Of a stretch of 64,000 nucleotides of DNA, positions 1 to 64,000 are shown piece by piece. The position numbers and the translations under genes were made by a program. Every line of letters begins with the position of its first letter. The first letter of the stretch is position 1. The notes under the pieces are model-generated. The model was not told the origin of the DNA, did no database searches, and worked only from the letters and a program-made list of their open reading frames with translations. The stretch covers positions 4,796 through 68,795 of the forward strand of contig CALJUA010000065.1 in the NCBI GenBank assembly GCA_937975715.1, read 5' to 3'. The stretch is from an uncultured Candidatus Planktophila sp. Its GTDB lineage: Bacteria; Actinomycetota; Actinomycetes; Nanopelagicales; Nanopelagicaceae.

Positions 1-1
1 C

Positions 2-739
2 TTTATTGATGAGGCACAGAAAGTAACTTGGTCTGATGTGGGCGAGATTTCTCGAATTAAAGCTCATGCGGCGGAATTTGGAGCTGACGTAGAGATTATG
101 GAGCTTGTGTCTCAGTTCCGTTGCAATGGTTCTGATGACTACATGGCTTGGCTCGATGGAACTTTAGGCGTACAAGAGAATGTTGATAATTACTTCACCA
201 AAGAAGGTTTTGACTTCCAGATTTTTGATTCTCCTACTGCTCTTCATGATGAAATTCGTAAGAAGAACAAAATCAACAACAAGTCTCGCGTTGTAGCTGG
301 ATACTGCTGGAACTGGGCAAGTAAGAAGGATTCAAAGGCTTTCGACATTGTGATGCCTGAGTTTGGATATAAGGCACAGTGGAATTTGAGTGAGTACGGA
401 AATAAGTGGATTATGGATGCTAAGTCAGTAGATGAGGTTGGTTGCATCCATACCTGCCAGGGATTAGAAGTTGATTACGTAGGCGTCATTATTGGAGATG
501 ATCTAATTGTTCGAAACGGGGAATTAGCCACAGATCCAAGTGCCCGGGCAAAGACCGATAAGTCACTGGCTGGGTATATTAAACAGCGCAAGGAAAATAC
601 TGCCGAGGCTGACGTTAAGGCTGACGAGTTAATTCGAAATACTTATCGCACGCTGATGACCCGAGGAATGAAGGGTTGTTATGTTTACTTTACGAATGAC
701 GAAACTAGAAAATACTTTGAAGCACGGATGCCGAAGTAG
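2..739 (+). CDS. DUF2075 / Schlafen group 3-like helicase-domain protein, C-terminal part (5' truncated by window edge)
   Basis: Frame is open from base 2 (FIDEAQ, Walker B-like). Contains SRVVAGYCWNW, VGCIHTCQGLEVDYVGVIIG and NTYRTLMTRGMKGCYVY, typical of the DUF2075 C-terminus. Confidence 0.85.
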   Translation, partial: FIDEAQKVTWSDVGEISRIKAHAAEFGADVEIMELVSQFRCNGSDDYMAWLDGTLGVQENVDNYFTKEGFDFQIFDSPTALHDEIRKKNKINNKSRVVAGYCWNWASKKDSKAFDIVMPEFGYKAQWNLSEYGNKWIMDAKSVDEVGCIHTCQGLEVDYVGVIIGDDLIVRNGELATDPSARAKTDKSLAGYIKQRKENTAEADVKADELIRNTYRTLMTRGMKGCYVYFTNDETRKYFEARMPK

Positions 740-750
740 TGGGAGCAAGA

Positions 751-1065
751 ATGTCTAAATCAGAATTTGATGTCCTTAAAGAAGAGATTCGGGCGTTTGC
801 GCAGGCGCGACATTGGGAGCAATTCCACACCCCCAAGAATCTAGCGATGGCCATCACGGGTGAGGCAGGGGAACTGGCAGCAGAATTCCAGTGGCTCACG
901 GCTCAACAGTCTGAATTGCAAGCCCTGAGTGACGAGCAACTAGAGGCAATCGCGCTCGAAATAGCGGATGTCCAGATTTATCTTTTAAGGCTTGCAGACA
1001 CACTTGGGGTTGATGTCCCTGCAGTTGTACGTAAGAAGCTTGAAATTAACGAATCAAGATTTTAG
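751..1065 (+). CDS. MazG-like nucleotide pyrophosphohydrolase (dCTP pyrophosphatase-like subfamily)
   Basis: WEQFHTPKNLAMAITGEAGELAAEFQW and EIADVQIYLLRLAD motifs. ATG 751 has GGAG upstream; alternative GTG 739 overlaps the upstream stop. Confidence 0.88.
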   Translation: MSKSEFDVLKEEIRAFAQARHWEQFHTPKNLAMAITGEAGELAAEFQWLTAQQSELQALSDEQLEAIALEIADVQIYLLRLADTLGVDVPAVVRKKLEINESRF

Positions 1066-1144
1066 GGCTGGTCAATTCGCTTCCTTTCCTTCATATTGTC
1101 ACTGGTACGTGATTCACTCATCCAAATAGAGACTAGGGGATCCC

Positions 1145-2332
1145 GTGGATTTTGTACTTATTGTCGGAAGCGTTGCTCTAGGGGTAGCGCTAGCAGAAAA
1201 AGCTGGGTTCAAGAAATCAAGTGGCGCATTCATTGGCCTTTTCTTCAACCTTTTTGGAATCGTTTATCTTGCGGTAAGAGCTAGAAAAAGGAATCAGGCT
1301 GTCGCTATGCCTATTGCTTCCAGGAACGCTGTCAGCGAGAACCCACGAAAGCAATTTTCAGGTTCTCGTTTTGCCCAAGATGGAGCCAAAGGGAACATGT
1401 TTTCATATGCGTCTACAACTTCGGGATCACCAATCGACTCCGATTATGTTGTAGTTGATCTTGAAACTTCAGGGTTAGAACCAGGTAATGCACGGGTTAT
1501 AGAAATTGCTTTGAAGCGTATAGATAAGAATGGAAACACATTAGACGAGTATTCAACTTTGATTAATCCGGGTAACGCTGGCGTAGGAGCCACATTCATT
1601 CATCACATCACTGAAGAGGCTGTAGCTGACGCGCCAACTTTCGCTGAAGTAGCGGATCAGATTATGTTTCGCATGCAAGATGCAGTAATGGTGGCTCATC
1701 ATGCAGCTTTTGAGGATAAGTTCTTATCGGCTGAATTTAGGCGAGCAGGGATCAAAGTTGCTCCAGTGCCCGCTCTCGACACTTTATGGCTTGCGCGAAC
1801 ATCTCTAGATTTACCGAACTTCAAGCAGGAGACACTGCTTAATTTTTACGGAATCCAAGCAAATGATGCCCACACGGCTCTCGGAGATGTTCGTGCCCTT
1901 TCTCAAATTCTGCCAAAACTAGTTTCTTTATCAAGAGAACTTTTTTATAGTGATAGCCCGTGGGCTGAAATTACGCAACCACAATCTTTAATTGCTAAGA
2001 CTCGTGTTTCGAATCTTAAGAAAGGCGATGCAGGTTGGATGAAATCAATCCTTTCGAAGTTACCAGACCACGCATTAGAAGTTTCGTCAGATGTAGAGAT
2101 GGCGTATTTGGATTATCTTGGAATAGCTTTCCAAGATGGAAAATTGATCGGTGACGAGGCAAAAGAGCTAGCAAAGATTGCTGGGCGAGCTGGACTAGGC
2201 GTCAAGCAAGTTGAGTCCTTAAACCAACGATTTTTAGACTCGGTAATCAAGCAAGCCGAGTCTGATGGATCCGTTTCAGTTGAAGAGAAGAAGTTGATTC
2301 AGCAGATAAAGAGCAACTTGGGTCTTCACTAA
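1145..2332 (+). CDS. Membrane-anchored DEDDh 3'-5' exonuclease (DnaQ-like) with TerB-like helical C-terminal region
   Basis: N-terminal hydrophobic hairpin. ExoI VVVDLETSG, ExoII AHHAAFEDKFL, ExoIII HTALGDVRAL. Two DG-x4-E-type helical repeats at the C-terminus (TerB-like, tentative). Confidence 0.75.
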   Translation: MDFVLIVGSVALGVALAEKAGFKKSSGAFIGLFFNLFGIVYLAVRARKRNQAVAMPIASRNAVSENPRKQFSGSRFAQDGAKGNMFSYASTTSGSPIDSDYVVVDLETSGLEPGNARVIEIALKRIDKNGNTLDEYSTLINPGNAGVGATFIHHITEEAVADAPTFAEVADQIMFRMQDAVMVAHHAAFEDKFLSAEFRRAGIKVAPVPALDTLWLARTSLDLPNFKQETLLNFYGIQANDAHTALGDVRALSQILPKLVSLSRELFYSDSPWAEITQPQSLIAKTRVSNLKKGDAGWMKSILSKLPDHALEVSSDVEMAYLDYLGIAFQDGKLIGDEAKELAKIAGRAGLGVKQVESLNQRFLDSVIKQAESDGSVSVEEKKLIQQIKSNLGLH

Positions 2333-2673
2333 ACCCGCACCACACACTTAATAATCGCTTCAGCACTCGCATCTTTGCCTAGTTCTGCTTCGACATTAGT
2401 GGGCATATCTCTCATGGCGCATTGGGCTAGGGTGGTCATCTGCACGGCGATATCTGCCATCCAGTAGAAGGCACCTGGACCGAGTTCTTCAATGAGTTCG
2501 GCAGCTTCTTCAAGGATCTCGTCATTGAACTTCTCTTTGCCGTCGAGATCTTCTTGGAGAACTTTTAAGAGGAAGTCACGAATCTGTGTTGCTTTATCTG
2601 AGGTCTGGCGAGCCTCGATGAGGATCTTCTGGAGTTCGTAATCCATCTTGATATTTCGTAGCCATTTCTTCAT
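2329..2673 (-). CDS. Hypothetical acidic helical protein
   Basis: 114-aa ORF (possible start ATG 2646) whose stop overlaps the convergent exonuclease stop; no recognised motif. Confidence 0.55.
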   Translation of the reverse strand: MKKWLRNIKMDYELQKILIEARQTSDKATQIRDFLLKVLQEDLDGKEKFNDEILEEAAELIEELGPGAFYWMADIAVQMTTLAQCAMRDMPTNVEAELGKDASAEAIIKCVVRV

Positions 2674-2738
2674 ATAGCGAGGCTATGGGGGAGCGGTGAC
2701 AAGTGGTTCTGTCGGGGTAGATAGCTAGACTCTGAAGC

Positions 2739-3406
2739 ATGAGCCTTCGCTTTCGCCGGTCGATGAAGTTAATGCCTGGAGTTCGATTGAACTTCGGTAA
2801 AGATTCGGTTGGTATGTCATTTGGTGTGCCGGGTGCGCGATACACGGTCAATAGCAAAGGTCGTCGCACGGTTTCGATGATCGATTGGTGCGCAAGTATT
2901 TCCTGGGGATTTATCCAGGGGTGCAGATCACCGCGGACATCTTCTCTGTGGGGTCATACACATCTCAGACATTGGGCTTTATCGTCTCTGAGCTCTTGCA
3001 GAAGGAAGAGAAATACGCAGAAGCGATTGCTGTGCTCAATGAGATGAGCCCTGATCAATTGGTGGGAATTTCACTTGCCGATATAGAGATTACATCTGGA
3101 GATTTCGATGGCGCGATTGAGACTACTGAAGATATTGAGAATGAGGATGATGCAACGGCGATGATGTTGGTGCTGCGCGGTATCGCATTTCGCGAGAAGG
3201 GCTTAGATGATGCTGCCCTTGAGTGCTTTAAGCGGGCGATTGCAAAGAAGTCTCGGTCTGAGGGTGTTATTCATCGCGGATTATTTGAAAGAGCGATGAC
3301 CTATAAGAAGCTAGGTAAGAAAGCTGCAGCGAAGAAAGATTTAGAGAAGATCCTTGTTGATGACCCGCAGGCTGCTGGTGTCAATGAGGTGCTGAAGGGG
3401 CTTTAG
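2739..3406 (+). pseudogene. DUF4236-domain / TPR protein split by a frameshift (probable internal deletion)
   Basis: 2739-~2875 encodes RFRRSMKLMPGVRLNFGKDSVGMSFGVPGARYTVNSKGRRTVS (DUF4236). The TPR part (open 2855-3406, ALECFKRA, GLFERAMTYKKLG) is in another frame. Confidence 0.7.
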
Positions 3407-3408
3407 TT

Positions 3409-3434
3409 GCGACATCGCCAACTACTTTAAGTAG
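3409..3434. repeat. 26-bp direct repeat, copy 1 (GCGACATCGCCAACTACTTTAAGTAG)
   Basis: Identical to 4491-4516; contains the inverted repeat CTACTT-T-AAGTAG. Confidence 0.9.
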
Positions 3435-3436
3435 AG

Positions 3437-3471
3437 AAAGAGGGTCCACAGCGAACTGTGAACCCTCTTTT
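3437..3471 (+). terminator. Intrinsic terminator-like hairpin after the TPR gene
   Basis: AAAGAGGGT/ACCCTCTTT outer stem, CACAG-CGAA-CTGTG inner stem, T-run at the 3' end. Confidence 0.65.
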
Positions 3472-3595
3472 CGTCTCCCTGACTAAGGTAAATAAACAGT
3501 ATCAAAATATTTTTAATTCTCAAGCAAGAGTTTTCCACATTGTCGGAAAAATCTTTTCTGCACTCATATCAAACTCTCTAATCTCTGCCGTGCGT

Positions 3596-3669
3596 GTGGA
3601 TGTAGCTCAGCGGATAGAGCGTCTCCATGACTAAGTAGAAGGTCGCGGGTTCAAATCCCGCCATTCATA
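3596..3669 (+). tRNA. tRNA-like element (tRNA-Arg-derived, non-canonical anticodon arm; pseudo-tRNA by standard criteria)
   Basis: Acceptor GTGGATG/CATTCAT, D arm GCTC-AGCGGATA-GAGC, variable loop AGGTC, perfect T arm GCGGG-TTCAAAT-CCCGC. Anticodon arm TCTCC-ATGACTAA-GTAGA has a mismatch and an 8-nt loop. No encoded CCA. Confidence 0.7.
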
Positions 3670-3679
3670 CGTAAACTTG

Positions 3680-3715
3680 ATGGCCCCGGAGTTTGTCGCC
3701 CGGGGCCATTTTGTT
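3680..3715 (+). terminator. Intrinsic terminator after the tRNA-like element
   Basis: ATGGCCCCGG/CCGGGGCCAT 10-bp stem followed by TTTGTT. Confidence 0.8.
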
Positions 3716-3737
3716 CTTCGCGTGCGACCATTGCCAC

Positions 3738-4142
3738 ATGGATAATCGCAAGCTTGGTCGGTTGATGGGTTACATCTTGCTAGGCGCAGGAGTGGGGCAC
3801 TTTGTATTTCCTAGCGCGTTGGATTCGATTGTGCCCAAGGCGTTGCCAGGAGATCCTCGTATCTACACATACTTAAGCGGTGTGGCCGAGCTTGCTATTG
3901 GTGCAGCGTTATTGGCTCCGTTGTCGAAGAAGGTGCTGGGCAAGCCGGTAAAGCTGTGGGGTGCGTATGGCGCCTTTGCGTTGTTCTTGGCTGTTTATCC
4001 TGCCAATATCAACATGGCAGTGCAGTGGAGCGATCGCCCGATGCCAGAACCGTTGATTGCATATGCGCGGCTGCCATTTCAGTTCTACTTCTTATGGGCT
4101 GCTTGGAAGTTAATGAAAGCTATTCAACGCCGAACGGCGTAA
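3738..4142 (+). CDS. DoxX-like membrane protein
   Basis: Four hydrophobic segments; HFVFP..LDSIVP..LP, SGVAEL and AVYPANINMA motifs of actinobacterial DoxX-type proteins. Confidence 0.75.
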   Translation: MDNRKLGRLMGYILLGAGVGHFVFPSALDSIVPKALPGDPRIYTYLSGVAELAIGAALLAPLSKKVLGKPVKLWGAYGAFALFLAVYPANINMAVQWSDRPMPEPLIAYARLPFQFYFLWAAWKLMKAIQRRTA

Positions 4143-4291
4143 GTTCGCGGGAACTATGTATTGGGCTTTATCGTGCGCGCATCAGGGCCGCTGGGGCGTT
4201 ATGGATACAAGTGGGTTGCAGGACATCGCAATTCGTGGCTGATTAGAACTGCCACGAAGATTATCGAGCGCTCGCTTTAAAGGCTGCTTTT

Positions 4292-4322
4292 AAAACAAAA
4301 ACCCGCAGATCGCTCTGCGGGT
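4292..4322 (-). terminator. Intrinsic terminator (stronger for a leftward transcript)
   Basis: ACCCGCAGA-TCGC-TCTGCGGGT stem preceded on + by AAAACAAAA, i.e. a U-tract on the minus strand. Confidence 0.7.
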
Positions 4323-4490
4323 ATTTGCCTCATGCAGGGGTACCAAGTCTTGAAGTATTCAATACTCCCATTACGTCAATTGGCCTCACGACGTCTAGTG
4401 AGGCCAATTGATCGATCGATACCATCGAGTGACTAAGTCGAGGCATTTCTAAATATATTGTTTCCAGATTAGTTTTCAAGATTTTTAGTC

Positions 4491-4516
4491 GCGACATCGC
4501 CAACTACTTTAAGTAG
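4491..4516. repeat. 26-bp direct repeat, copy 2
   Basis: Identical to 3409-3434. Confidence 0.9.
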
Positions 4517-4593
4517 CGCAAGTTCATTTGAGGAACTCAAAGTAGTTCGGGTTTGTTATTGCTTTTATATAACTTCGCCGTACATTGGTAATT

Positions 4594-4866
4594 ATGAACG
4601 TAGAAGAAATCACGATTGATACCGAGTATCAACTTGCATACGCCTATCTTGCTTCAGGAAAAGTGGCTAGAACAATTGAGGTCAATCAAACTATTAATAT
4701 TGACGTGAAAGAAAACGGAGAACCATTCGGCGTCGAATTTCTTTGTTTTGATTCACTGAATCACACTAAGGACGCTCTCCTTGCAGAAAACAATCAACTC
4801 ACTGATTCAGAACTTGAAGCAGTTCTTGTCGCGCAGGAAAAGGTGCGTGAGCGCCTAGCGGACTGA
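4594..4866 (+). CDS. DUF2283-domain protein
   Basis: [21 protein letters not shown]...[17 protein letters not shown] pattern; 3' end overlaps the lexA 3' end. Confidence 0.7.
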
Positions 4867-5499
4867 GCGAAGAACTGCAGTGACTTTGCCGAGGATTTCG
4901 CAATGAGTTCCGTCGATTGGCGCGAAGTCATCGTTGGCTGGCAATAGCCAGACGGTGCCGTTCTTCTTTGAGAAAGTTTTTACAGTTGCTTCGCCATCAA
5001 TCATTGCGGCAACGATTTCTCCGTTGTTGGCATCTTTCTGCTGACGGATGACGACGTAATCGCCATCGCAGATTGCGGCGTTGATCATGGACTCGCCCTT
5101 GACCTTCAACATAAAGAGATCGCCAGAACCCACGAGTGATTCGGGCAGTGGCATTGTCTCTTCGACCATCTGGTCGGCGGTGATAGGTACACCGGCTGCG
5201 ATAGAACCAACAAGAGGGATGTATCGAGTCTTATCGACGGGGGTGGTGTTGCCGAGTTCGCTGTCGGGGACGACGACCTCGAGGGCGCGGCCAGAATTGT
5301 CGCCGCGGCGGATGAGGCCTTTTTCTTCAAGGATATCGAGCTGGTATTTGACCGATGCTGATGAGGTCAGGCCGACGGCGGCACCGATTTCACGCATTGT
5401 GGGCGCATAGCCCTGGCTGTCGACGGAAGATTTGATGAAGTCGAGGATCTCGACCTGGCGGCCGGTGAGCTCGCCATCTGGGGATATCTTTTTGGCCAT
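4855..5499 (-). CDS. lexA: SOS repressor LexA
   Basis: [32 protein letters not shown] cleavage site, GESM catalytic Ser, TVK catalytic Lys. Start set at ATG 5499. Confidence 0.97.
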
Positions 5500-5530
5500 A
5501 CACAGATGGTTCCACACCCTGTGGAAAAAA

Positions 5531-5546
5531 TCAAACATATGTTCGA
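5531..5546. promoter_or_regulatory. SOS box (1 mismatch)
   Basis: TCAAAC-ATAT-GTTCGA versus actinobacterial consensus TCGAAC-N4-GTTCGA, just upstream of lexA. Confidence 0.8.
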
Positions 5547-5589
5547 AAAAATGTTGCACTTGTCGGTGGTCGGGGGTATTGTTCTTTTA

Positions 5590-5605
5590 TCGAACAAGCG
5601 TTCGA
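5590..5605. promoter_or_regulatory. SOS box (perfect)
   Basis: TCGAAC-AAGC-GTTCGA between divergent lexA and LysM genes. Confidence 0.9.
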
Positions 5606-5644
5606 AAACCTTCCCCAAGGTTTGTACATGGCAGGAGCAAGACC

Positions 5645-6010
5645 ATGAGCACACTAACAATCAACACAGTAGGGCCAAGAAACGTTGATTTTAAAGGCTT
5701 TTCAGCCAATCCGTCCGGACGAATTGTTCTCAATCGCCGTGGCCGACTAGCTCGTACCCTCGTGGTTCTTTCTCTCGCTATCGTGGCAGCTTCAGTTGCT
5801 GGCGGACAAGCTGGCGCTGACACAAGCAAGACCCAGGTGACCTCCAGCCACTTCATCACAGTCACTGTGGCGCCAGGAGATACCGTCTGGTCTCTGGCCA
5901 ATCGCGTCGACTCTCGCGATCCAGGTGCTCTGGTGGCATCCATCATCGAGATCAATGGCCTCGGCAATGGCGATCTGACTGCCGGCCAGAAGATTCGTAT
6001 TCCTCTTTAA
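5645..6010 (+). CDS. LysM-domain membrane protein, SOS-induced division inhibitor type (YneA/ChiZ/DivS-like)
   Basis: LNRRGR + transmembrane segment + LysM (VTVAPGDTVWSLA...LTAGQKIRIP). Divergent from lexA; GGAG SD before ATG 5645. Confidence 0.85.
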   Translation: MSTLTINTVGPRNVDFKGFSANPSGRIVLNRRGRLARTLVVLSLAIVAASVAGGQAGADTSKTQVTSSHFITVTVAPGDTVWSLANRVDSRDPGALVASIIEINGLGNGDLTAGQKIRIPL

Positions 6011-6025
6011 TACCCCGATCTAGTG

Positions 6026-6061
6026 TTAGCCTTTACCTATGGTTACTAAGGTAAAGGCTAA
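6026..6061. promoter_or_regulatory. 13-bp perfect inverted repeat over the antitoxin promoter/start (putative TA operator)
   Basis: TTAGCCTTTACCT-N10-AGGTAAAGGCTAA covers the -10 (TAGCCT 6027-6032) and ATG 6039. Confidence 0.7.
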
Positions 6062-6350
6062 GAAGAAGGCGGTTCCAGCCAAGAGAGTACCTGCCTTGAA
6101 AAAACAGCGCCGCGGCCGTTCATCCACATCTCGCATTAGCACAAAGCATCAAGTGACGATTCCCGTAGAAGTATTACGCAATTCAAATTTAGCGATCGGT
6201 GATGAAGTGGAAATAACAGTAAATGAAAATGGTGCTGTGGAAGTCAAAAAAGTAGCGCCATTTAATCCTTTTCAGGCGTTGGCAGATGCAGCAGGGGATA
6301 CCTATATTGGTTTCGATTTGGAGAAAGAACGCGCCGAATCATGGGATTAG
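6039..6350 (+). CDS. AbrB/MazE/SpoVT-family antitoxin (VapB-like)
   Basis: SRISTKHQVTIPVEVLRNSNLAIGDEVEI swapped-hairpin motif; overlaps the PIN gene. Confidence 0.85.
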   Translation: MVTKVKAKKKAVPAKRVPALKKQRRGRSSTSRISTKHQVTIPVEVLRNSNLAIGDEVEITVNENGAVEVKKVAPFNPFQALADAAGDTYIGFDLEKERAESWD

Positions 6351-6718
6351 TTCTTCTTGATTCCTCAGTATTAATAGCGTTGCTCAATCCAACAGATTTT
6401 CACCACAAGTCGGCTCTAAATTCGAGAACGCAGAATGATCGGTTCATCATCTCTTCCATTTCAATTACAGAGCTGATGCCAAGAGCAATAAAAGATGGAA
6501 TCGCGGACGGAATTTGGAACGCGCTAAACGTTGTCGCCAAAGAGATCGTTGATGTTGATTCTGAAATGGCCTTGGGTGCGGCACGCATTCGTGCGCTCAC
6601 GGGGGCACGAACTCCTGACGCAATTATTTCAGCCACCGCTCAAGCGCTAGGCGCCGAGCTCTGGACCTTTGATGCCAAGCTCGCAAAGGCGACCCCAGGC
6701 GCTCGCCTCCTCGCCTAA
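6341..6718 (+). CDS. vapC: PIN-domain toxin (VapC-like)
   Basis: LLDSSVLI, SITEL and TPDAIISATA...LWTFD PIN motifs. Confidence 0.88.
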   Translation: MGLVLLDSSVLIALLNPTDFHHKSALNSRTQNDRFIISSISITELMPRAIKDGIADGIWNALNVVAKEIVDVDSEMALGAARIRALTGARTPDAIISATAQALGAELWTFDAKLAKATPGARLLA

Positions 6719-6800
6719 GGGCAGGGTGGGCTGGAAAATTCTCCCGGGCGTGTCGCACACGCTTTCAACGAGACAACTCTCGAGATTTAGTTTAGAGTTC

Positions 6801-6816
6801 CCACTATATATAGGGG
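6801..6816. promoter_or_regulatory. NrdR box
   Basis: CCACTATATATAGGGG resembles the acaCwAtATaTwGtg consensus; upstream of nrdR-nrdJ. Confidence 0.65.
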
Positions 6817-6871
6817 TTAGAAGCGCAAAAACTTCCATTACTAGGGTTTCTAGTGTAGTTTTCGCAATTCC

Positions 6872-6887
6872 CCACTACATGTAGTTG
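6872..6887. promoter_or_regulatory. NrdR box
   Basis: CCACTACATGTAGTTG, quasi-palindrome upstream of nrdR. Confidence 0.7.
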
Positions 6888-6924
6888 GATGAAAGACTCA
6901 GTATTTCGAGAGGAGACACGCCGC

Positions 6925-7440
6925 ATGATCTGCCCATTTTGCCGCCATGACGATTCGCGCGTGATCGACTCTCGCCCCGTAGAAGATGGCACCCAGATTC
7001 GCCGTCGCCGCGAGTGCCCAGAATGTGGCCAGCGCTTCTCAACCCAGGAAGTCGCCCTGCTCAACATCATTAAGCGCTCGGGTGCAACCGAACCATTTAG
7101 CCGCGAGAAGGTCCTCGTAGGCGTCCGTAAGGCATGCCAGGGCCGTCCGGTTAATGAGGATGATTTAGTTCTCTTGGCACAGCGCGTAGAAGAGACTCTG
7201 CGCGCCACAGGTCAGGCAGAGATCGAGGCCAATGAGGTCGGAATGGCGATCCTTGCGCCACTCCGCGAACTCGATGAGGTCGCCTACCTGCGATATGCCT
7301 CTGTCTATCGTAACTTTGCCTCCTTAGAAGATTTTGAAGGAGAGATCGCACTTCTCCGCGCTCTACCTTCAAATAGCAGTGAAAATAGCAAGACCCCTTC
7401 CTCCGCCAGCAAGACAACAACTAGCTCTGCAAAGAGTTAA
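6925..7440 (+). CDS. nrdR: Transcriptional repressor NrdR
   Basis: [12 protein letters not shown]...[16 protein letters not shown] zinc ribbon plus ATP cone ([17 protein letters not shown]). Confidence 0.97.
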
Positions 7441-7517
7441 TTGGCCCCTTGCGCCCAAAAACTAAATACAGCAAAAGCAATAACCACCAGAAAAATTAGA
7501 AGACGGGAAAAAGAGAT

Positions 7518-10340
7518 ATGTCAGATACGGTCATCAATCGACCAACATCGAAGGTTAAGGGCGGAAAAGGCTTAACCATCGAACGCATCTACACAAACGA
7601 AGGCATCCACCCTTATGACGAGGTCAAGTGGGATCGCCGCGATGTTGTGCAGCAGAACTGGAAGACAGGCGAAGTTGTTTTCGAACAACGCGGCGTCGAG
7701 TTCCCAGATTTCTGGTCTGTTAACGCATCGACAATCGTTACAACAAAGTATTTCCGTGGCGCAGTCGGTGCAGATAACCGCGAGTGGTCACTCAAGCAGG
7801 TAATCGATCGTGTTGTCCTTACATATGTAAAGGCTGGCAAGGATTTCGGTTACTTCGCAACAGATAAGGATGCAACAATCTTCGAGCACGAGCTCACACA
7901 TATGTTGTTGCACCAGATCTTCTCATTCAACTCACCAGTGTGGTTCAACGTTGGAACAGCAGCACCTCAGCAGGTTTCTGCATGCTTCATCTTGTCTGTT
8001 GACGACACAATGGATTCAATCCTTAACTGGTACCGCGAAGAAGGAATGATCTTTAAGGGCGGTTCTGGTGCCGGTCTTAACCTTTCTCGTATTCGTTCAT
8101 CAAAGGAACTTCTCAAGTCAGGTGGAACAGCTTCTGGTCCTGTTTCATTTATGCGCGGTGCGGATGCATCTGCAGGAACAATCAAATCTGGTGGCGCAAC
8201 CCGTCGCGCTGCAAAGATGGTTGTTCTCGATGTAGATCACCCAGATATCGAAGAATTCATCGAGACAAAGGTTTCAGAAGAGCAGAAGATTCGCGCACTC
8301 CGCGACGCTGGCTTCGACATGGACCTCGGTGGCAAGGACATCATCTCTGTTCAGTATCAGAACGCTAATAACTCAGTCCGTGTTTCAGATGAGTTCATGC
8401 GCGCATACGAGAACGGCACAGAGTTCGGTCTTAAGGCACGTTCAACTGGTGAAGTAATCGAGACAACAGATGCTCGCAAACTCTTCCGCAAGATGGCAGA
8501 AGCTGCATGGGCATGTGCTGATCCTGGAATCCAGTACGACGACACCATCAACGATTGGCACACAAACCCAGAGTCAGGTCGCATCAATGCGTCAAACCCT
8601 TGCTCTGAGTACATGTCACTCGATAACTCATCATGTAACTTGGCTTCACTTAACTTGATGAAGTTCCTCAAGGCTGATGGTTCATTCGATGCAAAGACAT
8701 TCGGCAAGGCAGCAGAGATGATCATTACAGCAATGGATATCTCAATCTGCTTCGCAGACTTCCCAACAGAGGCGATTGGCGTAACAACACGTGCATACCG
8801 TCAGCTCGGAATCGGTTATGCAAACCTCGGTGCACTTCTTATGGCATCAGGTCTTGCATACGACTCAGAGGGTGGACGCGCACTTGCTGGTGCAATCACA
8901 TCACTCATGTCAGGTATCACCTACAAGCGCTCAGCAGAACTCGCTGGCATTGTTGGTCCATACGAAGGCTTCGCACCAAACGCTGCAGCACATGCACGTG
9001 TAATGCGTAAGCACGCTGCTGCATCATCTGCTGCAAAGCACGAGACAACTCTCGATATCGATGTATGGGCAGAGGCGAACAAGGCATGGGATGCATGTCT
9101 CTCAACCGGCGATAAGAACGGATGGCGCAACGCGCAGATCTCGGTTCTTGCACCAACAGGAACAATCGGTTTGATGATGGATTGCGATACAACAGGTATC
9201 GAGCCAGACTTCTCACTCGTTAAGTTCAAGAAGCTCGTCGGTGGCGGTTCAATGCAGATTGTGAACCAGACAGTTCCACAGGCACTTCGTAAGCTTGGTT
9301 ATGCAGAAGAGACAATCGAAGCAATCGTTGAGTTCATTGCAGCTAACGGTCACGTTATCGACGCTCCTGGTCTTAAGACAGAGCACTACGACGTATTCGA
9401 TTGCGCACTTGGTGCACGATCAATCGCTCCAATGGGCCACGTCCGCATGATGGCTGCATGCCAGCCATTCTTGTCAGGTGCAATCTCAAAGACAGTGAAC
9501 CTCCCAGAGGATGCAACTGTTGAAGAGGTAGAAGAGGTTTACTACCAGGGATGGAAGCTCGGCCTTAAGGCTCTCGCTGTATATCGCGATAACTGCAAGG
9601 TTGGTCAGCCACTCTCAGACGGTAAAGCGAAGAAGAAGGACGTTGAAGTTGTAGAGGTTGCAAAGCCTGTACGTAAGCGCCTTCCAAAGTCACGCCCTGC
9701 AACAACAACTTCATTCTCTGTTGGTGGCGCAGAGGGTTACATGACTGCAGGAGCATATGAAGATGGCGCACTTGGCGAGGTCTTCTTGAAGCTCGGTAAG
9801 CAGGGATCAACCCTCGCAGGTGTGATGGATGCATTCTCAATCGCAGTATCAATTGGTCTTCAGTACGGAGTACCTCTTGAGACATTCGTAGAGAAGTTCA
9901 CAAACCTTCGCTTCGAGCCATCAGGTATGACAGATGACAAGGATGTTCGCATGGCACAGTCCATGATGGATTACATCTTCCGTCGCCTCGCACTTGATTA
10001 CCTTCCATTCGAACAGCGTTCAGCAATGGGTCTCTACACAGTCGCAGAGCGCGAGCAGGCACTGAACAATGGTGGCGAGTACGCACCTGTTGCGAGTGTT
10101 GATACCCCAAAAGCACCTGTAGCTGCGGCGGCTCCTGCGGTTGCTCCAAAGGCTGAGGTAAAGATTGAAGCAAAGCCTGCAGCTGCAGTAGCTCCAACAA
10201 TCGGATCTTCATCTGATCTTCTTGAGTCCATGGGAATCAAGTCAGATGCTCCGCTATGTATGACATGTGGTGTGAAGATGCGTATGTCAGGTGCATGCTT
10301 CGTATGCGAAGGTTGCGGCAACACATCAGGTTGCAGCTAA
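7518..10340 (+). CDS. nrdJ: Vitamin B12-dependent (class II) ribonucleotide reductase
   Basis: FNSPVWFN, SACFI, NPCSE, APTGTI motifs and C-terminal TSCPD/zinc ribbon; follows nrdR. Confidence 0.96.
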   Translation: MSDTVINRPTSKVKGGKGLTIERIYTNEGIHPYDEVKWDRRDVVQQNWKTGEVVFEQRGVEFPDFWSVNASTIVTTKYFRGAVGADNREWSLKQVIDRVVLTYVKAGKDFGYFATDKDATIFEHELTHMLLHQIFSFNSPVWFNVGTAAPQQVSACFILSVDDTMDSILNWYREEGMIFKGGSGAGLNLSRIRSSKELLKSGGTASGPVSFMRGADASAGTIKSGGATRRAAKMVVLDVDHPDIEEFIETKVSEEQKIRALRDAGFDMDLGGKDIISVQYQNANNSVRVSDEFMRAYENGTEFGLKARSTGEVIETTDARKLFRKMAEAAWACADPGIQYDDTINDWHTNPESGRINASNPCSEYMSLDNSSCNLASLNLMKFLKADGSFDAKTFGKAAEMIITAMDISICFADFPTEAIGVTTRAYRQLGIGYANLGALLMASGLAYDSEGGRALAGAITSLMSGITYKRSAELAGIVGPYEGFAPNAAAHARVMRKHAAASSAAKHETTLDIDVWAEANKAWDACLSTGDKNGWRNAQISVLAPTGTIGLMMDCDTTGIEPDFSLVKFKKLVGGGSMQIVNQTVPQALRKLGYAEETIEAIVEFIAANGHVIDAPGLKTEHYDVFDCALGARSIAPMGHVRMMAACQPFLSGAISKTVNLPEDATVEEVEEVYYQGWKLGLKALAVYRDNCKVGQPLSDGKAKKKDVEVVEVAKPVRKRLPKSRPATTTSFSVGGAEGYMTAGAYEDGALGEVFLKLGKQGSTLAGVMDAFSIAVSIGLQYGVPLETFVEKFTNLRFEPSGMTDDKDVRMAQSMMDYIFRRLALDYLPFEQRSAMGLYTVAEREQALNNGGEYAPVASVDTPKAPVAAAAPAVAPKAEVKIEAKPAAAVAPTIGSSSDLLESMGIKSDAPLCMTCGVKMRMSGACFVCEGCGNTSGCS

Positions 10341-10356
10341 TCTCTAGCTGATTTAC

Positions 10357-10394
10357 CAAGAACCCCGTCTCAATTGAGGCGGGGTTCTTGCTTT
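10357..10394 (+). terminator. Intrinsic terminator after nrdJ
   Basis: CAAGAACCCCGTCTC-AATT-GAGGCGGGGTTCTTG followed by CTTT. Confidence 0.8.
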
Positions 10395-10433
10395 GATTCG
10401 CACCTTTTGCCGACAGGCAATATATTTAAGGCA

Positions 10434-10557
10434 TTGTTATCGGGGTCGATGTAATTTCGAACCGGCGGTTATAGTCCGCGACCCGCACGCAGCCAGTGTG
10501 CGGTTGACTCAGTGAAATTCTGAGACCGACGGTTAAAGTCCGGATGAGAGATAACGA
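10434..10557 (+). ncRNA. FMN riboswitch (RFN element)
   Basis: CGGGG...ACCGGCGGT..AGTCCGCGA...GTGAAATTC...CCGACGGTTAAAGTCCGGATGAGAG, closed by TTGTTATC/GATAACGA; upstream of ribD. Confidence 0.95.
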
Positions 10558-10649
10558 TTGCGCACTGCGCACCCATTGTGGGGTGCGTTGGCGTTTTCTT
10601 TTGCATACCCCCGATAACTCGTGCAACACCAAACGAGATAGGGGATGAG

Positions 10650-11651
10650 ATGTTAAATATCGCAGATGCATATTCGCATCTTCATTCCCTCTGCCTCTCT
10701 GTCCTCGGTAATAGCGCACCGAATCCCAATGTCGCAGCTGCAATTTATGCAGCAGATGGATCTTTGATCGCTGATGGCGTTCATAATCGCCAGGTATCTA
10801 CCGATCATGCAGAAGTTGTTGCACTGAAGAAAGCTGGGGCAGCTGCTCGCGGGGCAACCATTGTTGTTTCGCTTGAGCCATGCAATCACGCTGGAACAAC
10901 TGGTCCATGTGTTGATGCAATTATCGAAGCCGGCATTGTGCGCGTTATCTTTGCAGTGAAGGATCCCAACCCTGTTGCAGCAGGCGGGGCAGAACGTTTG
11001 AAATCTGCTGGAATCGCTGTTGAATTTGTCGAAAGCAGCGAACTTCGCGATGCGCAAGGTGCCTGGTTGCACCGCATCGCAACTGGTCGTCCTTACATAA
11101 TCTGGAAGGTGGCAACGACTCTCGATGGTCGCATCGCAGCCAGCGATGGCACATCACAGTGGATCTCATCGGATGCATCACGATCAGATGTACAGAAGCT
11201 GCGCGCACAATCAGATGCAATTCTGATCGGCACCGGCACCGCACTTGCTGATAATCCAACGTTGCGGCCACGCATTGATGGCGCCTCCAATCCGCTTCGT
11301 ATCGTGATGGGTAGCCGTGATGTACCGGCGGATTTCAATCTCAATGACGGAATTAGCCAGACGATCTTTCTGAAGAGTCGTTCAGTTGATGAACTCTATA
11401 AAGCCTTGGATTACCTACCGGTCAATCAAGTACTTGTTGAGGCGGGGCCAACTCTGGGAAGTGCTCTCTTTGCAGCAAGTGTCATTGATGAAGTTGTTAT
11501 CTACCAAGCGCCTAAAGCACTTGGTAGCGGTCGCACCTGGTTGGAAGCAATTGGTGTGGCAACAATTAGCGATGCTGCGAAGTTTGAGTTGCTATCTACC
11601 GAACAAATCGGTGTTGATTTGAAGTTCCGATATAGAGTGGAGAAGCGCTGA
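10650..11651 (+). CDS. ribD: Bifunctional riboflavin deaminase/reductase
   Basis: PNPNV, HAE, SLEPCNH..TTGPC deaminase motifs; TLDGRIA, SQWIS, DNPTL reductase motifs. Confidence 0.95.
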
Positions 11652-12256
11652 TGTTTACTGGATTGGTAGCCGAGCTTGGCAAAGTCACTGCGATTTCTCG
11701 CGGTGAAACATCATCGGTGCTTACCGTCTTTGCACCAGCCCTCACGCCAGAGCTCTCGATCGGTGATTCGATTGCAGTAAATGGCACATGTTTAACAGCA
11801 ACCTCGCTGACGGCAGATTCATTTACTGCTGATGTGATGGTGCAGACCTTGTCGCTGACTTCACTTGGAAAATTGGAAGAGGGATCAGCGGTTAATCTGG
11901 AGCTCGCAGCACAAATGGATATGCGGATGGGCGGTCACATCGTGCAGGGACACGTGGATGGCGTTGCCACCGTTGTTTCGCGCACACCGGGGGAGAAGTG
12001 GGAGCAATGTGTAATTGCAGTCCCTGCCGATCTCTCTCGGTACATCGTGAACCAGGGTTCAATCTGCGTTGATGGTGTTTCACTTACTGTGGGCGAGATC
12101 AACGATGAGAATAATCAGGTAACGCTTTGGTTGATTCCGGAGACTCTTGCCAAGACCAATCTTTCACTTAAATCACCTGGCGATATCGTTAACATCGAAG
12201 TCGATATCTTGGCGAAGTACGTCGAGCGCCTTATCTCAAAGGGCGGTAATCGATAA
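11651..12256 (+). CDS. ribE: Riboflavin synthase (alpha subunit)
   Basis: MFTGLV N-terminus, [22 protein letters not shown]. Confidence 0.96.
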
Positions 12257-13449
12257 TGTCGATCACAGATGCGTTAGCTGATTTTGCAGCAGGAAAGTTC
12301 CTGATTGTTACCGACGACGAATCCCGCGAGAACGAGGGCGACCTCATTGTTCTGGCAGAGAAGGTCACTGCTGAGCAAACTGCATTTATGGTCCGCCATA
12401 CAACTGGAATTCTCTGCGTTGCTATCGATAAGGCAACAGCGCGCAGACTTGAGTTGCCGATGATGTATGAGAGCAATCAAGATAAGCGCAAGACTGCATT
12501 TACTGTCTCCGTTGATGCCGTTGCTGGTCTCACCACCGGAGTCAGCGCAACTGAGCGCACAACCACTATTCGCACACTTGCTTCAAGAACAGCAACTGCG
12601 AAGGACTTTGTCCGTCCAGGACACATCTTCCCGTTGGTGGCACATGAAGAAGGTCTTGCTGGCCGTGGTGGACATACCGAAGCTGGACTCGCGTTGGCTC
12701 AGCTTGTGGGTGGAACACCTGCTGCGCTGCTCTCTGAGATCGTTAACGATGATGGATCGATGGCTCGTGGCGAAGCGCTAGAAAAGTTTGCACGGGATCA
12801 TCAGATTAAGACAATCACTATTGAGGAATTAACAAAGCATTGGCAAGAAAATTATCAGCAAGGTGCGCAGGCGGTAGAGCTCAATTGGAGTGCTGTGCAG
12901 TTGCCGGAAGGCGCATGGCAGTTAGCAACATTTCCAGCGCTGAAGGCGCGTGATCATGTGATTGCCCGCTTCGGTGGCGGAACTCATCAACCGCTCGTTC
13001 GAGTTCACTCTGAATGTTTTACCGGTGATGTATTGGGCTCACTTCGTTGCGACTGCGGAGACCAGCTCGCGCTATCAAAGAAATTAATATCCGAACACGG
13101 CTTTGGTTACATCATCTACGTCCGCGATCACGAAGGCCGTGGCGTTGGACTTGCCGAAAAACTGAAGGCATATCAACTGCAGGATGAAGGATTAGATACG
13201 GTAGAAGCGAATGTGAAGCTCGGCCATCCAATCGATGCCCGCGAGTGGGACGATGTCATTGAGATATTGCATAGCCTTCAACTGCAGGACTTCACTCTGC
13301 TTACCAATAATCCAGAGAAGGTTGCCGTGCTTGTTGCTGCAGGATTTGCTGTGACCCAGAAGAACTTGGCGGCAGAGATTCATCCATTTAATCAAAGATA
13401 TATCGAGACCAAGCGAGCAAAGCTCGGACATGAAAGAGAGAATGCATAA
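12256..13449 (+). CDS. ribBA: Bifunctional DHBP synthase / GTP cyclohydrolase II
   Basis: [23 protein letters not shown]; [37 protein letters not shown]. Confidence 0.95.
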
Positions 13450-13898
13450 TGGCCGGACACGCACCAGAGATCACAGTCCCACAGCATCCAAAGGCGAAGG
13501 TTGCGATCATCTCTTCATCGTGGCACCCAGATATTTGTGAATCACTCATTGCAGGTGCTCGTCGCGCACTAGAGGCAGCATCGGTTGAGAAGATCGAAGT
13601 CATTTATGTTCCAGGTTCTTTTGAGATCCCACTTGCCGCACAGCACGCATTTGAAAAGGGATTCGATGCAGTTGTTGCAGTAGGTCTTGTGCTTCAGGGC
13701 GAGACACCTCACTTTGATTATGTCTGCCAGGGGGTCACACAGGGCGTCATCGATGTGCAGCTCAAGTTCTCAAAGCCAATTGGCTACGGCGTGCTGATGT
13801 GCAACGACCTCGATCAGGCAATTGCACGTTCCGGTCAGCCTGGTTCAAAGGAAGATAAGGGTTACGACAGCGCAATTGCAGCGCTGGCCTTAATGTAA
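13449..13898 (+). CDS. ribH: 6,7-dimethyl-8-ribityllumazine synthase
   Basis: VPGSFEIP, GETPHFDYVC, PIGYGVL, NKG-like DKG motifs. Confidence 0.96.
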   Translation: MAGHAPEITVPQHPKAKVAIISSSWHPDICESLIAGARRALEAASVEKIEVIYVPGSFEIPLAAQHAFEKGFDAVVAVGLVLQGETPHFDYVCQGVTQGVIDVQLKFSKPIGYGVLMCNDLDQAIARSGQPGSKEDKGYDSAIAALALM

Positions 13899-13947
13899 CC
13901 CGTAAAGGTTCTTTCTTTTGCTCGATAGCGGTGCTTCAATTTCCGCT

Positions 13948-15339
13948 ATGAGTCAATCAACGGTCGAGACGCTTGGCGTCGACACAATTCCAGAATCAGA
14001 ACGCACTGCAAAACCATCGAGCATCATTCCAATCTTTCTTGGATCGAATATGGCGCTCTCAGTCATGGTCTTTGGTTGGCTGGCAGTTCTCTATGGCTTG
14101 AGCTGGTGGCAATCAGTCTCTGCGATTCTGGTCGGCACAATTGTTGCAGCGCTCTTTGTCTCCTCGTCAGCACTTCTCGGATGGACTGGTGCCACAAATA
14201 ACTCAGTCGCATCAGGAGCAATTTTTGGCGTGCGCGGTCGTCTGATTGCATCCTTTGTCGGCCTTTTGCTCTGTATTCAATATGTGGCGTTAACAGTCTG
14301 GACCGGGGGAGAAATCATTTCTTCTGGTTGGGCGCGCATAACAAGCGGCAAAGTTACAGATGGCTTACTTGTCATTGGTTACCTCACCATTGCTATTGCA
14401 ATCGTTGCATTCGCTTTATTGGGTTACAAGTATTTGGTAAAGCTCAATAACGTCATCGTCTATGCGATGTATGCCCTTGCCCTGCTCTCCATCATCGCGC
14501 TCAGCGGTTCATTTGATTTCAGCTACGCCGGAACTCCAGATATGTACGCGCTAGGAACTTTCTGGCCAACTTGGTTCTTGGCAGTACTTACCTGTGGTGC
14601 TGCAGGTCCTATTTCCCTCGTTACACAAACCGGAGATTGGACCCGCTACGTTTCGGGATCTGCAAAGAAATCTGATGTCGTCCGTAATGCTTTTGTAGCA
14701 ATGACTATTGGGCTTGCAGTGCCAACCCTCTTCGGTGCATTCATAGCGGTGGCGGCATTTGATGAGAACTCTTTCGTTGCAGGTTACGTTGCAGGTTCTC
14801 CAACCTGGCTACTAATTCCACTTCTCTTAGTTGGTTTTGTTGGTTCACTCGGACAAGGCTCGGTCAACTTGTATTCAATGGGACTTGATATGGATGCAAT
14901 CTTGCCTCGTTTATCTCGTTTGCAATCAACACTGGTTGTTTCAGGCATTGCTACCGGCTTGGTATTCATCGGCAAATTCATCTATGACGCTGAAGCTGCA
15001 GTGACAAACGCATGCCTATTCCTAACAGCACTTGGCACAGCGTGGATTGCGATCGCCCTCTTTGGTTATTACCGAATGGGTGGAACGCTCCAGAAGGAAG
15101 ATCTGCAGGTCTTTAATAAGCGCAAGCAAGGCGGCCTGTATTGGTATCAAGCTGGATGGTCAATCAAAGCTACAACAGCTTGGGTTATTGGAAGCATCTG
15201 CGGCATCCTCGGCATATCGAGCGTCGACTACACCGGACCGATTGCAAATGCACTCGGTGGCGTCGATGTCTCTGTTATCGCTCCCGCGATCGTCGGAATT
15301 GCTATCTACTGGATCTGGGATCGCATCGACGCTCGGTAG
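13948..15339 (+). CDS. Purine-cytosine permease family (NCS1) transporter
   Basis: GVDTIPESER start, about 12 hydrophobic segments, GAIFGVRG, DWTRY, NLYSMGLD. Confidence 0.85.
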   Translation: MSQSTVETLGVDTIPESERTAKPSSIIPIFLGSNMALSVMVFGWLAVLYGLSWWQSVSAILVGTIVAALFVSSSALLGWTGATNNSVASGAIFGVRGRLIASFVGLLLCIQYVALTVWTGGEIISSGWARITSGKVTDGLLVIGYLTIAIAIVAFALLGYKYLVKLNNVIVYAMYALALLSIIALSGSFDFSYAGTPDMYALGTFWPTWFLAVLTCGAAGPISLVTQTGDWTRYVSGSAKKSDVVRNAFVAMTIGLAVPTLFGAFIAVAAFDENSFVAGYVAGSPTWLLIPLLLVGFVGSLGQGSVNLYSMGLDMDAILPRLSRLQSTLVVSGIATGLVFIGKFIYDAEAAVTNACLFLTALGTAWIAIALFGYYRMGGTLQKEDLQVFNKRKQGGLYWYQAGWSIKATTAWVIGSICGILGISSVDYTGPIANALGGVDVSVIAPAIVGIAIYWIWDRIDAR

Positions 15340-15414
15340 TTATTTGATTGCGAGAAAACGAGGCCACGGCTAATTTTAAGTGGAGAAAATAAGTGGCATA
15401 CTTCTCTTAGACAA

Positions 15415-15489
15415 CAGATGCACTTCTACGGATAGGCATCTGGAGGGCGGTGTCCGATCGGGTTTATCCAAACCTGACGGCCCGCCCTC
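15415..15489. ncRNA. Candidate structured RNA 3' of the DUF3800 gene (two abutting hairpins with complementary loops)
   Basis: CAGATGC/GCATCTG (15415-15442) abuts GAGGGCGG...CCGCCCTC (15443-15489, inner CCG/CGG and GGTTT/AAACC). Loops carry GGATA and TATCC. Confidence 0.55.
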
Positions 15490-15494
15490 GTCCT

Positions 15495-16112
15495 TTAATT
15501 GAAATAAATATTATTAAGGATTCTCCTCCGATCCAGGAGATTAAAAACTTCTGAATCCTGACCAAGAATATGTACACGAGCCGCATAAGCAGCCAAATCC
15601 GCACAGTGCAAAAGTGGTTCCTTTTGATCAGTTAAATGAGTCATTCGCATATTTTGTGCAACTCTTCCTGCATTAATTTCATAATTAAGATTTCTTCGAT
15701 CAGAGTGATTTGCATGAAGGAAGAGTTTTCCGTGGCCAACACTTTCTCGGGAATCCAGGATGAGATTGAAATACCCATCCTTAGAGAGTTCACCAAAAAG
15801 CGTTCTGAGACAGAGTGCCCTTGCAGCCTCAAGTGAAGCTAGATATTGCCAGTTATAAGAAATATATACTCTTGGCGAAATCTCATTTATCCATTGAACA
15901 AGTCTCTTTGGTTGCAATCTCATTTTCTTCTTAAATTGTTCTGAAGATTTATAGGTTTCGAGTGTGATGATTTTCCGCAATTCTGAATGCATCTCAAGGG
16001 ATGAATGCGGAAGAATGACTGCGGCTATGACATAGATATCTGGAAGTGGATATTGGCGCGACATGCTCTCATCAATAAAGACCGAATACTTATTGGGGTG
16101 TCCAATTTCCAT
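15495..16112 (-). CDS. DUF3800-domain protein (RNase H-like fold)
   Basis: N-terminal VFIDES, internal LILDSRE, C-terminal EPLLHCADLAAYAAR; visibly AT-richer than neighbours. Confidence 0.8.
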   Translation of the reverse strand: MEIGHPNKYSVFIDESMSRQYPLPDIYVIAAVILPHSSLEMHSELRKIITLETYKSSEQFKKKMRLQPKRLVQWINEISPRVYISYNWQYLASLEAARALCLRTLFGELSKDGYFNLILDSRESVGHGKLFLHANHSDRRNLNYEINAGRVAQNMRMTHLTDQKEPLLHCADLAAYAARVHILGQDSEVFNLLDRRRILNNIYFN

Positions 16113-16225
16113 TGAACGATAATTACTTGAGCAACTGACAAGCTCTCTTGCATATCCCCAGAATTCAAACGCTCAGTAATTTATTTATAGAAAAGAACAA
16201 CTTTAAATAATAAAACTACTTTGAG

Positions 16226-16999
16226 TTAAGCGACGAGAAGTGAGCGCTTAGATAGTCCCATCCAGAAACCTTCGATAAGAGTCTCTGGCGCTGCATCGAT
16301 ATCGCTGCCAGCACCAAGGGCAACAAAGAGCGGAGTGAAGTGCTCGACAGTTGGGTGTGCATACTGAACTGCAGGAGCGAGATCCTTATATGCAGCAAGT
16401 GAATCGATATCTCCTTTAGCAAGTCGCTCTGCCGCCCAGGTATCAAACTCAGATGACCATCCTGGTGCTTTCGCATCAATAGACCAATCGCGAAGGAAGG
16501 GAAGTCCGTGAGTCATAAAGCCAGAGCCGATAATCAAGACACCTTCATCGCGAAGTGGAGCAAGGCGACGGCCGAATTCAATCAGCTTTCCAGGATCTGA
16601 TGTTGGCATCGACATTTGAAGAACTGGAATATCGTGATCTGGATACATCACGCGAAGTGGAACCCACGCGCCGTGATCGAGTCCACGCTTTGATTCATGT
16701 AAAGGATCTGACTTAGGCATCATCGCTGTAATGCGTGCAGCTAGAGCGGTGGCATCGGGAGTCTCGTATGTCATCTCAAAGAACTTCTGGGCAAAGCCAC
16801 CGAAGTCATAGACAAGCGGAGTGCCGGCGTGGGGACTAGTAATTGCAATGGGAGCTGATTCCCAGTGAGCCGAGATAATCAAGATTGCCTTTGGTTTCTC
16901 AAACTTCTTTGTGATTGCAGCCAACTCACCGCTCCAGACAGGATCGTCGAGCAGCAACGGTGCACCGTGGCCGATATAGAGGGCAGGCATCTTTTCCAT
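16226..16999 (-). CDS. DODA-type extradiol ring-cleavage dioxygenase (YgiD/LigB family)
   Basis: YIGHGAP, ISAHWE, RGLDHGAWVPL, GSGFMTH, AHPTVEHFTPL. Confidence 0.9.
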   Translation of the reverse strand: MEKMPALYIGHGAPLLLDDPVWSGELAAITKKFEKPKAILIISAHWESAPIAITSPHAGTPLVYDFGGFAQKFFEMTYETPDATALAARITAMMPKSDPLHESKRGLDHGAWVPLRVMYPDHDIPVLQMSMPTSDPGKLIEFGRRLAPLRDEGVLIIGSGFMTHGLPFLRDWSIDAKAPGWSSEFDTWAAERLAKGDIDSLAAYKDLAPAVQYAHPTVEHFTPLFVALGAGSDIDAAPETLIEGFWMGLSKRSLLVA

Positions 17000-17017
17000 G
17001 GCTAGAGCATATCAGAA

Positions 17018-17037
17018 GTAGTTGAAATTTCAACTAC
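17018..17037. promoter_or_regulatory. Perfect 20-bp palindromic operator upstream of the dioxygenase
   Basis: GTAGTTGAAA/TTTCAACTAC, just upstream of the -10 (TATGCT, 17006-17011) of a leaderless gene. Confidence 0.75.
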
Positions 17038-17063
17038 ATTTCTAACGAGCTAAAAGAGGCGTT

Positions 17064-18200
17064 TTATAGGCGGGAGAGGAGGATTGCCTGGACTTCGCCA
17101 TCAGATGGAGCAATTGGGTTATTGCTCGTCACTGAATCAGCAAGAACAGTCTTGGCAATATCGCCAACCATCTCTTGCTTGACACCGTAGTGGGAGAGTG
17201 AGTTACGAATCTGGATCGAATCTGCGAGATCGCGAACCGCTTCGATTGCAGTATCTGAGTTTGCACTGACGCCCATATCGTTTCCGACAGTTGCATAAAT
17301 GTCGCTTACTTCGCGCGCATTAAATTGCATAACCTCAGGTAGCACAGTTGCAAGCGCCTCGCCATGTGCTGCGCCAACATGTGCTGAGACAGAGTGAGCG
17401 ATTCCGTGAACCAGGCCAAGACCTGACAAGGTAAGTGCAAGACCGGCAAGGTGAGCGCCCATCAACATATCGCCACGAGCATCAACATTTGCGCCATCCT
17501 TAACTGCGATGGGAAGTGCGCGAGCAATCAACTTGACCGCTTGGTGGGCATATGCGGCAGATACGGGTGTGCTGCCTTTTGAGGTTAAAGATTCAATAGC
17601 GTGAGTAAGTGCGTCGATTCCAGTTCCTGCAGTTGGACGTGGTGGCAATCCAATCGTTAGCTCTGGATCGAGAATTGCAGCGACCGGAGTTGTGCTGGCA
17701 TCACCAACATAGAACTTGCATTGGCGAATTGGGTCATCAATAACGCCCCAGTTATTTGTCTCTGATCCAGTTCCAGCTGTTGTTGGAATCGCGATGATTG
17801 GAAGGGCTGGACGTTCAGGTGTTATCGAGTAATCAAACTTGGCAGATGAGAATGTTGGGTTTGCAACAACCAATGCGATGCCTTTAGAAGAGTCGAGCGA
17901 TGAACCGCCACCGAGAGCGACGATGCAATCTGCACCAAAGGTGATGCCGTGCTTCGCCGCAGCATCAATCAGGGTGGTGGTTGGATTGGGCTTAATGTCA
18001 GTGTAGGACGCTGTTTCTATGCCGGCTGACTTTAGAATCGCTTCGACTTTTGCCAACACACCAGCGGCAGCAACACCTGGGTCGGTAACGATAAAGACCT
18101 TCTTCTTATTTAATCCAGCGACAACTTCTGGAAGCTGTGCAACAGAACCTGCGCCAAAACGAATATTGACTGAGCCAGGTGTAAGTGTGAATGCGTTCAT
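17064..18200 (-). CDS. Iron-containing alcohol dehydrogenase
   Basis: GGGSSLD, AIPTTAGTGSE, DALTHAIE, GLVHGIAH, HGEA. Confidence 0.92.
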   Translation of the reverse strand: MNAFTLTPGSVNIRFGAGSVAQLPEVVAGLNKKKVFIVTDPGVAAAGVLAKVEAILKSAGIETASYTDIKPNPTTTLIDAAAKHGITFGADCIVALGGGSSLDSSKGIALVVANPTFSSAKFDYSITPERPALPIIAIPTTAGTGSETNNWGVIDDPIRQCKFYVGDASTTPVAAILDPELTIGLPPRPTAGTGIDALTHAIESLTSKGSTPVSAAYAHQAVKLIARALPIAVKDGANVDARGDMLMGAHLAGLALTLSGLGLVHGIAHSVSAHVGAAHGEALATVLPEVMQFNAREVSDIYATVGNDMGVSANSDTAIEAVRDLADSIQIRNSLSHYGVKQEMVGDIAKTVLADSVTSNNPIAPSDGEVQAILLSRL

Positions 18201-18236
18201 GATCTGCCTATCTCTTCTTTGAGGTTGCTGCCGGGA

Positions 18237-19004
18237 TTATTTCTTATGTGTCAGTAAATCTGTAATGCGCTCTGATGCTTTCTTCATCTCATTTGCAGCA
18301 GAGATGAGGTGTTCTTCAAATCGTGCTTTTGGTGCGGCGACGTTAATCGCTGCGACAATTGAACCATTGAAATCGCGAACTGGCACAGAGGCACCAACTA
18401 GACCTGGTTCATACTCTTCGATGACAAGCGCGAAACCATCTTTACGAATCTTCTGAAGTTCTTTAATAAGTTCTTCACCTGTCCTGGTCTTGCACAACAG
18501 GGGAGCGCCTTCAATCTTCTTCTTCAGTGGATAGATGCGTTCAACTTGGTCATCTTCTAATCCGGAAAGCAGAACACGACCAGATGAAGTCATATATGAA
18601 GGCGCTGTTACACCCATCCAACTCAGCGCACGGAAACCATGTGCAGGTGACTCGGAGTGGATAGTGACAACTTCAAGTCCTTGCAGAACGGTGAGGTGCA
18701 CGGTTTCGCCGAGTTTATGAACAATTCCATGGAGCTCGCCGCGAGCTGCGGTAACGAGTTGTGCCTCAAAGGTATAGCGAGCGATCGCATAGAGACGCGG
18801 TCCAACGATGACGCCAGCGCCCTGTCGTAATAACAATCCGTTATCAAGTAGGCGAGAAACTGCGCGTGAGATCTGACTTTTCTCTCGGCGAGTGCTGATT
18901 GCAAGGTCGCCATTGCGCTGTGGAATGGGCGATGCCGCCGCTACCGCCTCAATAATCTCTAAATCACGCTCAAGGCCGTTGTTACGCACAAGTGAGTTGG
19001 GCAT
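18237..19004 (-). CDS. IclR-family transcriptional regulator
   Basis: N-terminal HTH, LGETVHL, SSGRVLL, VGASVPV, AAINVAAP. Start set at ATG 19004. Confidence 0.9.
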   Translation of the reverse strand: MPNSLVRNNGLERDLEIIEAVAAASPIPQRNGDLAISTRREKSQISRAVSRLLDNGLLLRQGAGVIVGPRLYAIARYTFEAQLVTAARGELHGIVHKLGETVHLTVLQGLEVVTIHSESPAHGFRALSWMGVTAPSYMTSSGRVLLSGLEDDQVERIYPLKKKIEGAPLLCKTRTGEELIKELQKIRKDGFALVIEEYEPGLVGASVPVRDFNGSIVAAINVAAPKARFEEHLISAANEMKKASERITDLLTHKK

Positions 19005-19062
19005 GTTGCAAATAATACAACTCTCGGTGCGCCTATTGCAACAAACAATTTGCAGGAGCAGG

Positions 19063-19755
19063 ATGTGGTTCATGAAGATGGAAGATTATTTGGTGCCGTT
19101 GACGCCACCGAATCTTTTGCAATTCATCTCGGTGCAACGCGAAAAGATCATTCACGATGTCATCGCACAGATTGAACTTGTTTTATTAGTGATGGCACTC
19201 GTTTCTTTTACAGCAATCATTACCGGTCTTGTTGTGTGGAAGTCATCAACTGCATCTGAAATCGTTACCGGTTTCTGGTCAATTGTTTTCACAATTCCAT
19301 CGCTTGCAATGTTTATCTTCTTTATCGGTCCATTTGGTTTGGGTTGGCTTCCTGCTGTCATTGCACTTGTTCTCTATGGGCAGTTGCCAGTTGTTCGCAA
19401 CACCATCGTTGGATTGCGCTCTGTAGAGCCAGCAATTATGGAATCTGCAGCTGCTATGGGAATGAAGCCAATGACAGTCTTGCGCAAGATTCAATTCCCA
19501 CTAGCTTGGCCGGTAATCATCGTGGGTATTCGCGTCTCAGCGATGTTGATCTTCGGTATCTCTGCAATCGCTGCATATGTCGGTGGTCCTGGTCTTGGCG
19601 ATTATCTCTTCAGTGGTTTAGCAAATCTCGGTTCATTCAACTCAATGAATCAGACTTTGGTCGGAGCTTTCGGAATCACTCTGCTCGCACTGATCTTTGA
19701 TGGAATTTTCGTTTTGATTCGTCGTGTAACAACTCCAAGGGGGCTACGTGTCTAA
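19063..19755 (+). CDS. Osmoprotectant-type (OpuC/ProW-like) ABC permease
   Basis: TIPSLAM, PVVRNTIVGL, ESAAAMGM, IQFPLAWPVI, GGPGLG. Confidence 0.88.
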   Translation: MWFMKMEDYLVPLTPPNLLQFISVQREKIIHDVIAQIELVLLVMALVSFTAIITGLVVWKSSTASEIVTGFWSIVFTIPSLAMFIFFIGPFGLGWLPAVIALVLYGQLPVVRNTIVGLRSVEPAIMESAAAMGMKPMTVLRKIQFPLAWPVIIVGIRVSAMLIFGISAIAAYVGGPGLGDYLFSGLANLGSFNSMNQTLVGAFGITLLALIFDGIFVLIRRVTTPRGLRV

Positions 19756-20713
19756 CACAACTCACGGTCAAGAAATTCGCTTAGAGAAACTCACGAAGCG
19801 ATATCCCAACACCCAGAAGGATGCCGTCTCTGAGTTCAACCTCGTCATCCCTGCCGGTGAGTGCGTTGTCTTCGTTGGCCCATCTGGCTGCGGAAAAACC
19901 ACCACGATGAAGATGATTAACCGCATTATTGAGCCAACTTCAGGTCGCATCGTTATTGGTGGAGAAGATGTCACTAAGACGCCCGCACACGAGCTTCGCC
20001 GCAACATTGGTTATGTAATTCAGCAGATCGGCCTCTTCCCTCACATGACAATTGCAGACAACGTTGCAACTGTTCCTCAACTCCTAGGGTGGGAGAAGAA
20101 CAAGACACGTGCGCGAGTCAATGAACTCTTAGAGCTCGTCGGGCTCGATCCAGCTGAATACGGATCACGTTATCCAAAGCAACTCTCGGGTGGACAGCAG
20201 CAGCGCGTGGGCGTTGCTCGTGCGCTTGCTGCTGACCCAGCGGTCTTGTTGATGGATGAACCGTTCGGTGCAACAGATCCAATTACACGCGTTCGCCTGC
20301 AGAAAGAGTTCCGCGCTCTCCAACGTGAACTTAAGAAGACAGTTGTCTTCGTAACGCACGATTTCGAAGAGGCACTTCTTCTTGGTGATCGCATTGCAGT
20401 TTTATCCGAGCAGTCAAAGGTCGAACAGTATGGAACTCCGCTTGAGATCCTCTCAGCGCCTGCAACAAAGAAAGTTGAGAGCTTTGTCGGCGAAGCAGCC
20501 AGCGTCCGTATGCTCGGACTTGTCTCACTTGCAGCAGTTGACCTGAAATCAGGAACAGTCGATGGGCCAACACTTGCTGAGACAGCAACTCTTCGCGAAG
20601 CGATGGAAGGTTTCATCACCGGTGCAAAAGCGATCAACGTCGGCACCAAGGGGCACCTCACATTTGAAGCTCTTCAAAGCGCCATCTCTCATACACGACA
20701 GGGCGCTAAGTAA
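19748..20713 (+). CDS. Osmoprotectant-type ABC ATP-binding protein (OpuCA/ProV-like)
   Basis: GPSGCGKTT, LSGGQQQRVGVARALAADP, LLMDEPFGA. Confidence 0.92.
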   Translation: MSNTTHGQEIRLEKLTKRYPNTQKDAVSEFNLVIPAGECVVFVGPSGCGKTTTMKMINRIIEPTSGRIVIGGEDVTKTPAHELRRNIGYVIQQIGLFPHMTIADNVATVPQLLGWEKNKTRARVNELLELVGLDPAEYGSRYPKQLSGGQQQRVGVARALAADPAVLLMDEPFGATDPITRVRLQKEFRALQRELKKTVVFVTHDFEEALLLGDRIAVLSEQSKVEQYGTPLEILSAPATKKVESFVGEAASVRMLGLVSLAAVDLKSGTVDGPTLAETATLREAMEGFITGAKAINVGTKGHLTFEALQSAISHTRQGAK

Positions 20714-20715
20714 AA

Positions 20716-21507
20716 ATGGCAAAAGCGTTAGCAAAACCAAACCTGACTGCGGGATCTTTGTATTCGCAATCAGCTCGTTTGATTTTTAAGCGCCACCGCT
20801 CTCTCATTATTCAACCGGTATTAATTGCTCTGCTCTCAATTATTTTGGCAGTTTCACTTAGCCGAGCTCATCTCGATGTCATTGAGAAAGTCACCATCAA
20901 CCAGGCATTTATCTTCCGCGCAATTCAGGATCACTTGATTCTCTCCTTCGCATCTGCGGCAGTGATTCTTCTGGTTGCAGTGCCGGCGGGAATTTTGCTT
21001 ACCCGACGTCGCTATAAGAAGTTCACGCCGATTGTCTTAATCCTTGCCAATATCGGGCAGGCTTTTCCAGCAGTTGGTGTCCTGATCATCGCGGGAATTC
21101 TCTTTGGTTTTGGAAAGCCAGTAGCAATCTTCTCTTTCGCAGCTTTTGGAATCCTTCCAATCTTGCGCAACACGATTGTTGGCTTGCAGGAGATCGATCC
21201 ATTCATTATCGAATCAGCCCTTGGTATGGGAATGACTCCTCGCCAAGCGCTACGTCAGATTGAACTGCCACTTGCAGTCCCAGTCATTCTGGCCGGTGTT
21301 CGCACCACACTCATTCTTACCGTTGGCATCGCCACTTTAGGTGTCTTTGTTAACGGGGGAGGTCTAGGAACGCTCATTATTCCTGGCCTAAAGCTCAATC
21401 GGGAGCTCGTTCTAGTTACCGGAGGAGTGCTCACAGTTATTGTGGCATTCACGATGGATTGGCTTGCGCGTGCTGCTGAAGAACTCCTTCGACCACGAGG
21501 GATTTAA
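20716..21507 (+). CDS. Osmoprotectant-type ABC permease
   Basis: ILRNTIVGL, ESALGMGMT, IELPLAVPVI, GGGLG. Confidence 0.88.
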   Translation: MAKALAKPNLTAGSLYSQSARLIFKRHRSLIIQPVLIALLSIILAVSLSRAHLDVIEKVTINQAFIFRAIQDHLILSFASAAVILLVAVPAGILLTRRRYKKFTPIVLILANIGQAFPAVGVLIIAGILFGFGKPVAIFSFAAFGILPILRNTIVGLQEIDPFIIESALGMGMTPRQALRQIELPLAVPVILAGVRTTLILTVGIATLGVFVNGGGLGTLIIPGLKLNRELVLVTGGVLTVIVAFTMDWLARAAEELLRPRGI

Positions 21508-21527
21508 TACCTAAGGAAGGGTAAAAA

Positions 21528-22460
21528 ATGCAGGTAAGAAGCCACAAAGTAGTTGCTATTGCAGCTGCAATTGCTCTCGCAGTTGTCGGAACAGCAGCAA
21601 CATCAACATCAGCTAACGCAGCTGGAAAGTCCCTTAAGGGAGTTAAGGTCATTGTTGGTTCGAAGGACTTTACAGAGTCAATCGTTCTCTCAAAGATCGT
21701 TAAGCAGTTCATCATCGCTAACGGTGGAACTGTCGTCGATAAGACAAACATCAAGGGTTCTTCAACAACTCGTGAAGCAATGCTCAGCGGTGACATCAAC
21801 ATGTACTGGGAATACACAGGTACAGCATGGTTGGTTTACCAGAAGCAGACAGATGTAAACATCGCTCCATCAGACCTTTACAAGAAGGTTGTCGCTGGCG
21901 ACAAGAAGAACAAGGTCACATGGGGACCAATGACTTCATTTAACGATACTTACGCATGGGCAATCACAAAGGCAAATGCAACTAAGTACGGAATCAAGAC
22001 ATACTCAGATCTCGCAAAGAAGCTCCCTGCAGGTTCTGCATGGTGCGTAGAGTCAGAGTTCCAGAGCCGTCCAGATGGATGGGCAGGCTTCAAGAAGGCT
22101 TACGGAATTTCAGATTCAAACATCACAACTAAGGTCCTTGATACTGGCGCTATCTACCAGGCAACAAAGGATGGACAATGCATGGTTGGTGAAGTATTCG
22201 CAACTGACGGACGTATCGGCGCACTTGGCTTGATGGTTCCAGCAGAAGATATCTCTTACTTCCCTCCTTACAACGCTGCAATCACAATGACTGATGCAAT
22301 TGCAAAGAAGTACCCACAGCTTGTAAAGGCTTTGGCTCCAATTGCAGGAAAGATCAGCAATGCAACAATGCAGAACCTCAATGCTCGTATTGACGTTCTC
22401 GGAGAAGATGCAGACACAGTTGCGAAGAGCTTCTTGTCAGCATCAGGATTGGTAAAGTAA
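21528..22460 (+). CDS. Glycine betaine/choline-family ABC substrate-binding protein
   Basis: Signal peptide; VGSKDFTES, YWEYTGTA, FNDTYA, EFQSRPDG, VFATDG, FPPYNA motifs of OpuCC-type binding proteins. Confidence 0.9.
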   Translation: MQVRSHKVVAIAAAIALAVVGTAATSTSANAAGKSLKGVKVIVGSKDFTESIVLSKIVKQFIIANGGTVVDKTNIKGSSTTREAMLSGDINMYWEYTGTAWLVYQKQTDVNIAPSDLYKKVVAGDKKNKVTWGPMTSFNDTYAWAITKANATKYGIKTYSDLAKKLPAGSAWCVESEFQSRPDGWAGFKKAYGISDSNITTKVLDTGAIYQATKDGQCMVGEVFATDGRIGALGLMVPAEDISYFPPYNAAITMTDAIAKKYPQLVKALAPIAGKISNATMQNLNARIDVLGEDADTVAKSFLSASGLVK

Positions 22461-22464
22461 CAAA

Positions 22465-22965
22465 ATGATTGAAATCCAGATCGGCGAAGGTTTTGTAGGT
22501 TCAGGACCAAACGCGGCCCACACCAACACAATTCTCGGAGCTCGATCTGGGCCCGCTGGAGTGGCATGGGCAACTGCCCTTGCCACTCCTCGCGCGGGTC
22601 ACGTGCCATACATGGTTGTTGCTCAACCAGGTGTAGCCGTGACGCCGCCAACTCTCTTTGTAAATAAGGCAGCTGTTGAAAGTGATCAGCACGGCCTCTT
22701 TACCTGGGGAGCAGCACAGGCAGGAGTTGCCGCAGGAGTCGGAGAGGCGCTGCGCAATGGAATTATTGATGTGAACTCAACAAATGATCTCGTCATTGTT
22801 GCCGCGGTGTGGCTCAACCCATCTGCCAACGATGAGGAAGAGGTCTTTCAGAATCAACGACAGGCGATGATTGATGCCCTGACAAACGGTAAGAATGGAT
22901 ATCCCACTGCTGCCGATGTCATGAAAGCAACAGAGAATGTCGCTAATCCTTTCTTCCGACAGTAA
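22465..22965 (+). CDS. Formaldehyde-activating enzyme (Fae) family protein
   Basis: IGEGFVG..NAAH, P.TLFVNK, WGAAQAGVA.GV, AVWLNP and C-terminal NPF pattern of Fae homologues. Confidence 0.82.
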   Translation: MIEIQIGEGFVGSGPNAAHTNTILGARSGPAGVAWATALATPRAGHVPYMVVAQPGVAVTPPTLFVNKAAVESDQHGLFTWGAAQAGVAAGVGEALRNGIIDVNSTNDLVIVAAVWLNPSANDEEEVFQNQRQAMIDALTNGKNGYPTAADVMKATENVANPFFRQ

Positions 22966-22998
22966 CAATTCCCACTACTAAAGATTCGAGTACGCCTG

Positions 22999-24102
22999 AT
23001 GAAAATCACGAATATTCGCTTTGAGCGAGCCTCTCTGCAATTAGATCCACCGTTCTGCCCTAACTGGGATCCAACGCCACGTCGCACATTTGGTGCAACG
23101 TTGACGATTGTTGAGACCGATGGCGGAGTTATCGGCTACGGCGCAGGCGACGATATGGGTGGATTCGATGGGTACGAGAAGTACTTCATCGGCAAAGATC
23201 TCTTCGATATCGCAGAGCATGTACGCACTCTCGAAACAATTACTTTTCACGCCGGTCGCTACTGGCCAATTGAGGTAGCAATCTGGGATGCCATCGGTAA
23301 GGCGAAGAACCAGACAGTGGCGCAACTCTTCGGTGGTGCAGAGAAATCTATCCCTGCCTATGCCTCAACCGGTGCGGTAATGACTGCACCTGAGCGCGCT
23401 GCAAGTGCTCGCGCAATTCGCGATGCTGGCTTTAAAGCGATGAAGATTCGCGTGCCACAAACACAACTAGATTTGGGAATTGAAACGCTGAAGTTGATTC
23501 GCGAAGAAGTAGGAAATGACCTTGAGATTATGGTTGACCTCAACCAGGCATGGCGCATGCCAGGCGATACTCGCAAATCTATTGATCGTAAGACTGCAAT
23601 GAACTTTGTTGATGCTGCAGTTGATTACGGCGTTTACTGGATCGAAGAACCACTTCCAATGGAAGATATGGAGGGCCTGAAGTCACTTCGCGGTCGAGGA
23701 ACTCGTATTGCTGGTGGCGAAATGGTTCGCACAATTCACGAAATCCTTACTCTGGTAGATAACGATGCACTCGATGTTATTCAGGCAGATGTTGTTCTCG
23801 CTGCCGGCATGGATCACTCACGTGAAATCGCACGTCGTGCCAATGAGCGCGGACACATCTTTACTCCGCACACCTGGTCTAACGGTTATGGACTGGCTGC
23901 AAATCTCCATGTCACAGCTGGCATCGGTGGCGCACCATTTATTGAATTCCCATTTGATCCGCCAACCTGGACCAGCGAACGTCGTGACTTCTTGATGGCA
24001 GAGCCAATGAATGTCGGTAGTGATGGATTACTCCATGTTCCATCTGGTCCGGGACTTGGAATTGAGCCAAACTGGTCTCTCTTTAAGAAATCTGTAGCGT
24101 AA
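22999..24102 (+). CDS. Mandelate racemase/muconate lactonizing enzyme (enolase superfamily) protein
   Basis: AIWDAIGK, MVDLNQ, WIEEP, GGEMV, IQAD, TPHTW, IEFP, GPGLG. Confidence 0.92.
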   Translation: MKITNIRFERASLQLDPPFCPNWDPTPRRTFGATLTIVETDGGVIGYGAGDDMGGFDGYEKYFIGKDLFDIAEHVRTLETITFHAGRYWPIEVAIWDAIGKAKNQTVAQLFGGAEKSIPAYASTGAVMTAPERAASARAIRDAGFKAMKIRVPQTQLDLGIETLKLIREEVGNDLEIMVDLNQAWRMPGDTRKSIDRKTAMNFVDAAVDYGVYWIEEPLPMEDMEGLKSLRGRGTRIAGGEMVRTIHEILTLVDNDALDVIQADVVLAAGMDHSREIARRANERGHIFTPHTWSNGYGLAANLHVTAGIGGAPFIEFPFDPPTWTSERRDFLMAEPMNVGSDGLLHVPSGPGLGIEPNWSLFKKSVA

Positions 24103-24112
24103 GGAGCTATCT

Positions 24113-25603
24113 GTGGCACTCGATAAAGATGCGTGGGTTAAGCGCGCCCTAGAACTTAAGCCAGAGTCGCGTATGTACATCAATGGTGCATATGTTGATG
24201 CTGCATCCGGAAAGACCTTCGATGACATCTCTCCACGCGATCAGCGACTAATTGCAAAGATTGCAGCAGGCGACACTGAAGATGTGAATCGCGCAGTAGC
24301 TGCAGCGAAGGCTGCATTTGATTCCGGTGTGTGGCGCGAGATGAATCCACGCGATAAGAAGGCGATTATGCTCAAATGGGCAGATCTCATCCGCGAGCAT
24401 CAAGAAGAACTTGCACTCCTTGAGACACTCGATGTCGGAAAGCCAATCTCAGATTCGCTCAATGTTGATGTGATGGGCTGTGCTCGTACTGTTCAGTGGT
24501 ACGGCGAAGCAATTGATAAGACTTATGACGAGATTGCACCTGCTCCTCGCAACGCATTAGCGATGATTACTCGTGAACCTCTTGGTGTAGTAGGCGCAGT
24601 TGTTCCTTGGAACTATCCAATGATCATCGCATCATGGAAGGTTGCCCCAGCACTTGCAATGGGAAATAGCGTTGTATTGAAGCCCGCCGAGCAATCATCA
24701 CTGTCTGCAATCTTGCTCGCTCGCCTTGCAACTGAAGCGGGAATTCCAAACGGAGTATTTAACGTTGTAACGGGTCTCGGACCTGAGGCAGGACAGGCGC
24801 TTGCTCGCCATATGGATGTAGCAAAGTTGGCATTTACTGGCAGCGGACCAACAGGTCGCAAGATGCTCCAATATGCAGCTGAATCCAATATGAAGCAGGT
24901 TGCACTCGAGCTCGGTGGCAAGAGCCCGCAGGTTGTGCTCGATGACGTCAAGGATCTCGATGCATGTGCATCAACACTTGCTTGGGGCATCTATTACAAC
25001 GCAGGCCAGACATGTAATGCGGGTTCACGTGTCATTGTGCAGGGTCAGAAGATTAAAGAGCAGCTCTTTGAGAAGATGTCGGAATTCGTCAAGACCTTCC
25101 CAGTTGGCGATTGCCTCGATCCTTCTGTCTATATGGGTCCAATAGTTTCGACTCAGCAGCGCGATCGCGTTAACCACTATCTCAACATGGTGGGTCAGAA
25201 CGGCGAATCATTTATCTACGGTGGCGAACAACCAACTGGCGATGACAACTTGATTAAGCCAACTCTGATTGATGGCGTTAAGCATGAATCAGTTTTGTCA
25301 CAGGAAGAGATCTTCGGTCCAGTCATCGTTGAAGTCGATGCTAAGGATGAGACAGATGCGCTAGCAAAGGCGAATGGCACTGAGTACGGACTTGCTGCTT
25401 CAGTTTGGTCGGGCAATATCTCGCGCGCACATAACTTTGCTCGCAAACTCCGCGCTGGAACTGTATGGGTCAATACCTTTGACGCATCTGATGTCATCAC
25501 ACCATTTGGTGGTTTCAATGGCTCAGGCGCTGGTCGCGATAAGTCACTTCATGCACTTGAGAATTACAGCGCACTTAAGACAACTTGGATCGACCTCTCT
25601 TAA
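24113..25603 (+). CDS. NAD-dependent aldehyde dehydrogenase (PuuC-like)
   Basis: VPWNYP, LKPAEQS, AFTGS, LELGGKSP, NAGQTC, EEIFGP, PFGGF. Confidence 0.93.
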   Translation: MALDKDAWVKRALELKPESRMYINGAYVDAASGKTFDDISPRDQRLIAKIAAGDTEDVNRAVAAAKAAFDSGVWREMNPRDKKAIMLKWADLIREHQEELALLETLDVGKPISDSLNVDVMGCARTVQWYGEAIDKTYDEIAPAPRNALAMITREPLGVVGAVVPWNYPMIIASWKVAPALAMGNSVVLKPAEQSSLSAILLARLATEAGIPNGVFNVVTGLGPEAGQALARHMDVAKLAFTGSGPTGRKMLQYAAESNMKQVALELGGKSPQVVLDDVKDLDACASTLAWGIYYNAGQTCNAGSRVIVQGQKIKEQLFEKMSEFVKTFPVGDCLDPSVYMGPIVSTQQRDRVNHYLNMVGQNGESFIYGGEQPTGDDNLIKPTLIDGVKHESVLSQEEIFGPVIVEVDAKDETDALAKANGTEYGLAASVWSGNISRAHNFARKLRAGTVWVNTFDASDVITPFGGFNGSGAGRDKSLHALENYSALKTTWIDLS

Positions 25604-25637
25604 TTTCAAATCGAACGCACATACAAAGGAGCTCAAC

Positions 25638-26528
25638 GTGAAGGTTGCATTTATCGGTACAGGCAGCATGGGTGGAAGCATGTCGAGAAACCTCGCTGCT
25701 GCTGGAATTGATATCACCGTCTTCGACCTCAATACCGAGAGCATGCAGAAGCCAATTGCTGCTGGTGCAAAGGCGGCAACATCAGGCGTTGATTGCGTTA
25801 CAGGTGCAGATGTTTTGATCACGATGCTTCCAACCCCACAAGCGATTGAAGGTTGCATGATTGCTGGCGGTGTTGCTGCAGCGATGAAGCCAGGTTCAAT
25901 GTGGATTGATATGTCTACCTCAGTTCCAGAGACTGCAAAGGCAGTGGAGAAGGCGCTAGATCCATCAGTGCGCATCATCGATGCACCAGTAGCTGGAATG
26001 TCAGTGGGTGCTGACAAGGGAACAATGTCTATCTTCGCCGGCGGAAGCCCAGAAGATTTTGCATATGCAAAGCCGCTCTTCGACATCATGGGAGACCCAG
26101 AGAAATTCTTTAACTGCGGAGCTCGCGGAACTGGTTATGCAGTCAAGCTCGTCCTTAACATGCTCTGGTTTAACTCATTCGTTGCGACCACTGAAGCGCT
26201 TCTCCTTGGCGTCAAGGCTGGCGTGGATCTAGAAGTTCTTCGCCAATCGCTGATCGGTTCACCATGTAACTCAATCTTGCTGGAGCGCGACATCGTTGGA
26301 ATGCTCAAGGATGGCGATTACGACGAGGGCTTTGCTGTTGCTCTTGCATGTAAGGATCTTCGCCTTGCTGGCGACCTTGCACGTTCAGTCGGCGTTCCAA
26401 TGGAGGTAGGTGCAACGGTAGAGAATGTCTATCGTCGTGCTCGTGCTCGCTACGGTGATAAGGCTGGCGAGATGATTCCAGCGAAGATGTACGAAGACGA
26501 CACAAATACACCGCTTCGCTTCAAGTAA
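25638..26528 (+). CDS. NAD(P)-dependent oxidoreductase, 3-hydroxyisobutyrate / 6-phosphogluconate dehydrogenase family
   Basis: FIGTGSMG, DAPVAG, AVKLVLN, KDLRLA; GTG 25638 with AAGGAG SD. Confidence 0.9.
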   Translation: MKVAFIGTGSMGGSMSRNLAAAGIDITVFDLNTESMQKPIAAGAKAATSGVDCVTGADVLITMLPTPQAIEGCMIAGGVAAAMKPGSMWIDMSTSVPETAKAVEKALDPSVRIIDAPVAGMSVGADKGTMSIFAGGSPEDFAYAKPLFDIMGDPEKFFNCGARGTGYAVKLVLNMLWFNSFVATTEALLLGVKAGVDLEVLRQSLIGSPCNSILLERDIVGMLKDGDYDEGFAVALACKDLRLAGDLARSVGVPMEVGATVENVYRRARARYGDKAGEMIPAKMYEDDTNTPLRFK

Positions 26529-26533
26529 CTCCG

Positions 26534-27421
26534 ATGTCTAACCGCTTGAGCAGCTCGACCATCTTTGGTCTAGCTGTCATGTGGTTTGTCGGGGGAGGCA
26601 TCTATCCATTTCTCTCCCATGCGGCAAAGACAATCGATCCCATCAATATCGTCTTTATCCGGGCCTGGGGCGCAGCGCTGATTCTCTTTATCGCAGTATT
26701 AGTGATGGCGCCGAAGTCATTTCGGCTATTGAAGTTTGATAAGAGCTTTATTCCCATCGTTATCTCATCAATGATGTACTCACCACTCTGCAGTATGACT
26801 TTGGCCTGGTCGAGCTCACGTGTGCCTGGAGCAATTACCGCGCTGATTTATTCCACTCTTCCGGCGATGTCGATCATCTTTATTGCGATGAAAGGTCAGC
26901 GACCATCACCACTTGCCATTAGTGGCGTTGTTGTTGCATCGGTTGCAGTTATTTTTCTCATCGGAGCCCCACAGGGAAGTGTGCAGATCGCTGGAATTAT
27001 CGGCGCCTTGATCTCTACATTTGCATGGTTTGCTGCAACAGAAATCTGGATTAAGTATGAGAGCGGCTACCCACTTATATTGGCCATCTTCTTGCAAGTA
27101 TTTATAGGCGCTGTCGGCACAACTATTGTGCACTTCTTCTCTCACACCGAAGGCGTTACCTCGAAAGACCTACTTAATCCGTCAATGATTTTTCTTGTTG
27201 TTGCTCTTGCTTCACAATATTGGGCGTATCTAGGAATCTCGCGTCGAGTCTCTCCGGCGTTGCTGACCTCATTTGCCTTCGTTAATCCATTGGTCGCTGG
27301 GGTAATTGGCTACTTTGCCTTTGATCAGCACCTCGGTCCAGTGCAGTTGATTGCCGGTGCAATTCTCTTGGTAGGCATCTACCTGGTGGTGAAGAGCGAA
27401 ACTACATCAGTAGATAGATAG
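26534..27421 (+). CDS. EamA/DMT-family transporter
   Basis: Ten hydrophobic segments in two repeats; SFAFVNPLVA. Confidence 0.8.
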   Translation: MSNRLSSSTIFGLAVMWFVGGGIYPFLSHAAKTIDPINIVFIRAWGAALILFIAVLVMAPKSFRLLKFDKSFIPIVISSMMYSPLCSMTLAWSSSRVPGAITALIYSTLPAMSIIFIAMKGQRPSPLAISGVVVASVAVIFLIGAPQGSVQIAGIIGALISTFAWFAATEIWIKYESGYPLILAIFLQVFIGAVGTTIVHFFSHTEGVTSKDLLNPSMIFLVVALASQYWAYLGISRRVSPALLTSFAFVNPLVAGVIGYFAFDQHLGPVQLIAGAILLVGIYLVVKSETTSVDR

Positions 27422-27431
27422 AGTGCGCTCC

Positions 27432-29429
27432 ATGAGCGAGCTTTCAGCCCAGGTGCGTGCAGCGTTAGATGCTGCGGTATCGGCAATCGGCGGAAAGCCG
27501 CGCGAAGGTCAGATTGAGATGGCAGAGGCGGTTGCCAATGCGCTCACCGATCGCCACCACTTAATGGTGCAGGCAGGAACCGGAACCGGAAAGTCACTGG
27601 CCTACTTAATTCCCGCGCTCGTTCATGGCCGCAAAGTCTTGGTAGCGACTGCGACGCTTGCACTGCAACGTCAATTAGTAGAACGCGATCTGCCGGCAGT
27701 TGTACCAGCGTTGGAAAAACAACTAGGTCGCGAGATTACCTATGCCATTTACAAGGGCGTTGGAAATTACATCTGCTTAGCGAAGATGAATTCAGAGGAA
27801 CCCGATCCCGATGGCGAACTTCTGCTCGAGGCTTCTTATTTAGAGAAAGATGCCAAGCGACTTCATGCCTGGGCGCGCAGTAAAGATGTATCGGGAGATC
27901 GCGATGATGCGCCAGAGGTTGATCGCCGAGTCTGGGCTGCAAATTCACTCTCCGGTCGTGAATGTGTCGGCGCTGATGCATGCGCCTATGGCTCACAGTG
28001 CTTTGCAGCAAAAGCTAAAGCAAAGGCCCAGGATGCTGATGTTGTCGTTACCAACCACACCTTGCTTGCTATCGAAATTGTTGATTCGCACCCAATCTTG
28101 CCCGAGCGCGATGCGGTAATTCTCGATGAGGCCCATGAATTTATGGATCGCACCACCCAAGCTGTTACCGAAGAGCTGACATCGGCTCGGGTGCAGCGTG
28201 CGGCTGCGATGGCTCGTAAATATATGCCGGGCAAGCTATCTGATGCTTTTACCAATGCAGCTGATTCTTTCCACGATGCGATGAATGATTATGGAGAAGA
28301 TGTGAAAGGCGACTTCTCTAAGCAGGGTCGCTTGGAAGAGATTCCGCAATCACTGGAGCACCCAGTGCGCAAGGTGAAAGAGACTGCAACTTCGCTAGTG
28401 CAATCACTGGCATCGGATGAAGAGATTTTGGATCCGGATGCACTCGCCGAGCGCGCTCGAGTCAAGGGTGCGGTGCAGGAAATTGCAACAACCGCTGGCA
28501 AATTGTTAAAGATGGGCGATACCCATGTGCTCTGGTACGAGCCAACTTTCTCAACGCTGCATTTAGCGCCGCTTTCGGTCTCGCATATCTTGCGCAGTAA
28601 TTTATTAACACAGAGCCCAGTGATTGCAACCTCAGCAACTCTTACTGTGGGCAATGGTTTTGATGCAATGGCTAAGAGCATCGGCTTTGTTGTTGGAAAT
28701 GAAGCAGATGAAGAAGTCGATAGCGATGAGATCGATCCCGGCAATGTGCAGTTCTTAGATGTGGGATCGCCTTTTGATTTTGCTAATCAAGGAATGTTGT
28801 ATCTACCGAAGCATCTGCCAGAACCCACCCGTGATGGCACATCGCCGCAGGTATTGGAAGAACTGGGTGAATTAATTGATGCTGCCGGTGGCCGCACACT
28901 TGCCCTCTTTAGTTCGTGGCGTGGAGTTGAAGCAGCCGATGCCCACCTTCGAAAAGTCTTAGCCGAACGCCCTATTTCAATCATTACCCAGAAGCGCGGC
29001 GATGCAGTTGCACCACTGGTCGAACGTTTTGCAAAAGATGAAACATCAGTCTTACTTGGAACGATGTCGTTATGGCAAGGCGTAGATGTGCCCGGTAATT
29101 CATGCATTCTCGTTGTCATCGATCGCTTGCCATTTCCACGACCAGATGAGCCAGTACTTGCTGCGCGATCAGCGCTTGCTGATAACTCTGGTGGAAGCGG
29201 TTTTATGCAGGTCTCTGTTCCGCGCGCAGCGCTCTTGCTGGCGCAGGGGGCTGGTCGATTGATTAGAAGTATCGATGACCGCGGTGTGGTGGCCATCATG
29301 GATTCGCGCATTGTGACCAAACGCTATGGAAATATCTTGCTCAACTCTATGCCGCCACTCTGGCGCACCAACGATAAGCAGGTGGTGCGAGACTCACTGA
29401 GCAGGTTGGCAAAGAGCATGGAAGAATAA
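27432..29429 (+). CDS. dinG: DinG-family ATP-dependent DNA helicase
   Basis: QAGTGTGKSLAYL, VATATLALQRQL, ILDEAH, TSATL, WQGVDVPG, QGAGRLIR. Confidence 0.92.
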   Translation: MSELSAQVRAALDAAVSAIGGKPREGQIEMAEAVANALTDRHHLMVQAGTGTGKSLAYLIPALVHGRKVLVATATLALQRQLVERDLPAVVPALEKQLGREITYAIYKGVGNYICLAKMNSEEPDPDGELLLEASYLEKDAKRLHAWARSKDVSGDRDDAPEVDRRVWAANSLSGRECVGADACAYGSQCFAAKAKAKAQDADVVVTNHTLLAIEIVDSHPILPERDAVILDEAHEFMDRTTQAVTEELTSARVQRAAAMARKYMPGKLSDAFTNAADSFHDAMNDYGEDVKGDFSKQGRLEEIPQSLEHPVRKVKETATSLVQSLASDEEILDPDALAERARVKGAVQEIATTAGKLLKMGDTHVLWYEPTFSTLHLAPLSVSHILRSNLLTQSPVIATSATLTVGNGFDAMAKSIGFVVGNEADEEVDSDEIDPGNVQFLDVGSPFDFANQGMLYLPKHLPEPTRDGTSPQVLEELGELIDAAGGRTLALFSSWRGVEAADAHLRKVLAERPISIITQKRGDAVAPLVERFAKDETSVLLGTMSLWQGVDVPGNSCILVVIDRLPFPRPDEPVLAARSALADNSGGSGFMQVSVPRAALLLAQGAGRLIRSIDDRGVVAIMDSRIVTKRYGNILLNSMPPLWRTNDKQVVRDSLSRLAKSMEE

Positions 29430-29433
29430 ATCT

Positions 29434-30018
29434 ATGCCTCGCATCACCACGCCCAACCTTGCTAGCCACCGTGATTGGCGACGTAGTCAGCTCATTGATG
29501 CAGCTGCGGCGATCGCTCTCGAATCAGGTGGCGAGGCAATTTCTGTCGCAGCTGTTGCTGCGCGCGCTGGCTTATCGCGTACATCGGTCTATGAATACTT
29601 TGCTAGCAGCGCGGATTTAGCTGCCGATCTAGTGATTGAAGAATTAGAGAGTTTTGCTCAGGCGCTGGAAGTGGCGACAGTCGACATCGTCGACCCATCG
29701 GAATCTGTTGAACGATGGATTGAGGCTTCATTGCAATACATTGCAGATGGACGCCACTTACTGGCGAAAGCTCTCAATGCAGTGGATTTACCCCGTAATC
29801 GCGCTGCCGCAATTGGAGCAGCTCACCGAGCCCTACTTTCACCTCTGACGAGAAAATTAGAAGAGATGGGTATTGATCAGATTGATTTCGCGCTCTCGAT
29901 GATTCAGAGCACCACCGATAGCGCTTCAAAAAGAATTGAAAGTGGCGACGATGCAGAACAAGTGATTGCTAAGACCACTTCATTCTGCATCGCCGGACTT
30001 TCAGCGTTGACTCGCTAA
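29434..30018 (+). CDS. TetR/AcrR-family regulator
   Basis: VAAVAARAGLSRTSVYEYF HTH. Confidence 0.9.
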   Translation: MPRITTPNLASHRDWRRSQLIDAAAAIALESGGEAISVAAVAARAGLSRTSVYEYFASSADLAADLVIEELESFAQALEVATVDIVDPSESVERWIEASLQYIADGRHLLAKALNAVDLPRNRAAAIGAAHRALLSPLTRKLEEMGIDQIDFALSMIQSTTDSASKRIESGDDAEQVIAKTTSFCIAGLSALTR

Positions 30019-30984
30019 TTACTTATTCTTTACCTTAATTACCTTATGGAGCGCGCTCCACATTCCAGCCTTCTCATCGGCATGAGCGGTCAAAGTACAT
30101 GGACCCTTTACCTCAACCACATTAAGTTCAACCCGGCAATTCTTTGAATTAGAGGAGTACTTCACTTCGCTACCGAAGTTAGTTGCTGCGGGGAGCGCTT
30201 TTGTCTTTCCTTTAGCAATGGTGAGTGCTGATAAGGAAATTTTCTGAGTTCCCGGAACAAGTACGAATGGGAAGTTTCCTGATGCTGCAGCTGTCGTAGC
30301 TGATGCAACGGTTGCGTACGCCAGCGCACATTGACCACTGCCCTTAAGTGCGGTCAATACGCCATTGGAATAGGTGCAATCAGGGGTAAGTGATGTCAGA
30401 TTTACGGCGGCACCAGACTTTGCAGTCGCAACAATCTTTGCATCGGCGCGATATGCCAAATTGCGTGGAACGTTGCGAACTAGTGGGGTTCCATTAAGCG
30501 TTACCGTGATTTCATCTGCAGCTAGTGCTGGCGCTGAAGATCCCTGCTTGAATGAGATTGGCATGAACTTATCTTCAGATGTATCTGTCGCTGCAGTGTG
30601 ATCTAGTCGGAAGAAGAGTCCACATTGAACTTGAGTACAGTCCACAGTGACGCCCTTGCCGACGATTGAGCCCGCTACCTTGATAGCAATCGCACCAGTC
30701 GGACTTGTGGTGCCTTGTCCGCCAGAACCTGATACCCAGAGCTGGATTGTGTCGCTGCATGTTGCTGGGCGAGCATTTCCCACAGGAGAAACGCACTGCT
30801 GAATGTACATACCCGCCTTAGTTGGAAACTTAGTGAAGCCGCCATTGATGGTGGCGCCAGCCGGATCGAGATTTGTTAGCGGACTGCTAGCAAAGACGAA
30901 GGTCTCTGCCTGTGCAGGAGCGATAGAACCAAGTGAAGCAATCGCGATGGTCACTGCGGTGATAATCGAGCGTTTTCTCATCAT
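30019..30984 (-). CDS. Secreted protein with neocarzinostatin-like domain and C-terminal Ig-like repeats
   Basis: Signal peptide; GMYIQQC..C..WVS and VDCTQVQCG..RLDH...D pattern. Confidence 0.6.
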   Translation of the reverse strand: MMRKRSIITAVTIAIASLGSIAPAQAETFVFASSPLTNLDPAGATINGGFTKFPTKAGMYIQQCVSPVGNARPATCSDTIQLWVSGSGGQGTTSPTGAIAIKVAGSIVGKGVTVDCTQVQCGLFFRLDHTAATDTSEDKFMPISFKQGSSAPALAADEITVTLNGTPLVRNVPRNLAYRADAKIVATAKSGAAVNLTSLTPDCTYSNGVLTALKGSGQCALAYATVASATTAAASGNFPFVLVPGTQKISLSALTIAKGKTKALPAATNFGSEVKYSSNSKNCRVELNVVEVKGPCTLTAHADEKAGMWSALHKVIKVKNK

Positions 30985-31004
30985 CTTCCTTTGTTTGAAG
31001 TGGG

Positions 31005-31481
31005 CTACTTGATTGTGATGGGGATAAAGATGTCGTGGGTGCGATCGCCTTCATGGAGGTGATCTGATCTGACTGTGATTGCACATTTAACTTTTCGGCA
31101 ATCGAACTTTCCAATGGTTTTAGTTACTGAGACTTTCTCGCTAAAGCGACCACCGGGGGTAAATGGAATTGCCAGCCCGATTCCATAGGGAGGGGGATTG
31201 GATGAGATCCAATAGGAAGCATCTCCCATTCCGCTCTTATTAACGCCACCACCACATGGAGATGGAAGTGAGCTTTTCTTCGGCATCACGCAATAAGCAA
31301 GATAGATTCCAACAGTCTCATCAAAATTTTTTCCGGTAACGGTAACAACGCTGTTCTTGGTGAATTTGCTCTTCGAAATCGAAATCGAGGCGCCATTTGC
31401 ACTTGTTGCAGAAATCGCTGCATGCGCAGAGCTAGGCAGGGCGATTGAGAGCACCAGCGCAATGACTATCGTGCGAATCAT
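31005..31481 (-). CDS. Secreted neocarzinostatin-like domain protein
   Basis: Signal peptide; VTVTGKNFD..GIYLAYC..PSPCGG..SYWISSNPPPYG..FDCRKVKCAI..RSDH..DRTHD. Confidence 0.65.
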   Translation of the reverse strand: MIRTIVIALVLSIALPSSAHAAISATSANGASISISKSKFTKNSVVTVTGKNFDETVGIYLAYCVMPKKSSLPSPCGGGVNKSGMGDASYWISSNPPPYGIGLAIPFTPGGRFSEKVSVTKTIGKFDCRKVKCAITVRSDHLHEGDRTHDIFIPITIK

Positions 31482-31565
31482 GGCTTAAGGCTAAAGAGAG
31501 TATCGACGCCGCTTATCCGACAACACGTGGCAATCTGTCGGCATCTTCTCTGCCAGAATGCACGC

Positions 31566-32480
31566 ATGCGAGCATGGAGAATCACCGCTGTAGTGATTGC
31601 CCTCACTTTTCTCTCGAGTTGCGCAGCGCAACAAAAATCCGCGATTGAGATTGCAAGTGGTGATGTCACTAGCAGTTCCGTGACCACCTCTACTCTTTCT
31701 AAGTATTCGAAAGTTGTAGCACTGGCAAATGGATCGGCCGAGATTATTGATTCGCTTGGTTTGAAGAAGATTTTGATTGGTCGAGATATTGCAAGCACTG
31801 ATGAATCGCTTGCGAGCGTGCCGGTAGTTACCTCGGGTCATCAAGTAATTGCAGAGAAAATCATCTCGCTTAATCCAGATCTAGTTTTGATTGATTCTTC
31901 TGTGGGTCCTATTCAAGCGCTCAACGCGATTCGAAAGGCTGGCATCAGGGTCGAGAGCATCTACGAGGTCTGGACTGTCGGCGCAATTACTTCCAAGGTG
32001 AAGCAGATTGCGCAGATTCTCGGCGTTTCCAGTGCAGGCGAAGCTCTGGCTAGTGAAATCAATAAGTCAATTACTGCGGCAACTTCTGAAGTTGCAGGCA
32101 AGCCTCGGGTGGCATTCCTATATTTGCGTGGCGGAAATTCGATTTATCTCCTCGGTGGCAAAGGGTCGGGCGCTGATTCAATTCTGCAAACACTCGGTGC
32201 GATTGATGTGGGCGCGGTTGCAGGGTCTAGGCCCTTTGCTGCGCTTACCAGCGAATCATTGATTGGAAAAGATCCCGAAGTTATTCTGGTGATGTCAAAG
32301 GGATTGGAATCTGTCGGCGGTGTCGATGGATTGGTGAAGTTGCCGGGCATTGCTCAGACATCCGCCGGTAAATCAGAACGCGTCATCGCAGTAGATGATT
32401 CGCTACTACTTTCCTTTGGACCGCGCACGCCATCGATGTTGTTAAAACTTGCCGCGGCGCTGAATGAGGTGCGCAAATGA
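31566..32480 (+). CDS. Haem/hemin ABC substrate-binding lipoprotein (HmuT-like)
   Basis: Lipobox FLSSC, EKIISLNPDL, RVAFLYLRG, ALTSESL..DPEVILVM, LLLSFGPRT. Confidence 0.82.
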   Translation: MRAWRITAVVIALTFLSSCAAQQKSAIEIASGDVTSSSVTTSTLSKYSKVVALANGSAEIIDSLGLKKILIGRDIASTDESLASVPVVTSGHQVIAEKIISLNPDLVLIDSSVGPIQALNAIRKAGIRVESIYEVWTVGAITSKVKQIAQILGVSSAGEALASEINKSITAATSEVAGKPRVAFLYLRGGNSIYLLGGKGSGADSILQTLGAIDVGAVAGSRPFAALTSESLIGKDPEVILVMSKGLESVGGVDGLVKLPGIAQTSAGKSERVIAVDDSLLLSFGPRTPSMLLKLAAALNEVRK

Positions 32481-33463
32481 TGGGCGTAAAAGCACGCCGT
32501 ATTCTCTTGCTCGCAATTCTTATTGGAATCGCCCTGCTCACTGTGGCGGGACTAGCTCTGGGAAGTGCGACCGTGCAAAATCTCTGGCAGGTTATTGCTC
32601 ATCCATGGGGTGCAGGGCCGGGGCACGAAATTGTCTGGGGAATTCGCTTTCCTCGAATCCTGAGTGCGCTCTTGGTCGGAATGGCGCTCGGTGTCGCCGG
32701 CGCGCTGGCACAATCGGCAACAAATAGCCCACTTGCAGACCCTGCAATTATTGGAACAGCAGCTGGTGCAAGCATCGGTGCCGCGCTAGGAATAGTTCTT
32801 AATCTCGCTTTAGTCGGAACAGTCCCGATCGCAATTGCTGCAACTATCGGTGCGCTACTTGCCTCAGTCATTACCTTCTCAGTGGCAAAGGGATCAATTC
32901 AGTTAATCATTACTGGAATCGCTACTTCATCGCTATTGACTGCGATTTCAGGTTTGATCATTTCAATTGGAAATCGCCCGGATGCGCGTTCCATTTCATT
33001 CTGGTCACTCGGTTCTTTTGCCCTGACAAATATGGAGATGGTGAAGGTTCTTGCTCCTGTTGTTCTGATTGCATCCGTTGCTGGTTGGCTTTACTCGCAG
33101 AGTATGGATCTACTTGTATTAGGCGATAGGGAAGTGCGCCACCTGGGCAAGAACCCGGATCAATTGCGTTTTATAGCTTTTATATTCATCTCGATTCTGA
33201 TCGGCGTATCTGTAAGTTCAGTTGGTTCAATTGCATTTATTGCACTTGCCGCACCGCACATCACTCGATACCTGATCGGACCTACTAATCGCCCGCTAGT
33301 CATTGGCTCTGCTGTCATTGGCGCTGGATTGTTGTTGCTATCAGATATTGCAGCCCGCACGATTGCTGCTCCCAATGAGCTGCCTATCGGCTTAATTACC
33401 TCGCTGATCGGAGCACCGATATTGATTATCGTGCTCAAGCGAAGTCGTGGAGTCTGGCAATGA
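32477..33463 (+). CDS. FecCD-family iron-chelate/haem ABC permease (HmuU-like)
   Basis: IRFPR, NSPLADP..IG, FWSLGS, IAFIALAAPH, ELPIG. Confidence 0.9.
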   Translation: MMGVKARRILLLAILIGIALLTVAGLALGSATVQNLWQVIAHPWGAGPGHEIVWGIRFPRILSALLVGMALGVAGALAQSATNSPLADPAIIGTAAGASIGAALGIVLNLALVGTVPIAIAATIGALLASVITFSVAKGSIQLIITGIATSSLLTAISGLIISIGNRPDARSISFWSLGSFALTNMEMVKVLAPVVLIASVAGWLYSQSMDLLVLGDREVRHLGKNPDQLRFIAFIFISILIGVSVSSVGSIAFIALAAPHITRYLIGPTNRPLVIGSAVIGAGLLLLSDIAARTIAAPNELPIGLITSLIGAPILIIVLKRSRGVWQ

Positions 33464-34068
33464 TTGAGATTCGCGATTTGGTAGTCGGCTACGAGGGAAA
33501 GACTGTGGTCGATGGATTCACGGCCACAATAAAGAAAGGTTCTATTACCGCCATCATCGGTCGAAATGGCGCTGGAAAATCTACGCTGCTATCAGCTATC
33601 GCCGGAGATATCGAAATTATCAGCGGAGAGATTGAGATTAACTCGCGATCCATCAAGGATTACTCGTTGGCTGATATTTCTCAGACTCTCTCACTGGCAC
33701 AGCAGAGCCACAGCTACTGGATGAGCTATTCAGTCCAAGAGATTATCTGGTTGGGTCACGATGCAGTTTCGAAGGCGAGATTTGATTATCTTTCACGCGA
33801 ACTTCAGTTGGGTGAATTTCTTAGACAGCCGATTACCGCACTTTCTGGTGGTCAACTGCAGCGAGTCGAGATTGCCCGTTCGTTGATGCGCGATGTGCCG
33901 CTGGTGCTGCTCGATGAACCATTTGCTTCTCAAGACTTAGCATCGGTTGAACGCATTACCCGATTAATCCAAAACGAACGAGATTCGGGAAGAACATTTG
34001 TGATTGTCACACACTCTCGCGAAGAAGATCTTCGGTGGTGTGATCAGATTATTAATCTTGGACTTTAG
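33460..34068 (+). CDS. Iron-chelate/haem ABC ATP-binding protein (HmuV-like)
   Basis: GRNGAGKST, LSGGQLQRV, LLDEP. Confidence 0.9.
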   Translation: MIEIRDLVVGYEGKTVVDGFTATIKKGSITAIIGRNGAGKSTLLSAIAGDIEIISGEIEINSRSIKDYSLADISQTLSLAQQSHSYWMSYSVQEIIWLGHDAVSKARFDYLSRELQLGEFLRQPITALSGGQLQRVEIARSLMRDVPLVLLDEPFASQDLASVERITRLIQNERDSGRTFVIVTHSREEDLRWCDQIINLGL

Positions 34069-34535
34069 ATAGCGCGTTCAATCGCATCTTCTGCGGCTAG
34101 TCGTAGTGCCGGCCAACTACTGGCAAAACTCGGATGGAGCGGTAGACGCGTAACATCATCGAATTTCACCCATCGAACTTCATGTGATTCCTCATTGAGT
34201 TCGTGACCTTCTAGATTATTTGAAGCAATCGCAATGACGGTGCTGTAGCTCCAGCCGCCGTGATCATCGGTAAATGTTGTTAAGGCAGTGACATCATCGG
34301 GATTGATTCCGGTCTCTTCGTGAGCTTCACGAAGTGCTGCTTCCACAATACTTTCATGTGAGTCGCGAGCGCCTCCCGGTATGCCCCAAGTGTCACCGTT
34401 ATGAACCCACGGTGCACGGTGCTGAAGAAAGATGGCACCATCGCGGATCAGAAGGATTCCGGCTGCGCCATGCTTGCCCCAATGTTTTGAGCCGCAGGTG
34501 CATTCAATCCACCCATCACCATCGCGCGCCGCCAT
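34065..34535 (-). CDS. NUDIX hydrolase
   Basis: GGARDSHESIVEAALREAHEETG Nudix box; HWGKHGAAG. Leaderless ATG 34535. Confidence 0.9.
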   Translation of the reverse strand: MAARDGDGWIECTCGSKHWGKHGAAGILLIRDGAIFLQHRAPWVHNGDTWGIPGGARDSHESIVEAALREAHEETGINPDDVTALTTFTDDHGGWSYSTVIAIASNNLEGHELNEESHEVRWVKFDDVTRLPLHPSFASSWPALRLAAEDAIERAI

Positions 34536-34604
34536 GGTTCTAGCGTATCCACAGAGGCGAAAAGAGCAATCTAGAAATCGCTGCCCAATATCTAATCTGC
34601 GGCG

Positions 34605-35303
34605 ATGAAACGCATCTTCTCCATCATTCCTATAACTCTTCTCATCACAGCACCCGTCGCCACTGCCGCTGATTGCACAGTTAAGGCCTGTATTGATGTC
34701 TATACCCAAGATGGCCATATCGTCATTGAGGGACGCAAGGGGAGTGGCCCGAAATCAACTAAGGCTGCTGCTCCTCGTCCGAAAGCAACAAAGAAAGCTC
34801 TTGCTCCAAAACCTAAGAGCACAATTGCCGCAAAGCCAGTTGCACGCAAACCACGTATGAAAGCGGTGCCAAAAAAAGTTTCACAGGCTACCTCGTTGGA
34901 AGATAAGTTGATTGAATCAATTCCGACCGCCGGAATTTCATATCAACCATCGTTCTCGCCGCTGGTTCAGACTCCGGTTTATTTCTGGTCTGACATTCCA
35001 ACGCTTGTCACCAAGAAAGTTGAAATTGTGGGCGAGTTAGTCAATGTCCGACTCCGCCCCACATTTATCTGGCATTACGGAGATGGCGTTGTCTATGCAA
35101 CTCGTGAAGTCGGCGCCGCTTATCCCGAGGGAAAGATTCAACATACATATTCCAAACCTGGTCACTACCTCATCGAGCTCATCACGCGCTGGGATGGCGA
35201 ATTCACCGTAGATGGCGTCACTGCTCATATTCCAGGCGAGATCACGACCGTTTCGGTCCTTCCTATCACCGTTGTTGCTGCACCTATCCGTTTTATGAAT
35301 TGA
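34605..35303 (+). CDS. Secreted hypothetical protein with K/A/P-rich linker and PKD-like domain
   Basis: Signal peptide, TFIWHYGDG, HTYSKPG. Confidence 0.65.
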   Translation: MKRIFSIIPITLLITAPVATAADCTVKACIDVYTQDGHIVIEGRKGSGPKSTKAAAPRPKATKKALAPKPKSTIAAKPVARKPRMKAVPKKVSQATSLEDKLIESIPTAGISYQPSFSPLVQTPVYFWSDIPTLVTKKVEIVGELVNVRLRPTFIWHYGDGVVYATREVGAAYPEGKIQHTYSKPGHYLIELITRWDGEFTVDGVTAHIPGEITTVSVLPITVVAAPIRFMN

Positions 35304-35309
35304 GGAGCC

Positions 35310-36302
35310 ATGCCCACTTTAACTTCTGCCCACGATCTCATTACCGCTGTTCCATTCCTTATCGGCTTTCATCCCGCTAATTCAATTGTGCTGATTTCGG
35401 TCAAGGAAGATGCGATTGGGTTGGCGATGCGAATTGATGCGCCGCAGGTTCTACAGAGCGATGCGATTGATTTGCTTGCGCACCATTTATTACGTGAAGA
35501 AGCCGATGCCGCATTACTCGTTGCCTACATGCCCGATGAACGCGAGGATGGTGATTCGCTCCTTATCTCATTGGGTGCAGGGCTACTGCGCAATGGAATT
35601 TCCATTCAAGAATCGATAGTCGTGCGCAATGGTAGGTATCGCTCGATTATCTGCAGGGACGAAGATTGCTGTCCTCCGGCTGGTACTGACGTGCCGGCTA
35701 TTGAAGATTCACAGATCGCGGTGGAGCATGTCCTGGCAGGAGTCCCGATGCCATATTCCAATATTTCAGAGCTCATTGATTCAATATCTGCAGATGCACA
35801 ATCTCTCTCGCTGGAGTGGAGCGATGAGGTGAATCGCTTCTATATCGAAGAAGATGCGGAAGAAATTATGGAACTTCGCCGTGATGGGGTTGAGACGATG
35901 GATCTCTTATTGGACGAATTTCGAATGGGACACGGTGCATCAGAACAGACTTTGGTCGCGCGAATGATTGGTCGCATGAGCGATGTGCAAGTGCGCGATT
36001 ACGCCCTCGGTGTTCACACCGAAGATACCTTTGATCTCTACTTTGCAATGTGGCGCGAACTTCTTCGAAAAGCACCGCGAGGATTTGTGGCACCGATTGC
36101 CTGCATCGTTGCAGCGATGTCATATGAAAGCGGTGACGGTGCACTGGCGCAGAAGGCGCTTGATCGCGCACTGGCAGATGATGAGCGCTATCCACTCGCC
36201 GGTTTATTGCGTCGAGTCTTCAACGCCGGCTGGCCACCAGAGTCCTTTGCGCAGATGCGGGCAGAGCTTCATCCGAAGGTAATTGCCGCAATATTTGAAT
36301 AG
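35310..36302 (+). CDS. DUF4192-domain protein
   Basis: DLITAVPFLIGFHPANSIV, CCPPAG, VQVRD, GDGALA..ALDRAL. Confidence 0.85.
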   Translation: MPTLTSAHDLITAVPFLIGFHPANSIVLISVKEDAIGLAMRIDAPQVLQSDAIDLLAHHLLREEADAALLVAYMPDEREDGDSLLISLGAGLLRNGISIQESIVVRNGRYRSIICRDEDCCPPAGTDVPAIEDSQIAVEHVLAGVPMPYSNISELIDSISADAQSLSLEWSDEVNRFYIEEDAEEIMELRRDGVETMDLLLDEFRMGHGASEQTLVARMIGRMSDVQVRDYALGVHTEDTFDLYFAMWRELLRKAPRGFVAPIACIVAAMSYESGDGALAQKALDRALADDERYPLAGLLRRVFNAGWPPESFAQMRAELHPKVIAAIFE

Positions 36303-36329
36303 ATTCGAGCGCCGGTGATGGGTTAGAAT

Positions 36330-36450
36330 TTCGCCAGGTCACGAGTTTCGACATCAAGCCCCGGCTAGTCGAACGGCAACCCTCCACCGCGGTGGGGTGC
36401 TCCGGGTGACGACCAGGTTCGCGGCACAAGTGCGGCGAGCAAGTGCGTGA
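36330..36450 (+). ncRNA. SAM-IV riboswitch
   Basis: CAGGTCACGAGT...GCCCCGGCT...CGGCAACCCTCC...GGGGTGCTCCGGGTGACGACCAGG...GCAAG; upstream of metX, with TAGAAT -10 at 36324-36329. Confidence 0.9.
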
Positions 36451-36460
36451 AGGAAGTTTC

Positions 36461-37561
36461 ATGAGCAGAGCTATTAACCACGAAGTCACCGGTGCGTGGC
36501 TTGAGGGTGATGATCCGGGCGAACGTAAGTTCCTCAAGATTGGTTTTCTCCTTCTAGAAAATGGCGAAGTGCTGCCCGATATCACTATTGCTTATCAAAC
36601 GTGGGGCACGCTCAACGAAGCTAAAGACAATGCAATATTGATTAATCATGCAATGACTGGTTGGTCTGATGTGCCTGCTTGGTGGCCGCAGATGGTTGGC
36701 CCTGGTCTGCCATTTGATACCGATAAATATTTCATAGTCTGTCCCAACGTCATCGGTGGCTGTCAAGGCTCAACTGGACCATCGAGTATTGCTCCTGATG
36801 GAAAGCGTTACGGTTCCCGCTTTCCGATCATCACTATTCGCGACATGGTCAATGCAGAGGTCGCATTTAGCGATGCTCTTGGAATCGAAAAGTATTTAAT
36901 TGCAGTTGGCCCATCACTGGGTGGAATGCGTTCGTTGGAATGGGCGATTCAATTGCCTCATCGAGTCGGTGCAATCTGCACCATTGGATCTTCAGCGGTT
37001 GCTACTGGAGACCAAATTGGAACCGCATCTATTCAAATTCGCGCTATTAAATCTGACCCGCATTTCAATAGAGGCGATTATTACGAGCAAGAGCGTGGAC
37101 CAGTTGAGGGAATGGGAATCGCTCGACGTATTGCTCATCTGACCTATCGCACTGAATCAGAGATGGATGTGCGCTTTGGTCGCCAACTCCAAGGCGATGA
37201 CACCGGCCGCTATGCCGTTGAGTCATACCTTGACCACCAGGCAAACAAGCTAGCCAAGCGCTTTGATGCCAATACCTATATTGCCCTCACGGATGCGATG
37301 AACTCACATGATGTGGGGCGCGATCGCGGGGGAGTCGTGGAGGCGCTGGAATCCATCACCGTTCCAGTCGTAGTGGTCTCCATTTCAACTGACCGGTTAT
37401 TCCCACCTCGACTTCAGGTTGAGATATCTGAGCTTGTGCCAACGGCAGAGCCACTCATTTCCATCAATTCTGACTTCGGTCATGATGGATTCTTGGTGGA
37501 GGCCGAGGCGGTAGGCGATGCAGTGCGCCACGCCCTTGCCACTGCCCAAAATTCACGCTGA
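36461..37561 (+). CDS. metX: Homoserine O-acetyltransferase
   Basis: HAMTG, NVIGGCQGSTGP, GPSLGGMR nucleophile, STDRLFP, GHDGFL. Confidence 0.93.
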   Translation: MSRAINHEVTGAWLEGDDPGERKFLKIGFLLLENGEVLPDITIAYQTWGTLNEAKDNAILINHAMTGWSDVPAWWPQMVGPGLPFDTDKYFIVCPNVIGGCQGSTGPSSIAPDGKRYGSRFPIITIRDMVNAEVAFSDALGIEKYLIAVGPSLGGMRSLEWAIQLPHRVGAICTIGSSAVATGDQIGTASIQIRAIKSDPHFNRGDYYEQERGPVEGMGIARRIAHLTYRTESEMDVRFGRQLQGDDTGRYAVESYLDHQANKLAKRFDANTYIALTDAMNSHDVGRDRGGVVEALESITVPVVVVSISTDRLFPPRLQVEISELVPTAEPLISINSDFGHDGFLVEAEAVGDAVRHALATAQNSR

Positions 37562-37580
37562 AAAGCGAAAATCGTCTGGG

Positions 37581-37586
37581 TATAAT
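37581..37586 (+). promoter_or_regulatory. Candidate -10 element for the sigma factor gene
   Basis: Consensus TATAAT 70 nt upstream of GTG 37656; no clear -35. Confidence 0.45.
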
Positions 37587-37655
37587 ATGCCTATCACTTC
37601 GAGCAGTTCGAGATAGAAAGTCTCGAGATTAGTTCGAAAAAACCAAAGGACAATT

Positions 37656-39644
37656 GTGGCTGTATTTAGTGCGCTCAAAAACAAGGCAGGTAAGAAATCA
37701 GCACCTGCTAAGAAGGCAGCTCCAGCGAAGAAGGCTGTAGCTAAGAAGGCTCCTGCAAAGAAAGCAGCACCGGTAAAGAAGGTTGCAGCTAAGAAGGCGG
37801 TAGCGAAGAAGGCAGCGCCAGCTAAGAAGGCGGCACCAGTAAAGAAGGTTGCTGCAAAGCCAGTCAAAGTTGAATTGAAGAAAGAACTATCCGCAAAGGA
37901 AGTTCAGCAGCTCGTAGACCTCAAGAACGCTGTTGCACGTCAGAAGGAGATCCTCGCTGATCTTGAAGCTGCCGGCATTACAAATATCAATAAGATCGTA
38001 AAGAAGGAGTTCCAGCCTCTCGTCCTTGAGGCACGCGCGCTCGCAATTTCGATTCCAGTTGATACCGAGAAGGCACGCAAGGCAGGCCTTGGTGGACCTA
38101 ACCGTATTCTTTCAAAGGCACAGCTCGCACTGATTGCACCTGAACCAGAACCTGTGAAGGCTCCAGAAGTTGGCACAGATGGCAAGGCAGTTAAGGCTGT
38201 TGTTCTCGATGAAGATGGCAATGAAGTTGTTGTTGAAGAAGTTGAGCTCGAAGATGTAGACACACTTATTGCAGAAGCTGCCGAGATCATCGACGCTGAA
38301 GCTGATGGCACAAAGCCACGTGTTGTCGATGTAACTGAAGAGACAAATAAGTTTGAAGAAGGTTCATTCCTTCTTCTAGATTCTGAATCAGATGATGATG
38401 AAGAAGACAAGAACGAGCGCGAAAAGCATAAGAAGGATCTCAAGAATATCAATATGATTCTTGAAGCTGTTAACGGCAAGATCCAGGGTCGCGAAGTTCC
38501 AGCAAAGCACAACATCGATCAGGCTGAGGCGAAGGCACTTACCTTCAAGCAGATTCAACAGATGTTTGCAATGAATACCTTCACTGACAAGTCAGCGAAG
38601 ATCATCACCGAAGCTGTTAACCAGGGATACTTGAAGAATCTCGAAGATCTTCAATACTTCTTCAACGAGCAGGCTCGTTTCGTACAGACTGAAATCAAGC
38701 GCCTCCCACCAGAGCAGACAGTTCTTACAGCTGGTGCGACTGCTGACCCAGTTAAAGATTACCTCAAGCAGATCGGCCGCGTTGCTCTTCTTAATGCAGA
38801 GCTCGAAGTTGAACTTGCTACCCGCGTTGAAGCTGGTCTCTTTGCAGAAGAGAAGCTGCTCAATGAGAAGAAGCTTGATAAGAAGCTCAAGCGCGAGCTC
38901 GAGTGGATTGTTGAAGATGGAAAGCGCGCAAAGAATCACTTGCTCGAAGCAAACCTTCGTCTCGTTGTTTCCCTTGCAAAGCGTTACACCGGTCGTGGAA
39001 TGTTGTTCTTGGACTTGATCCAGGAAGGTAACCTCGGTCTTATCCGTGCAGTTGAGAAGTTCGACTACACAAAGGGTTACAAGTTCTCAACATATGCAAC
39101 ATGGTGGATCCGTCAGGCAATCACACGCGCGATGGCTGACCAGGCTCGTACGATTCGTATCCCGGTTCACATGGTTGAAGTCATTAACAAGCTTGCCCGT
39201 GTGCAGCGTCAGATGCTTCAGGATCTCGGTCGCGAACCGACCCCAGAAGAGCTCGCTAAGGAACTCGATATGACACCTGAAAAGGTGGTCGAAGTTCAGA
39301 AGTACGGCCGCGAGCCAATTTCTCTCCACACGCCACTTGGCGAAGAGGGAGATTCAGAGTTCGGTGATCTCATTGAAGATTCAGAGGCGATCAAGCCTGA
39401 AGAGTCAGTGACATTCACAATCTTGCAGGAGCAGTTGATGCAGGTTCTCGGTGGACTTACCAACCGTGAAGCTGACGTTATCAAGGCTCGCTACGGACTT
39501 ACAGATGGACAGCCAAAGACACTTGATGAAATCGGAAAGGTTCACGGAGTTACTCGTGAACGTATTCGTCAGATTGAGTCAAAGACAATGTCGAAGCTAC
39601 GTCACCCATCTCGTTCACAAGCGCTTCGCGATTACCTCGACTAA
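37656..39644 (+). CDS. rpoD: Principal RNA polymerase sigma factor (RpoD/HrdB/SigA)
   Basis: [57 protein letters not shown]; N-terminal PAKK repeats. Confidence 0.97.
37700..37865 (+). repeat. Coding tandem repeats (APAKK/VAAKK) in the sigma N-terminus
   Basis: Imperfect (GCN)(CCN)(GCN)AAGAAG units encoding a histone-like Lys/Ala tail. Confidence 0.85.
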
Positions 39645-39647
39645 GTC

Positions 39648-39836
39648 ATGACAGAAAACGTCAAGGTTTTTGTAAATCCTAAGAGCGGATCTATCCGCAT
39701 CACAGGAACCGTGGACTTCGTCGATGCTGATGGCAATGTCACCAGCACCGTCGAAAACCCTAAGTTCTGTGGGTGCAGCCTCTCGAAAGATAAGCCTTTC
39801 TGTGATGGGTCGCATAAGGAAAAGATCCAAAGCTAG
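39648..39836 (+). CDS. CDGSH iron-sulfur domain protein
   Basis: CGCSLSKDKPFCDGSH motif. Confidence 0.9.
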   Translation: MTENVKVFVNPKSGSIRITGTVDFVDADGNVTSTVENPKFCGCSLSKDKPFCDGSHKEKIQS

Positions 39837-39877
39837 CTTTTCTAGGCTGTAAAGGAATATCCCTTTATCATGTGTCT

Positions 39878-41101
39878 GTGCAGAAGGCTCTGAGGTTCCT
39901 AGTCGCTTCAAGCATAATTCTCTCTTCTTTGATTTTTTACCTTCAACCCGCTCAAGCGGCCTCTTCCAACCCGAATGCAGTCTGTTCAGGTGCAACGTGC
40001 ACCGTCACTTTCGCCTACACCGGCGATTACTATCAATGGAGCGCACCTGTAACAGGTGATTACACCTTCGAACTTTGGGGTGCTTCAGGAGGCGGGAACG
40101 GTAGCGCATATTGGGGTACTGGCGGCAATGGCGGTTACGCAAAAGGAACATTAGCTCTTACGAGTTCTCAAACCTTATATATCTATCCAGGACAGGCAGG
40201 ATTTCAATCAGGAACGAGTACTTCTTACAACGGTGGAGGATTTGGAAATCCGAGTTCTTCTTATGGAAATGGATACACCGGAGGTGGAGCTACACATATC
40301 GCCACCACTTCCGGATTGCTGGCCTCGCTCTCCAGCGATACAAGTAGTGTGCTTATCGTTGCCGGCGGAGGTGGTGGTGCCGGAGGTAGCCAAGGACAAT
40401 CTGGATATTCTATTTATGCGGCGAATGGCGGTGCAGGTGGAGGAACTTCTGGTGTAGCCGGGGCTCACTCAAATAATGAATCAAGTTATCGCCCTGGCGG
40501 TGGTGGAGGCACTCAGCTAGCAGGCGGTACTACTGCTAGCGCTTCTACTGCGTCTGCATTCGGTAGGGGAGCTAGTGCAACATCACTTCAATCTGATGCA
40601 ATTCAAGGAGGAGGCGGTGGTGGCGGTTGGTATGGAGGCGGTGCTGGATCACAAGCTGGCGGTGGCGGTGGCGGTGGTTCGAGTTACGTCGGTCGCCTGA
40701 CAAACACTTCAAATATTGCGGGAAATTCATCAATGCCAAATCCGAGTGGCGGAACTATGACTGGTCGCGTCGGCGATGGACTTGCTCGAATAACATATTC
40801 AAATAGTCCAGTGGTGGTTTCTCTAGCAATTGCCGGAAATGCATCCACGGTCAGAAAATCTGACTTTGTCGTTCTTACGGCAACTTCTGATGCTGCAGGT
40901 CGTGTGACTTTCTATTCAAATGGCAAGAAAATCCCAGGATGCATTAACCTCACAATCACTGTTGGAACGAGAACCTGTACATGGAAAGTTGCAATTCAAA
41001 CCTCAACCACATTAAAAGCTTACGTAACTCCTGCTAGTGGAATAGCAGCTTTCTCTCCAGAGATATCCGTATCAGTAACAAGAAGAACGGGCACCCGCTA
41101 A
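39878..41101 (+). CDS. Secreted glycine-rich protein with C-terminal Ig-like domain
   Basis: Signal peptide, ELWGASGG, multiple poly-Gly tracts, GRVTFYSNGKKI..C Ig-like end. GTG 39878 lies 6 nt after TATCAT. Confidence 0.75.
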   Translation: MQKALRFLVASSIILSSLIFYLQPAQAASSNPNAVCSGATCTVTFAYTGDYYQWSAPVTGDYTFELWGASGGGNGSAYWGTGGNGGYAKGTLALTSSQTLYIYPGQAGFQSGTSTSYNGGGFGNPSSSYGNGYTGGGATHIATTSGLLASLSSDTSSVLIVAGGGGGAGGSQGQSGYSIYAANGGAGGGTSGVAGAHSNNESSYRPGGGGGTQLAGGTTASASTASAFGRGASATSLQSDAIQGGGGGGGWYGGGAGSQAGGGGGGGSSYVGRLTNTSNIAGNSSMPNPSGGTMTGRVGDGLARITYSNSPVVVSLAIAGNASTVRKSDFVVLTATSDAAGRVTFYSNGKKIPGCINLTITVGTRTCTWKVAIQTSTTLKAYVTPASGIAAFSPEISVSVTRRTGTR

Positions 41102-41118
41102 TAGCGAGTGCCCGTCTT
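41088..41118. terminator. Hairpin between convergent genes
   Basis: ACGGGCAC-CCGCTAATAGCGA-GTGCCCGT. Confidence 0.55.
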
Positions 41119-41132
41119 ATTAATTCCTTAAA

Positions 41133-41342
41133 TTACTTAGTTTCCACCAAGCGCTCAGTCTCGTCCTGAATCTTTACAGCGACCTGAGATAGCTTCTCGG
41201 CGTACTCCTTGCCGTGGTGAGCGCAGAACATCAGCTCGCCTCCGGTGGCCAAGACGGCACGAACATAGGCCTGGGCACCGCAACGATCACAGCGGTCTAG
41301 GGCATTGAGGGGTGTGGATTCGAGTAGTACTTGCTCGGTCAT
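41133..41342 (-). CDS. Small conserved actinobacterial Cys/His protein upstream of topoisomerase IV B
   Basis: DRCDRCGAQAY...LMFCAHH; usual divergent neighbour of parE in actinobacteria. Confidence 0.8.
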   Translation of the reverse strand: MTEQVLLESTPLNALDRCDRCGAQAYVRAVLATGGELMFCAHHGKEYAEKLSQVAVKIQDETERLVETK

Positions 41343-41539
41343 CGCTCTCTCCGTTCGCTATATAAACAATCAGAGGGTAGTGATTCCCTCTGACATTGGA
41401 ACATCATGCCAGTTACTTTTATTCCCCGCGCGGTTAAATTGGGTTAATTTCCGATATTTGGAGTTCTCTATCACTATATGAGACACCTCACGGCGCGCTT
41501 AACTGATTGCAAACGATTCGCTGGCTAATCTTTGCCACC

Positions 41540-43642
41540 GTGACTGCCAATGATGAGTTGAATTTCGACGCTCCTGTAACTGAAGCCGGGTCAAAAGATA
41601 GCTATACCGCAAAGGACCTCGCTGTCCTTGAGGGCCTTGATGCTGTCCGTAAGCGCCCAGGTATGTATATCGGTTCAACTGACTCACGCGGTCTTATGCA
41701 CTGCCTCTGGGAGATCATCGATAACGCAGTAGATGAATCGCTCGCAGGTCACTGTAAGAAGATTGAGATCAACCTCGAAGCAGATGGCTCGGTTGAAGTG
41801 CACGATGATGGTCGCGGTATTCCAGTTGATAAGGAACCTAAGACAGGTCTCACTGGTGTTGAAGTTGTTATGACCAAGCTCCATGCAGGTGGAAAGTTCG
41901 GTGGCGGTTCATATGCAGCCTCAGGCGGTCTCCACGGTGTGGGTGCATCAGTTGTAAACGCACTTGCAGAGCGTCTTGATGTTGAGGTTGATCGCAACGG
42001 CAAGATTTATTGGATGTCATTTAAGCGCGGAACTCCTGGCGTCTTTGATGGCGATGGACCAAAGGCAGAGTTCACAGAGCAATCTGGTCTTCGAGTCATT
42101 GGAAAGATTTCATCGAAGGTAACTGGAACACGCGTTAAGTGGTGGTCAGATAAGCAGATCTTCCTTAAGGATGCATCGCTTGATATCGAAGATATCTACG
42201 CACGCGCACGTCAGACATCTTTCTTGGTTCCAGGTCTCTCTCTGACTGTTAACGATAACCGCACAAAAGAGAAGACAACTCAGACTTTCTATCACAAGGG
42301 CGGAATCTCTGAATACTGTGATTTCTTGCAGCCTGATCAGCCAGTAGGCGATGTCATTCGCATCTACGGAACTGGTCACTACCAGGAGACTGTTCCAGTT
42401 CTTGATGACAAGGGACATATGGTCTCAACTGAGGTTGAGCGCGATATGGAAGTAGATATCGCGATGAAGTGGGGTGACGGATTCGATTCAACCATTCGTT
42501 CATTCGTTAACATCATTGCAACTCCCAAGGGTGGCACTCACCTTCAGGGCTTTGAGCGCGCAATCACCAAGTCATTTAACGAGGCTATGCGCAGCGCAGG
42601 TATCTTGAAGAAGAACGAAGCAGATGTCATCAAGGATGACGTCATGGAAGGCATTACAGCTGTTGTCACAGTGCGAATGTCAGAGCCTCAGTTCGAAGGT
42701 CAGACTAAGGAAGTTCTCGGAACAGCTGCTGCTACAAAGATAGTCAGTGCAGTCGTTGCCGACAAGCTGAAGGAATTCTTCGCAACAACACGTCGCATCG
42801 ACAAGGCCAACGGCAAGTTGATCATGGAGAAGGTTGCTGGCGCATCACGTACACGTATTAGTGCGCGTACCCATAAAGACCTTCAGCGTCGTAAGAATGC
42901 GCTCGAATCTTCGGCGCTTCCAACAAAGCTTTCAGATTGCCGTTCAGAAGATGTCACTCGCACCGAACTCTTTATCGTTGAGGGCGACTCTGCGCTGGGC
43001 ACTACAAAGGCAGCTCGCAACTCTGAGTTCCAGGCAATCTTGCCGATCCGCGGAAAGATCCTCAACGTTCAGAAGGCATCGCTTTCTCAGATGCTCGATG
43101 ACAAGGAATGTGGATCGATCATTCAGGTGATCGGTGCAGGTTCAGGTAAGTCATTCGAACTCGACGATGCTCGCTATGGTCGCGTCATCTTGATGTCAGA
43201 CGCTGACGTTGACGGCGCACACATTCGTTGCTTGCTTCTGACATTGATGTATCGCTACATGCGCCCATTGATTGATTCTGGTCGAGTCTTCGCAGCTATT
43301 CCACCATTGCACCGCATTGAGGTCATGGGTGGCGGTGGCAAGAAGGGCAATTACATCTACACATACTCAGATGATGAGATGAAGAAAGTCACGGCTGACC
43401 TTGCTAAAAATGGCAAGCGTTGGAAAGAACCTATTCAGCGTTACAAGGGCCTTGGCGAAATGGATGCAGATCAGCTCCGTGAGACCACAATGGATCCAGA
43501 TGTGCGCACACTTCGCCGCATTACTGTTACCGATGCAGCAGCAGCAGAGGCTATGTTTGAACTTCTCATGGGCTCAGATGTAGCTCCACGTAAAGAATTC
43601 ATCGCTAACGCTGAGATCGACCGCGATTCCATCGATGCATAA
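41540..43642 (+). CDS. parE: DNA topoisomerase IV subunit B (GyrB paralogue)
   Basis: AVRKRPGMYIG, EIIDNAVDE, GLHGVGASVVN, VEGDSA, PIRGKILN, DADVDG, QRYKGLGEM; context near the sigma factor gene. Confidence 0.9.
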   Translation: MTANDELNFDAPVTEAGSKDSYTAKDLAVLEGLDAVRKRPGMYIGSTDSRGLMHCLWEIIDNAVDESLAGHCKKIEINLEADGSVEVHDDGRGIPVDKEPKTGLTGVEVVMTKLHAGGKFGGGSYAASGGLHGVGASVVNALAERLDVEVDRNGKIYWMSFKRGTPGVFDGDGPKAEFTEQSGLRVIGKISSKVTGTRVKWWSDKQIFLKDASLDIEDIYARARQTSFLVPGLSLTVNDNRTKEKTTQTFYHKGGISEYCDFLQPDQPVGDVIRIYGTGHYQETVPVLDDKGHMVSTEVERDMEVDIAMKWGDGFDSTIRSFVNIIATPKGGTHLQGFERAITKSFNEAMRSAGILKKNEADVIKDDVMEGITAVVTVRMSEPQFEGQTKEVLGTAAATKIVSAVVADKLKEFFATTRRIDKANGKLIMEKVAGASRTRISARTHKDLQRRKNALESSALPTKLSDCRSEDVTRTELFIVEGDSALGTTKAARNSEFQAILPIRGKILNVQKASLSQMLDDKECGSIIQVIGAGSGKSFELDDARYGRVILMSDADVDGAHIRCLLLTLMYRYMRPLIDSGRVFAAIPPLHRIEVMGGGGKKGNYIYTYSDDEMKKVTADLAKNGKRWKEPIQRYKGLGEMDADQLRETTMDPDVRTLRRITVTDAAAAEAMFELLMGSDVAPRKEFIANAEIDRDSIDA

Positions 43643-43650
43643 GTCTTAAC

Positions 43651-43685
43651 GAAAAAGCCCCGCCAATATCAGCGGGGCTTTTTTC
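43651..43685. terminator. Bidirectional intrinsic terminator
   Basis: GAAAAAGCCCCGC-CAATATCA-GCGGGGCTTTTTTC between convergent parE and ABC-F genes. Confidence 0.88.
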
Positions 43686-43695
43686 TTGGAAAGAA

Positions 43696-45294
43696 TTAAT
43701 CGATTGAGACGAGATCGAAGTACTCGTCCTTCCAGATGTCCTCATCACCATCTGGCAGCAAGATGACTCGTTCTGGCTTCAGTGCCTGAACTGCGCCTTC
43801 ATCGTGAGAGACCATGACGACTGAGCCTTGATATTCGCTGAGTGCTCCAAGGATCTCTTCTCGCGAAGCTGGGTCAAGGTTGTTAGTCGGCTCATCGAGC
43901 AGGAGCACATTGGCTCCAGAGACAACGATGGTTGCAAGGGCAAGGCGTGTGCGCTCTCCACCAGAGAGAACCTTGACCGGTTTATGAACGTCGTCACCTG
44001 CAAAGAGGAATGAACCCAAGACATTGCGTGCCTCTGGCTCGCGAATATCCGCAGTCGCAGACATCATGTTTTCGAGAATGGTGCGTTCAAAATCAAGTGA
44101 TTCGTGTTCCTGTGCGTAGTAGCCAATCTTTAAGCCATGACCATGTTCAACTTTTCCAGTATCGGATTCAAGTTCACCGGCCAGGATACGAAGAAGCGTT
44201 GTCTTACCTGCACCGTTGAGACCGAGGATCACAACACGTGAGCCCTTATCAATCACACAAGAAACATCGGTAAAGATTTCAAGTGAGCCATAGTTCTTAG
44301 AGAGCTCTTCACCTGAGAGGGGAGTCTTGCCACATGGCGCAGGCGTTGGAAAGCGAAGCTTTGCGACCTTGTCAGAGACGCGAACATCTTCCAGGGATGA
44401 ACGGAGCTTCTCGGCGCGACGCAACATTCCTTGTGCTGCAGTTGCCTTTGATGCCTTTGCACGCATCTTCTCGCCCTGCTTCTGCAAAATCTCTGCGCGC
44501 TTCTCGGCGTTAGCACGCTCTTTCTTGCGGCGATGTTCGTCGGCTTCGCGCTGAATGAGGTACTGCTTCCAGCCCATGTTGTAGACATCGATCACGTTTC
44601 GGTTTGCATCGATGTAGAAAACTTTATTGACGACGGTCTCGATCAGATTGACATCGTGAGAGATGATGACGAGGCCGCCTGCATAGTTGGTGAGGTATTG
44701 GCGCAACCAGATGATGGAATCTGCATCAAGGTGGTTAGTTGGCTCATCGAGTAGAAGAGTCTCTGCGCCAGAGAAAAGGATGCGTGCGAGTTCGATGCGA
44801 CGGCGCTGACCACCTGAAAGCGTTGCAATTTCATTGTGGAAGACATCTTCTGAAACTCCGAGAGAAGAAGCGATTGCCTCTGCCTCTGATGTTGCTGCAT
44901 ATCCACCTGCTGCATTGAATTCAGCATCTACGCGGGTGTAGCGTTCGAGAGCTTTTTCGAGTTCTTCGCCCTCAGTTGTTGAAAGTTCGAGTTCGACCGC
45001 TGTCATGCGCTTTGCAATTTCATCGAGACCGCGTGCAGACAAAATGCGATCTAGCGCGGTGCCTTGATCTTCACCAGTGCGAGGATCCTGGGGGAGATAG
45101 CCAATCTTTCCTGTGCGCTGAACGCCACCACCTGCAGGCAGAGTCTCACCGGCAAGTACTTTCGCAAGAGTTGATTTACCTGCACCGTTGCGGCCAACAA
45201 ATCCGACTCGGTCACCGCTATTGACGCGGATGTTGACGCCACTGACGAGAAGGCGGGCACCAGCGCGGAGTTCGAGTGCAGAGGTAGAAATCAC
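43696..45294 (-). CDS. ABC-F family ATP-binding protein
   Basis: Two NBDs (GRNGAGKST / GLNGAGKTT, LSGG, LLLDEPTN) with linker and no membrane segments. Confidence 0.93.
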   Translation of the reverse strand: MISTSALELRAGARLLVSGVNIRVNSGDRVGFVGRNGAGKSTLAKVLAGETLPAGGGVQRTGKIGYLPQDPRTGEDQGTALDRILSARGLDEIAKRMTAVELELSTTEGEELEKALERYTRVDAEFNAAGGYAATSEAEAIASSLGVSEDVFHNEIATLSGGQRRRIELARILFSGAETLLLDEPTNHLDADSIIWLRQYLTNYAGGLVIISHDVNLIETVVNKVFYIDANRNVIDVYNMGWKQYLIQREADEHRRKKERANAEKRAEILQKQGEKMRAKASKATAAQGMLRRAEKLRSSLEDVRVSDKVAKLRFPTPAPCGKTPLSGEELSKNYGSLEIFTDVSCVIDKGSRVVILGLNGAGKTTLLRILAGELESDTGKVEHGHGLKIGYYAQEHESLDFERTILENMMSATADIREPEARNVLGSFLFAGDDVHKPVKVLSGGERTRLALATIVVSGANVLLLDEPTNNLDPASREEILGALSEYQGSVVMVSHDEGAVQALKPERVILLPDGDEDIWKDEYFDLVSID

Positions 45295-45303
45295 TGGTGC
45301 AGT

Positions 45304-46833
45304 TTACGCACTTGCAAGACGAGTGCGACGCGGTACCGCGTACGCCTTCGATACTGCACTAAGTTCATCAGAAACCTGCTTGCGCATCGCTTCTTCAGAC
45401 TTCAAAAGTGTGGTCAAAGCAGCGATTGTTGCCTTGAGTTCCTTAGATTCTGTCTCAAGTTCGAGCTTGCTCATCTTTGTCAGACGGCGAAGTGGCATAT
45501 CGAGAATGTAAGTAGCCTGCTCTTCATTGAGCTTAAAGCCCTTGATGAGCGCTTCCTTTGCAGCAGATGCATCATCTGAGCCACGAATGATCTTGATGAC
45601 CTTATCAATATCGATAATTGCCTTGAGAAGACCATCGACCAATGAGAGACGATCTTCAGCCTTTGCTTTGCGGAATTCAGAGCGACGACGAACAACTTCG
45701 ATGCGGTGATCGATAAAGACCTGAAGAAGTTCCTTAAGACCAAGTGTCTGTGGGCGACCCTTGACGAGTGCCACAGCGTTGATTGCAAAGCCATCTTCCA
45801 TTGGAGTGAGCTTGTACAACTGCTCGAGAACAGCTTCTGGCTCGAAACCATTCTTCAGCTCGATAACAACGTTGGTGCCTGTTTGACCATCTGTGAGGTC
45901 GACGATGTCAGAGATTCCTTGAATCTTCTTCGCCTTTGCAAGATCTGCAATGCGCTCGACAACTTTTTCAGGACCGATATTAAATGGAAGCTCTTTGATG
46001 ACGATTCCCATCTTGCGAGAAGTCACCTTGCTGATTTCAACAGTTGCACGGACTTTAAATGAGCCCTTACCTGTTGCATACGCTTCACGAATTCCCTCAG
46101 CGCCAACGAGCTCGCCACCTGTTGGGAAATCTGGACCCGGAACATGCTTCATCAATTGATTGAGCGTTGCCTTTGGGTTATCAATTAAGAACTTTGTCGC
46201 AGCGATAACTTCACCCAAGTTGTGGGGAGCCATATTTGTTGCCATACCGACAGCGATACCTGATGAGCCATTAACGAGAAGATTGGGGAATGCAGCAGGA
46301 AGAACGAGTGGCTCTTGCAACTGACCGTCATAGTTGGGACCGAAGTCGACTGTGTTCTCATCGGATTCTGCAACCATCGTCACTGCAGCAGCTGCAAGGC
46401 GCGCCTCTGTGTAACGCATCGCAGCAGGACCTGCATCAAGAGAACCAAAGTTTCCGTGTCCATCAATCAATGGAAGCTGCATTGAGAATGATTGAGCCAT
46501 ACGAACGAGCGCGTCATAAATTGCGCTATCGCCGTGCGGGTGCAACTTACCCATTACTTCACCGACCACGCGAGCAGACTTCACGTGTCCGCGATCTGGG
46601 CGAAGACCCATATCTGCCATCTGGTGAAGGATGCGGCGGTGAACAGGCTTTAAACCATCGCGTGCATCAGGAAGTGCGCGTGAGTAGATAACTGAGTACG
46701 CATATTCAAGGAATGACTCTGACATCTCTGATGAGACATCAATATCGACAATCTTGCCTGGGAATTCTCCAGGCTTTGGTCCTGTCGCTTTTGCCTTTGC
46801 TCCTTTAGCTGGAGCGGCCTTCTTCGTTGCCAT
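45304..46833 (-). CDS. parC: DNA topoisomerase IV subunit A (GyrA paralogue), C-terminal domain absent
   Basis: RALPDARDGLKPVHRR, HPHGDSAIY, AAMRYTEARL (active Tyr), ILDMPLRRLT; ends right after PRRT. Confidence 0.9.
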   Translation of the reverse strand: MATKKAAPAKGAKAKATGPKPGEFPGKIVDIDVSSEMSESFLEYAYSVIYSRALPDARDGLKPVHRRILHQMADMGLRPDRGHVKSARVVGEVMGKLHPHGDSAIYDALVRMAQSFSMQLPLIDGHGNFGSLDAGPAAMRYTEARLAAAAVTMVAESDENTVDFGPNYDGQLQEPLVLPAAFPNLLVNGSSGIAVGMATNMAPHNLGEVIAATKFLIDNPKATLNQLMKHVPGPDFPTGGELVGAEGIREAYATGKGSFKVRATVEISKVTSRKMGIVIKELPFNIGPEKVVERIADLAKAKKIQGISDIVDLTDGQTGTNVVIELKNGFEPEAVLEQLYKLTPMEDGFAINAVALVKGRPQTLGLKELLQVFIDHRIEVVRRRSEFRKAKAEDRLSLVDGLLKAIIDIDKVIKIIRGSDDASAAKEALIKGFKLNEEQATYILDMPLRRLTKMSKLELETESKELKATIAALTTLLKSEEAMRKQVSDELSAVSKAYAVPRRTRLASA

Positions 46834-46859
46834 GGCGCGTATTCTGCCGTGCGAATTGG

Positions 46860-47765
46860 TTAAATGACGGTACCTACACGCGGACGGGCGCCGACGATTG
46901 CAACACATCGGGCAGCGACCTTTGCTCCGGCCTCAAGACCGTGCTGCATATTCTTTGTGGTGGCGTAATGAGCGATAAAACCAGCAGCAAATGAATCTCC
47001 GGCACCTGTGGTGTCGACAACATCTGCTGAGAGCGCAGGAACTGTGACCAGAATCGATCCTCGAGTCTTACCAATTGCCCCAAGAGATCCTCGTTTGATG
47101 ACAACTGTTTCACAATCGTCGAGCAGAAGCTCAAGAGCTTTCTCTGGATTAGTTTCTCCGGTGAGATAAATCGCCTCTTCTTCATTGAGCAAGATGACAT
47201 CCATCAACCTAATCCATGACTTCACTTCTTCAAGTGGAACTTCCATCATGCCGCCTACAGATGCTGGATCAAAGTAGAGAGGCAGACCGGTTTCTTTTAT
47301 CTTCGCAATCATCTGGATTACGCCAGGGCGGGAGAGTGGATCGAGTGGTGAATAGCCAGAGAGATAGACAGCGTTGTATTCGTCGAGTTCTGGCAAGTCA
47401 CCAATATGAAGTCCAGAGTTTGCACCATTATCGGGAAACATTGTGCGCTCGCCGGTGGGATCTACCAAGACGACAACTACTCCAGAAGAGCCTTTATCGA
47501 CCATAAGATTGTTGTGGCGTACACCTAGAGCATCGAATTCGCTCATGAGCGCAGAGCCTGCTGCGTCATCGCCGACATGTCCCACAATTGTTGCGCGGGC
47601 ATCTGTGCGAGTTAGCCATGAGGCAACGTTTCCTGCAGCTCCGCCACCGTGGGTGGAGATTTTCGAAGGTGTATCGCTGCCGTAATTAATTTTATCGGGC
47701 ATGACTGCAATCTTGGTGATGACATCGAGCATCACATCACCGATACAGAGCACGCGCGCAGTCAT
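46860..47765 (-). CDS. PfkB-family carbohydrate kinase (likely pseudouridine kinase by context)
   Basis: GGGAAGNVA, NEEEA, VDTTGAGDSFAAGF; directly downstream of psuG. Confidence 0.88.
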   Translation of the reverse strand: MTARVLCIGDVMLDVITKIAVMPDKINYGSDTPSKISTHGGGAAGNVASWLTRTDARATIVGHVGDDAAGSALMSEFDALGVRHNNLMVDKGSSGVVVVLVDPTGERTMFPDNGANSGLHIGDLPELDEYNAVYLSGYSPLDPLSRPGVIQMIAKIKETGLPLYFDPASVGGMMEVPLEEVKSWIRLMDVILLNEEEAIYLTGETNPEKALELLLDDCETVVIKRGSLGAIGKTRGSILVTVPALSADVVDTTGAGDSFAAGFIAHYATTKNMQHGLEAGAKVAARCVAIVGARPRVGTVI

Positions 47766-47767
47766 GG

Positions 47768-48676
47768 TTATCGCTTCTGTGACGCTACAGCGATTTCAGC
47801 TGCAAGTGCTGAGTTCGATTTAATGATGTCGATATTGACCTTGAGGGATTCACCTTCGGATGCAGTGTGGAAGTGCTCGAGCAAGAATGGTGTGACGTAC
47901 TTGCCAAGAATGCCAGCCTTCTCGGCACCTTCAAGTCCGCTCTTGAGAATCGCATCATGACGAGCGCGATCCATCTCTTTCTCAACAGGATTTGCTACAA
48001 CGAGTCCATTATTTGTCTTCAGTGCAACGCGCTGAGCTATTACAGCCGCGATTTCTTCTGCGCTATTGACCTGGTGCTCGATAGTAAAACCAGAGTCGGT
48101 CAGATAGAAGCCGGGGAAACGGGTTGTTTTAAAACCTACGACACCTATAGCCAAAGTTTCTAGACGTTCAAGGGTCGCAGCAACATCGAGAATTGATTTG
48201 ACTCCAGCACACACGATGGTGATATCCAATTGTGAGAGAGCTGTTAAATCTGCGGATTCGTCGAAAGTCTCATTGGCACCACGGTGGACTCCACCGAGAC
48301 CGCCAGTTGCAAAGATATGAATGCCTGCAAGAACAGCGAGGTGTGCCGTTGCTGCAACTGTAGTTGCTGCAGACTTTCCGGAGGCGGCAATGATTGCGAG
48401 GTCACGGCTAGAAGCCTTTGCGATGTCATCGCGGTTTGCGATATCAACGAGCTGATCATCTGTGAGGCCGATATGCACAACGCCATCGAGGATTGCGATA
48501 GTTGCAGGGACTGCACCGCGCGAGCGGACAATCTCTTCGACTTCGCGCGCAACAGTTAAGTTAGATGGACGCGGCAATCCGTGGCTGATGATCGTAGATT
48601 CAAGCGCAACGATTGGCTTGCCGCTCTTGAGTGCTTCTGCGACCTCGGGTGATGTGTGGAAATGTAACTGTGACAT
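47768..48676 (-). CDS. psuG: Pseudouridine-5'-phosphate glycosidase
   Basis: VALESTIISHGLP, ATTVAAT, FATGGLGGVHRG, DESADL, VTPFLL. Confidence 0.95.
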   Translation of the reverse strand: MSQLHFHTSPEVAEALKSGKPIVALESTIISHGLPRPSNLTVAREVEEIVRSRGAVPATIAILDGVVHIGLTDDQLVDIANRDDIAKASSRDLAIIAASGKSAATTVAATAHLAVLAGIHIFATGGLGGVHRGANETFDESADLTALSQLDITIVCAGVKSILDVAATLERLETLAIGVVGFKTTRFPGFYLTDSGFTIEHQVNSAEEIAAVIAQRVALKTNNGLVVANPVEKEMDRARHDAILKSGLEGAEKAGILGKYVTPFLLEHFHTASEGESLKVNIDIIKSNSALAAEIAVASQKR

Positions 48677-48697
48677 GAGCAGAACAATACTCGTGGG

Positions 48698-49813
48698 ATG
48701 ATTGACTCCGTGCACCTATCGCAAATCATGCCTTCCATCATGGCGGGGTTGCGCGTTGCAGATACCCAGGATTTTGCCGGATGTGGCGAAAGTCCTACCG
48801 GTCGCGAACTCCTCTTCCTTATCGACGGCTTCGGTGCGGATCTTTTAGCAAAGTTTTCAGAGCACGCGCCCGCAATTTCATCGATGGTGCAATCGCATCT
48901 CGTCCAAACTTCATTTCCATCAACCACATCAACAAGCCTTGCAACGCTGACGACAGGTGCAATGCCTGGTGCTCACGGAATGATGGGTTACACAGTTCGC
49001 GTACCACGAAGCAGTGGTCGAGTTCTTAATTCATTGAAGTGGGATGAGCGAGTAGATCCTGAAATTTGGCAACCAGTACCAACACTCTTTCAACGTGCTG
49101 CAGCAGCCGGTGTCGTCGTTACCCATGTTGCCGCCAAGCGCTATGAAGATACCGGCTTTACTCGTGCAGTCTTTCGCGGCGCGCACTATCGCGGTGCGAA
49201 CATCACCAGCGATTTAGTGGGAGAGACAGTTGCTGCACTTCAGAAGTCGCCCGCCTTTGTCTATCTTTACGTCAACGATCTTGATTCTGCCGGACACTCT
49301 GATGGAGTCGGCTCAGATAAATGGTTAGCGGCACTTTCCAGTATCGATGCCATGGTTGCTCAACTTCTTGAGAAGTTGCCCACAGGCACACGTCTATGGA
49401 TTACCGCCGATCACGGCATGATCAATGTTGAAGAGAAGATTGTGATGGGTCTGGAAAACAATCTCCTCGAAGGAATCGCCACCGTTGCTGGTGAACCACG
49501 TGCCCGTCATCTCTACCTTCCTCAAGATGCAGATTTGGCACCGCGTGCTGATGTCATTTCTCGATGGGAAGAATCGCTCGGCGAAAAGGTGAAGATGTTT
49601 ACTCGCGAGAGCGCCATTGAAGCCGGGTTATTCGGTAGCGAGGTGTCGATGGATGCATCAGAGCGCATCGGTGATGTCATCGCAATCGCTCAAGAAAACT
49701 TAGTTTTGCTCGACCCAGAGCGCGCAGATAAGGAAGGCGCAATGGTTGGCCATCATGGCGGAGATAGCGCTACAGAATCAACAGTGCCACTGCTTGCTGC
49801 GACTAAGAATTAG
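48698..49813 (+). CDS. Alkaline phosphatase superfamily / nucleotide pyrophosphatase-phosphodiesterase
   Basis: LIDGFG, FPSTTSTS, DLDSAGH, ITADHG, GHHG. Confidence 0.85.
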   Translation: MIDSVHLSQIMPSIMAGLRVADTQDFAGCGESPTGRELLFLIDGFGADLLAKFSEHAPAISSMVQSHLVQTSFPSTTSTSLATLTTGAMPGAHGMMGYTVRVPRSSGRVLNSLKWDERVDPEIWQPVPTLFQRAAAAGVVVTHVAAKRYEDTGFTRAVFRGAHYRGANITSDLVGETVAALQKSPAFVYLYVNDLDSAGHSDGVGSDKWLAALSSIDAMVAQLLEKLPTGTRLWITADHGMINVEEKIVMGLENNLLEGIATVAGEPRARHLYLPQDADLAPRADVISRWEESLGEKVKMFTRESAIEAGLFGSEVSMDASERIGDVIAIAQENLVLLDPERADKEGAMVGHHGGDSATESTVPLLAATKN

Positions 49814-50676
49814 TTATTGTCGTAATCTTCTTCAGACTCTGGCGCATCTGCCAACGGTGCCTTTGAACCAAACATGATTTCATCCCATGAAGGAATCTTT
49901 GCGCGAGCTACAACGCCATCCTCTGAATCAGCAGCAGTTGGTGTATCGCGAATAGCAACAAGACGTGGAGTCTCAGGCTTATCTTCTTCAACAACAACAG
50001 GTGAGAAGAGTGAACTTGCACCAGGAAGCTCGACAGGTGCAACTGGCTCGACTCGTGACGGGTGAGTTGGTTCAGAGTTGATAAAACCTGGCTCGATGAC
50101 GCGAGCAGGCGCTTCCTCGCCGATCAACCATGCACCGTTGTCATCTGTGGGATTGATGGTGCGACGTGAGGTATCAAAGTTCCAGGTAGCGATTCCGTTG
50201 CCATCTCGGTTGGGATAGTGCAACTCAATATGCCACGTTGCATCAGGAAGACGCCAGGTATTCCATGAGAGATCATCTGCATCAACGCCGCGTGGTACGA
50301 GCTTGTTGATGACAGCTTCAAGAAATGAAATATCTAGTCGAGTTGAATCTTTGCGAAGTGAGGCAGAGCGTGCCTGAGAAAGAATGTATTCACGCTCTTG
50401 CAAGATCGGACCAGAAAAGCGTGCCACCTTGTCGACGGTTGTATTGCCTTCACGTGCGATGACCTCAGGAGCATCACCTGCACGAAGGCGTCGCTGAATC
50501 TCTTTCACGCTGATTGTTTGATCAGCATCGTCTGAGGGAACTGCGCTTAAACGAGGTTGATTGACTGTTGCGCGGAGAGTGTCGCTGATACGGAGAGAAA
50601 ATTCGGTGCCATCGTTATCAACCAATGTCAGATGGGTGCCTTCATTGTTCTTGCCATGTAAACGGAGCTCACTCAT
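49810..50676 (-). CDS. sepH: Septation protein SepH (DUF3071)
   Basis: SVKEIQRRLRAG, VARFSGPILQERE, ATWNFD, IPSWDEIMFG. Confidence 0.88.
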   Translation of the reverse strand: MSELRLHGKNNEGTHLTLVDNDGTEFSLRISDTLRATVNQPRLSAVPSDDADQTISVKEIQRRLRAGDAPEVIAREGNTTVDKVARFSGPILQEREYILSQARSASLRKDSTRLDISFLEAVINKLVPRGVDADDLSWNTWRLPDATWHIELHYPNRDGNGIATWNFDTSRRTINPTDDNGAWLIGEEAPARVIEPGFINSEPTHPSRVEPVAPVELPGASSLFSPVVVEEDKPETPRLVAIRDTPTAADSEDGVVARAKIPSWDEIMFGSKAPLADAPESEEDYDNN

Positions 50677-50716
50677 GGGGGTGAGAATAACTGATGAGGG
50701 GCGTAGAATCGCGGCT

Positions 50717-51487
50717 ATGAGCGGTCACAACACAGCAGAACTTCTATCTCTCGCCCAACGAATCGGGCGCGAAGCTGCAGCAATGTTGATGGATCGTCCC
50801 GCAGACCTTCAGGTTGCAACCAAGAGCACGGCAATTGATGTTGTGACTCAAATGGATATTAAGGTCGAGGCATTTATCGTTCAGGAAATTCTTGCTGCCC
50901 GTCCGAATGATGGGTTAATCGGCGAAGAAGGTGCTGCGCGAGAGAGCACATCTGGAATTACCTGGGTCATTGATCCTTTAGATGGAACCGTTAATTATCT
51001 CTACGACCTTCCTGGGTGGAATGTCTCAATTGCGGCAAAGGATGAGCAAGGTCAATTAATTGGAGTCGTGACAGCGCCATCGATTAATTCAACGTGGTGG
51101 GCAGTTCGCGGTGAAGGAGCCTTCTTTAATAGCCGCCAGATTTACTGCAACGATCCGATTGCCCTTGACCGCGCCCTCATCGGCACCGGATTTCAATATG
51201 ACGTCGCCCACCGCGATCTACAAATTACCCACGTTTCAAAGATGCTTCCCATCGTGCGCGATATTCGCCGCAATGGGGCAGCGGCGGTCGACCTCTGCCA
51301 TGTGGCGATGGGGCGCCTCGATGCGTATTACGAACATGGCCTAAAGGAGTGGGATTGGGCAGCGGCAGGGCTGATTGCGACTGAGGCTGGCGCTCGCTTC
51401 GGGCTCTATGGCCAGGCGCCTTACATGATGACTCTGGCTGCTGGACCGACCCTCTATCCCGAGCTCGAGCTCTTTCTGGGCCTTTAG
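50717..51487 (+). CDS. suhB: Inositol monophosphatase family protein
   Basis: [37 protein letters not shown]. Confidence 0.9.
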
Positions 51488-51597
51488 CTCGAAGTAGCCC
51501 CTTGGCCTCGATTTTCGCCTTGAGGCTCATCTGTGGCAAGATACGCAGTCTGTACGGCAATCCGTACTCATTAAAAGGTAACTCAAAGGATCCGATC

Positions 51598-52119
51598 ATG
51601 AACATTCTCGACGTCGTAGACGCAGCATCCCTCCGCAAGGACATCCCACAGTTCCGCGCAGGCGATGAGCTCAAGATTCACGTCCGTGTTATCGAAGGTA
51701 ACAAGTCACGTCTTCAGGTCTTCCAGGGTGTTGTAATCCGCCGCCAAGGTGATGGCGTTCGCGAGACTTTTACAATCCGTAAGGTCTCCTACGGTGTTGG
51801 CGTCGAGCGTACATTCCCAGTACACACACCAGTTATCGAAAAGATTGAACTCGTCCAGAAGGGCGATGTACGTCGTGCAAAGCTTTACTACCTCCGCGAC
51901 CTTCGCGGTAAGGCTGCAAAGATCCGCGAAAAGCGTGATGGCATTGTTGGTTACGGCGATGGAATTCTCTCTACCCCTGAAGCAGCACCTGTAGTCGTAG
52001 CGTCCGAGCCAGAAATTGTCGCTGAAGTGGCAGGCGCTGTCGCAACTGACACTGCAGAAGTAACTGAGACAGTCGCTGCGGTTGAAACACCTGCCGCTGA
52101 AGACAAGCCAGCAGAATAA
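51598..52119 (+). CDS. rplS: 50S ribosomal protein L19 with acidic C-terminal tail
   Basis: [34 protein letters not shown]. Confidence 0.97.
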
Positions 52120-52130
52120 TTTCTAAGTAC

Positions 52131-52793
52131 CTGCCTCGTAAGGGCTCGTTCTTTCGCGAGTTCCCTTTACTTGTCATAGTCGCGCTCGCTGTCTCGCTTG
52201 TTATCAAGACTTTCTTGGTGCAGTTCTTCTTCATTCCTTCAGGGTCAATGCAGAACACTCTTCAAATCGATGATCGCGTTGCTGTTAACAAACTTCCCTT
52301 CATCGCAAAATCAGTAAAGCGTGGAGATGTTGTTGTATTCCGCGATCCTGCAAATTGGTTGCCGCTTCCAGTTGAAGAAGTAAGCGGAAATAAGGTCATT
52401 GCCACGGTGAAGGAGGCACTTGTCTTTACCGGCGTTCTTCCCAATCCAGCTAAGCAGTATTTGGTAAAGCGCGTAATTGGCGTCGCAGGCGACAAGGTTG
52501 TCTGCTGCGATGCAAAGGGCGGCCTCACTATCAACGGCAAGGCAACTCATGAGCCCTACATCTTTGCTGGCAATAAGCCATCAGAGATGAACTTCAATGT
52601 CACTGTGCCAGAAGGAAAGATTTGGGTCATGGGTGATCATCGCGGTGCCTCAGCTGACTCTCGCTATCACCAAGATGATGTCAACAATGGCATGGTCCCT
52701 GTTTCAAAGGTAACCGGGCGAGTCTTCGGAATCATCTGGCCCTTGAAGAACTTTGGTTACGTAGCTTCACACGATCCGCTCGCAACAAAATAA
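52131..52793 (+). CDS. lepB: Signal peptidase I (probable CTG start)
   Basis: IPSGSM (Ser), LVKRVIG (Lys), MGDHR..SADSR. Membrane anchor is encoded upstream of the first TTG (52215). Confidence 0.9.
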   Translation: MPRKGSFFREFPLLVIVALAVSLVIKTFLVQFFFIPSGSMQNTLQIDDRVAVNKLPFIAKSVKRGDVVVFRDPANWLPLPVEEVSGNKVIATVKEALVFTGVLPNPAKQYLVKRVIGVAGDKVVCCDAKGGLTINGKATHEPYIFAGNKPSEMNFNVTVPEGKIWVMGDHRGASADSRYHQDDVNNGMVPVSKVTGRVFGIIWPLKNFGYVASHDPLATK

Positions 52794-52805
52794 CTTCTTC
52801 AGCAC

Positions 52806-53420
52806 ATGTCTGCATCGCCACAACGCATCGAAGAGATGTTGCGTGGTGCGGGAATCTCGCCAATTGCAGGCGTTGATGAAGCTGGTCGAGGACCATGCGC
52901 CGGACCTTTGGTAATTGCCTCAGTCATTCTCGATGATCCTTTCGCAGATACCTGGAGCGAAATTCGTGACTCGAAGGAAATTTCTGAGAAGAAGCGTGAA
53001 GTTCTTTTCGATGTCGTGATGGAGAATGCTGCAGCAGTCAGTGTTATCGAAGTTTCACCAGAAGAGATTGATCTGCGCGGTGTTCATGCTGCAAACCTCG
53101 ATGGAATGCGTCGCGCAGTTAATGGATTGTCGATTACACCCGCATATGTATTGACCGATGGATATGCAATCGAGGGATTGGCTGTGCCCAACCTGGCAGT
53201 CTGGAAAGGCGATCAAGTTGCCATTTCAATTAGTGCAGCTTCCATTATCGCCAAAGTGACTCGGGATCGCATTATGCGTGAGATGGATGCGCTCTATCCA
53301 GGCTATGGGTTCGCCGGACATAAGGGTTACATCACTGCAGCTCATACAGCAGCGATTCAAGAACTTGGTGTCCTGCCTATTCACCGCAAGTCTTTCTCCA
53401 ATATCGCAGCGCTTCTGTAA
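52806..53420 (+). CDS. rnhB: Ribonuclease HII
   Basis: AGVDEAGRG, DSK, LTDG, SAASIIAKVTRD, HKGY. Confidence 0.95.
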   Translation: MSASPQRIEEMLRGAGISPIAGVDEAGRGPCAGPLVIASVILDDPFADTWSEIRDSKEISEKKREVLFDVVMENAAAVSVIEVSPEEIDLRGVHAANLDGMRRAVNGLSITPAYVLTDGYAIEGLAVPNLAVWKGDQVAISISAASIIAKVTRDRIMREMDALYPGYGFAGHKGYITAAHTAAIQELGVLPIHRKSFSNIAALL

Positions 53421-53477
53421 TCCACAGGCACAGCTTCACCTTCGATTGAGGGTCGCGCGAAACCCTATTTTTCGCGG

Positions 53478-53849
53478 ATGGTTCTTAAGAAGAGTAGAAA
53501 TTTAGCTTTAGGTTCATTCGGCGAATCGCGGGTCGCAGACTTTCGATTACAGCAAGGCGATGAAATTCTTGATCGCAATTGGCGGGTGCGTGAAGGAGAA
53601 ATCGACCTAGTTTCTCTGGATAAATTCGGAACATTTCACTTTATCGAGGTGAAGACGAGAAGCTCTCTTGCATTTGGGCATCCATTTGAATCGATTTCCC
53701 AAGTGAAGCTACTCCGCATGCAACGACTGGCGATGGGGTGGCTGGTCACTCATGATTGCTTTGGATGCGAATACTCAATAGATATTGCTTCAGTGCTCAT
53801 CAATCCTGACGGGACTCATAGCCTCGAATATCGCCCAGGTGTCCTATGA
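53478..53849 (+). CDS. yraN: YraN-family (UPF0102) nuclease
   Basis: LGSFGE, RNWRVREGEIDLV, FIEVKTR. Confidence 0.88.
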   Translation: MVLKKSRNLALGSFGESRVADFRLQQGDEILDRNWRVREGEIDLVSLDKFGTFHFIEVKTRSSLAFGHPFESISQVKLLRMQRLAMGWLVTHDCFGCEYSIDIASVLINPDGTHSLEYRPGVL

Positions 53850-55366
53850 CGATCGGACGTACTCAAGCTGTCTCCCTTCAGGGGCTTCTGGGAACTGTCA
53901 TTGATATCGAATGCGACATCTCCGATGGAATTCCGATGTATTCATTGCTGGGTTTGCCTGATGCATCATTGCAAGAATCTCGTGATCGCGTGCGAGCGGC
54001 GTTATCAAATTCGGGACAGAAGTGGCCCAATAAGAAGGTAACAGTCTCACTGTCTCCAGCATGGCTACCGAAAAGTGGCCCAGGGTTTGATGTCGCAATC
54101 GCCTTAGCTCTTCTTGTCGCAGATGGTGTTATGCCACAGGCTCCACTGGATGGAGCAATTATTCTCGGTGAGCTCTCACTCGATGGCGCAATTCGTTCTG
54201 TTCGTGGTGTGCTGCCTTCGCTGATTGCCGCATATAAATCAGGACTTACTCGAGCAATTGTTCCCCGAGCAAATTTGCATGAAGCAGAGCTCGTGGAAAA
54301 CATGGAGATCCTCTCTTTCGAACATATCTCCGAGATATATCGGTGGGCACTCACCGGTGAGTACCCATTTAACGAGCCTCTCGATTTAGATATTGAAAAT
54401 GTCGATGAGATACTCGACTTCTCAGATGTCGCGGGACAATCACGTGCACGATTTGCTGCAGAAGTCGCAGCAACAGGTGGCCATCACCTGCTTTTGATTG
54501 GTCCACCGGGTGCAGGAAAGACGATGATCGCATCACGCATTCCATCGATACTTCCTCCTCTGACTGTAGAAGAAGCTTTAGAGGTAACGGCAATCCACTC
54601 GATTTCGGGTGGGCTGACTAAGAGATCTCCTATGTCTCGGGTTGCGCCGATTATCGCTCCGCACCACAGCGCTACGCGTGCATCAATCGTTGGTGGCGGC
54701 GGCCGCTCTATCTCTCCCGGTGCAATTTCACTGGGACATCGTGGGGTTCTCTTTATTGATGAAGCACCCGAATGTGCATCTGGAATATTGGATTCATTGC
54801 GTCAGCCCTTGGAATCAGGGAACATCACGATTGCACGTCAGATTGGCAATGTGACTTTCCCTGCTCAATTCCTCTTGGTACTTGCCGCCAATCCATGTCC
54901 ATGCGGAAAGTTTTCCGGAAAAGGACGGGGATGTACGTGTTCATCTCTGCAAGTGCGAAGGTATCTCGGCAAGTTATCTGGCCCATTGATGGATCGAATA
55001 GATATCCGGGTATCAGTTGATCCAGTAGGCCGGGTGGAACTTGCCTCCACAGAGCTGGGTGAGTCTTCGGCTGACATTCGCAATCGGGTTATTGGTGCGC
55101 GTGGGCGAGCAGCTCAACGATTTAAAGATGAGCCTTGGACGTTAAATTCTCAAATCCCTGCACGGTCTTTACGCACAACATATTCACCAGATCGCAGTGC
55201 GATGAATTTCCTTCATGATGAATTAGATAAGGAAAACATTACGGCCAGAGGACTTCATAAAGTCGTTCGACTTTCCTGGACTCTTGCAGATTTAGCCGGT
55301 CATGCAAAGCCTACGCTCGATGACGTTCAAAGAGCATTTCTCCTTCGCGATGGAGGAGATTACTAA
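53846..55366 (+). CDS. comM: YifB/ComM Mg-chelatase-like AAA+ ATPase
   Basis: GLPDASLQESRDRVRAA, GPPGAGKT, LGHRGVLFIDE, AANPCPCG, LSGPLMDRID. Confidence 0.93.
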   Translation: MTIGRTQAVSLQGLLGTVIDIECDISDGIPMYSLLGLPDASLQESRDRVRAALSNSGQKWPNKKVTVSLSPAWLPKSGPGFDVAIALALLVADGVMPQAPLDGAIILGELSLDGAIRSVRGVLPSLIAAYKSGLTRAIVPRANLHEAELVENMEILSFEHISEIYRWALTGEYPFNEPLDLDIENVDEILDFSDVAGQSRARFAAEVAATGGHHLLLIGPPGAGKTMIASRIPSILPPLTVEEALEVTAIHSISGGLTKRSPMSRVAPIIAPHHSATRASIVGGGGRSISPGAISLGHRGVLFIDEAPECASGILDSLRQPLESGNITIARQIGNVTFPAQFLLVLAANPCPCGKFSGKGRGCTCSSLQVRRYLGKLSGPLMDRIDIRVSVDPVGRVELASTELGESSADIRNRVIGARGRAAQRFKDEPWTLNSQIPARSLRTTYSPDRSAMNFLHDELDKENITARGLHKVVRLSWTLADLAGHAKPTLDDVQRAFLLRDGGDY

Positions 55367-56184
55367 TGGAGATCATGGATATGCGCTTAGTGATTGCTGC
55401 ACATTATGAACCCGGTGCTCCACGCATCACGCGAGAGATCGAAGAGCTTGGCATTGAAGAAGTGTTTGCGAGAATTCCTGAGAGCGAAAGGATAAATATT
55501 CGCGAGACGTACAATGCAATTTCAGCATGTGGGGGAGAGCTATTCATTCCCGAAGATTCGAGGTGGCCAGCACTACTGAATGACTTAGAAGTTCCACCAG
55601 TAGCAATCGTCATTAAAGGGGATGCTGCTGTATTGCAACAACAATCTTTGGCGATTGTGGGCACAAGAAATCCAACTCCGTATGGAATCAAAAATGCTCA
55701 GGAGTTTGCCGCCGGTTTTGTCGATCGCGAGTGGGCAATCATCAGCGGTGGCGCTTATGGAATTGATTCTGCTGCTCATAAGGGCGCACTTATTGCAGAG
55801 GGCGTCACTATTGCAGTCACTGCATCAGGGTTGGACAGCACTTATCCGGCAGGCAATCAAAGACTCTTCGACGAGATAATTGAAAACGGCGCCATTATTA
55901 CCGAATACATGCCAGGCGCAATTGCTCGCCCACATCGTTTCTTGGTGCGCAACCGGTTGATTGCAGCTCTCTCACGAGGAACCTTGGTGGTTGAAGCAGC
56001 TTTCAGAAGTGGATCTCTGCGCACTGCCCGTGATGCATCAGATCTTTTGCGCCCCGTTATGGCAATTCCTGGTCCGATTACTGCGCCGACTTCCGAAGGA
56101 TGTCATCGACTCATTGGAGAAAGGAGCGCAGAGCTGGTGACATCTGTCGCTGATGCCTACGAGCTGATGACTTCACTGGTGTAG
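55366..56184 (+). CDS. dprA: DNA-processing protein DprA (short form)
   Basis: AIVGTR, ISGGAYGIDSAAH, RNRLIAALS, VVEAA..SGSL.TA, AIPG. Confidence 0.92.
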   Translation: MEIMDMRLVIAAHYEPGAPRITREIEELGIEEVFARIPESERINIRETYNAISACGGELFIPEDSRWPALLNDLEVPPVAIVIKGDAAVLQQQSLAIVGTRNPTPYGIKNAQEFAAGFVDREWAIISGGAYGIDSAAHKGALIAEGVTIAVTASGLDSTYPAGNQRLFDEIIENGAIITEYMPGAIARPHRFLVRNRLIAALSRGTLVVEAAFRSGSLRTARDASDLLRPVMAIPGPITAPTSEGCHRLIGERSAELVTSVADAYELMTSLV

Positions 56185-56215
56185 GGGCAGGGCTAAGTAA
56201 TGAGAGAATAGGGGT

Positions 56216-57142
56216 ATGAGTGAATTCCGTTCGGGCTTTGTTGCCATTGTTGGCCGCCCTAATACAGGAAAATCAACTCTCATTAACGCCCTCGTAGGAA
56301 GCAAGATTGCGATTACATCGCACCATCCCAACACTACGCGCCATGCGATTCGCGGAATCATCAATAACCCAGAATTCCAAGCAGTCCTCGTTGATACACC
56401 TGGTGTTCATAAGCCCCGCACTCTTCTTGGCCATCGCCTCAACGCTGTTGTTAACGAGAGCCTTGATTCAGTCGATGTCATCATGATGTGTCTTCCAGCA
56501 AATGAAGCAACCGGTGCTGGTGATCAATTCATTGCAGCAGAGCTTGCCAAACACCCTCGTGCAAAGAAGTTTGCCCTTGTTACCAAGACAGATACGGTAA
56601 ATAAGAAGAGCCTTGCAGACCGTTTGATGACTATCAGTGACCTCGCTGAAGGATTCACTTGGGATGAAATCATTCCTGTCTCGGCTGTCATCCATGATCA
56701 GATTGAATTACTAGAGAAGATCATCGGCGACAATCTTCCTGAAGGACCTGCCTTCTACCCAGAAGATCAGAAGAGCGACCAGGGCACCGAACAGTTGATC
56801 TGCGAACTCATTCGCGAAGCTGCGATGCGTGATGCCCTGCAAGAACTTCCACACTCGATTATGGTGACAATCGATGAGATGTCAGAGCGCGAACCAAATG
56901 GAACGCGTCCGTTCTATGACATTCATGCATCCATCCACGTGGAGCGCGATTCACAGACTGGCATCATTTTGGGCCACCAAGGGCAACGCCTGAAAGATAT
57001 TGGAATGCGCGCACGTAAAGATATTGAACGCGAGCTTGGTGCGCGAATTTTCCTTGGGCTGCACGTCAAGGTTTCGAAAGAGTGGCAGCGCGATCCCAAG
57101 TTATTGGAACGCCTTGGTTTTTCAGATAAGAAGCACTCTTAA
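56216..57142 (+). CDS. era: GTPase Era
   Basis: GRPNTGKST, DTPG, TKTD, KH domain (IILGHQGQRLK). Confidence 0.95.
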   Translation: MSEFRSGFVAIVGRPNTGKSTLINALVGSKIAITSHHPNTTRHAIRGIINNPEFQAVLVDTPGVHKPRTLLGHRLNAVVNESLDSVDVIMMCLPANEATGAGDQFIAAELAKHPRAKKFALVTKTDTVNKKSLADRLMTISDLAEGFTWDEIIPVSAVIHDQIELLEKIIGDNLPEGPAFYPEDQKSDQGTEQLICELIREAAMRDALQELPHSIMVTIDEMSEREPNGTRPFYDIHASIHVERDSQTGIILGHQGQRLKDIGMRARKDIERELGARIFLGLHVKVSKEWQRDPKLLERLGFSDKKHS

Positions 57143-57972
57143 GCAGAGATTGCGCCGGTTGCAAGAGCAATTAGCAGTGCAGTGCCAAGCACAATTCGGT
57201 AAATTACAAATGGCGTAAAGGATTTCGATGAGATGTATCGCATTAACCATGCAATCACTGCATAACCCACAAAGAAGGCAACAACGGTTGCTGTGATTGT
57301 CTCTGTCATGGTGAAGACTCGAATTCCTGGCTCATCAATTGCTTTCTTAAGTTGATATAAACCACTGCCAAAGACAGCTGGAAGTGCGAGCAGGAATGAA
57401 TAACGAAGTGCGGATTCGCGGCGATATCCAAGGATTCGGCCCATCGCAATAGTTGCTCCTGAGCGAGATACACCAGGAATAAGAGCGAGAGATTGTGCGA
57501 GGCCATAGAGAATTCCGTGGCCGGGAGTAAGTTGATCGAGAGTGCGCTCATTGCGCCCCATGTAATCCAAGAATCCCAAAAGGAAGCCGAAGACAATAAG
57601 TGTTGTTGCGATAATCCAGAGTGAGCGGAGTTCGTTTTCAATGTAGCTCTGACCGAGATATCCCAAAATGACAATCGGTAAAGTGCCAATAGTAATGAGC
57701 CATGCAAGGCGGGCATCGCTACGTTCGTGATGCGTCAAATGTGCTTTGCGCTTAAGCGACTTGAGCCAAGCTACGATGATAGAAAAGATATCTTTGCGGA
57801 AGTAAATCAAGACTGCGAGCTCGGTTCCGATTTGAGTAATCGCTGTAAATGTTGCTCCAGGATCTCTCGCAGAATCCATCAACTTTCCAATGATTGCCAG
57901 GTGGGCATTGGATGAGATTGGCAGGAATTCGGTAAGGCCTTGGATGATTCCTAAGAAGATTGCGCTAAACAT
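57139..57972 (-). CDS. uppP: Undecaprenyl-diphosphate phosphatase
   Basis: GIIQGLTEFLPISSNAHL, ALIPGVSRSGATI, YSFLL. Confidence 0.95.
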   Translation of the reverse strand: MFSAIFLGIIQGLTEFLPISSNAHLAIIGKLMDSARDPGATFTAITQIGTELAVLIYFRKDIFSIIVAWLKSLKRKAHLTHHERSDARLAWLITIGTLPIVILGYLGQSYIENELRSLWIIATTLIVFGFLLGFLDYMGRNERTLDQLTPGHGILYGLAQSLALIPGVSRSGATIAMGRILGYRRESALRYSFLLALPAVFGSGLYQLKKAIDEPGIRVFTMTETITATVVAFFVGYAVIAWLMRYISSKSFTPFVIYRIVLGTALLIALATGAISA

Positions 57973-58849
57973 TGGCAGGTGCCTCACTCTTTCGACTTGC
58001 AAAATATGAGCCGACTAGAACGAGCGGCAGTCCAAGAACGATTCCAATTGTAAGTGGCTCGCCCAAGATTATGACTCCAAGAACCACAGCAAACGCGGTG
58101 TTCAGGTAAGTCACAAGTGATGCTCGGGCAACGTCAATAATGGATGTGAGGGTAAAGAAGATAGCAAAAGCCAATCCTGTTGAGAGAACACCCAGGCCAA
58201 TGATTGCTGAGATTGCCTGCGAAGAGATGTGATTTTCTGGCCATTGAGCCACAGTGAAGGGCAGGTAGAAGAGAGCGGTAATCCCCATCGCTACTGCATT
58301 GATTGCAACACCTGAAACTCCAGGCAACCTTCCCTGGACCATCATTACCGCATATGAATATCCCACTGCAGCAAGGAGAACCATGCCAATCGCAAGGGGA
58401 TCAACACTGCCCTTGATGCTCTCGATACCAACAACTGCAATCAATCCGATAAAACCGATAACGATTCCGAGAAGGCGCTTGTGATGCCAAACAGTCTTGT
58501 CGCCTTTGAGTGAGGCAAAGATTGTTGCCCAGATAGGTACTGATGCAATCAGTAGGCCTGCAAGACCGGAAGAGATTTTCTGTTCGGCAGTGCCGATGAG
58601 AATCCAAGGGCCTATCATTTCGAGGATTGCATAGGGGATTATATATTTGATTCCGCGAAGCGCAGCTCCGAGTGACTTCTGATGAATCGACCAAGGAATC
58701 AAAATCGCAGCGCCGATTGCTGTGCGAAGGCAGACAACAGTTGCAGGAGAGAATCCATTCTCGGGATCGACAGCTACTTTAATAAAGAGATATGGAACGC
58801 CCCATAGGAATCCAACCAAGAGAAATAGACCTAAGCCGCGACGCGACAT
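57965..58849 (-). CDS. EamA/DMT-family transporter
   Basis: LWGVPYLFIK, SSGLAGLL, TYLNTAFAV..G. Confidence 0.88.
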   Translation of the reverse strand: MSRRGLGLFLLVGFLWGVPYLFIKVAVDPENGFSPATVVCLRTAIGAAILIPWSIHQKSLGAALRGIKYIIPYAILEMIGPWILIGTAEQKISSGLAGLLIASVPIWATIFASLKGDKTVWHHKRLLGIVIGFIGLIAVVGIESIKGSVDPLAIGMVLLAAVGYSYAVMMVQGRLPGVSGVAINAVAMGITALFYLPFTVAQWPENHISSQAISAIIGLGVLSTGLAFAIFFTLTSIIDVARASLVTYLNTAFAVVLGVIILGEPLTIGIVLGLPLVLVGSYFASRKSEAPANV

Positions 58850-58873
58850 TGTGACTCCGATGCAGTGTTGAAG

Positions 58874-60058
58874 TTAGCGGTTGTTGATAACCGAGCGATA
58901 GAGAGCGAGTGTAGTTGCGGCGACTGCATCCCACCCAAATTCAGTGATCGCGCGCTGACGTCCAGCTTTTCCATATTGAACGAGAAGATCTGGATTTCCC
59001 ATTAAGCGGGTAATCGCAGCTGAGATTGCAGATTCAAATCGAGGTATGTCGTTTTCGGTGTAATCAACGAGTTCGCCAGTCTTGCCATCGCTGACAACTT
59101 CCGGGATGCCTCCAACACGAGAGGCCAGGACCGCTGTCTCACATCCCATTGCTTCAAGATTCACGATGCCCAGGGGTTCGTAGATGGATGGACATAGGAA
59201 GAGATCAGCATGGGTGAGTGCTGCAGTTAATTTATTGTGGGGGAGCATCTCCTTGATCCACCAGACGTTGCTCCGACTCTCTTGAAGTTCGGCAATGAGG
59301 TCAGCTACTTCTGCGCCTATTCCGGGTTCATCAGGGCTACCTGCTGCGAGCAAAAGTCCGTATTCGGCAGGAACATCGCGCCATGCACGAAGTAAGTGCG
59401 CCAATCCTTTCTGGCGAGTAATACGACCAACAAACATCGCATAACGTCCCGTGATTCCAAATTCCTTCAATACAGAGTCATCGGTATTTGGCGTAAATCG
59501 TGATGTATCAACGCCATTACGAATCGTGACAACCTTTGCGGGATCAACGCTGGGGTATGCCTTCAGAACATCGGCGCGCATTCCATCGCTGACTGCGATG
59601 ATGGCAGCAGCTGCTTCATAGGCTGTCTTCTCTGCCCAAGAGGAAATTTGATAACCACCACCAAGCTGGTCTGCCTTCCATGGGCGAAGTGGTTCGAGCG
59701 AATGTGCACTGACGATGTGGGGAGTTCCGTAAAGCAAGGATGCTGTGTGGCCAGCCATGTTTGCATACCAAGTATGTGAATGAATGACATCAACGCTGCC
59801 GAGATTATTGGCGATAGCGAGATCCGTCGCTATCGCTTGAAGTGCTGGGTTGGCATCGGCGAATTCAGCGGGTGTTGAGTAACCGAAAGAACCATCCTCG
59901 CGTGCACCACCAAAGCAATGGACATCAACCTCGACGTTATTGAGTTTACGTAGCGCCTCGGTTAACTGAACAACATGAACGCCGGCTCCGCCGTAGACGG
60001 CAGGTGGCCACTCCTTTGTAACGATTCCAATGCGGGTCTGATCGGCTGCGCTAGACAT
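58874..60058 (-). CDS. glgA: Actinobacterial GlgA/GlgM-type glycosyltransferase (glycogen / maltose-1-phosphate synthesis)
   Basis: EWPPAVYGGAGVHV, HSHTWYA, VGRITRQKG, EPLGIVNLEAM. Confidence 0.92.
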   Translation of the reverse strand: MSSAADQTRIGIVTKEWPPAVYGGAGVHVVQLTEALRKLNNVEVDVHCFGGAREDGSFGYSTPAEFADANPALQAIATDLAIANNLGSVDVIHSHTWYANMAGHTASLLYGTPHIVSAHSLEPLRPWKADQLGGGYQISSWAEKTAYEAAAAIIAVSDGMRADVLKAYPSVDPAKVVTIRNGVDTSRFTPNTDDSVLKEFGITGRYAMFVGRITRQKGLAHLLRAWRDVPAEYGLLLAAGSPDEPGIGAEVADLIAELQESRSNVWWIKEMLPHNKLTAALTHADLFLCPSIYEPLGIVNLEAMGCETAVLASRVGGIPEVVSDGKTGELVDYTENDIPRFESAISAAITRLMGNPDLLVQYGKAGRQRAITEFGWDAVAATTLALYRSVINNR

Positions 60059-60115
60059 AGATGAAGAGTAGTCGTGGGTATGGCTTTGTAGTAGGGAGTT
60101 CTGTAGCCTTTCTCC

Positions 60116-61339
60116 ATGGCGCGCTTTGAAACTCCTCTCGGAATAGTTCTCGCTGGCGGGGAAGGCAAGAGATTGATGCCACTCACTGCAGATCGCGCAA
60201 AGCCTGCAGTGCCATTTGGTGGTTCATACCGTCTTATCGATTTTGTGCTCTCTAATCTTGTTAATGCAGATATGCGCAAGATTGCAGTTCTTACGCAATA
60301 CAAGTCACACTCACTTGACCGCCACATCACTACCACTTGGCGCATGTCGACGCTGCTAGAAAATTACGTAACGCCGGTTCCTGCCCAGCAGCGCCTTGGT
60401 CCACGTTGGTATACCGGCTCAGCTGATGCGATTTTGCAGAACTTCAATTTGATTCAAGATGAAAATCCAAAGCATGTAGTTGTATTTGGTGCAGACCACG
60501 TTTATCGCATGGATCCAAGCCAGATGTATGACCAGCACCTTAGTACTGGTGCAGGTGTCACAATCGCTGCAATTCGTATGCCACGTTCAGAGGCACATGA
60601 ATTTGGAGTTATCGAACTCGCTGAAGATGGCATCACCATTAAGAAATTCCACGAGAAGCCATCTGATCCTCCCGCAATGCCAGGCCACCCAGATCTCGCA
60701 TTGGTTTCGATGGGTAACTACATCTTCAAGCGCGATGTCATGGAAGAGGCGCTGATTTTGGATTCTGAAGATCTTGAATCTCGCCATGACATCGGCGGAA
60801 ATATCATTCCTATGCTCACTGCGGCAGGTCAGGCAAAGGTCTACGACTTCGAGCACAACGTTGTACCAGGTGCAACTGAACGCGATAAAGGTTATTGGCG
60901 CGATGTAGGTTCGATTGATGCGTACTACGACGCACATATGGACCTCGTCTCAATCCATCCAATCTTTAACTTATACAACCGTGATTGGCCACTACTGACC
61001 AACCCACCTTCATTGCCTCCTGCAAAGTTCTCTGAAAATGGAATCGCGCAAGATTCAATTGTTGGTGCTGGTTCAATCATTGCCGGCGGACACGTCAGCC
61101 GCACAGTCGCTTCGTACGATGTCCATGTTGGCACCGGCGCTTTTGTCGACAGCTCTGTCTTGATGCCTAATGTCAAGATTGGAGACCGCGCGGTCATTCG
61201 TAAAGCGATTATCGATAAGGGTGTTGTTGTCGAACCTGGTGCTCAAATTGGCGTAGATCTCGAAAGAGACCGTCAGCGCTTTACTGTCACTCAATCAGGA
61301 ATCGTTGTTGTTGGAAAAGGTATTCGCGTTACTGCGTAA
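60116..61339 (+). CDS. glgC: Glucose-1-phosphate adenylyltransferase
   Basis: [39 protein letters not shown]. Confidence 0.96.
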
Positions 61340-62255
61340 GTTTTTTCAACTCATCTGCGACAAAATCAATTGCTTTCTGTGCAGTCGGCGTAACTGCCAA
61401 GTTGGTAAAGAATCCATGAATCATGCCGTCATATTGCTTGTATAAGACAGGTACTTTGTCGCGATGTAAAAGGGCCGCATATTGCTCTCCATCGCTTAAG
61501 AGCGGGTCGAATTCTGCAGTAAGGATGATTGCTGGCGCTACTCCAGTGAAATCTTTCGCGGTCATAGGCACTGCATAGGGATTTTCGTTGTGAGCATCTC
61601 CTTGAAGATATTGATCCCAGAACCATTTCATAGCTTGAGTTGTAAGACCGTAGCCAGTTGCCATGTTTTCATATGAATCAGTGGTGAATTTTCTTCCGTT
61701 ACATGGATAAATCAATACCTGAAACTTTAGAACTATTCCCATGTCGCGCGCTTTAAGAGCAACGGCACTTGCGAGAGTTGCACCTGCGCTATCACCTGCG
61801 ACACCTACAAAGTCTCGATCAATCTTTAGCTCATCGCTATGGGCTATTACCCACTGAAGTGTTGCAAAACAATCGTCGAATGGAATTGGGAAAGGATGTT
61901 CTGGCGCTTTTTGATAATGAACACCAATGATGGTAAATCCAGATTGATTTGCAAGGCGCGACATAGATGCGTCATACATATCGAGATAGTTGAGAACAAA
62001 ACCGCCGCCATGAAAATGCACTATTGCGGGAGCAGAAGGATTATCTGTAGGGCGGTAAATTCGAATAGGAAGGTCGGCAGTTGGTCCAGGGATAAATCGA
62101 TTGATCACTTCTCGCACTGGTTCGACTGGTCCAGATGTCGCCATACGTCCTTGGGTATTTGCACGAATCTCAGATAATGGCGCTTCCCACACTGCAGGAA
62201 GTCCAGCTGCTGCCTGCTTCTCGAGGAATGCTTTGATTTCTGGGGCCAGTGGCAT
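61329..62255 (-). CDS. Alpha/beta hydrolase (HSL-family esterase/lipase)
   Basis: HGGG, GDSAG, DPL, HGF. Confidence 0.9.
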
Positions 62256-62356
62256 GGAGACAGTATATCACGGGCACGCTAGACTTCACCCAGGTCAACG
62301 TTGACATCAGGGCTTGTTTTTCAAAGCCCAATCACACTTTCAATTTGGAGTTTCAA

Positions 62357-63382
62357 ATGCGTTTTGGTGTTCTTACAGGTGGCGGAGATTGCCCAGGTCT
62401 TAACGGTGTTATCCGCGGTGTTGTAACAAAGGGAATCAAGGATTACGGCTACGAGTTCGTAGGTTTCCGTGATGGCTGGAAGGGTCCGCTTGAGGGTCTG
62501 ACGATGCCTTTGGATCTCGCAACAGTAAAGCCAATCCTCACAAAGGGCGGAACAATCCTCGGATCATCACGCACAAACCCATTTAAGATCGATGGCGGTG
62601 TTGAGAAGATCAAGGCAAACCTCGAAGCTCATGGCGTAGATGCACTTATCGCAATCGGCGGCGAGGACACACTTGGTGTGGCTACGAAGCTCCACGCTCT
62701 TGGCGTCAAGGTCATCGGTGTTCCAAAGACAATCGATAACGACCTCAACAACACAGACTTCACATTTGGTTTTGATACATCAGTCAATATTGCAATGGAG
62801 GCTATCGATCGCCTTCACACAACTGCAGAGTCACACCACCGCCCATTGATCGTTGAGGTCATGGGTCGCCACGCTGGCTGGATTGCGCTTCACTCAGGAA
62901 TCGCAGGAGATGCTGCATGCATCTTGATTCCAGAGCAGAAGTTCTCAGTCGAAAAGGTCTGCGAATACGTCAAGTCACGTTTTGAGACTGGCACAGCTCC
63001 AATTATCGTCATCGCTGAGGGTGCAATCCCACAAGATGGAGACATGATGGTTAAGGATCAAGAGCTCGATGCATTCGGTCACGTCAAGCTTTCAGGAATC
63101 GGCGAATGGCTTGCCCAAGAGATTGAGAAGAAGACTGGATACGAGACTCGTTGCACAGTGCTTGGTCACATCCAGCGCGGTGGAACACCAACAGCATTCG
63201 ACCGTGTTCTCTCATCACGTTTCGGTCTTGAGGCAATCACAGCAGCTCACCAAGGTGACTGGGGAACAATGATGGCTCTTCACGGAACAGATATCGTTCA
63301 CGTCCCATTGGCTTCAGCAACTGATGTCTTGAAGACAGTTCCACTATCTCGCTATGAAGAGGTTTATTCATTCTTCGGCTAA
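62357..63382 (+). CDS. pfkA: 6-phosphofructokinase
   Basis: TGGGDCPGLN, GGTILGSSR, PKTIDND, EVMGRHAG, LGHIQRGG. Confidence 0.95.
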   Translation: MRFGVLTGGGDCPGLNGVIRGVVTKGIKDYGYEFVGFRDGWKGPLEGLTMPLDLATVKPILTKGGTILGSSRTNPFKIDGGVEKIKANLEAHGVDALIAIGGEDTLGVATKLHALGVKVIGVPKTIDNDLNNTDFTFGFDTSVNIAMEAIDRLHTTAESHHRPLIVEVMGRHAGWIALHSGIAGDAACILIPEQKFSVEKVCEYVKSRFETGTAPIIVIAEGAIPQDGDMMVKDQELDAFGHVKLSGIGEWLAQEIEKKTGYETRCTVLGHIQRGGTPTAFDRVLSSRFGLEAITAAHQGDWGTMMALHGTDIVHVPLASATDVLKTVPLSRYEEVYSFFG

Positions 63383-63440
63383 GCCGTTCAGAATAGAAAT
63401 TACCCCGCATCAATTCCCTACGAGACTTTAGGCTAATGAC

Positions 63441-64000
63441 ATGACTTCTTTGGATACGCTCTTTGACGATAAGGCTGTTGCTGCACAACAACCCAACTGG
63501 CCAGGCGGTCCACAAGGCGAGCCATTAGCTAAGGCAGTGGCAGAGCTCAAATCTCTGCCACCGCTGGTCTTCGCAGGCGAGTGTGATGAACTCAAGGCAC
63601 GTATCGCAGATGCTGCTGCAGGTAAAGCATTCTGGCTCCAGGGTGGCGATTGTGCAGAGACTTTTGGATCTGCAACTGCTGATTCAATTCGCAACCGCAT
63701 CAAGACAATCCTTCAAATGGCAGCTGTATTGCAGTATCAGTCTTCACTTCCTGTCATCAAGGTAGGACGTATGGCTGGTCAATTCGCAAAGCCACGTTCT
63801 AATGACACTGAGACTCGCAATGGCGTCACACTTCCTGCATACCGTGGAGATGCTGTTAACGGCCTCGAGTTCACAGAAGAGTCTCGCACCCCAGATCCAC
63901 AGCGTTTGGTAAAGGTTTACAACACCTCTGCTGCAACCCTCAACTTGGTACGTGCATTTACTCAAGGTGGATTTGCAGATCTCCGTCGTGTTCACGAATG
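63441..64000 (+). CDS. Class II DAHP synthase (3' truncated by window edge)
   Basis: AAQQPNW, LPPLVFAGE, LQGGDCAETF, RMAGQFAKPRS, YRGDAVN. Confidence 0.93.
   Translation, partial: MTSLDTLFDDKAVAAQQPNWPGGPQGEPLAKAVAELKSLPPLVFAGECDELKARIADAAAGKAFWLQGGDCAETFGSATADSIRNRIKTILQMAAVLQYQSSLPVIKVGRMAGQFAKPRSNDTETRNGVTLPAYRGDAVNGLEFTEESRTPDPQRLVKVYNTSAATLNLVRAFTQGGFADLRRVHE

What the first reader, a model, noticed from the sequence alone, without database searches (positions are those of the whole stretch)
3579..3715. tRNA-like RNA with a broken anticodon arm but intact promoter, D/T arms and terminator
Seen: the -10 hexamer TAATCT (3579-3584) puts the start near 3591, exactly where an extended 12-bp acceptor helix begins (TGCGTGTGGATG / CATTCATACGTA, with G-U pairs). 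D and T arms are perfect. The anticodon arm has a C-U mismatch and an 8-nt loop (AUGACUAA). There is no CCA, and a strong terminator follows. The AGCGGAUA D loop (A20), the ..CUAA-G loop end and A73 resemble tRNA-Arg(YCU). Inference: the decay is concentrated in the anticodon arm while the expression signals are kept. This fits a maintained non-decoding tRNA mimic, such as a decoy for anticodon nucleases or a regulatory RNA. A helicase-MazG pair and a PIN toxin lie within 3 kb. The simpler alternative is a recent pseudogene or integration scar.
Basis: partly seen in the sequence, partly recalled or inferred. Interest (0 to 1): 0.62.

Follow-up and report, generated by a model that had tools for sequence, protein, structure and literature searches.

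The report
tRNA-shaped RNA with its own antisense partner
The odd "tRNA" is a well-kept member of an undescribed RNA family in abundant freshwater acI Actinobacteria: a tRNA-shaped RNA whose anticodon loop pairs with its own terminator loop, and which has a matching small antisense RNA gene next to it.

Summary
Window 3591-3718 (+) holds a tRNA-like gene with a 12-bp acceptor helix, perfect D and T arms, an 8-nt anticodon loop and a 3' hairpin.

It is not a pseudogene. A covariance model finds more than 90 distinct full-length copies in Ca. Planktophila/Nanopelagicaceae genomes, at one flexible chromosomal region, and every helix covaries. The housekeeping tRNA-Val(GAC) lies elsewhere and does not vary across the seven complete genus genomes checked.

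- The anticodon loop is complementary to the loop of the 3' hairpin, and the two covary: GAC/GUC changes to AAC/GUU in 9 copies, and position 37 shows U-A in 43 and G-C in 30.
- About 90 nt upstream on the minus strand (~3489-3436) lies a small RNA gene. It has an extended -10 promoter, a 17-nt 5' seed complementary to positions 24-40 of the tRNA-like RNA, and a terminator. The seed tracks the variable anticodon stem copy by copy; 69 of 86 copies have it.

A DnaA-box-like 9-mer lies between the two promoters.

Best reading: a non-decoding tRNA mimic controlled by antisense RNA. Its cellular role is unknown; an RNA toxin-antitoxin-like role is one possibility.

The parts
3436..3489 (-). Predicted antisense small RNA, about 54 nt. 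It consists of a 5' seed, then a terminator hairpin, then a U-rich tail. The ends are inferred, not mapped.
   Evidence: The promoter, seed and terminator are conserved in this order in 69 of 86 copies.
3439..3468 (-). Terminator hairpin of the small RNA: 12 bp with a UUCG loop on the minus strand. It probably also serves as a two-way terminator for the upstream TPR gene.
   Evidence: One pair is U.G on the minus strand and would be a C.A mismatch on the plus strand. Family-wide, this region folds more stably as minus-strand RNA in 50 of 64 copies, Wilcoxon p = 7e-8.
3472..3488 (-). Seed of the small RNA, CCUUAGUCAGGGAGACG, complementary to positions 24-40 of the tRNA-like RNA (3620-3636).
   Evidence: 15 of 17 positions pair, with a duplex energy of -22.9 kcal/mol. 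It is the best match in the whole genome; every other site has 3 or more mismatches. The identity block ends sharply after position 40 across the family. Cognate matches average 9.0 of 11 variable positions, against 4.8 for non-cognate pairs.
3496..3504 (-). Extended -10 promoter of the small RNA, TGATACTGT on the minus strand.
   Evidence: TGNTANNNT lies 3-10 nt before the seed in 52 of 69 copies and TANNNT in 67 of 69. Control windows give 0-2 and 4-28.
3531..3539 (.). DnaA-box-like 9-mer TTTTCCACA between the two divergent promoters.
   Evidence: TTWTNCACA is found at a fixed 58-59 nt before the leader in 43 of 90 copies. A match within 2 mismatches of TTATCCACA is found in 79 of 90. The same 9-mer clusters on contigs C82 and C156 of this genome, which look like oriC. 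Binding by DnaA is an inference.
3579..3584 (+). -10 hexamer TAATCT of the tRNA-like gene.
   Evidence: A TAnnTT consensus sits at a fixed position; its last T is conserved in 93% of copies and lies 6 nt before the leader.
3591..3673 (+). tRNA-shaped body. It comprises the leader (3591-3595), the cloverleaf (3596-3669) and the trailer (3669-3673). Leader and trailer pair, extending the acceptor helix to 12 bp.
   Evidence: ARAGORN and Rfam both call a tRNA here. The extension is unique among the 40 predicted tRNAs of this genome. Four of the five extra pairs show changes on both sides in the family.
3622..3639 (+). Anticodon arm: stem TCTCC/GTAGA with one C-U mismatch, and loop AUGACUAA (3627-3634, with GAC at 3629-3631). 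It is the target of both the 3' hairpin loop and the small-RNA seed.
3680..3718 (+). 3' hairpin with stem 3680-3689/3700-3709 and loop AGUUUGUCGC (3690-3699, with GUC at 3695-3697), followed by a T run (3709-3718). It acts as terminator and as the partner of the anticodon loop.
   Evidence: All 10 stem pairs covary while the loop is conserved. The loop covaries with anticodon-loop positions 33, 34 and 37.

Best explanation
Window 3436-3718 is a two-gene RNA module.

Shown by comparing about 90 copies:
- (a) A roughly 125-nt plus-strand RNA starts near 3591. It folds into a canonical tRNA L-shape with an intact elbow.
- Its acceptor end is closed by a covarying 5-bp leader/trailer extension.
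- Its anticodon loop is complementary to, and covaries with, the loop of its own 3' terminator hairpin.
- (b) A small minus-strand RNA gene lies divergently upstream. Its 5' 17 nt are complementary to the 3' strand of the D stem, the 5' strand of the anticodon stem and the anticodon loop of the neighbouring tRNA-like RNA. This seed changes in step with that hypervariable arm from copy to copy.
- (c) A DnaA-box-like 9-mer sits at a fixed distance from the tRNA-like promoter.

Inferred:
- The tRNA-like RNA is not processed into a decoding tRNA. It acts as a tRNA mimic through its conserved parts: the elbow, the T arm and the invariant A35 and C36, which are the main ValRS identity nucleotides.
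- The anticodon arm is a lock. The intramolecular loop-loop pairing masks it.
- The antisense RNA starts pairing at the loop, as in known kissing-loop antisense systems. It displaces the hairpin loop, opens the anticodon and D stems, and so inactivates or destabilises the mimic.
- Divergent seed/arm pairs keep co-resident copies from cross-reacting. That pattern is typical of toxin-antitoxin or incompatibility-type modules in flexible islands.

The cellular target of the mimic is unknown.
For: Family and distribution:
- Model R1 finds full-length matches of 100-149 bits in about half of 301 Nanopelagicaceae genomes. Ordinary tRNAs reach only about E = 1e-14.
- There are 1-5 copies per genome, always in the same chromosomal neighbourhood: 0.40-0.52 Mb on the plus strand, or the mirror position.
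- Record titles name Ca. Planktophila, Nanopelagicaceae or acI.

Not the housekeeping tRNA:
- Seven complete genomes of the genus carry tRNA-Val(GAC) with a normal loop in the Gly-Cys-Val cluster. The four whose sequences I printed are identical.

Structure (92 distinct sequences):
- 94.6% of cells form standard pairs, and 33 of 42 pairs change on both sides. None of 500 shuffles reaches the observed values.
- The leader/trailer helix covaries.

Loop-loop pairing:
- Position 34: G-C 79, A-U 9, unpaired 2.
- Position 37: U-A 43, G-C 30, unpaired 17.
- Position 33: U-G 49, U-A 29, C-G 9.

Antisense gene:
- The identity block covers positions 24-40 and ends sharply.
- The cognate arm is the best or joint-best match for 52 of 66 seeds.
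- An extended -10 is present in 52 of 69 copies and TANNNT in 67 of 69, against near zero in control windows.
- Strand asymmetry from G.U pairs favours the minus strand in 50 of 64 copies, p = 7e-8. The 3' hairpin favours the plus strand in 55 of 64.
- Terminator hairpins with U tails are seen in nearly all copies.
- No conserved ORF is present.

This window's copy has every part.
Against: - There is no transcript evidence.
- The simple σ70 promoter and terminator scan finds nothing here.
- 17 of 86 copies lack a recognisable cognate seed. This includes most copies with an AAC anticodon.
- In this window's copy the loop-loop pairing is weak: a U.U at position 37, and only -2.4 kcal/mol for the isolated loops.
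- Position 37 is unpaired with the hairpin loop in 17 of 92 copies.
- The covariation counts include related sequences and are not independent events.
- Whether the loop-loop contact is within one molecule or between two cannot be told from sequence.
- No host factor, and no toxic or regulatory effect, is shown.
- The invariance of A35 and C36 could simply reflect a need for a strong pairing core.
Confidence: 0.68

Rival explanations
1. It is a working decoding tRNA. It could be an extra tRNA-Val(GAC)-type isoacceptor or, with its 8-nt loop, a four-base (AGUC) decoder. It would be processed by RNase P and a 3' nuclease and receive CCA.
For: The cloverleaf and elbow are canonical, and Rfam tRNA scores 53 bits. 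A35, C36 and a mostly A73 match ValRS identity. ARAGORN reads a 4-base anticodon here and in L003 and L007. Some copies encode ACCA.
Against: - Seven complete genus genomes carry a normal tRNA-Val(GAC) elsewhere, identical in the four printed.
- Position 37 is U in most copies.
- Position 34 changes to A together with the hairpin loop in 9 copies, so pairing fixes the triplet, not decoding.
- The 12-bp closed acceptor helix covaries and is unique among 40 tRNAs.
- The acceptor and anticodon stems are hypervariable between species, and the gene is absent from about a quarter of complete genomes.
- Most copies have 7-nt loops, so four-base decoding is not a family trait.
Confidence: 0.06
2. It is a tRNA pseudogene or a scar of island integration. 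The upstream partial copy would then be a displaced att fragment left by a tyrosine integrase.
For: The copies lie in a flexible region. In genome G093 an 11.8-kb defence island with an integrase is inserted about 25 nt downstream of one copy and is flanked by a 12-bp direct repeat. The upstream block is formally a direct repeat of part of the gene.
Against: - Conservation and covariation across more than 90 copies rule out neutral decay.
- The repeated part is internal (positions 24-40), lies only about 90-150 bp away, and encloses no cargo.
- It is framed by a conserved minus-strand extended -10 and by a terminator whose G.U pairs work only on the minus strand.
- The one island mapped uses a different repeat, outside the gene.
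- Tandem modules occur with no cargo between them.
Confidence: 0.06
3. It is a decoy or sensor for anticodon-loop nucleases, either phage-encoded or from defence systems. The antisense RNA would be an accessory.
For: The context is a defence-rich flexible island. The tRNA shape is conserved while the stems vary.
Against: The anticodon loop is masked by pairing, and its sequence is not that of any host tRNA loop (U37). No nuclease gene co-occurs consistently. A decoy does not explain why a copy-specific antisense partner is needed.
Confidence: 0.1
4. It is a cis-acting leader or attenuator. The tRNA-like fold and the terminator would control read-through into the downstream gene.
For: The terminator loop pairs with an upstream loop. 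In this window a same-strand membrane-protein gene starts 17 nt after the T run.
Against: The downstream genes differ between copies and are often on the opposite strand. For example, the homologous membrane protein in L003 is inverted. Tandem modules follow each other directly.
Confidence: 0.04

Closest known systems
Kissing-loop antisense RNA control systems (ColE1 RNA I/RNA II, R1 CopA/CopT, IS10 RNA-OUT/RNA-IN). This comparison is from my own knowledge.
   Same: A short RNA pairs through its 5' end or loop with the loop of a stem-loop in the partner, and pairing then spreads down one strand of the stem. Specificity lies in a few variable loop and stem nucleotides, which gives mutually non-reacting variants.
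   Different: The two RNAs here are not transcribed from opposite strands of the same DNA. The complementary segment is a separate duplicated block about 90-150 bp away. The target is a tRNA-shaped non-coding RNA, not an mRNA or a replication primer. The target also carries an internal competitor loop.
Type VIII toxin-antitoxin pairs, in which the toxin is an RNA and the antitoxin an antisense RNA (for example SdsR/RyeA; PMC8610362)
   Same: Two adjacent small RNA genes with complementarity and no protein. Distribution is patchy and multi-copy, in flexible regions.
   Different: Toxicity is untested. The candidate toxin is tRNA-shaped. The genes are divergent and do not overlap.
Bacterial and viral tRNA mimics: YrlA/Y RNA tRNA-like domain (PMC4201824), valine-accepting viral tRNA-like structures (PMC7749636), and the tmRNA tRNA-like domain
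   Same: The tRNA elbow is conserved without a decoding role. As in the valine-accepting viral structures, the two main ValRS identity nucleotides are kept in an anticodon-like loop.
   Different: This is a full cloverleaf of tRNA-Arg-like sequence. It has no Ro-binding helix and no pseudoknotted acceptor, and its acceptor end is closed. Rfam's models for these families do not match: Tymo_tRNA-like scores 12.7 bits against a gathering score of 40.
T-box leader / tRNA recognition (from my own knowledge)
   Same: A codon-like triplet in a hairpin loop pairs with a tRNA anticodon.
   Different: Here the 'codon' loop and the 'tRNA' are on one molecule. There is no T-box sequence or antiterminator. 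The only T-box-like element in the genome precedes ileS.

Membership tests
Canonical decoding tRNA | Cloverleaf with conserved D and T loops, giving the L-shape | tested here: met
   ARAGORN and Rfam RF00005 at 53.1 bits. G18, G19, T54-C56, U8 and a G15-C48 pair are all present.
Canonical decoding tRNA | 7-nt anticodon loop with U33 and a purine at position 37 | tested here: not met
   This copy has an 8-nt loop, AUGACUAA, with U after the GAC triplet. Across the family, position 37 is U in about two thirds of copies.
Canonical decoding tRNA | 7-bp acceptor stem with unpaired leader and trailer, so that both ends can be processed | tested here: not met
   The helix is 12 bp. The extension is unique among the 40 predicted tRNAs of this genome and covaries in the family.
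Canonical decoding tRNA | Anticodon fixed by decoding, and the gene conserved between close species | tested here: not met
   Position 34 changes together with the hairpin loop. The stems are hypervariable, whereas the real tRNA-Val(GAC) is identical in the four genus genomes printed. The gene is absent from several complete genomes.
Type VIII (RNA-RNA) toxin-antitoxin | Two adjacent small non-coding RNA genes with complementarity | tested here: met
   No conserved ORF is present.
Type VIII (RNA-RNA) toxin-antitoxin | One RNA is toxic and the other relieves the toxicity | not testable with these tools
   This needs expression experiments.
cis-antisense kissing-loop systems (CopA/CopT type) | Complementary loop, or a 5' end that pairs with a loop | tested here: met
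   The seed is complementary to the anticodon loop plus the 5' stem strand. In many copies the seed itself forms a hairpin that presents the complementary loop.
cis-antisense kissing-loop systems (CopA/CopT type) | The two RNAs are transcribed from opposite strands of the same DNA segment | tested here: not met
   The complementary block is a separate copy 92-128 nt upstream of the tRNA-like gene, with divergent promoters.
Displaced tRNA fragment at an island end (att site) | The fragment is a terminal part of the tRNA gene, lies at the far end of an integrated element, and has no expression signals of its own | tested here: not met
   The block is internal (positions 24-40) with no cargo between the copies. 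It has a conserved promoter and a strand-specific terminator.
Known Rfam RNA families other than tRNA (YrlA, viral tRNA-like structures, T-box, known small RNAs) | Match at or above the family's gathering score | tested here: not met
   Only RF00005 passes. All other hits in 3400-3780 lie far below their thresholds.

The most novel reading that the evidence does not exclude
The module is an all-RNA toxin-antitoxin or abortive-infection-type system built on a tRNA scaffold. The closed-ended tRNA mimic would jam a tRNA-handling factor such as ValRS, RNase P or the ribosome once its anticodon arm is unmasked. The short antisense RNA would be its copy-specific antidote. The DnaA box would tie the balance between the two promoters to replication state. 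Diversifying seed/arm pairs would reflect competition between island-borne modules, or an arms race with phages.
Probability: 0.2. Interest if true: 0.9.

Novelty: new variant of a known kind. Interest (0 to 1): 0.78.

Why it matters
acI/Nanopelagicaceae are among the most abundant freshwater bacteria and have very small genomes with few known regulators. Even so, many of them keep 1-5 copies of this roughly 280-bp, protein-free module.

If the reading is right, three points follow:
- It adds a new class of bacterial tRNA mimic.
- It is an example of an RNA whose anticodon loop is locked by its own terminator loop.
- It is a natural set of mutually non-reacting RNA-RNA pairs.

It also warns annotators that 'tRNA-Val(GAC)', 'tRNA-???' and four-base-anticodon calls in these genomes are not decoding tRNAs. 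It offers a testable link between DnaA and small RNA control.

Tried and rejected
- Assembly error, or the real tRNA-Val(GAC) with an indel. Rejected: relatives carry the same family with varied arms, and seven complete genus genomes have a separate normal tRNA-Val(GAC), identical in the four I printed. This MAG lacks that tRNA only because the Gly-Cys-Val cluster is cut at the end of contig C80.
- Phage origin. No family member was found in IMG/VR contigs. GenBank phages match only through ordinary tRNA-Arg genes.
- A conserved protein partner. None was found.
- A small peptide encoded on the minus strand (type I toxin). ORFs there are random in length, position and sequence.
- A valS T-box as the target of the mimic. 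The genome has only one weak T-box-like element, and it is upstream of ileS.
- Other targets of the small-RNA seed in this genome. None is better than chance.
- Known Rfam families for either RNA. None matched.
- Literature. Four full-text searches found no description of such a module.
- Earlier findings of this scan. Nothing was returned.
- RNA-seq evidence.
- The simple promoter and terminator scan was negative.

Full report
**1. The observation**

- TAATCT is at 3579-3584.
- Leader TGCGT (3591-3595) plus acceptor strand GTGGATG pairs with CATTCAT plus ACGTA (3662-3673), giving 12 bp.
- The D and T arms are perfect.
- The anticodon stem TCTCC/GTAGA has one C-U mismatch, and the loop is the 8-nt AUGACUAA.
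- No CCA is encoded.
- A 10-bp hairpin (3680-3709) is followed by a T run.

ARAGORN reports 'tRNA-???' with the 4-base anticodon GACT. Rfam tRNA scores 53.1 bits. Among the 40 tRNAs that ARAGORN finds in this 1.69-Mb, 165-contig assembly, only this one has a leader/trailer extension: 5 pairs, against 0-2 for the rest. A simple consensus scan finds no promoter or terminator here.

**2. It belongs to a large family and is not the housekeeping tRNA**

BLAST against relatives showed homologues that include the 3' hairpin. ARAGORN labels them tRNA-Val(GAC), 'GACG' or '???'.

A covariance model built from 16 copies (A1, R1) finds full-length matches of 100-149 bits in roughly half of 301 genomes of the same taxonomic family, in at least 10 genera. 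Ordinary tRNAs reach only about E = 1e-14. Record titles identify the hosts as Ca. Planktophila, Nanopelagicaceae or acI Actinobacteria.

Copies number 1-5 per genome. In complete genomes they always lie in the same neighbourhood: 0.40-0.52 Mb on the plus strand, or the mirror position. In this window that region lies just upstream of lexA and nrdR. About a quarter of complete genomes of the genus have no copy. None was found in viral contigs or GenBank phages.

Seven complete genomes of the genus carry a normal tRNA-Val(GAC) (loop UUGACAU) in the Gly-Cys-Val cluster. The four whose sequences I printed are identical. This MAG lost that tRNA at a contig end. The body of the family resembles tRNA-Arg.

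**3. Structure of the tRNA-like RNA**

I counted pairs on 92 distinct copies (A4).
- 94.6% of cells form standard pairs, and 33 of 42 pairs change on both sides.
- None of 500 shuffles reaches the observed values, and versions with the pairing partner slid by 1-3 columns fall to 34-50% paired.
- The D stem hardly varies, and the T stem covaries.
- The first four acceptor pairs and all five anticodon-stem pairs are hypervariable but stay paired.
- The five leader/trailer pairs covary: for example C-G changes to U-A in 10 copies, and G-C to A-U in 5.
- All ten pairs of the 3' hairpin covary, while its loop, (A/G)GUUnGUC(G/A)C, is conserved.

The plus-strand -10 (TAnnTT) sits at a fixed position. 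Its last T is 93% conserved and lies 6 nt before the leader, so transcription should start where the extended helix begins.

**4. The anticodon loop pairs with the terminator loop**

The hairpin loop is the reverse complement of anticodon-loop positions 33-38:

| Anticodon-loop position | Pairs with the hairpin loop |
|---|---|
| 34 | G-C 79, A-U 9, C-G 1, unpaired 2 |
| 37 | U-A 43, G-C 30, unpaired 17 |
| 33 | U-G 49, U-A 29, C-G 9 |
| 35 (A-U) | never varies |
| 36 (C-G) | never varies |

The loops were unpaired in the model, so this signal does not come from fitting the alignment to the model. The 'anticodon' is therefore set by RNA-RNA pairing and not by a codon.

The invariance of exactly A35 and C36, the main ValRS identity nucleotides (my own knowledge), is an unexplained extra constraint. 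In this window's copy the match is GACUAA against UUUGUC, with a U.U at position 37. Whether the contact is within one molecule cannot be told from sequence. A rough estimate of the geometry (12+5 bp arm, 9-nt linker, 10-bp hairpin) allows it.

**5. A cognate antisense small RNA gene upstream**

Every typical copy carries, 92-128 nt upstream, a partial copy of its own positions 24-40. Identity falls sharply after position 40: column identity drops from 0.73 to 0.40. 69 of 86 copies have this block at 10 or more of 15 positions.

At the 11 variable positions the block matches its own arm at 9.0 on average, against 4.8 for other arms. The cognate arm is best or joint best for 52 of 66 blocks.

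Read on the minus strand, the block is the 5' end of a small RNA gene.
- The conserved 'TAGCAC' motif is an extended -10, TGNTANNNT. It lies 3-10 nt before the block in 52 of 69 copies, and TANNNT is there in 67 of 69. Three control windows give 0-2 and 4-28.
- The block is followed by a short hairpin, the motif (G)UUACAG, and a GC-rich hairpin with a U tail.
- The 70 nt beyond the block fold more stably as minus-strand RNA in 50 of 64 copies (p = 7e-8). The 3' hairpin of the tRNA-like gene prefers the plus strand in 55 of 64.
- In many copies the seed itself forms a hairpin that presents the complementary loop.
- No conserved ORF is present, and no Rfam family matches.

In this window:
- Extended -10 TGATACTGT at 3504-3496.
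- Seed CCUUAGUCAGGGAGACG at 3488-3472. It pairs at 15 of 17 positions with the arm (-22.9 kcal/mol). This is the best site in the genome; all others have 3 or more mismatches.
- Terminator at 3468-3439, with a UUCG loop and a U.G pair that would be C.A on the plus strand.

**6. The DnaA-box-like site**

TTATCCACA or a close variant lies at a fixed 58-59 nt before the leader. The strict form TTWTNCACA is present in 43 of 90 copies, and a match within 2 mismatches in 79 of 90. The variable position is the one that is free in the DnaA-box consensus. The same 9-mer clusters on two contigs of this genome that look like oriC.

In copies with a short spacer the box lies 4-10 nt from the antisense -10. 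In copies with a long spacer (this one included) a second, weaker box-like motif often lies about 26 nt further on. Binding by DnaA is an inference.

**7. Context**

No protein family is a consistent neighbour; the most frequent is next to 16 of 92 copies.

In this window the flanks are as follows:
- On one side: two DUF2075/Schlafen-type helicases, a MazG-like protein, an RNase T-like exonuclease and a TPR protein.
- On the other side: a small membrane protein, a DUF2283 protein, LexA, VapBC, NrdR and NrdJ.

In genome G093 an 11.8-kb island sits between two copies. It encodes an SNF2 helicase, an HNH nuclease, a PLD-SNF2 protein, an Eco57I-like methylase and a tyrosine integrase. It is flanked by a 12-bp repeat that starts about 25 nt after one copy's terminator. 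The modules therefore mark an island hot spot, but the repeat that was mapped lies outside the RNA genes.

**8. Interpretation**

Shown by comparison:
- a tRNA-shaped RNA with a closed acceptor end;
- an anticodon loop complementary to its own terminator loop;
- a co-varying antisense partner gene;
- a fixed DnaA-box-like site.

Inferred:
- The RNA is a non-decoding tRNA mimic that acts through its conserved elbow and A35/C36.
- The anticodon arm is a lock, masked by the hairpin loop and opened or destroyed by the antisense RNA.
- Pairing starts at the loop, as in CopA/CopT- or RNA-OUT/RNA-IN-type systems (my own knowledge).

The following features are what toxin-antitoxin or incompatibility modules show:
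- hypervariable but matched seed/arm pairs;
- tandem modules;
- modules with two seeds (L026, L128);
- patchy presence;
- location in a flexible island.

RNA-only pairs of this kind are classed as type VIII (PMC8610362). I put about 0.2 on that specific role. The rival explanations are addressed in their own sections.

**9. Limits**

- Transcript ends, processing, binding and any phenotype are predictions.
- The covariation counts are not corrected for relatedness between sequences.
- Four literature searches found no description of the module, but subscription journals are not covered.

Noticed in passing
window 10432-10559 (+) and 36337-36451 (+): FMN riboswitch (104.5 bits) and SAM-IV riboswitch (108.1 bits), both well above the Rfam gathering scores.
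   Followed up: no
window 2-2332 (+), extending left on contig C65 to about 1722: Two divergent DUF2075/Schlafen-group-3-type helicase genes, a MazG-like gene, and a 395-aa protein with an N-terminal membrane segment and an RNase T-like exonuclease domain. This looks like a defence-type cluster. No integrase is seen in the first 9 kb of the contig.
   Followed up: partly
window 4855-10340: Core genes follow the module: lexA on the minus strand, a LysM protein, a MazE-like/PIN (VapBC) pair at 6039-6718, then nrdR and a class II ribonucleotide reductase.
   Followed up: partly
genome contigs C16, C37, C104, C144, C115, C141: ARAGORN calls short (73-76 nt, no long variable arm) 'tRNA-Leu' genes with anticodons CAA and UAA, plus tRNA-Ile(UAU) and tRNA-Gly(ACC). 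These are unusual for Actinobacteria. They could come from phage or contaminant contigs (estimated contamination 4%) or be further odd tRNA-like genes.
   Followed up: no
genome contig C80, end (107907-107979): tRNA-Gly(GCC) is cut by the contig end. In complete relatives it is followed by tRNA-Cys and the normal tRNA-Val(GAC), so their absence from this MAG is an assembly gap.
   Followed up: yes
L182 (G093:C1:470001-490000) 508-12294: An 11.8-kb island encoding an SNF2 helicase, an HNH nuclease, a PLD-SNF2 helicase, an Eco57I-like methylase and a tyrosine integrase. It is flanked by the 12-bp direct repeat AATTAAGAGTTA, which starts about 25 nt after the terminator of a tRNA-like copy.
   Followed up: partly
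L012 ~1440-1485; L040 ~350-400; L087 ~5620-5675: A subgroup of copies (several with anticodon AAC) has no antisense block. Instead it has an inverted repeat, CCTAAGTCGG-N9-CTGACTTAGG, overlapping the plus-strand -10. The repeat contains the same TGACT/AGTC motif.
   Followed up: no
L026 ~1300-1395, L128 ~4005-4100, L093, L030 (minus strand): Some modules carry two antisense seeds in tandem, each with its own extended -10-like motif. In L026 the tRNA-like arm matches the nearer seed; in L128 it matches the farther one.
   Followed up: partly
genome contig C144:41824-41982 (-): A weak T-box-like element (36.4 bits, below the cut-off of 93) lies directly upstream of ileS. It is the only such element in the genome.
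   Followed up: partly
L002 551-1408 (-), L004, L006, L015, L017 and others: A conserved protein of about 230-290 aa with no Pfam match (it contains the motif ...FHETGRT...GVRFRVG...) lies next to 11 of 92 modules, mostly upstream and divergent.
   Followed up: partly

Follow-up and report, generated by a model that had tools for sequence, protein, structure and literature searches.

What does a homologue of the formaldehyde-activating enzyme (Fae) do in an operon that encodes a betaine-type ABC importer? This question is raised by positions 17064–27421 of the window, the 64,000-nt stretch of DNA analyzed here, which belongs to a 99.99% complete genome of the family Nanopelagicaceae. The acI actinobacteria are very abundant in freshwater. 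With slightly less than even confidence, we regard the region as a catabolic island under IclR control, an accessory feature of some acI (Nanopelagicaceae) lineages, for an imported quaternary-ammonium carboxylate (betaine), the substrate class and the reaction of each enzyme being predicted from sequence.

Genes were called by Pfam and NCBIfam profile searches, and all those named in a preliminary description of the region were found where it had placed them. The genes for an iron-type (group III) alcohol dehydrogenase (Fe-ADH) and an IclR-family regulator (18237–19004; IclR_C, 104 bits) lie on the minus strand; the start of the latter is likely the ATG at 19004, although the open reading frame extends to 19073. 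On the plus strand, the order is permease 1 of the ProW/OpuCB type (19063–19755; BPD_transp_1), ProV-family ATPase (19748–20713; TIGR01186 proV, 306 bits), permease 2 (20716–21507; BPD_transp_1), binding protein, Fae, enolase-superfamily enzyme, aldehyde dehydrogenase (ALDH), HIBADH-like protein, and EamA/DMT membrane transporter (26534–27421; PF00892), with spacings of −8 to 34 nt. The components of the transporter had been listed correctly, but not their order. Two starts were corrected: permease 1 begins at ATG 19063, 5–6 nt after AGGAG, instead of GTG 18892, and the HIBADH-like gene begins at GTG 25638, behind AAGGAG, instead of ATG 25374. A LigB-family (class III extradiol dioxygenase-like) gene on the minus strand (16226–16999; PF02900, 108 bits), located 64 nt downstream of the Fe-ADH gene, neighbors it in the closest relatives only and is missing in the more distant cluster L032; it is possibly a passenger outside the core cluster.

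Gene content and order, 11 genes in all, were identical in 22 Nanopelagicaceae genomes, and in a 23rd (L003) the enolase gene was internally deleted. L032, a more distant actinobacterial MAG, also carries the cluster, with a Fae 66% identical to that of the window. The EamA gene, which may encode an exporter of a pathway product or by-product, follows the HIBADH gene throughout Nanopelagicaceae and is absent from L032. Of 201 Nanopelagicales species, only 16, from 4 of 13 genera, had Fae, showing that the operon is an accessory trait of a minority of acI lineages. The cluster is thus the tightly packed operon that had been described, and a conserved uptake-plus-catabolism unit; calling it a complete route went too far, since the substrate, the reactions, and what becomes of the amine are all predicted.

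The IclR gene is divergent from the transporter genes; in L032, L054, L067, L073, L095, and L138, too, an IclR gene is found with the cluster. The control region between the two transcription directions (19004–19062) contains an inverted repeat, TGTTGCAA-N24-TTGCAACA, which is a candidate IclR operator. Limited to the 5–6 nt core of each repeat arm, the spaced motif TTGCAA-N23-24-TTGCA recurred in the corresponding intergenic region of L015, L019–L022, and L024, relatives whose Fae is as little as about 75% identical. The fractions of GCA, ACA, TCA, and AAG in the binding-protein gene were 0.64, 0.65, 0.57, and 0.97, near those of nrdJ (0.64, 0.77, 0.68, and 0.91, respectively), in agreement with an earlier remark on codon use. 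The ACA fraction was clearly above those of the other operon genes (0.14–0.44), whereas single other operon genes came close for GCA, TCA, and AAG. The high expression suggested from these codons was borne out by the strong depth of binding-protein contigs in lake metatranscriptomes, all four of which contained operon contigs. Runs differed in how far this depth exceeded that of the genes farther down the operon, from roughly 5-fold to 400-fold: 4588–7487 versus 3–23 in run X2, an approximately 5-fold excess in X6, and intermediate values in X1 and X3. The last part of the binding-protein gene, together with Fae and the enolase gene, was covered by a single contig.

The substrate class is suggested by the binding protein (21528–22460, plus strand; PF04069, 198 bits), a secreted OpuAC-type protein of the quaternary-amine (F-III) type carrying a signal peptide. 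Its best PDB match was EgtUC (2e-37), and binding-site positions were read from the EgtUC alignment and mapped according to PMC9732360, in which the reference cage positions are F293/Y341/Y419/Y443, the carboxylate triad is K242/T296/R379, and the ergothioneine-specific positions are I243/G244/T274. In the window protein, these are Y/Y/F/Y (all four aromatic), K/T/R, and D/F/G, respectively. The quaternary-amine type proposed earlier was thereby upheld; within the ligand range proposed with it, the site favors a carboxylate-bearing betaine over choline and polyamines. The protein shares the PF04069 fold, the cage residues, and the K/T/R carboxylate contacts with the F-III binders EgtUC, Archaeoglobus fulgidus ProX, Bacillus subtilis OpuCC/OpuBC, and Escherichia coli OsmF/YehZ, and the system likewise comprises two permeases, one ATPase, and one binding protein. 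However, the window protein is only about 30% identical to these binders, is separate and secreted whereas the EgtU binding domain is fused to the permease, and works with an ATPase in which Pfam detected no CBS domain.

The Fae homologue (22465–22965, plus strand; PF08714, 153.6 bits) has no second copy in the genome. It scored 127.4 bits against TIGR03126 (cut-off 118), and its AlphaFold model (pLDDT 96.5) has the same fold as Methylorubrum extorquens AM1 Fae (1Y5Y/1Y60; TM 0.93 and rmsd 1.4 Å to 1Y60), with which it aligns over the full length at 29–35% identity, sharing His21 and most glycine/proline framework positions. On the other hand, no H4MPT genes flank it, as noted previously, and neither MCH nor FTR, the two methanopterin markers searched, was found in the genome, so a full H4MPT pathway was not in evidence. 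Without both markers, the homologue cannot perform the textbook reaction. Both were also missing from 10 other Fae-bearing Actinomycetota. In the positive control G145, a canonical Fae adjoins MCH and FTR, and a second, non-canonical Fae lies within a Zn-ADH–Fae–enolase–HIBADH row. The canonical Fae formed a clade with 99% SH-aLRT on a long branch, and the window Fae fell outside it. Its branch carries the substitutions D23N, F83W, F118W, H120N/D, Y134R, and Q/N44P (1Y5Y chain numbering) and keeps His21; in the window protein, the canonical-clade-invariant D23, F83, F118, H120, and Y134 are N, W, W, N, and R, respectively. Within its family, the window Fae is part of an extensive non-canonical branch, and it is encoded in a transporter/enolase/dehydrogenase operon and not in an H4MPT C1 cluster.

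It is scarcely credible, then, that the protein is a canonical H4MPT-dependent Fae, or that the locus is a choline-to-glycine-betaine osmoprotectant unit with GbsAB-like Fe-ADH and BADH and an OpuC importer, the remaining genes being unrelated. The TIGR03126 score just over the cut-off and matches of the Fe-ADH and ALDH to the GbsB and BADH models can be cited for it, but these matches fall far below their cut-offs (254/550 and 481/669 bits, respectively), a carboxylate triad is not expected for choline, and the host is a freshwater oligotroph. It is contradicted by the missing MCH and FTR, the position of Fae outside the canonical clade, and the conservation of the whole 11-gene order as a unit.

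The enolase-superfamily enzyme (22999–24102, plus strand; MR_MLE_C, 171 bits) has an MR-subgroup pattern and falls in an unassigned family. Its best PDB matches were the Bordetella proteins 3ozm/3h12 (E 4e-33). It has the barrel domain, the D/E/E metal ligands, and the Asp-His dyad in common with MR-subgroup acid-sugar dehydratases (3OZM/3H12; L-talarate/galactarate; galactonate), and the nearest solved relatives bind sugar diacids (xylarate, lyxarate), which counts against the betaine reading. These relatives, together with L-talarate/galactarate, galactonate, and arabinonate dehydratases, would fit catabolism of aldarates or aldonates of the glucarate/galactarate kind, in which a sugar-acid dehydratase (the enolase-superfamily enzyme) would act with an ALDH of the alpha-ketoglutarate-semialdehyde type and with the HIBADH as a tartronate-semialdehyde reductase, the transporter being simply mistyped. 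The nearly equal HIBADH family scores for tartronate semialdehyde reductase and HIBADH, and a hexose-kinase (1-PFK/PfkB) family gene ahead of Fae-HIBADH in L026 and L027, agree with this. However, we consider it very unlikely: the window enzyme has Arg for the second Lys of the KxK motif (K-x-R) and a family-specific 10-residue insert ('WRMPGD...') after the first metal ligand, scores at most 110 bits against sugar-acid families with cut-offs of 311–750 (500 for the best), and stands in an amine-type context where theirs is sugar-type. The operon also has no aldolase, lactonase, or KDG-type kinase, the four cage aromatics and betaine carboxylate triad are kept, and the ALDH is closest to amino-aldehyde dehydrogenases.

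Among described pathways that could be compared, none matched, as had been stated. The hydroxyproline-betaine/proline-betaine pathway, reportedly described by Zhao and co-workers in 2013 and Kumar and co-workers in 2014, is said to involve a betaine-type binding protein and HpbD, an epimerase of the enolase superfamily. The likeness lies in a betaine-type ABC binding protein beside an enolase-superfamily enzyme acting on the proton beside a betaine carboxylate, followed by an ALDH. HpbD, which uses two lysines (the MLE-type pattern), differs from the window enzyme with its Asp-His dyad and K-x-R, and HpbD structures were absent among the best 60 PDB matches listed. Unlike that pathway, the window operon has no Rieske or flavin demethylases, D-amino-acid dehydrogenase, or deaminase. 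Another superfamily member, 3-methylaspartate ammonia-lyase, expels an amine beta to the abstracted proton; it belongs to another subgroup without detectable specific similarity and serves only as a model for possible action on a betaine.

Of the dehydrogenases, Fe-ADH (17064–18200, minus strand; Fe-ADH and ADH_Fe_C domains) scored under every NCBIfam equivalog cut-off, including lactaldehyde reductase (286/523), and best matched the NAD-dependent methanol dehydrogenase 8zrl (E 1.6e-70). The ALDH (24113–25603, plus strand) is of the omega-amino-aldehyde (KauB/PuuC-like) type; its best family was PuuC (567/850), and its nearest PDB entries were KauB 5iuu/6b4r (E 5e-159), relatives that use cationic aldehydes. 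The HIBADH-like protein (25638–26528, plus strand; NAD_binding_2 and NAD_binding_11), from a Fae-linked subfamily of the beta-hydroxyacid-dehydrogenase family, keeps the catalytic Lys, with DAPVSGG changed to DAPVAGM. The loss of the Ser-Gly-Gly motif, which binds carboxylate in characterized members, makes its substrate assignment uncertain and counts against the betaine reading.

Neighbors were surveyed at 89 unrelated Fae loci, 63 of which were scored downstream and 60 upstream. The enolase family lay directly downstream of Fae in 28/63, showing that this linkage is conserved beyond the lineage, and the HIBADH subfamily in 8/63. Directly upstream, a class-III-like Zn-ADH was found in 22/60 and an Fe/2OG oxygenase in 16/60. 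The earlier idea of an orphan Fae repurposed here did not survive: the non-canonical branch recurs beside particular dehydrogenases or oxygenases and regularly beside this enolase family. The operon combines two modules that can be separated, transporter–enolase–ALDH–Fe-ADH and Fae–HIBADH. Fe-ADH orthologues occur in the enolase-family clusters of L028, L047, L079, L138, and L140, mostly directly beside the enolase, and L028 and L140 contain enolase–ALDH–Fe-ADH with an OpuAC-type transporter, yet no Fae. Conversely, HIBADH-like orthologues, 47–59% identical, follow Fae in L026, L027, L030, L056, and L057, and Fae-HIBADH stands alone in the first three. The enolase family thus presumably works without Fae in several genomes, and Fae may be only a helper, a further point against the betaine reading. 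In soil relatives, the Fae-enolase pair accompanies peptide/opine-type (family 5) importers, which counts against the betaine reading, as the substrate class may not be betaine everywhere.

The self-sufficient Fae-HIBADH pairs would also fit a true formaldehyde-activating enzyme with a non-methanopterin acceptor (tetrahydrofolate, mycothiol, or other), the adduct being oxidized by the HIBADH-like enzyme, or in soil by the Zn-ADH, so that the pair detoxifies or harvests formaldehyde from methylated-solute breakdown. We find this conceivable though rather doubtful. The TIGR03126 score, the retained His21, and the methanol dehydrogenase match of Fe-ADH are in its favor, and the upstream Fe/2OG oxygenases are the usual kind of formaldehyde-releasing demethylase. 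The best families of the Zn-ADH include mycothiol- and glutathione-dependent formaldehyde dehydrogenases, and mycothiol is made by the host (MshC 536 bits, above the cut-off), in whose genome no mycothiol-dependent formaldehyde dehydrogenase was found. The L056 pair adjoins a betaine transporter and a homocysteine S-methyltransferase gene, and the Fae-less operon of L140 borders sarcosine-oxidase, GcvT-like, and MTHFR genes. The arrangement resembles the thiol-dependent pairs of an activating enzyme and a private NAD-dependent dehydrogenase (Paracoccus Gfa with class III ADH; the actinobacterial mycothiol-dependent formaldehyde dehydrogenase), particularly in soil relatives, but the fold of the activating protein differs, and the window Fae has a beta-hydroxyacid-dehydrogenase partner in a genome without class III ADH. 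Against it, and against the betaine reading too if Fae handles formaldehyde there, sarcosine/dimethylglycine oxidase, BHMT, HalD-type 2OG oxygenase, flavin monooxygenase, and class III ADH were not found in the genome, and neither the operon nor the genome encodes an evident source of formaldehyde. Furthermore, D23N, H120N, and Y134R replace canonical-invariant residues, methylene-tetrahydrofolate needs no private dehydrogenase, and the tight enolase-family linkage is left unexplained.

That linkage, often with overlapping stop and start codons, and the lack of any formaldehyde source would be accommodated if Fae were a pathway-intrinsic C-N hydro-lyase. The enolase would first form an unsaturated onium compound by dehydration or isomerization, and Fae would add water next to the nitrogen, the carbinol-ammonium yielding an aldehyde or keto acid and trimethylamine; ALDH, HIBADH, and Fe-ADH would handle the carbonyl product. 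A carnitine-like substrate could thus give succinate semialdehyde, or Fe-ADH and ALDH could turn homoserine betaine into aspartate betaine, which a methylaspartase-like step would split into fumarate and trimethylamine. An SSADH-like second ALDH in the fuller clusters L028 and L032, an ALDH type that accepts cationic C4–C5 aldehydes, and a histidine/ergothioneine-lyase-type enzyme directly upstream of Fae in L099 are consistent with this, and the gained Arg and larger aromatics conserved in the Fae branch could bind carboxylate and onium. Nevertheless, it appears unlikely: the Fae fold has no precedent for such chemistry, enolase-family genes are found, presumably functional, where Fae is lacking (L028, L029, L138, and L140), Fae also occurs without the enolase, and the 2OG-oxygenase–Fae pairs fit poorly.

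In the favored betaine-island reading, the ABC system would import the betaine, and the Mg-dependent MR-type enzyme would perform the committed step: with the Asp-His dyad as its sole acid/base, it would take the proton next to the carboxylate, and a beta substituent (hydroxyl or amine) would then be lost. Fe-ADH and the amino-aldehyde dehydrogenase would interconvert the alcohol, aldehyde, and acid of the cationic substrate or product. Fae and its dedicated HIBADH-type partner would act as a two-gene module that keeps the generic chemistry of the family, the reversible joining of an aldehyde carbon and an amine nitrogen, without tetrahydromethanopterin. One possibility is that the module traps a short aldehyde (formaldehyde or other) on another carrier so that it can be oxidized; the other is that it resolves a carbinolamine/iminium-type intermediate into an aldehyde for the partner dehydrogenase. 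EamA may export a by-product such as the freed amine. If this reading is true, Fae and HIBADH would make up a portable pair for handling aldehydes that has no need of methanopterin.

The open reading frame map and profile searches recovered every gene that the preliminary description had named at this locus. An iron-type alcohol dehydrogenase (Fe-ADH; 17064-18200) and an IclR regulator (18237 to 19004 or 19073) are encoded on the minus strand. The plus strand encodes a permease (19063-19755), a ProV-type ATPase (19748-20713), a second permease (20716-21507), an OpuAC-type binding protein with a signal peptide (21528-22460), a Fae-family protein (22465-22965), an enolase-superfamily enzyme (22999-24102), an aldehyde dehydrogenase (ALDH; 24113-25603), a HIBADH-family dehydrogenase (25638-26528), and an EamA transporter (26534-27421), with intergenic gaps of -8 to 34 nt. 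The starts of the first permease and HIBADH genes were corrected to ATG 19063 and GTG 25638, with AGGAG and AAGGAG upstream, respectively. The 58-nt divergent control region between the IclR and first permease genes (19004-19062) contains an inverted repeat, TGTTGCAA-N24-TTGCAACA, whose arm core, TTGCAA-N23-24-TTGCA, occupies the same position in relatives whose Fae is as little as about 75% identical. The repeat is a plausible candidate for the IclR operator. A simple scan for promoters and terminators inside the operon yielded nothing above chance. A gene similar to LigB-type extradiol dioxygenases (16226-16999) lies, in the same orientation, 64 nt 3′ of the Fe-ADH gene and is kept only in the closest relatives. 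At the other end, a DinG-like helicase gene (27423-29429) starts 1 nt past the EamA stop codon, with no terminator seen between the two, and is found behind the cluster in many relatives as well; it is probably a neighbor with no connection to the operon.

The freshwater acI lineage (Candidatus Nanopelagicaceae/Planktophila) supplied the closest homologues and loci. In 22 Nanopelagicaceae genomes, including complete chromosomes such as that of the cultured strain IMCC25003 (locus L008), the cluster was kept gene for gene over its full length, Fe-ADH through EamA. In a 23rd genome, a Planktophila metagenome-assembled genome (MAG; L003, 10539-11133), the enolase gene has an internal deletion that leaves residues 1-42 and 245-367. 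In the metagenome contig L061 (1839-2018), the ALDH gene is shortened to its first 60 residues, and Fae, enolase, HIBADH, and EamA are intact. Both are decayed copies of the operon. The Fae gene was found in 12 of 401 sampled genomes across the phylum. The cluster is an accessory trait, because only 16 of the 201 species-level genomes of Nanopelagicales, in 4 of 13 genera, carry Fae; genomes of the same genus in this set mostly have none.

The Fae homologue is a true member of its family by sequence and fold. Like the characterized formaldehyde-activating enzyme (EC 4.2.1.147), it matched PF08714 (153.6 bits; cut-off 27) and TIGR03126 (127.4; cut-off 118.05), and its AlphaFold model (pLDDT 96.5) superposed on 1Y60 with a TM score of 0.93, indicating an unchanged fold. 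The family is small, with only 764 clusters at 50% identity in an exhaustive profile-free search. In a quick tree of 92 members, the Methylorubrum extorquens enzyme formed a canonical clade on a long branch (99% SH-aLRT) with 12 other members and one copy from G145, an actinobacterial genome carrying two Fae genes. The Fae of the window fell outside this clade and grouped with that of L032, a distant actinobacterial MAG locus (66% identity), and with HIBADH-coupled Fae genes. Column statistics showed that both non-canonical groups differ from the canonical clade by D23N, E18N, Q/N44P, F83W, F118W, H120N/D, and Y134R (numbering of the 1Y5Y chain). Among the residues invariant in the canonical clade, the window protein carries D23N, E18N, F83W, F118W, H120N, and Y134R and retains His21.

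The preliminary description had treated this Fae as an orphan and had called for a genome-wide search for the tetrahydromethanopterin (H4MPT) pathway. The host genome (1.69 Mb, 99.99% complete) contains a single Fae gene, and neither methenyl-H4MPT cyclohydrolase (MCH; PF02289, E ≤ 1) nor a formylmethanofuran:H4MPT formyltransferase domain (FTR; PF01913, E ≤ 0.1) was found in it. An H4MPT pathway in this genome was rejected on these two markers. MCH and FTR were likewise not found in 10 other Fae-bearing Actinomycetota, the sole exception being G145, which served as a positive control: MCH and FTR lie no more than about 8 kb from its canonical Fae (234 bits). In G145, the MCH match falls into two frames (421331-421669 and 421668-422264), possibly because of a frameshift. 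The second, divergent Fae of G145 stands in the row Zn-ADH, Fae, enolase, HIBADH. The presence of two paralogues in differing contexts in one genome argues for two functions within the family. Thus, the window protein shares profile and fold with the characterized enzyme but lacks three of its defining features, namely membership of the canonical clade, an accompanying H4MPT pathway, and the invariant residues.

Neighbors were counted at 89 unrelated Fae loci outside Nanopelagicaceae, which had been collected by scanning metagenomes as well as whole genomes and assemblies. Directly downstream of Fae, the same enolase family was found at 28 of 63 loci and the same HIBADH subfamily at 8 of 63. 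Directly upstream, a Zn-ADH was present at 22 of 60 loci; its best-matching families were NDMA-dependent alcohol dehydrogenases and mycothiol-dependent and class III formaldehyde dehydrogenases, all scoring under the cut-offs. At a further 16 of 60, the upstream gene encodes an Fe/2OG oxygenase of about 280 residues with a weak match to the HalD/BesD-type family, often overlapping Fae and with no enolase gene (loci including L069, L081, L094, L101, L102, L109, L111, L117, L120, L125, L127, and L137). This oxygenase-Fae arrangement adds a third architecture to the non-canonical branch. Some Fae loci continue with SDR, FAD oxidase, and FGGY kinase genes, and the importers differ, being of the betaine type (the window operon, L032, and the comparison locus L056) or of the peptide/opine type (family 5). 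At the comparison locus L099 (8489-9976), a gene of the histidine/phenylalanine ammonia-lyase family, to which ergothionase belongs, lies directly upstream of a non-canonical Fae, and a family-5 ABC importer adjoins. Open frames of 551-591 residues over some Fae matches were considered as Fae-enolase fusions; frame arithmetic and Pfam searches placed the two genes in different frames, and these long frames are high-GC artifacts.

The enolase family also occurs without Fae. In L140 (Rubrobacter), the order permease-ATPase-permease-OpuAC-enolase-ALDH-FeADH is that of the window minus Fae and HIBADH. In L028, the order is OpuAC, SSADH-like ALDH, enolase, PuuC-like ALDH, FeADH, and in L138 (Amycolatopsis), an IclR gene stands beside enolase-FeADH-amino-acid permease. 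The L140 operon adjoins GcvT-like, MTHFR, and sarcosine oxidase genes: past a LysR gene, GcvT-like, MTHFR, SoxB-like, and SoxD genes follow (10564-14146), which would suggest that its product is a methylated amine handled through tetrahydrofolate. Conversely, Fae and HIBADH form a bare, translationally coupled pair in L026, L027, and L030. Since the enolase set occurs without Fae and Fae-HIBADH occurs alone, the acI operon combines two modules, transporter-enolase-ALDH-FeADH and Fae-HIBADH.

The enolase homologue (MR_MLE_C, 171 bits) shares the three metal ligands and the His-Asp dyad of the mandelate racemase subgroup. The ligands D of VDLNQ, E of EEPL, and E of GGEM align with those of 3ozm, and the dyad motifs QADV and PHTW correspond to QADA and PHTF on strands 6 and 7 and are conserved in the family. 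The KxK motif of the subgroup on strand 2 is absent; its counterpart is K-I-R in the window and K-x-R in all family members. After the first metal ligand, the sequence has a 10-residue insert (WRMPGD...). From established superfamily mechanisms, β-elimination by a dehydratase or lyase is more likely than two-base racemization, because the enzyme has one acid/base pair only. None of the characterized functions examined (TalrD/GalrD, GalD, RhamD, c3LHyp dehydratase, MLE, OSBS, and AE epimerase) scored over its equivalog cut-off; the best curated match was TalGalacDh (110.5 vs 500), and all 15 matches were far under the cut-offs. The nearest solved relatives of this enzyme are the sole hint of a sugar-acid pathway. 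The type of ALDH and the binding site of the binding protein both speak against such a pathway, which we consider highly improbable; the aldolase of the glucarate/galactarate routes is also lacking here.

The nearest solved relatives of the ALDH were KauB and γ-glutamyl-γ-aminobutyraldehyde dehydrogenase, which act on cationic C4-C5 aldehydes. With respect to a GbsAB unit, Fe-ADH scored 253.6 against GbsB (cut-off 550) and ALDH 481 against BADH (668.6), both far under the equivalog cut-offs. The HIBADH homologue comprises NAD_binding_2 and NAD_binding_11 domains, and the lysine of its GYAVKLVLN motif aligns with the catalytic Lys of PA0743. It thus shares both domains and this lysine with 3-hydroxyisobutyrate and tartronate-semialdehyde enzymes, but their Ser-Gly-Gly carboxylate motif is replaced: the window protein reads DAPVAGM instead of the DAPVSGG of characterized members, as do all Fae-linked orthologues. 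Its scores were 182 vs 291.6 for HIBADH and 176 vs 340.75 for TSR. An imine reductase was not favored, as β-hydroxyacid dehydrogenases matched at about 1e-40 vs about 1e-5 for imine reductases and the catalytic Lys is kept. We regard a canonical Fae function and a simple choline-to-betaine unit as effectively excluded.

The binding protein aligned best with the ergothioneine binder EgtUC (2e-37). When the residue roles established for SpEgtUC in the cage, carboxylate, and thione contacts (PMC9732360) were transferred, the aromatic cage F293/Y341/Y419/Y443 corresponded to Y/Y/F/Y, with N339 replaced by D, and the carboxylate contacts K242/T296/R379 to K/T/R; E375 and D381, which hold the Arg, were also kept. 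The cage and the Lys/Thr/Arg contacts are shared with F-III quaternary-amine binders of the ProX/OpuC/EgtU type. In contrast, the ergothioneine-specific residues of EgtU are not kept: the thione contacts and invariant glycine, I243/G244/T274, are D/F/G, and G244F in SpEgtUC lowers affinity about 100-fold (PMC9732360). Ergothioneine uptake was rejected on the loss of these determinants. Because the cage and carboxylate contacts are conserved and the thione residues read D/F/G, the ligand predicted from these residues should carry a trimethylammonium-type cation close to a carboxylate and should not be ergothioneine.

Our preferred reading, which we hold tentatively at a little below an even chance, is that the island imports and degrades a carboxylate-bearing quaternary-ammonium compound through enolase elimination, Fe-ADH/ALDH shuttling, and a methanopterin-free Fae-HIBADH module. 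The K-x-R enolase-family enzyme would carry out the committed proton abstraction and elimination, and Fe-ADH and the amino-aldehyde dehydrogenase would shuttle cationic compounds between the alcohol, aldehyde, and acid levels. Together with its HIBADH partner, the Fae homologue may constitute a portable module that applies the aldehyde-amine chemistry of the Fae family without methanopterin.

Two versions of this module were weighed within the same frame. In the first, which is possible but rather on the unlikely side, the module handles formaldehyde; the oxygenase and class-III-like partners of Fae, the occurrence of Fae-HIBADH as self-sufficient pairs, and the C1-related surroundings of L056 and L140 point in this direction. 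A formaldehyde source, if formaldehyde is handled, is not evident in the host genome. Its GCV_T-family matches comprised only one strong 365-residue frame, presumably GcvT, and one weak 314-residue frame, possibly YgfZ-like, and its sole homocysteine S-methyltransferase match lay within a 1179-residue frame, presumably MetH. No SoxB-like oxidase, HalD-type 2OG oxygenase, HAL-type lyase, flavin monooxygenase, or class-III-like Zn-ADH was found in the genome search. Glycine-betaine demethylation as the source was rejected on these grounds, with the presumed GcvT, YgfZ-like, and MetH frames alone present and a SoxB-like oxidase missing. The genome encodes mycothiol synthesis, with MshC over the cut-off, and a thiol carrier is therefore available. 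At another position, it also carries a gene for an SSADH-like ALDH. In the second version, Fae would act as a C-N hydro-lyase intrinsic to the pathway. The lack of a formaldehyde source in this genome is consistent with it, as are the tight enolase linkage, the altered Fae active-site signature, and the SSADH-like genes in fuller clusters. We consider this version unlikely.

The transcription of the region was examined in freshwater metatranscriptomes, 24 runs of which hold words of the region. Four lake runs gave contigs over the whole operon at low depth, and one contig of 1272 nt joins Fae and enolase to the terminal part of the binding-protein gene, consistent with co-transcription. The depth over the binding-protein gene was 4588-7487 in X2 (vs roughly 3-23 downstream), 448-744 in X3, 85-120 in X1, and about 90 in X6, where it was only about 5-fold over the downstream genes; in X2, nrdJ had a lower depth than this gene. 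As a measure, contig depth is approximate and pools relatives at ≥90% identity, but its direction was the same in four of four runs. Over 21084-22860, the rise was about 5- to 400-fold, depending on the run; it began at the end of the second permease gene, covered the binding-protein gene, and ended within the Fae gene. This profile is suggestive of a promoter within the operon or of a processed, stable transcript carrying the binding-protein gene. High expression of this protein had been anticipated from its codon usage, and its depth above the rest in all four runs agrees with that bias.

The gene set fits none of the named pathways compared, in line with the preliminary description, which could match it to none. 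Besides the GbsAB and sugar-acid routes, the hydroxyproline-betaine pathway differs in its catalytic pattern and in its demethylases, which are lacking here, and the ergothioneine route differs in its ergothionase, also lacking, and in the specificity residues lost from the binding protein. Full-text literature searches (Fae with acI, Fae with mandelate racemase, enolase with betaine, and homoserine-betaine degradation) found no account of this Fae branch or cluster. We interpret the operon as substrate-specific and catabolic, assembled from members of known superfamilies and containing three enzymes without an assigned function. In a bolder and more doubtful extension, the non-canonical Fae branch would be a second, methanopterin-independent functional type forming with its private dehydrogenase an undescribed aldehyde/C1 module, and the K-x-R enolase would be a new betaine lyase or dehydratase, together giving acI a route from an abundant, unrecognized algal or zooplankton betaine into central metabolism. 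Candidate substrates would be the homoserine-betaine head group of DGTS lipids, a hydroxylated betaine, or a carnitine-like compound.

Matches to fae serve widely as methylotrophy markers in genomes and metagenomes. Because a whole branch of the family occurs in genomes without methanopterin markers, in freshwater acI and in many soil organisms represented by metagenome loci, such matches mis-annotate both function and ecology. The conserved trio of the Fae-like protein, the K-x-R enolase, and the special HIBADH subfamily presents three enzyme functions that are approachable together, because the binding protein offers an easy entry to the ligand, and a cultured carrier exists in strain IMCC25003. 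The acI Actinobacteria are the most abundant freshwater bacterioplankton, and their diet is a long-standing question of freshwater microbiology. The gene for the binding protein ranks with the strongly transcribed genes of acI in lake metatranscriptomes; this expression points to a particular betaine-like compound, as yet without a name, as a substrate in the dissolved organic matter of lakes.
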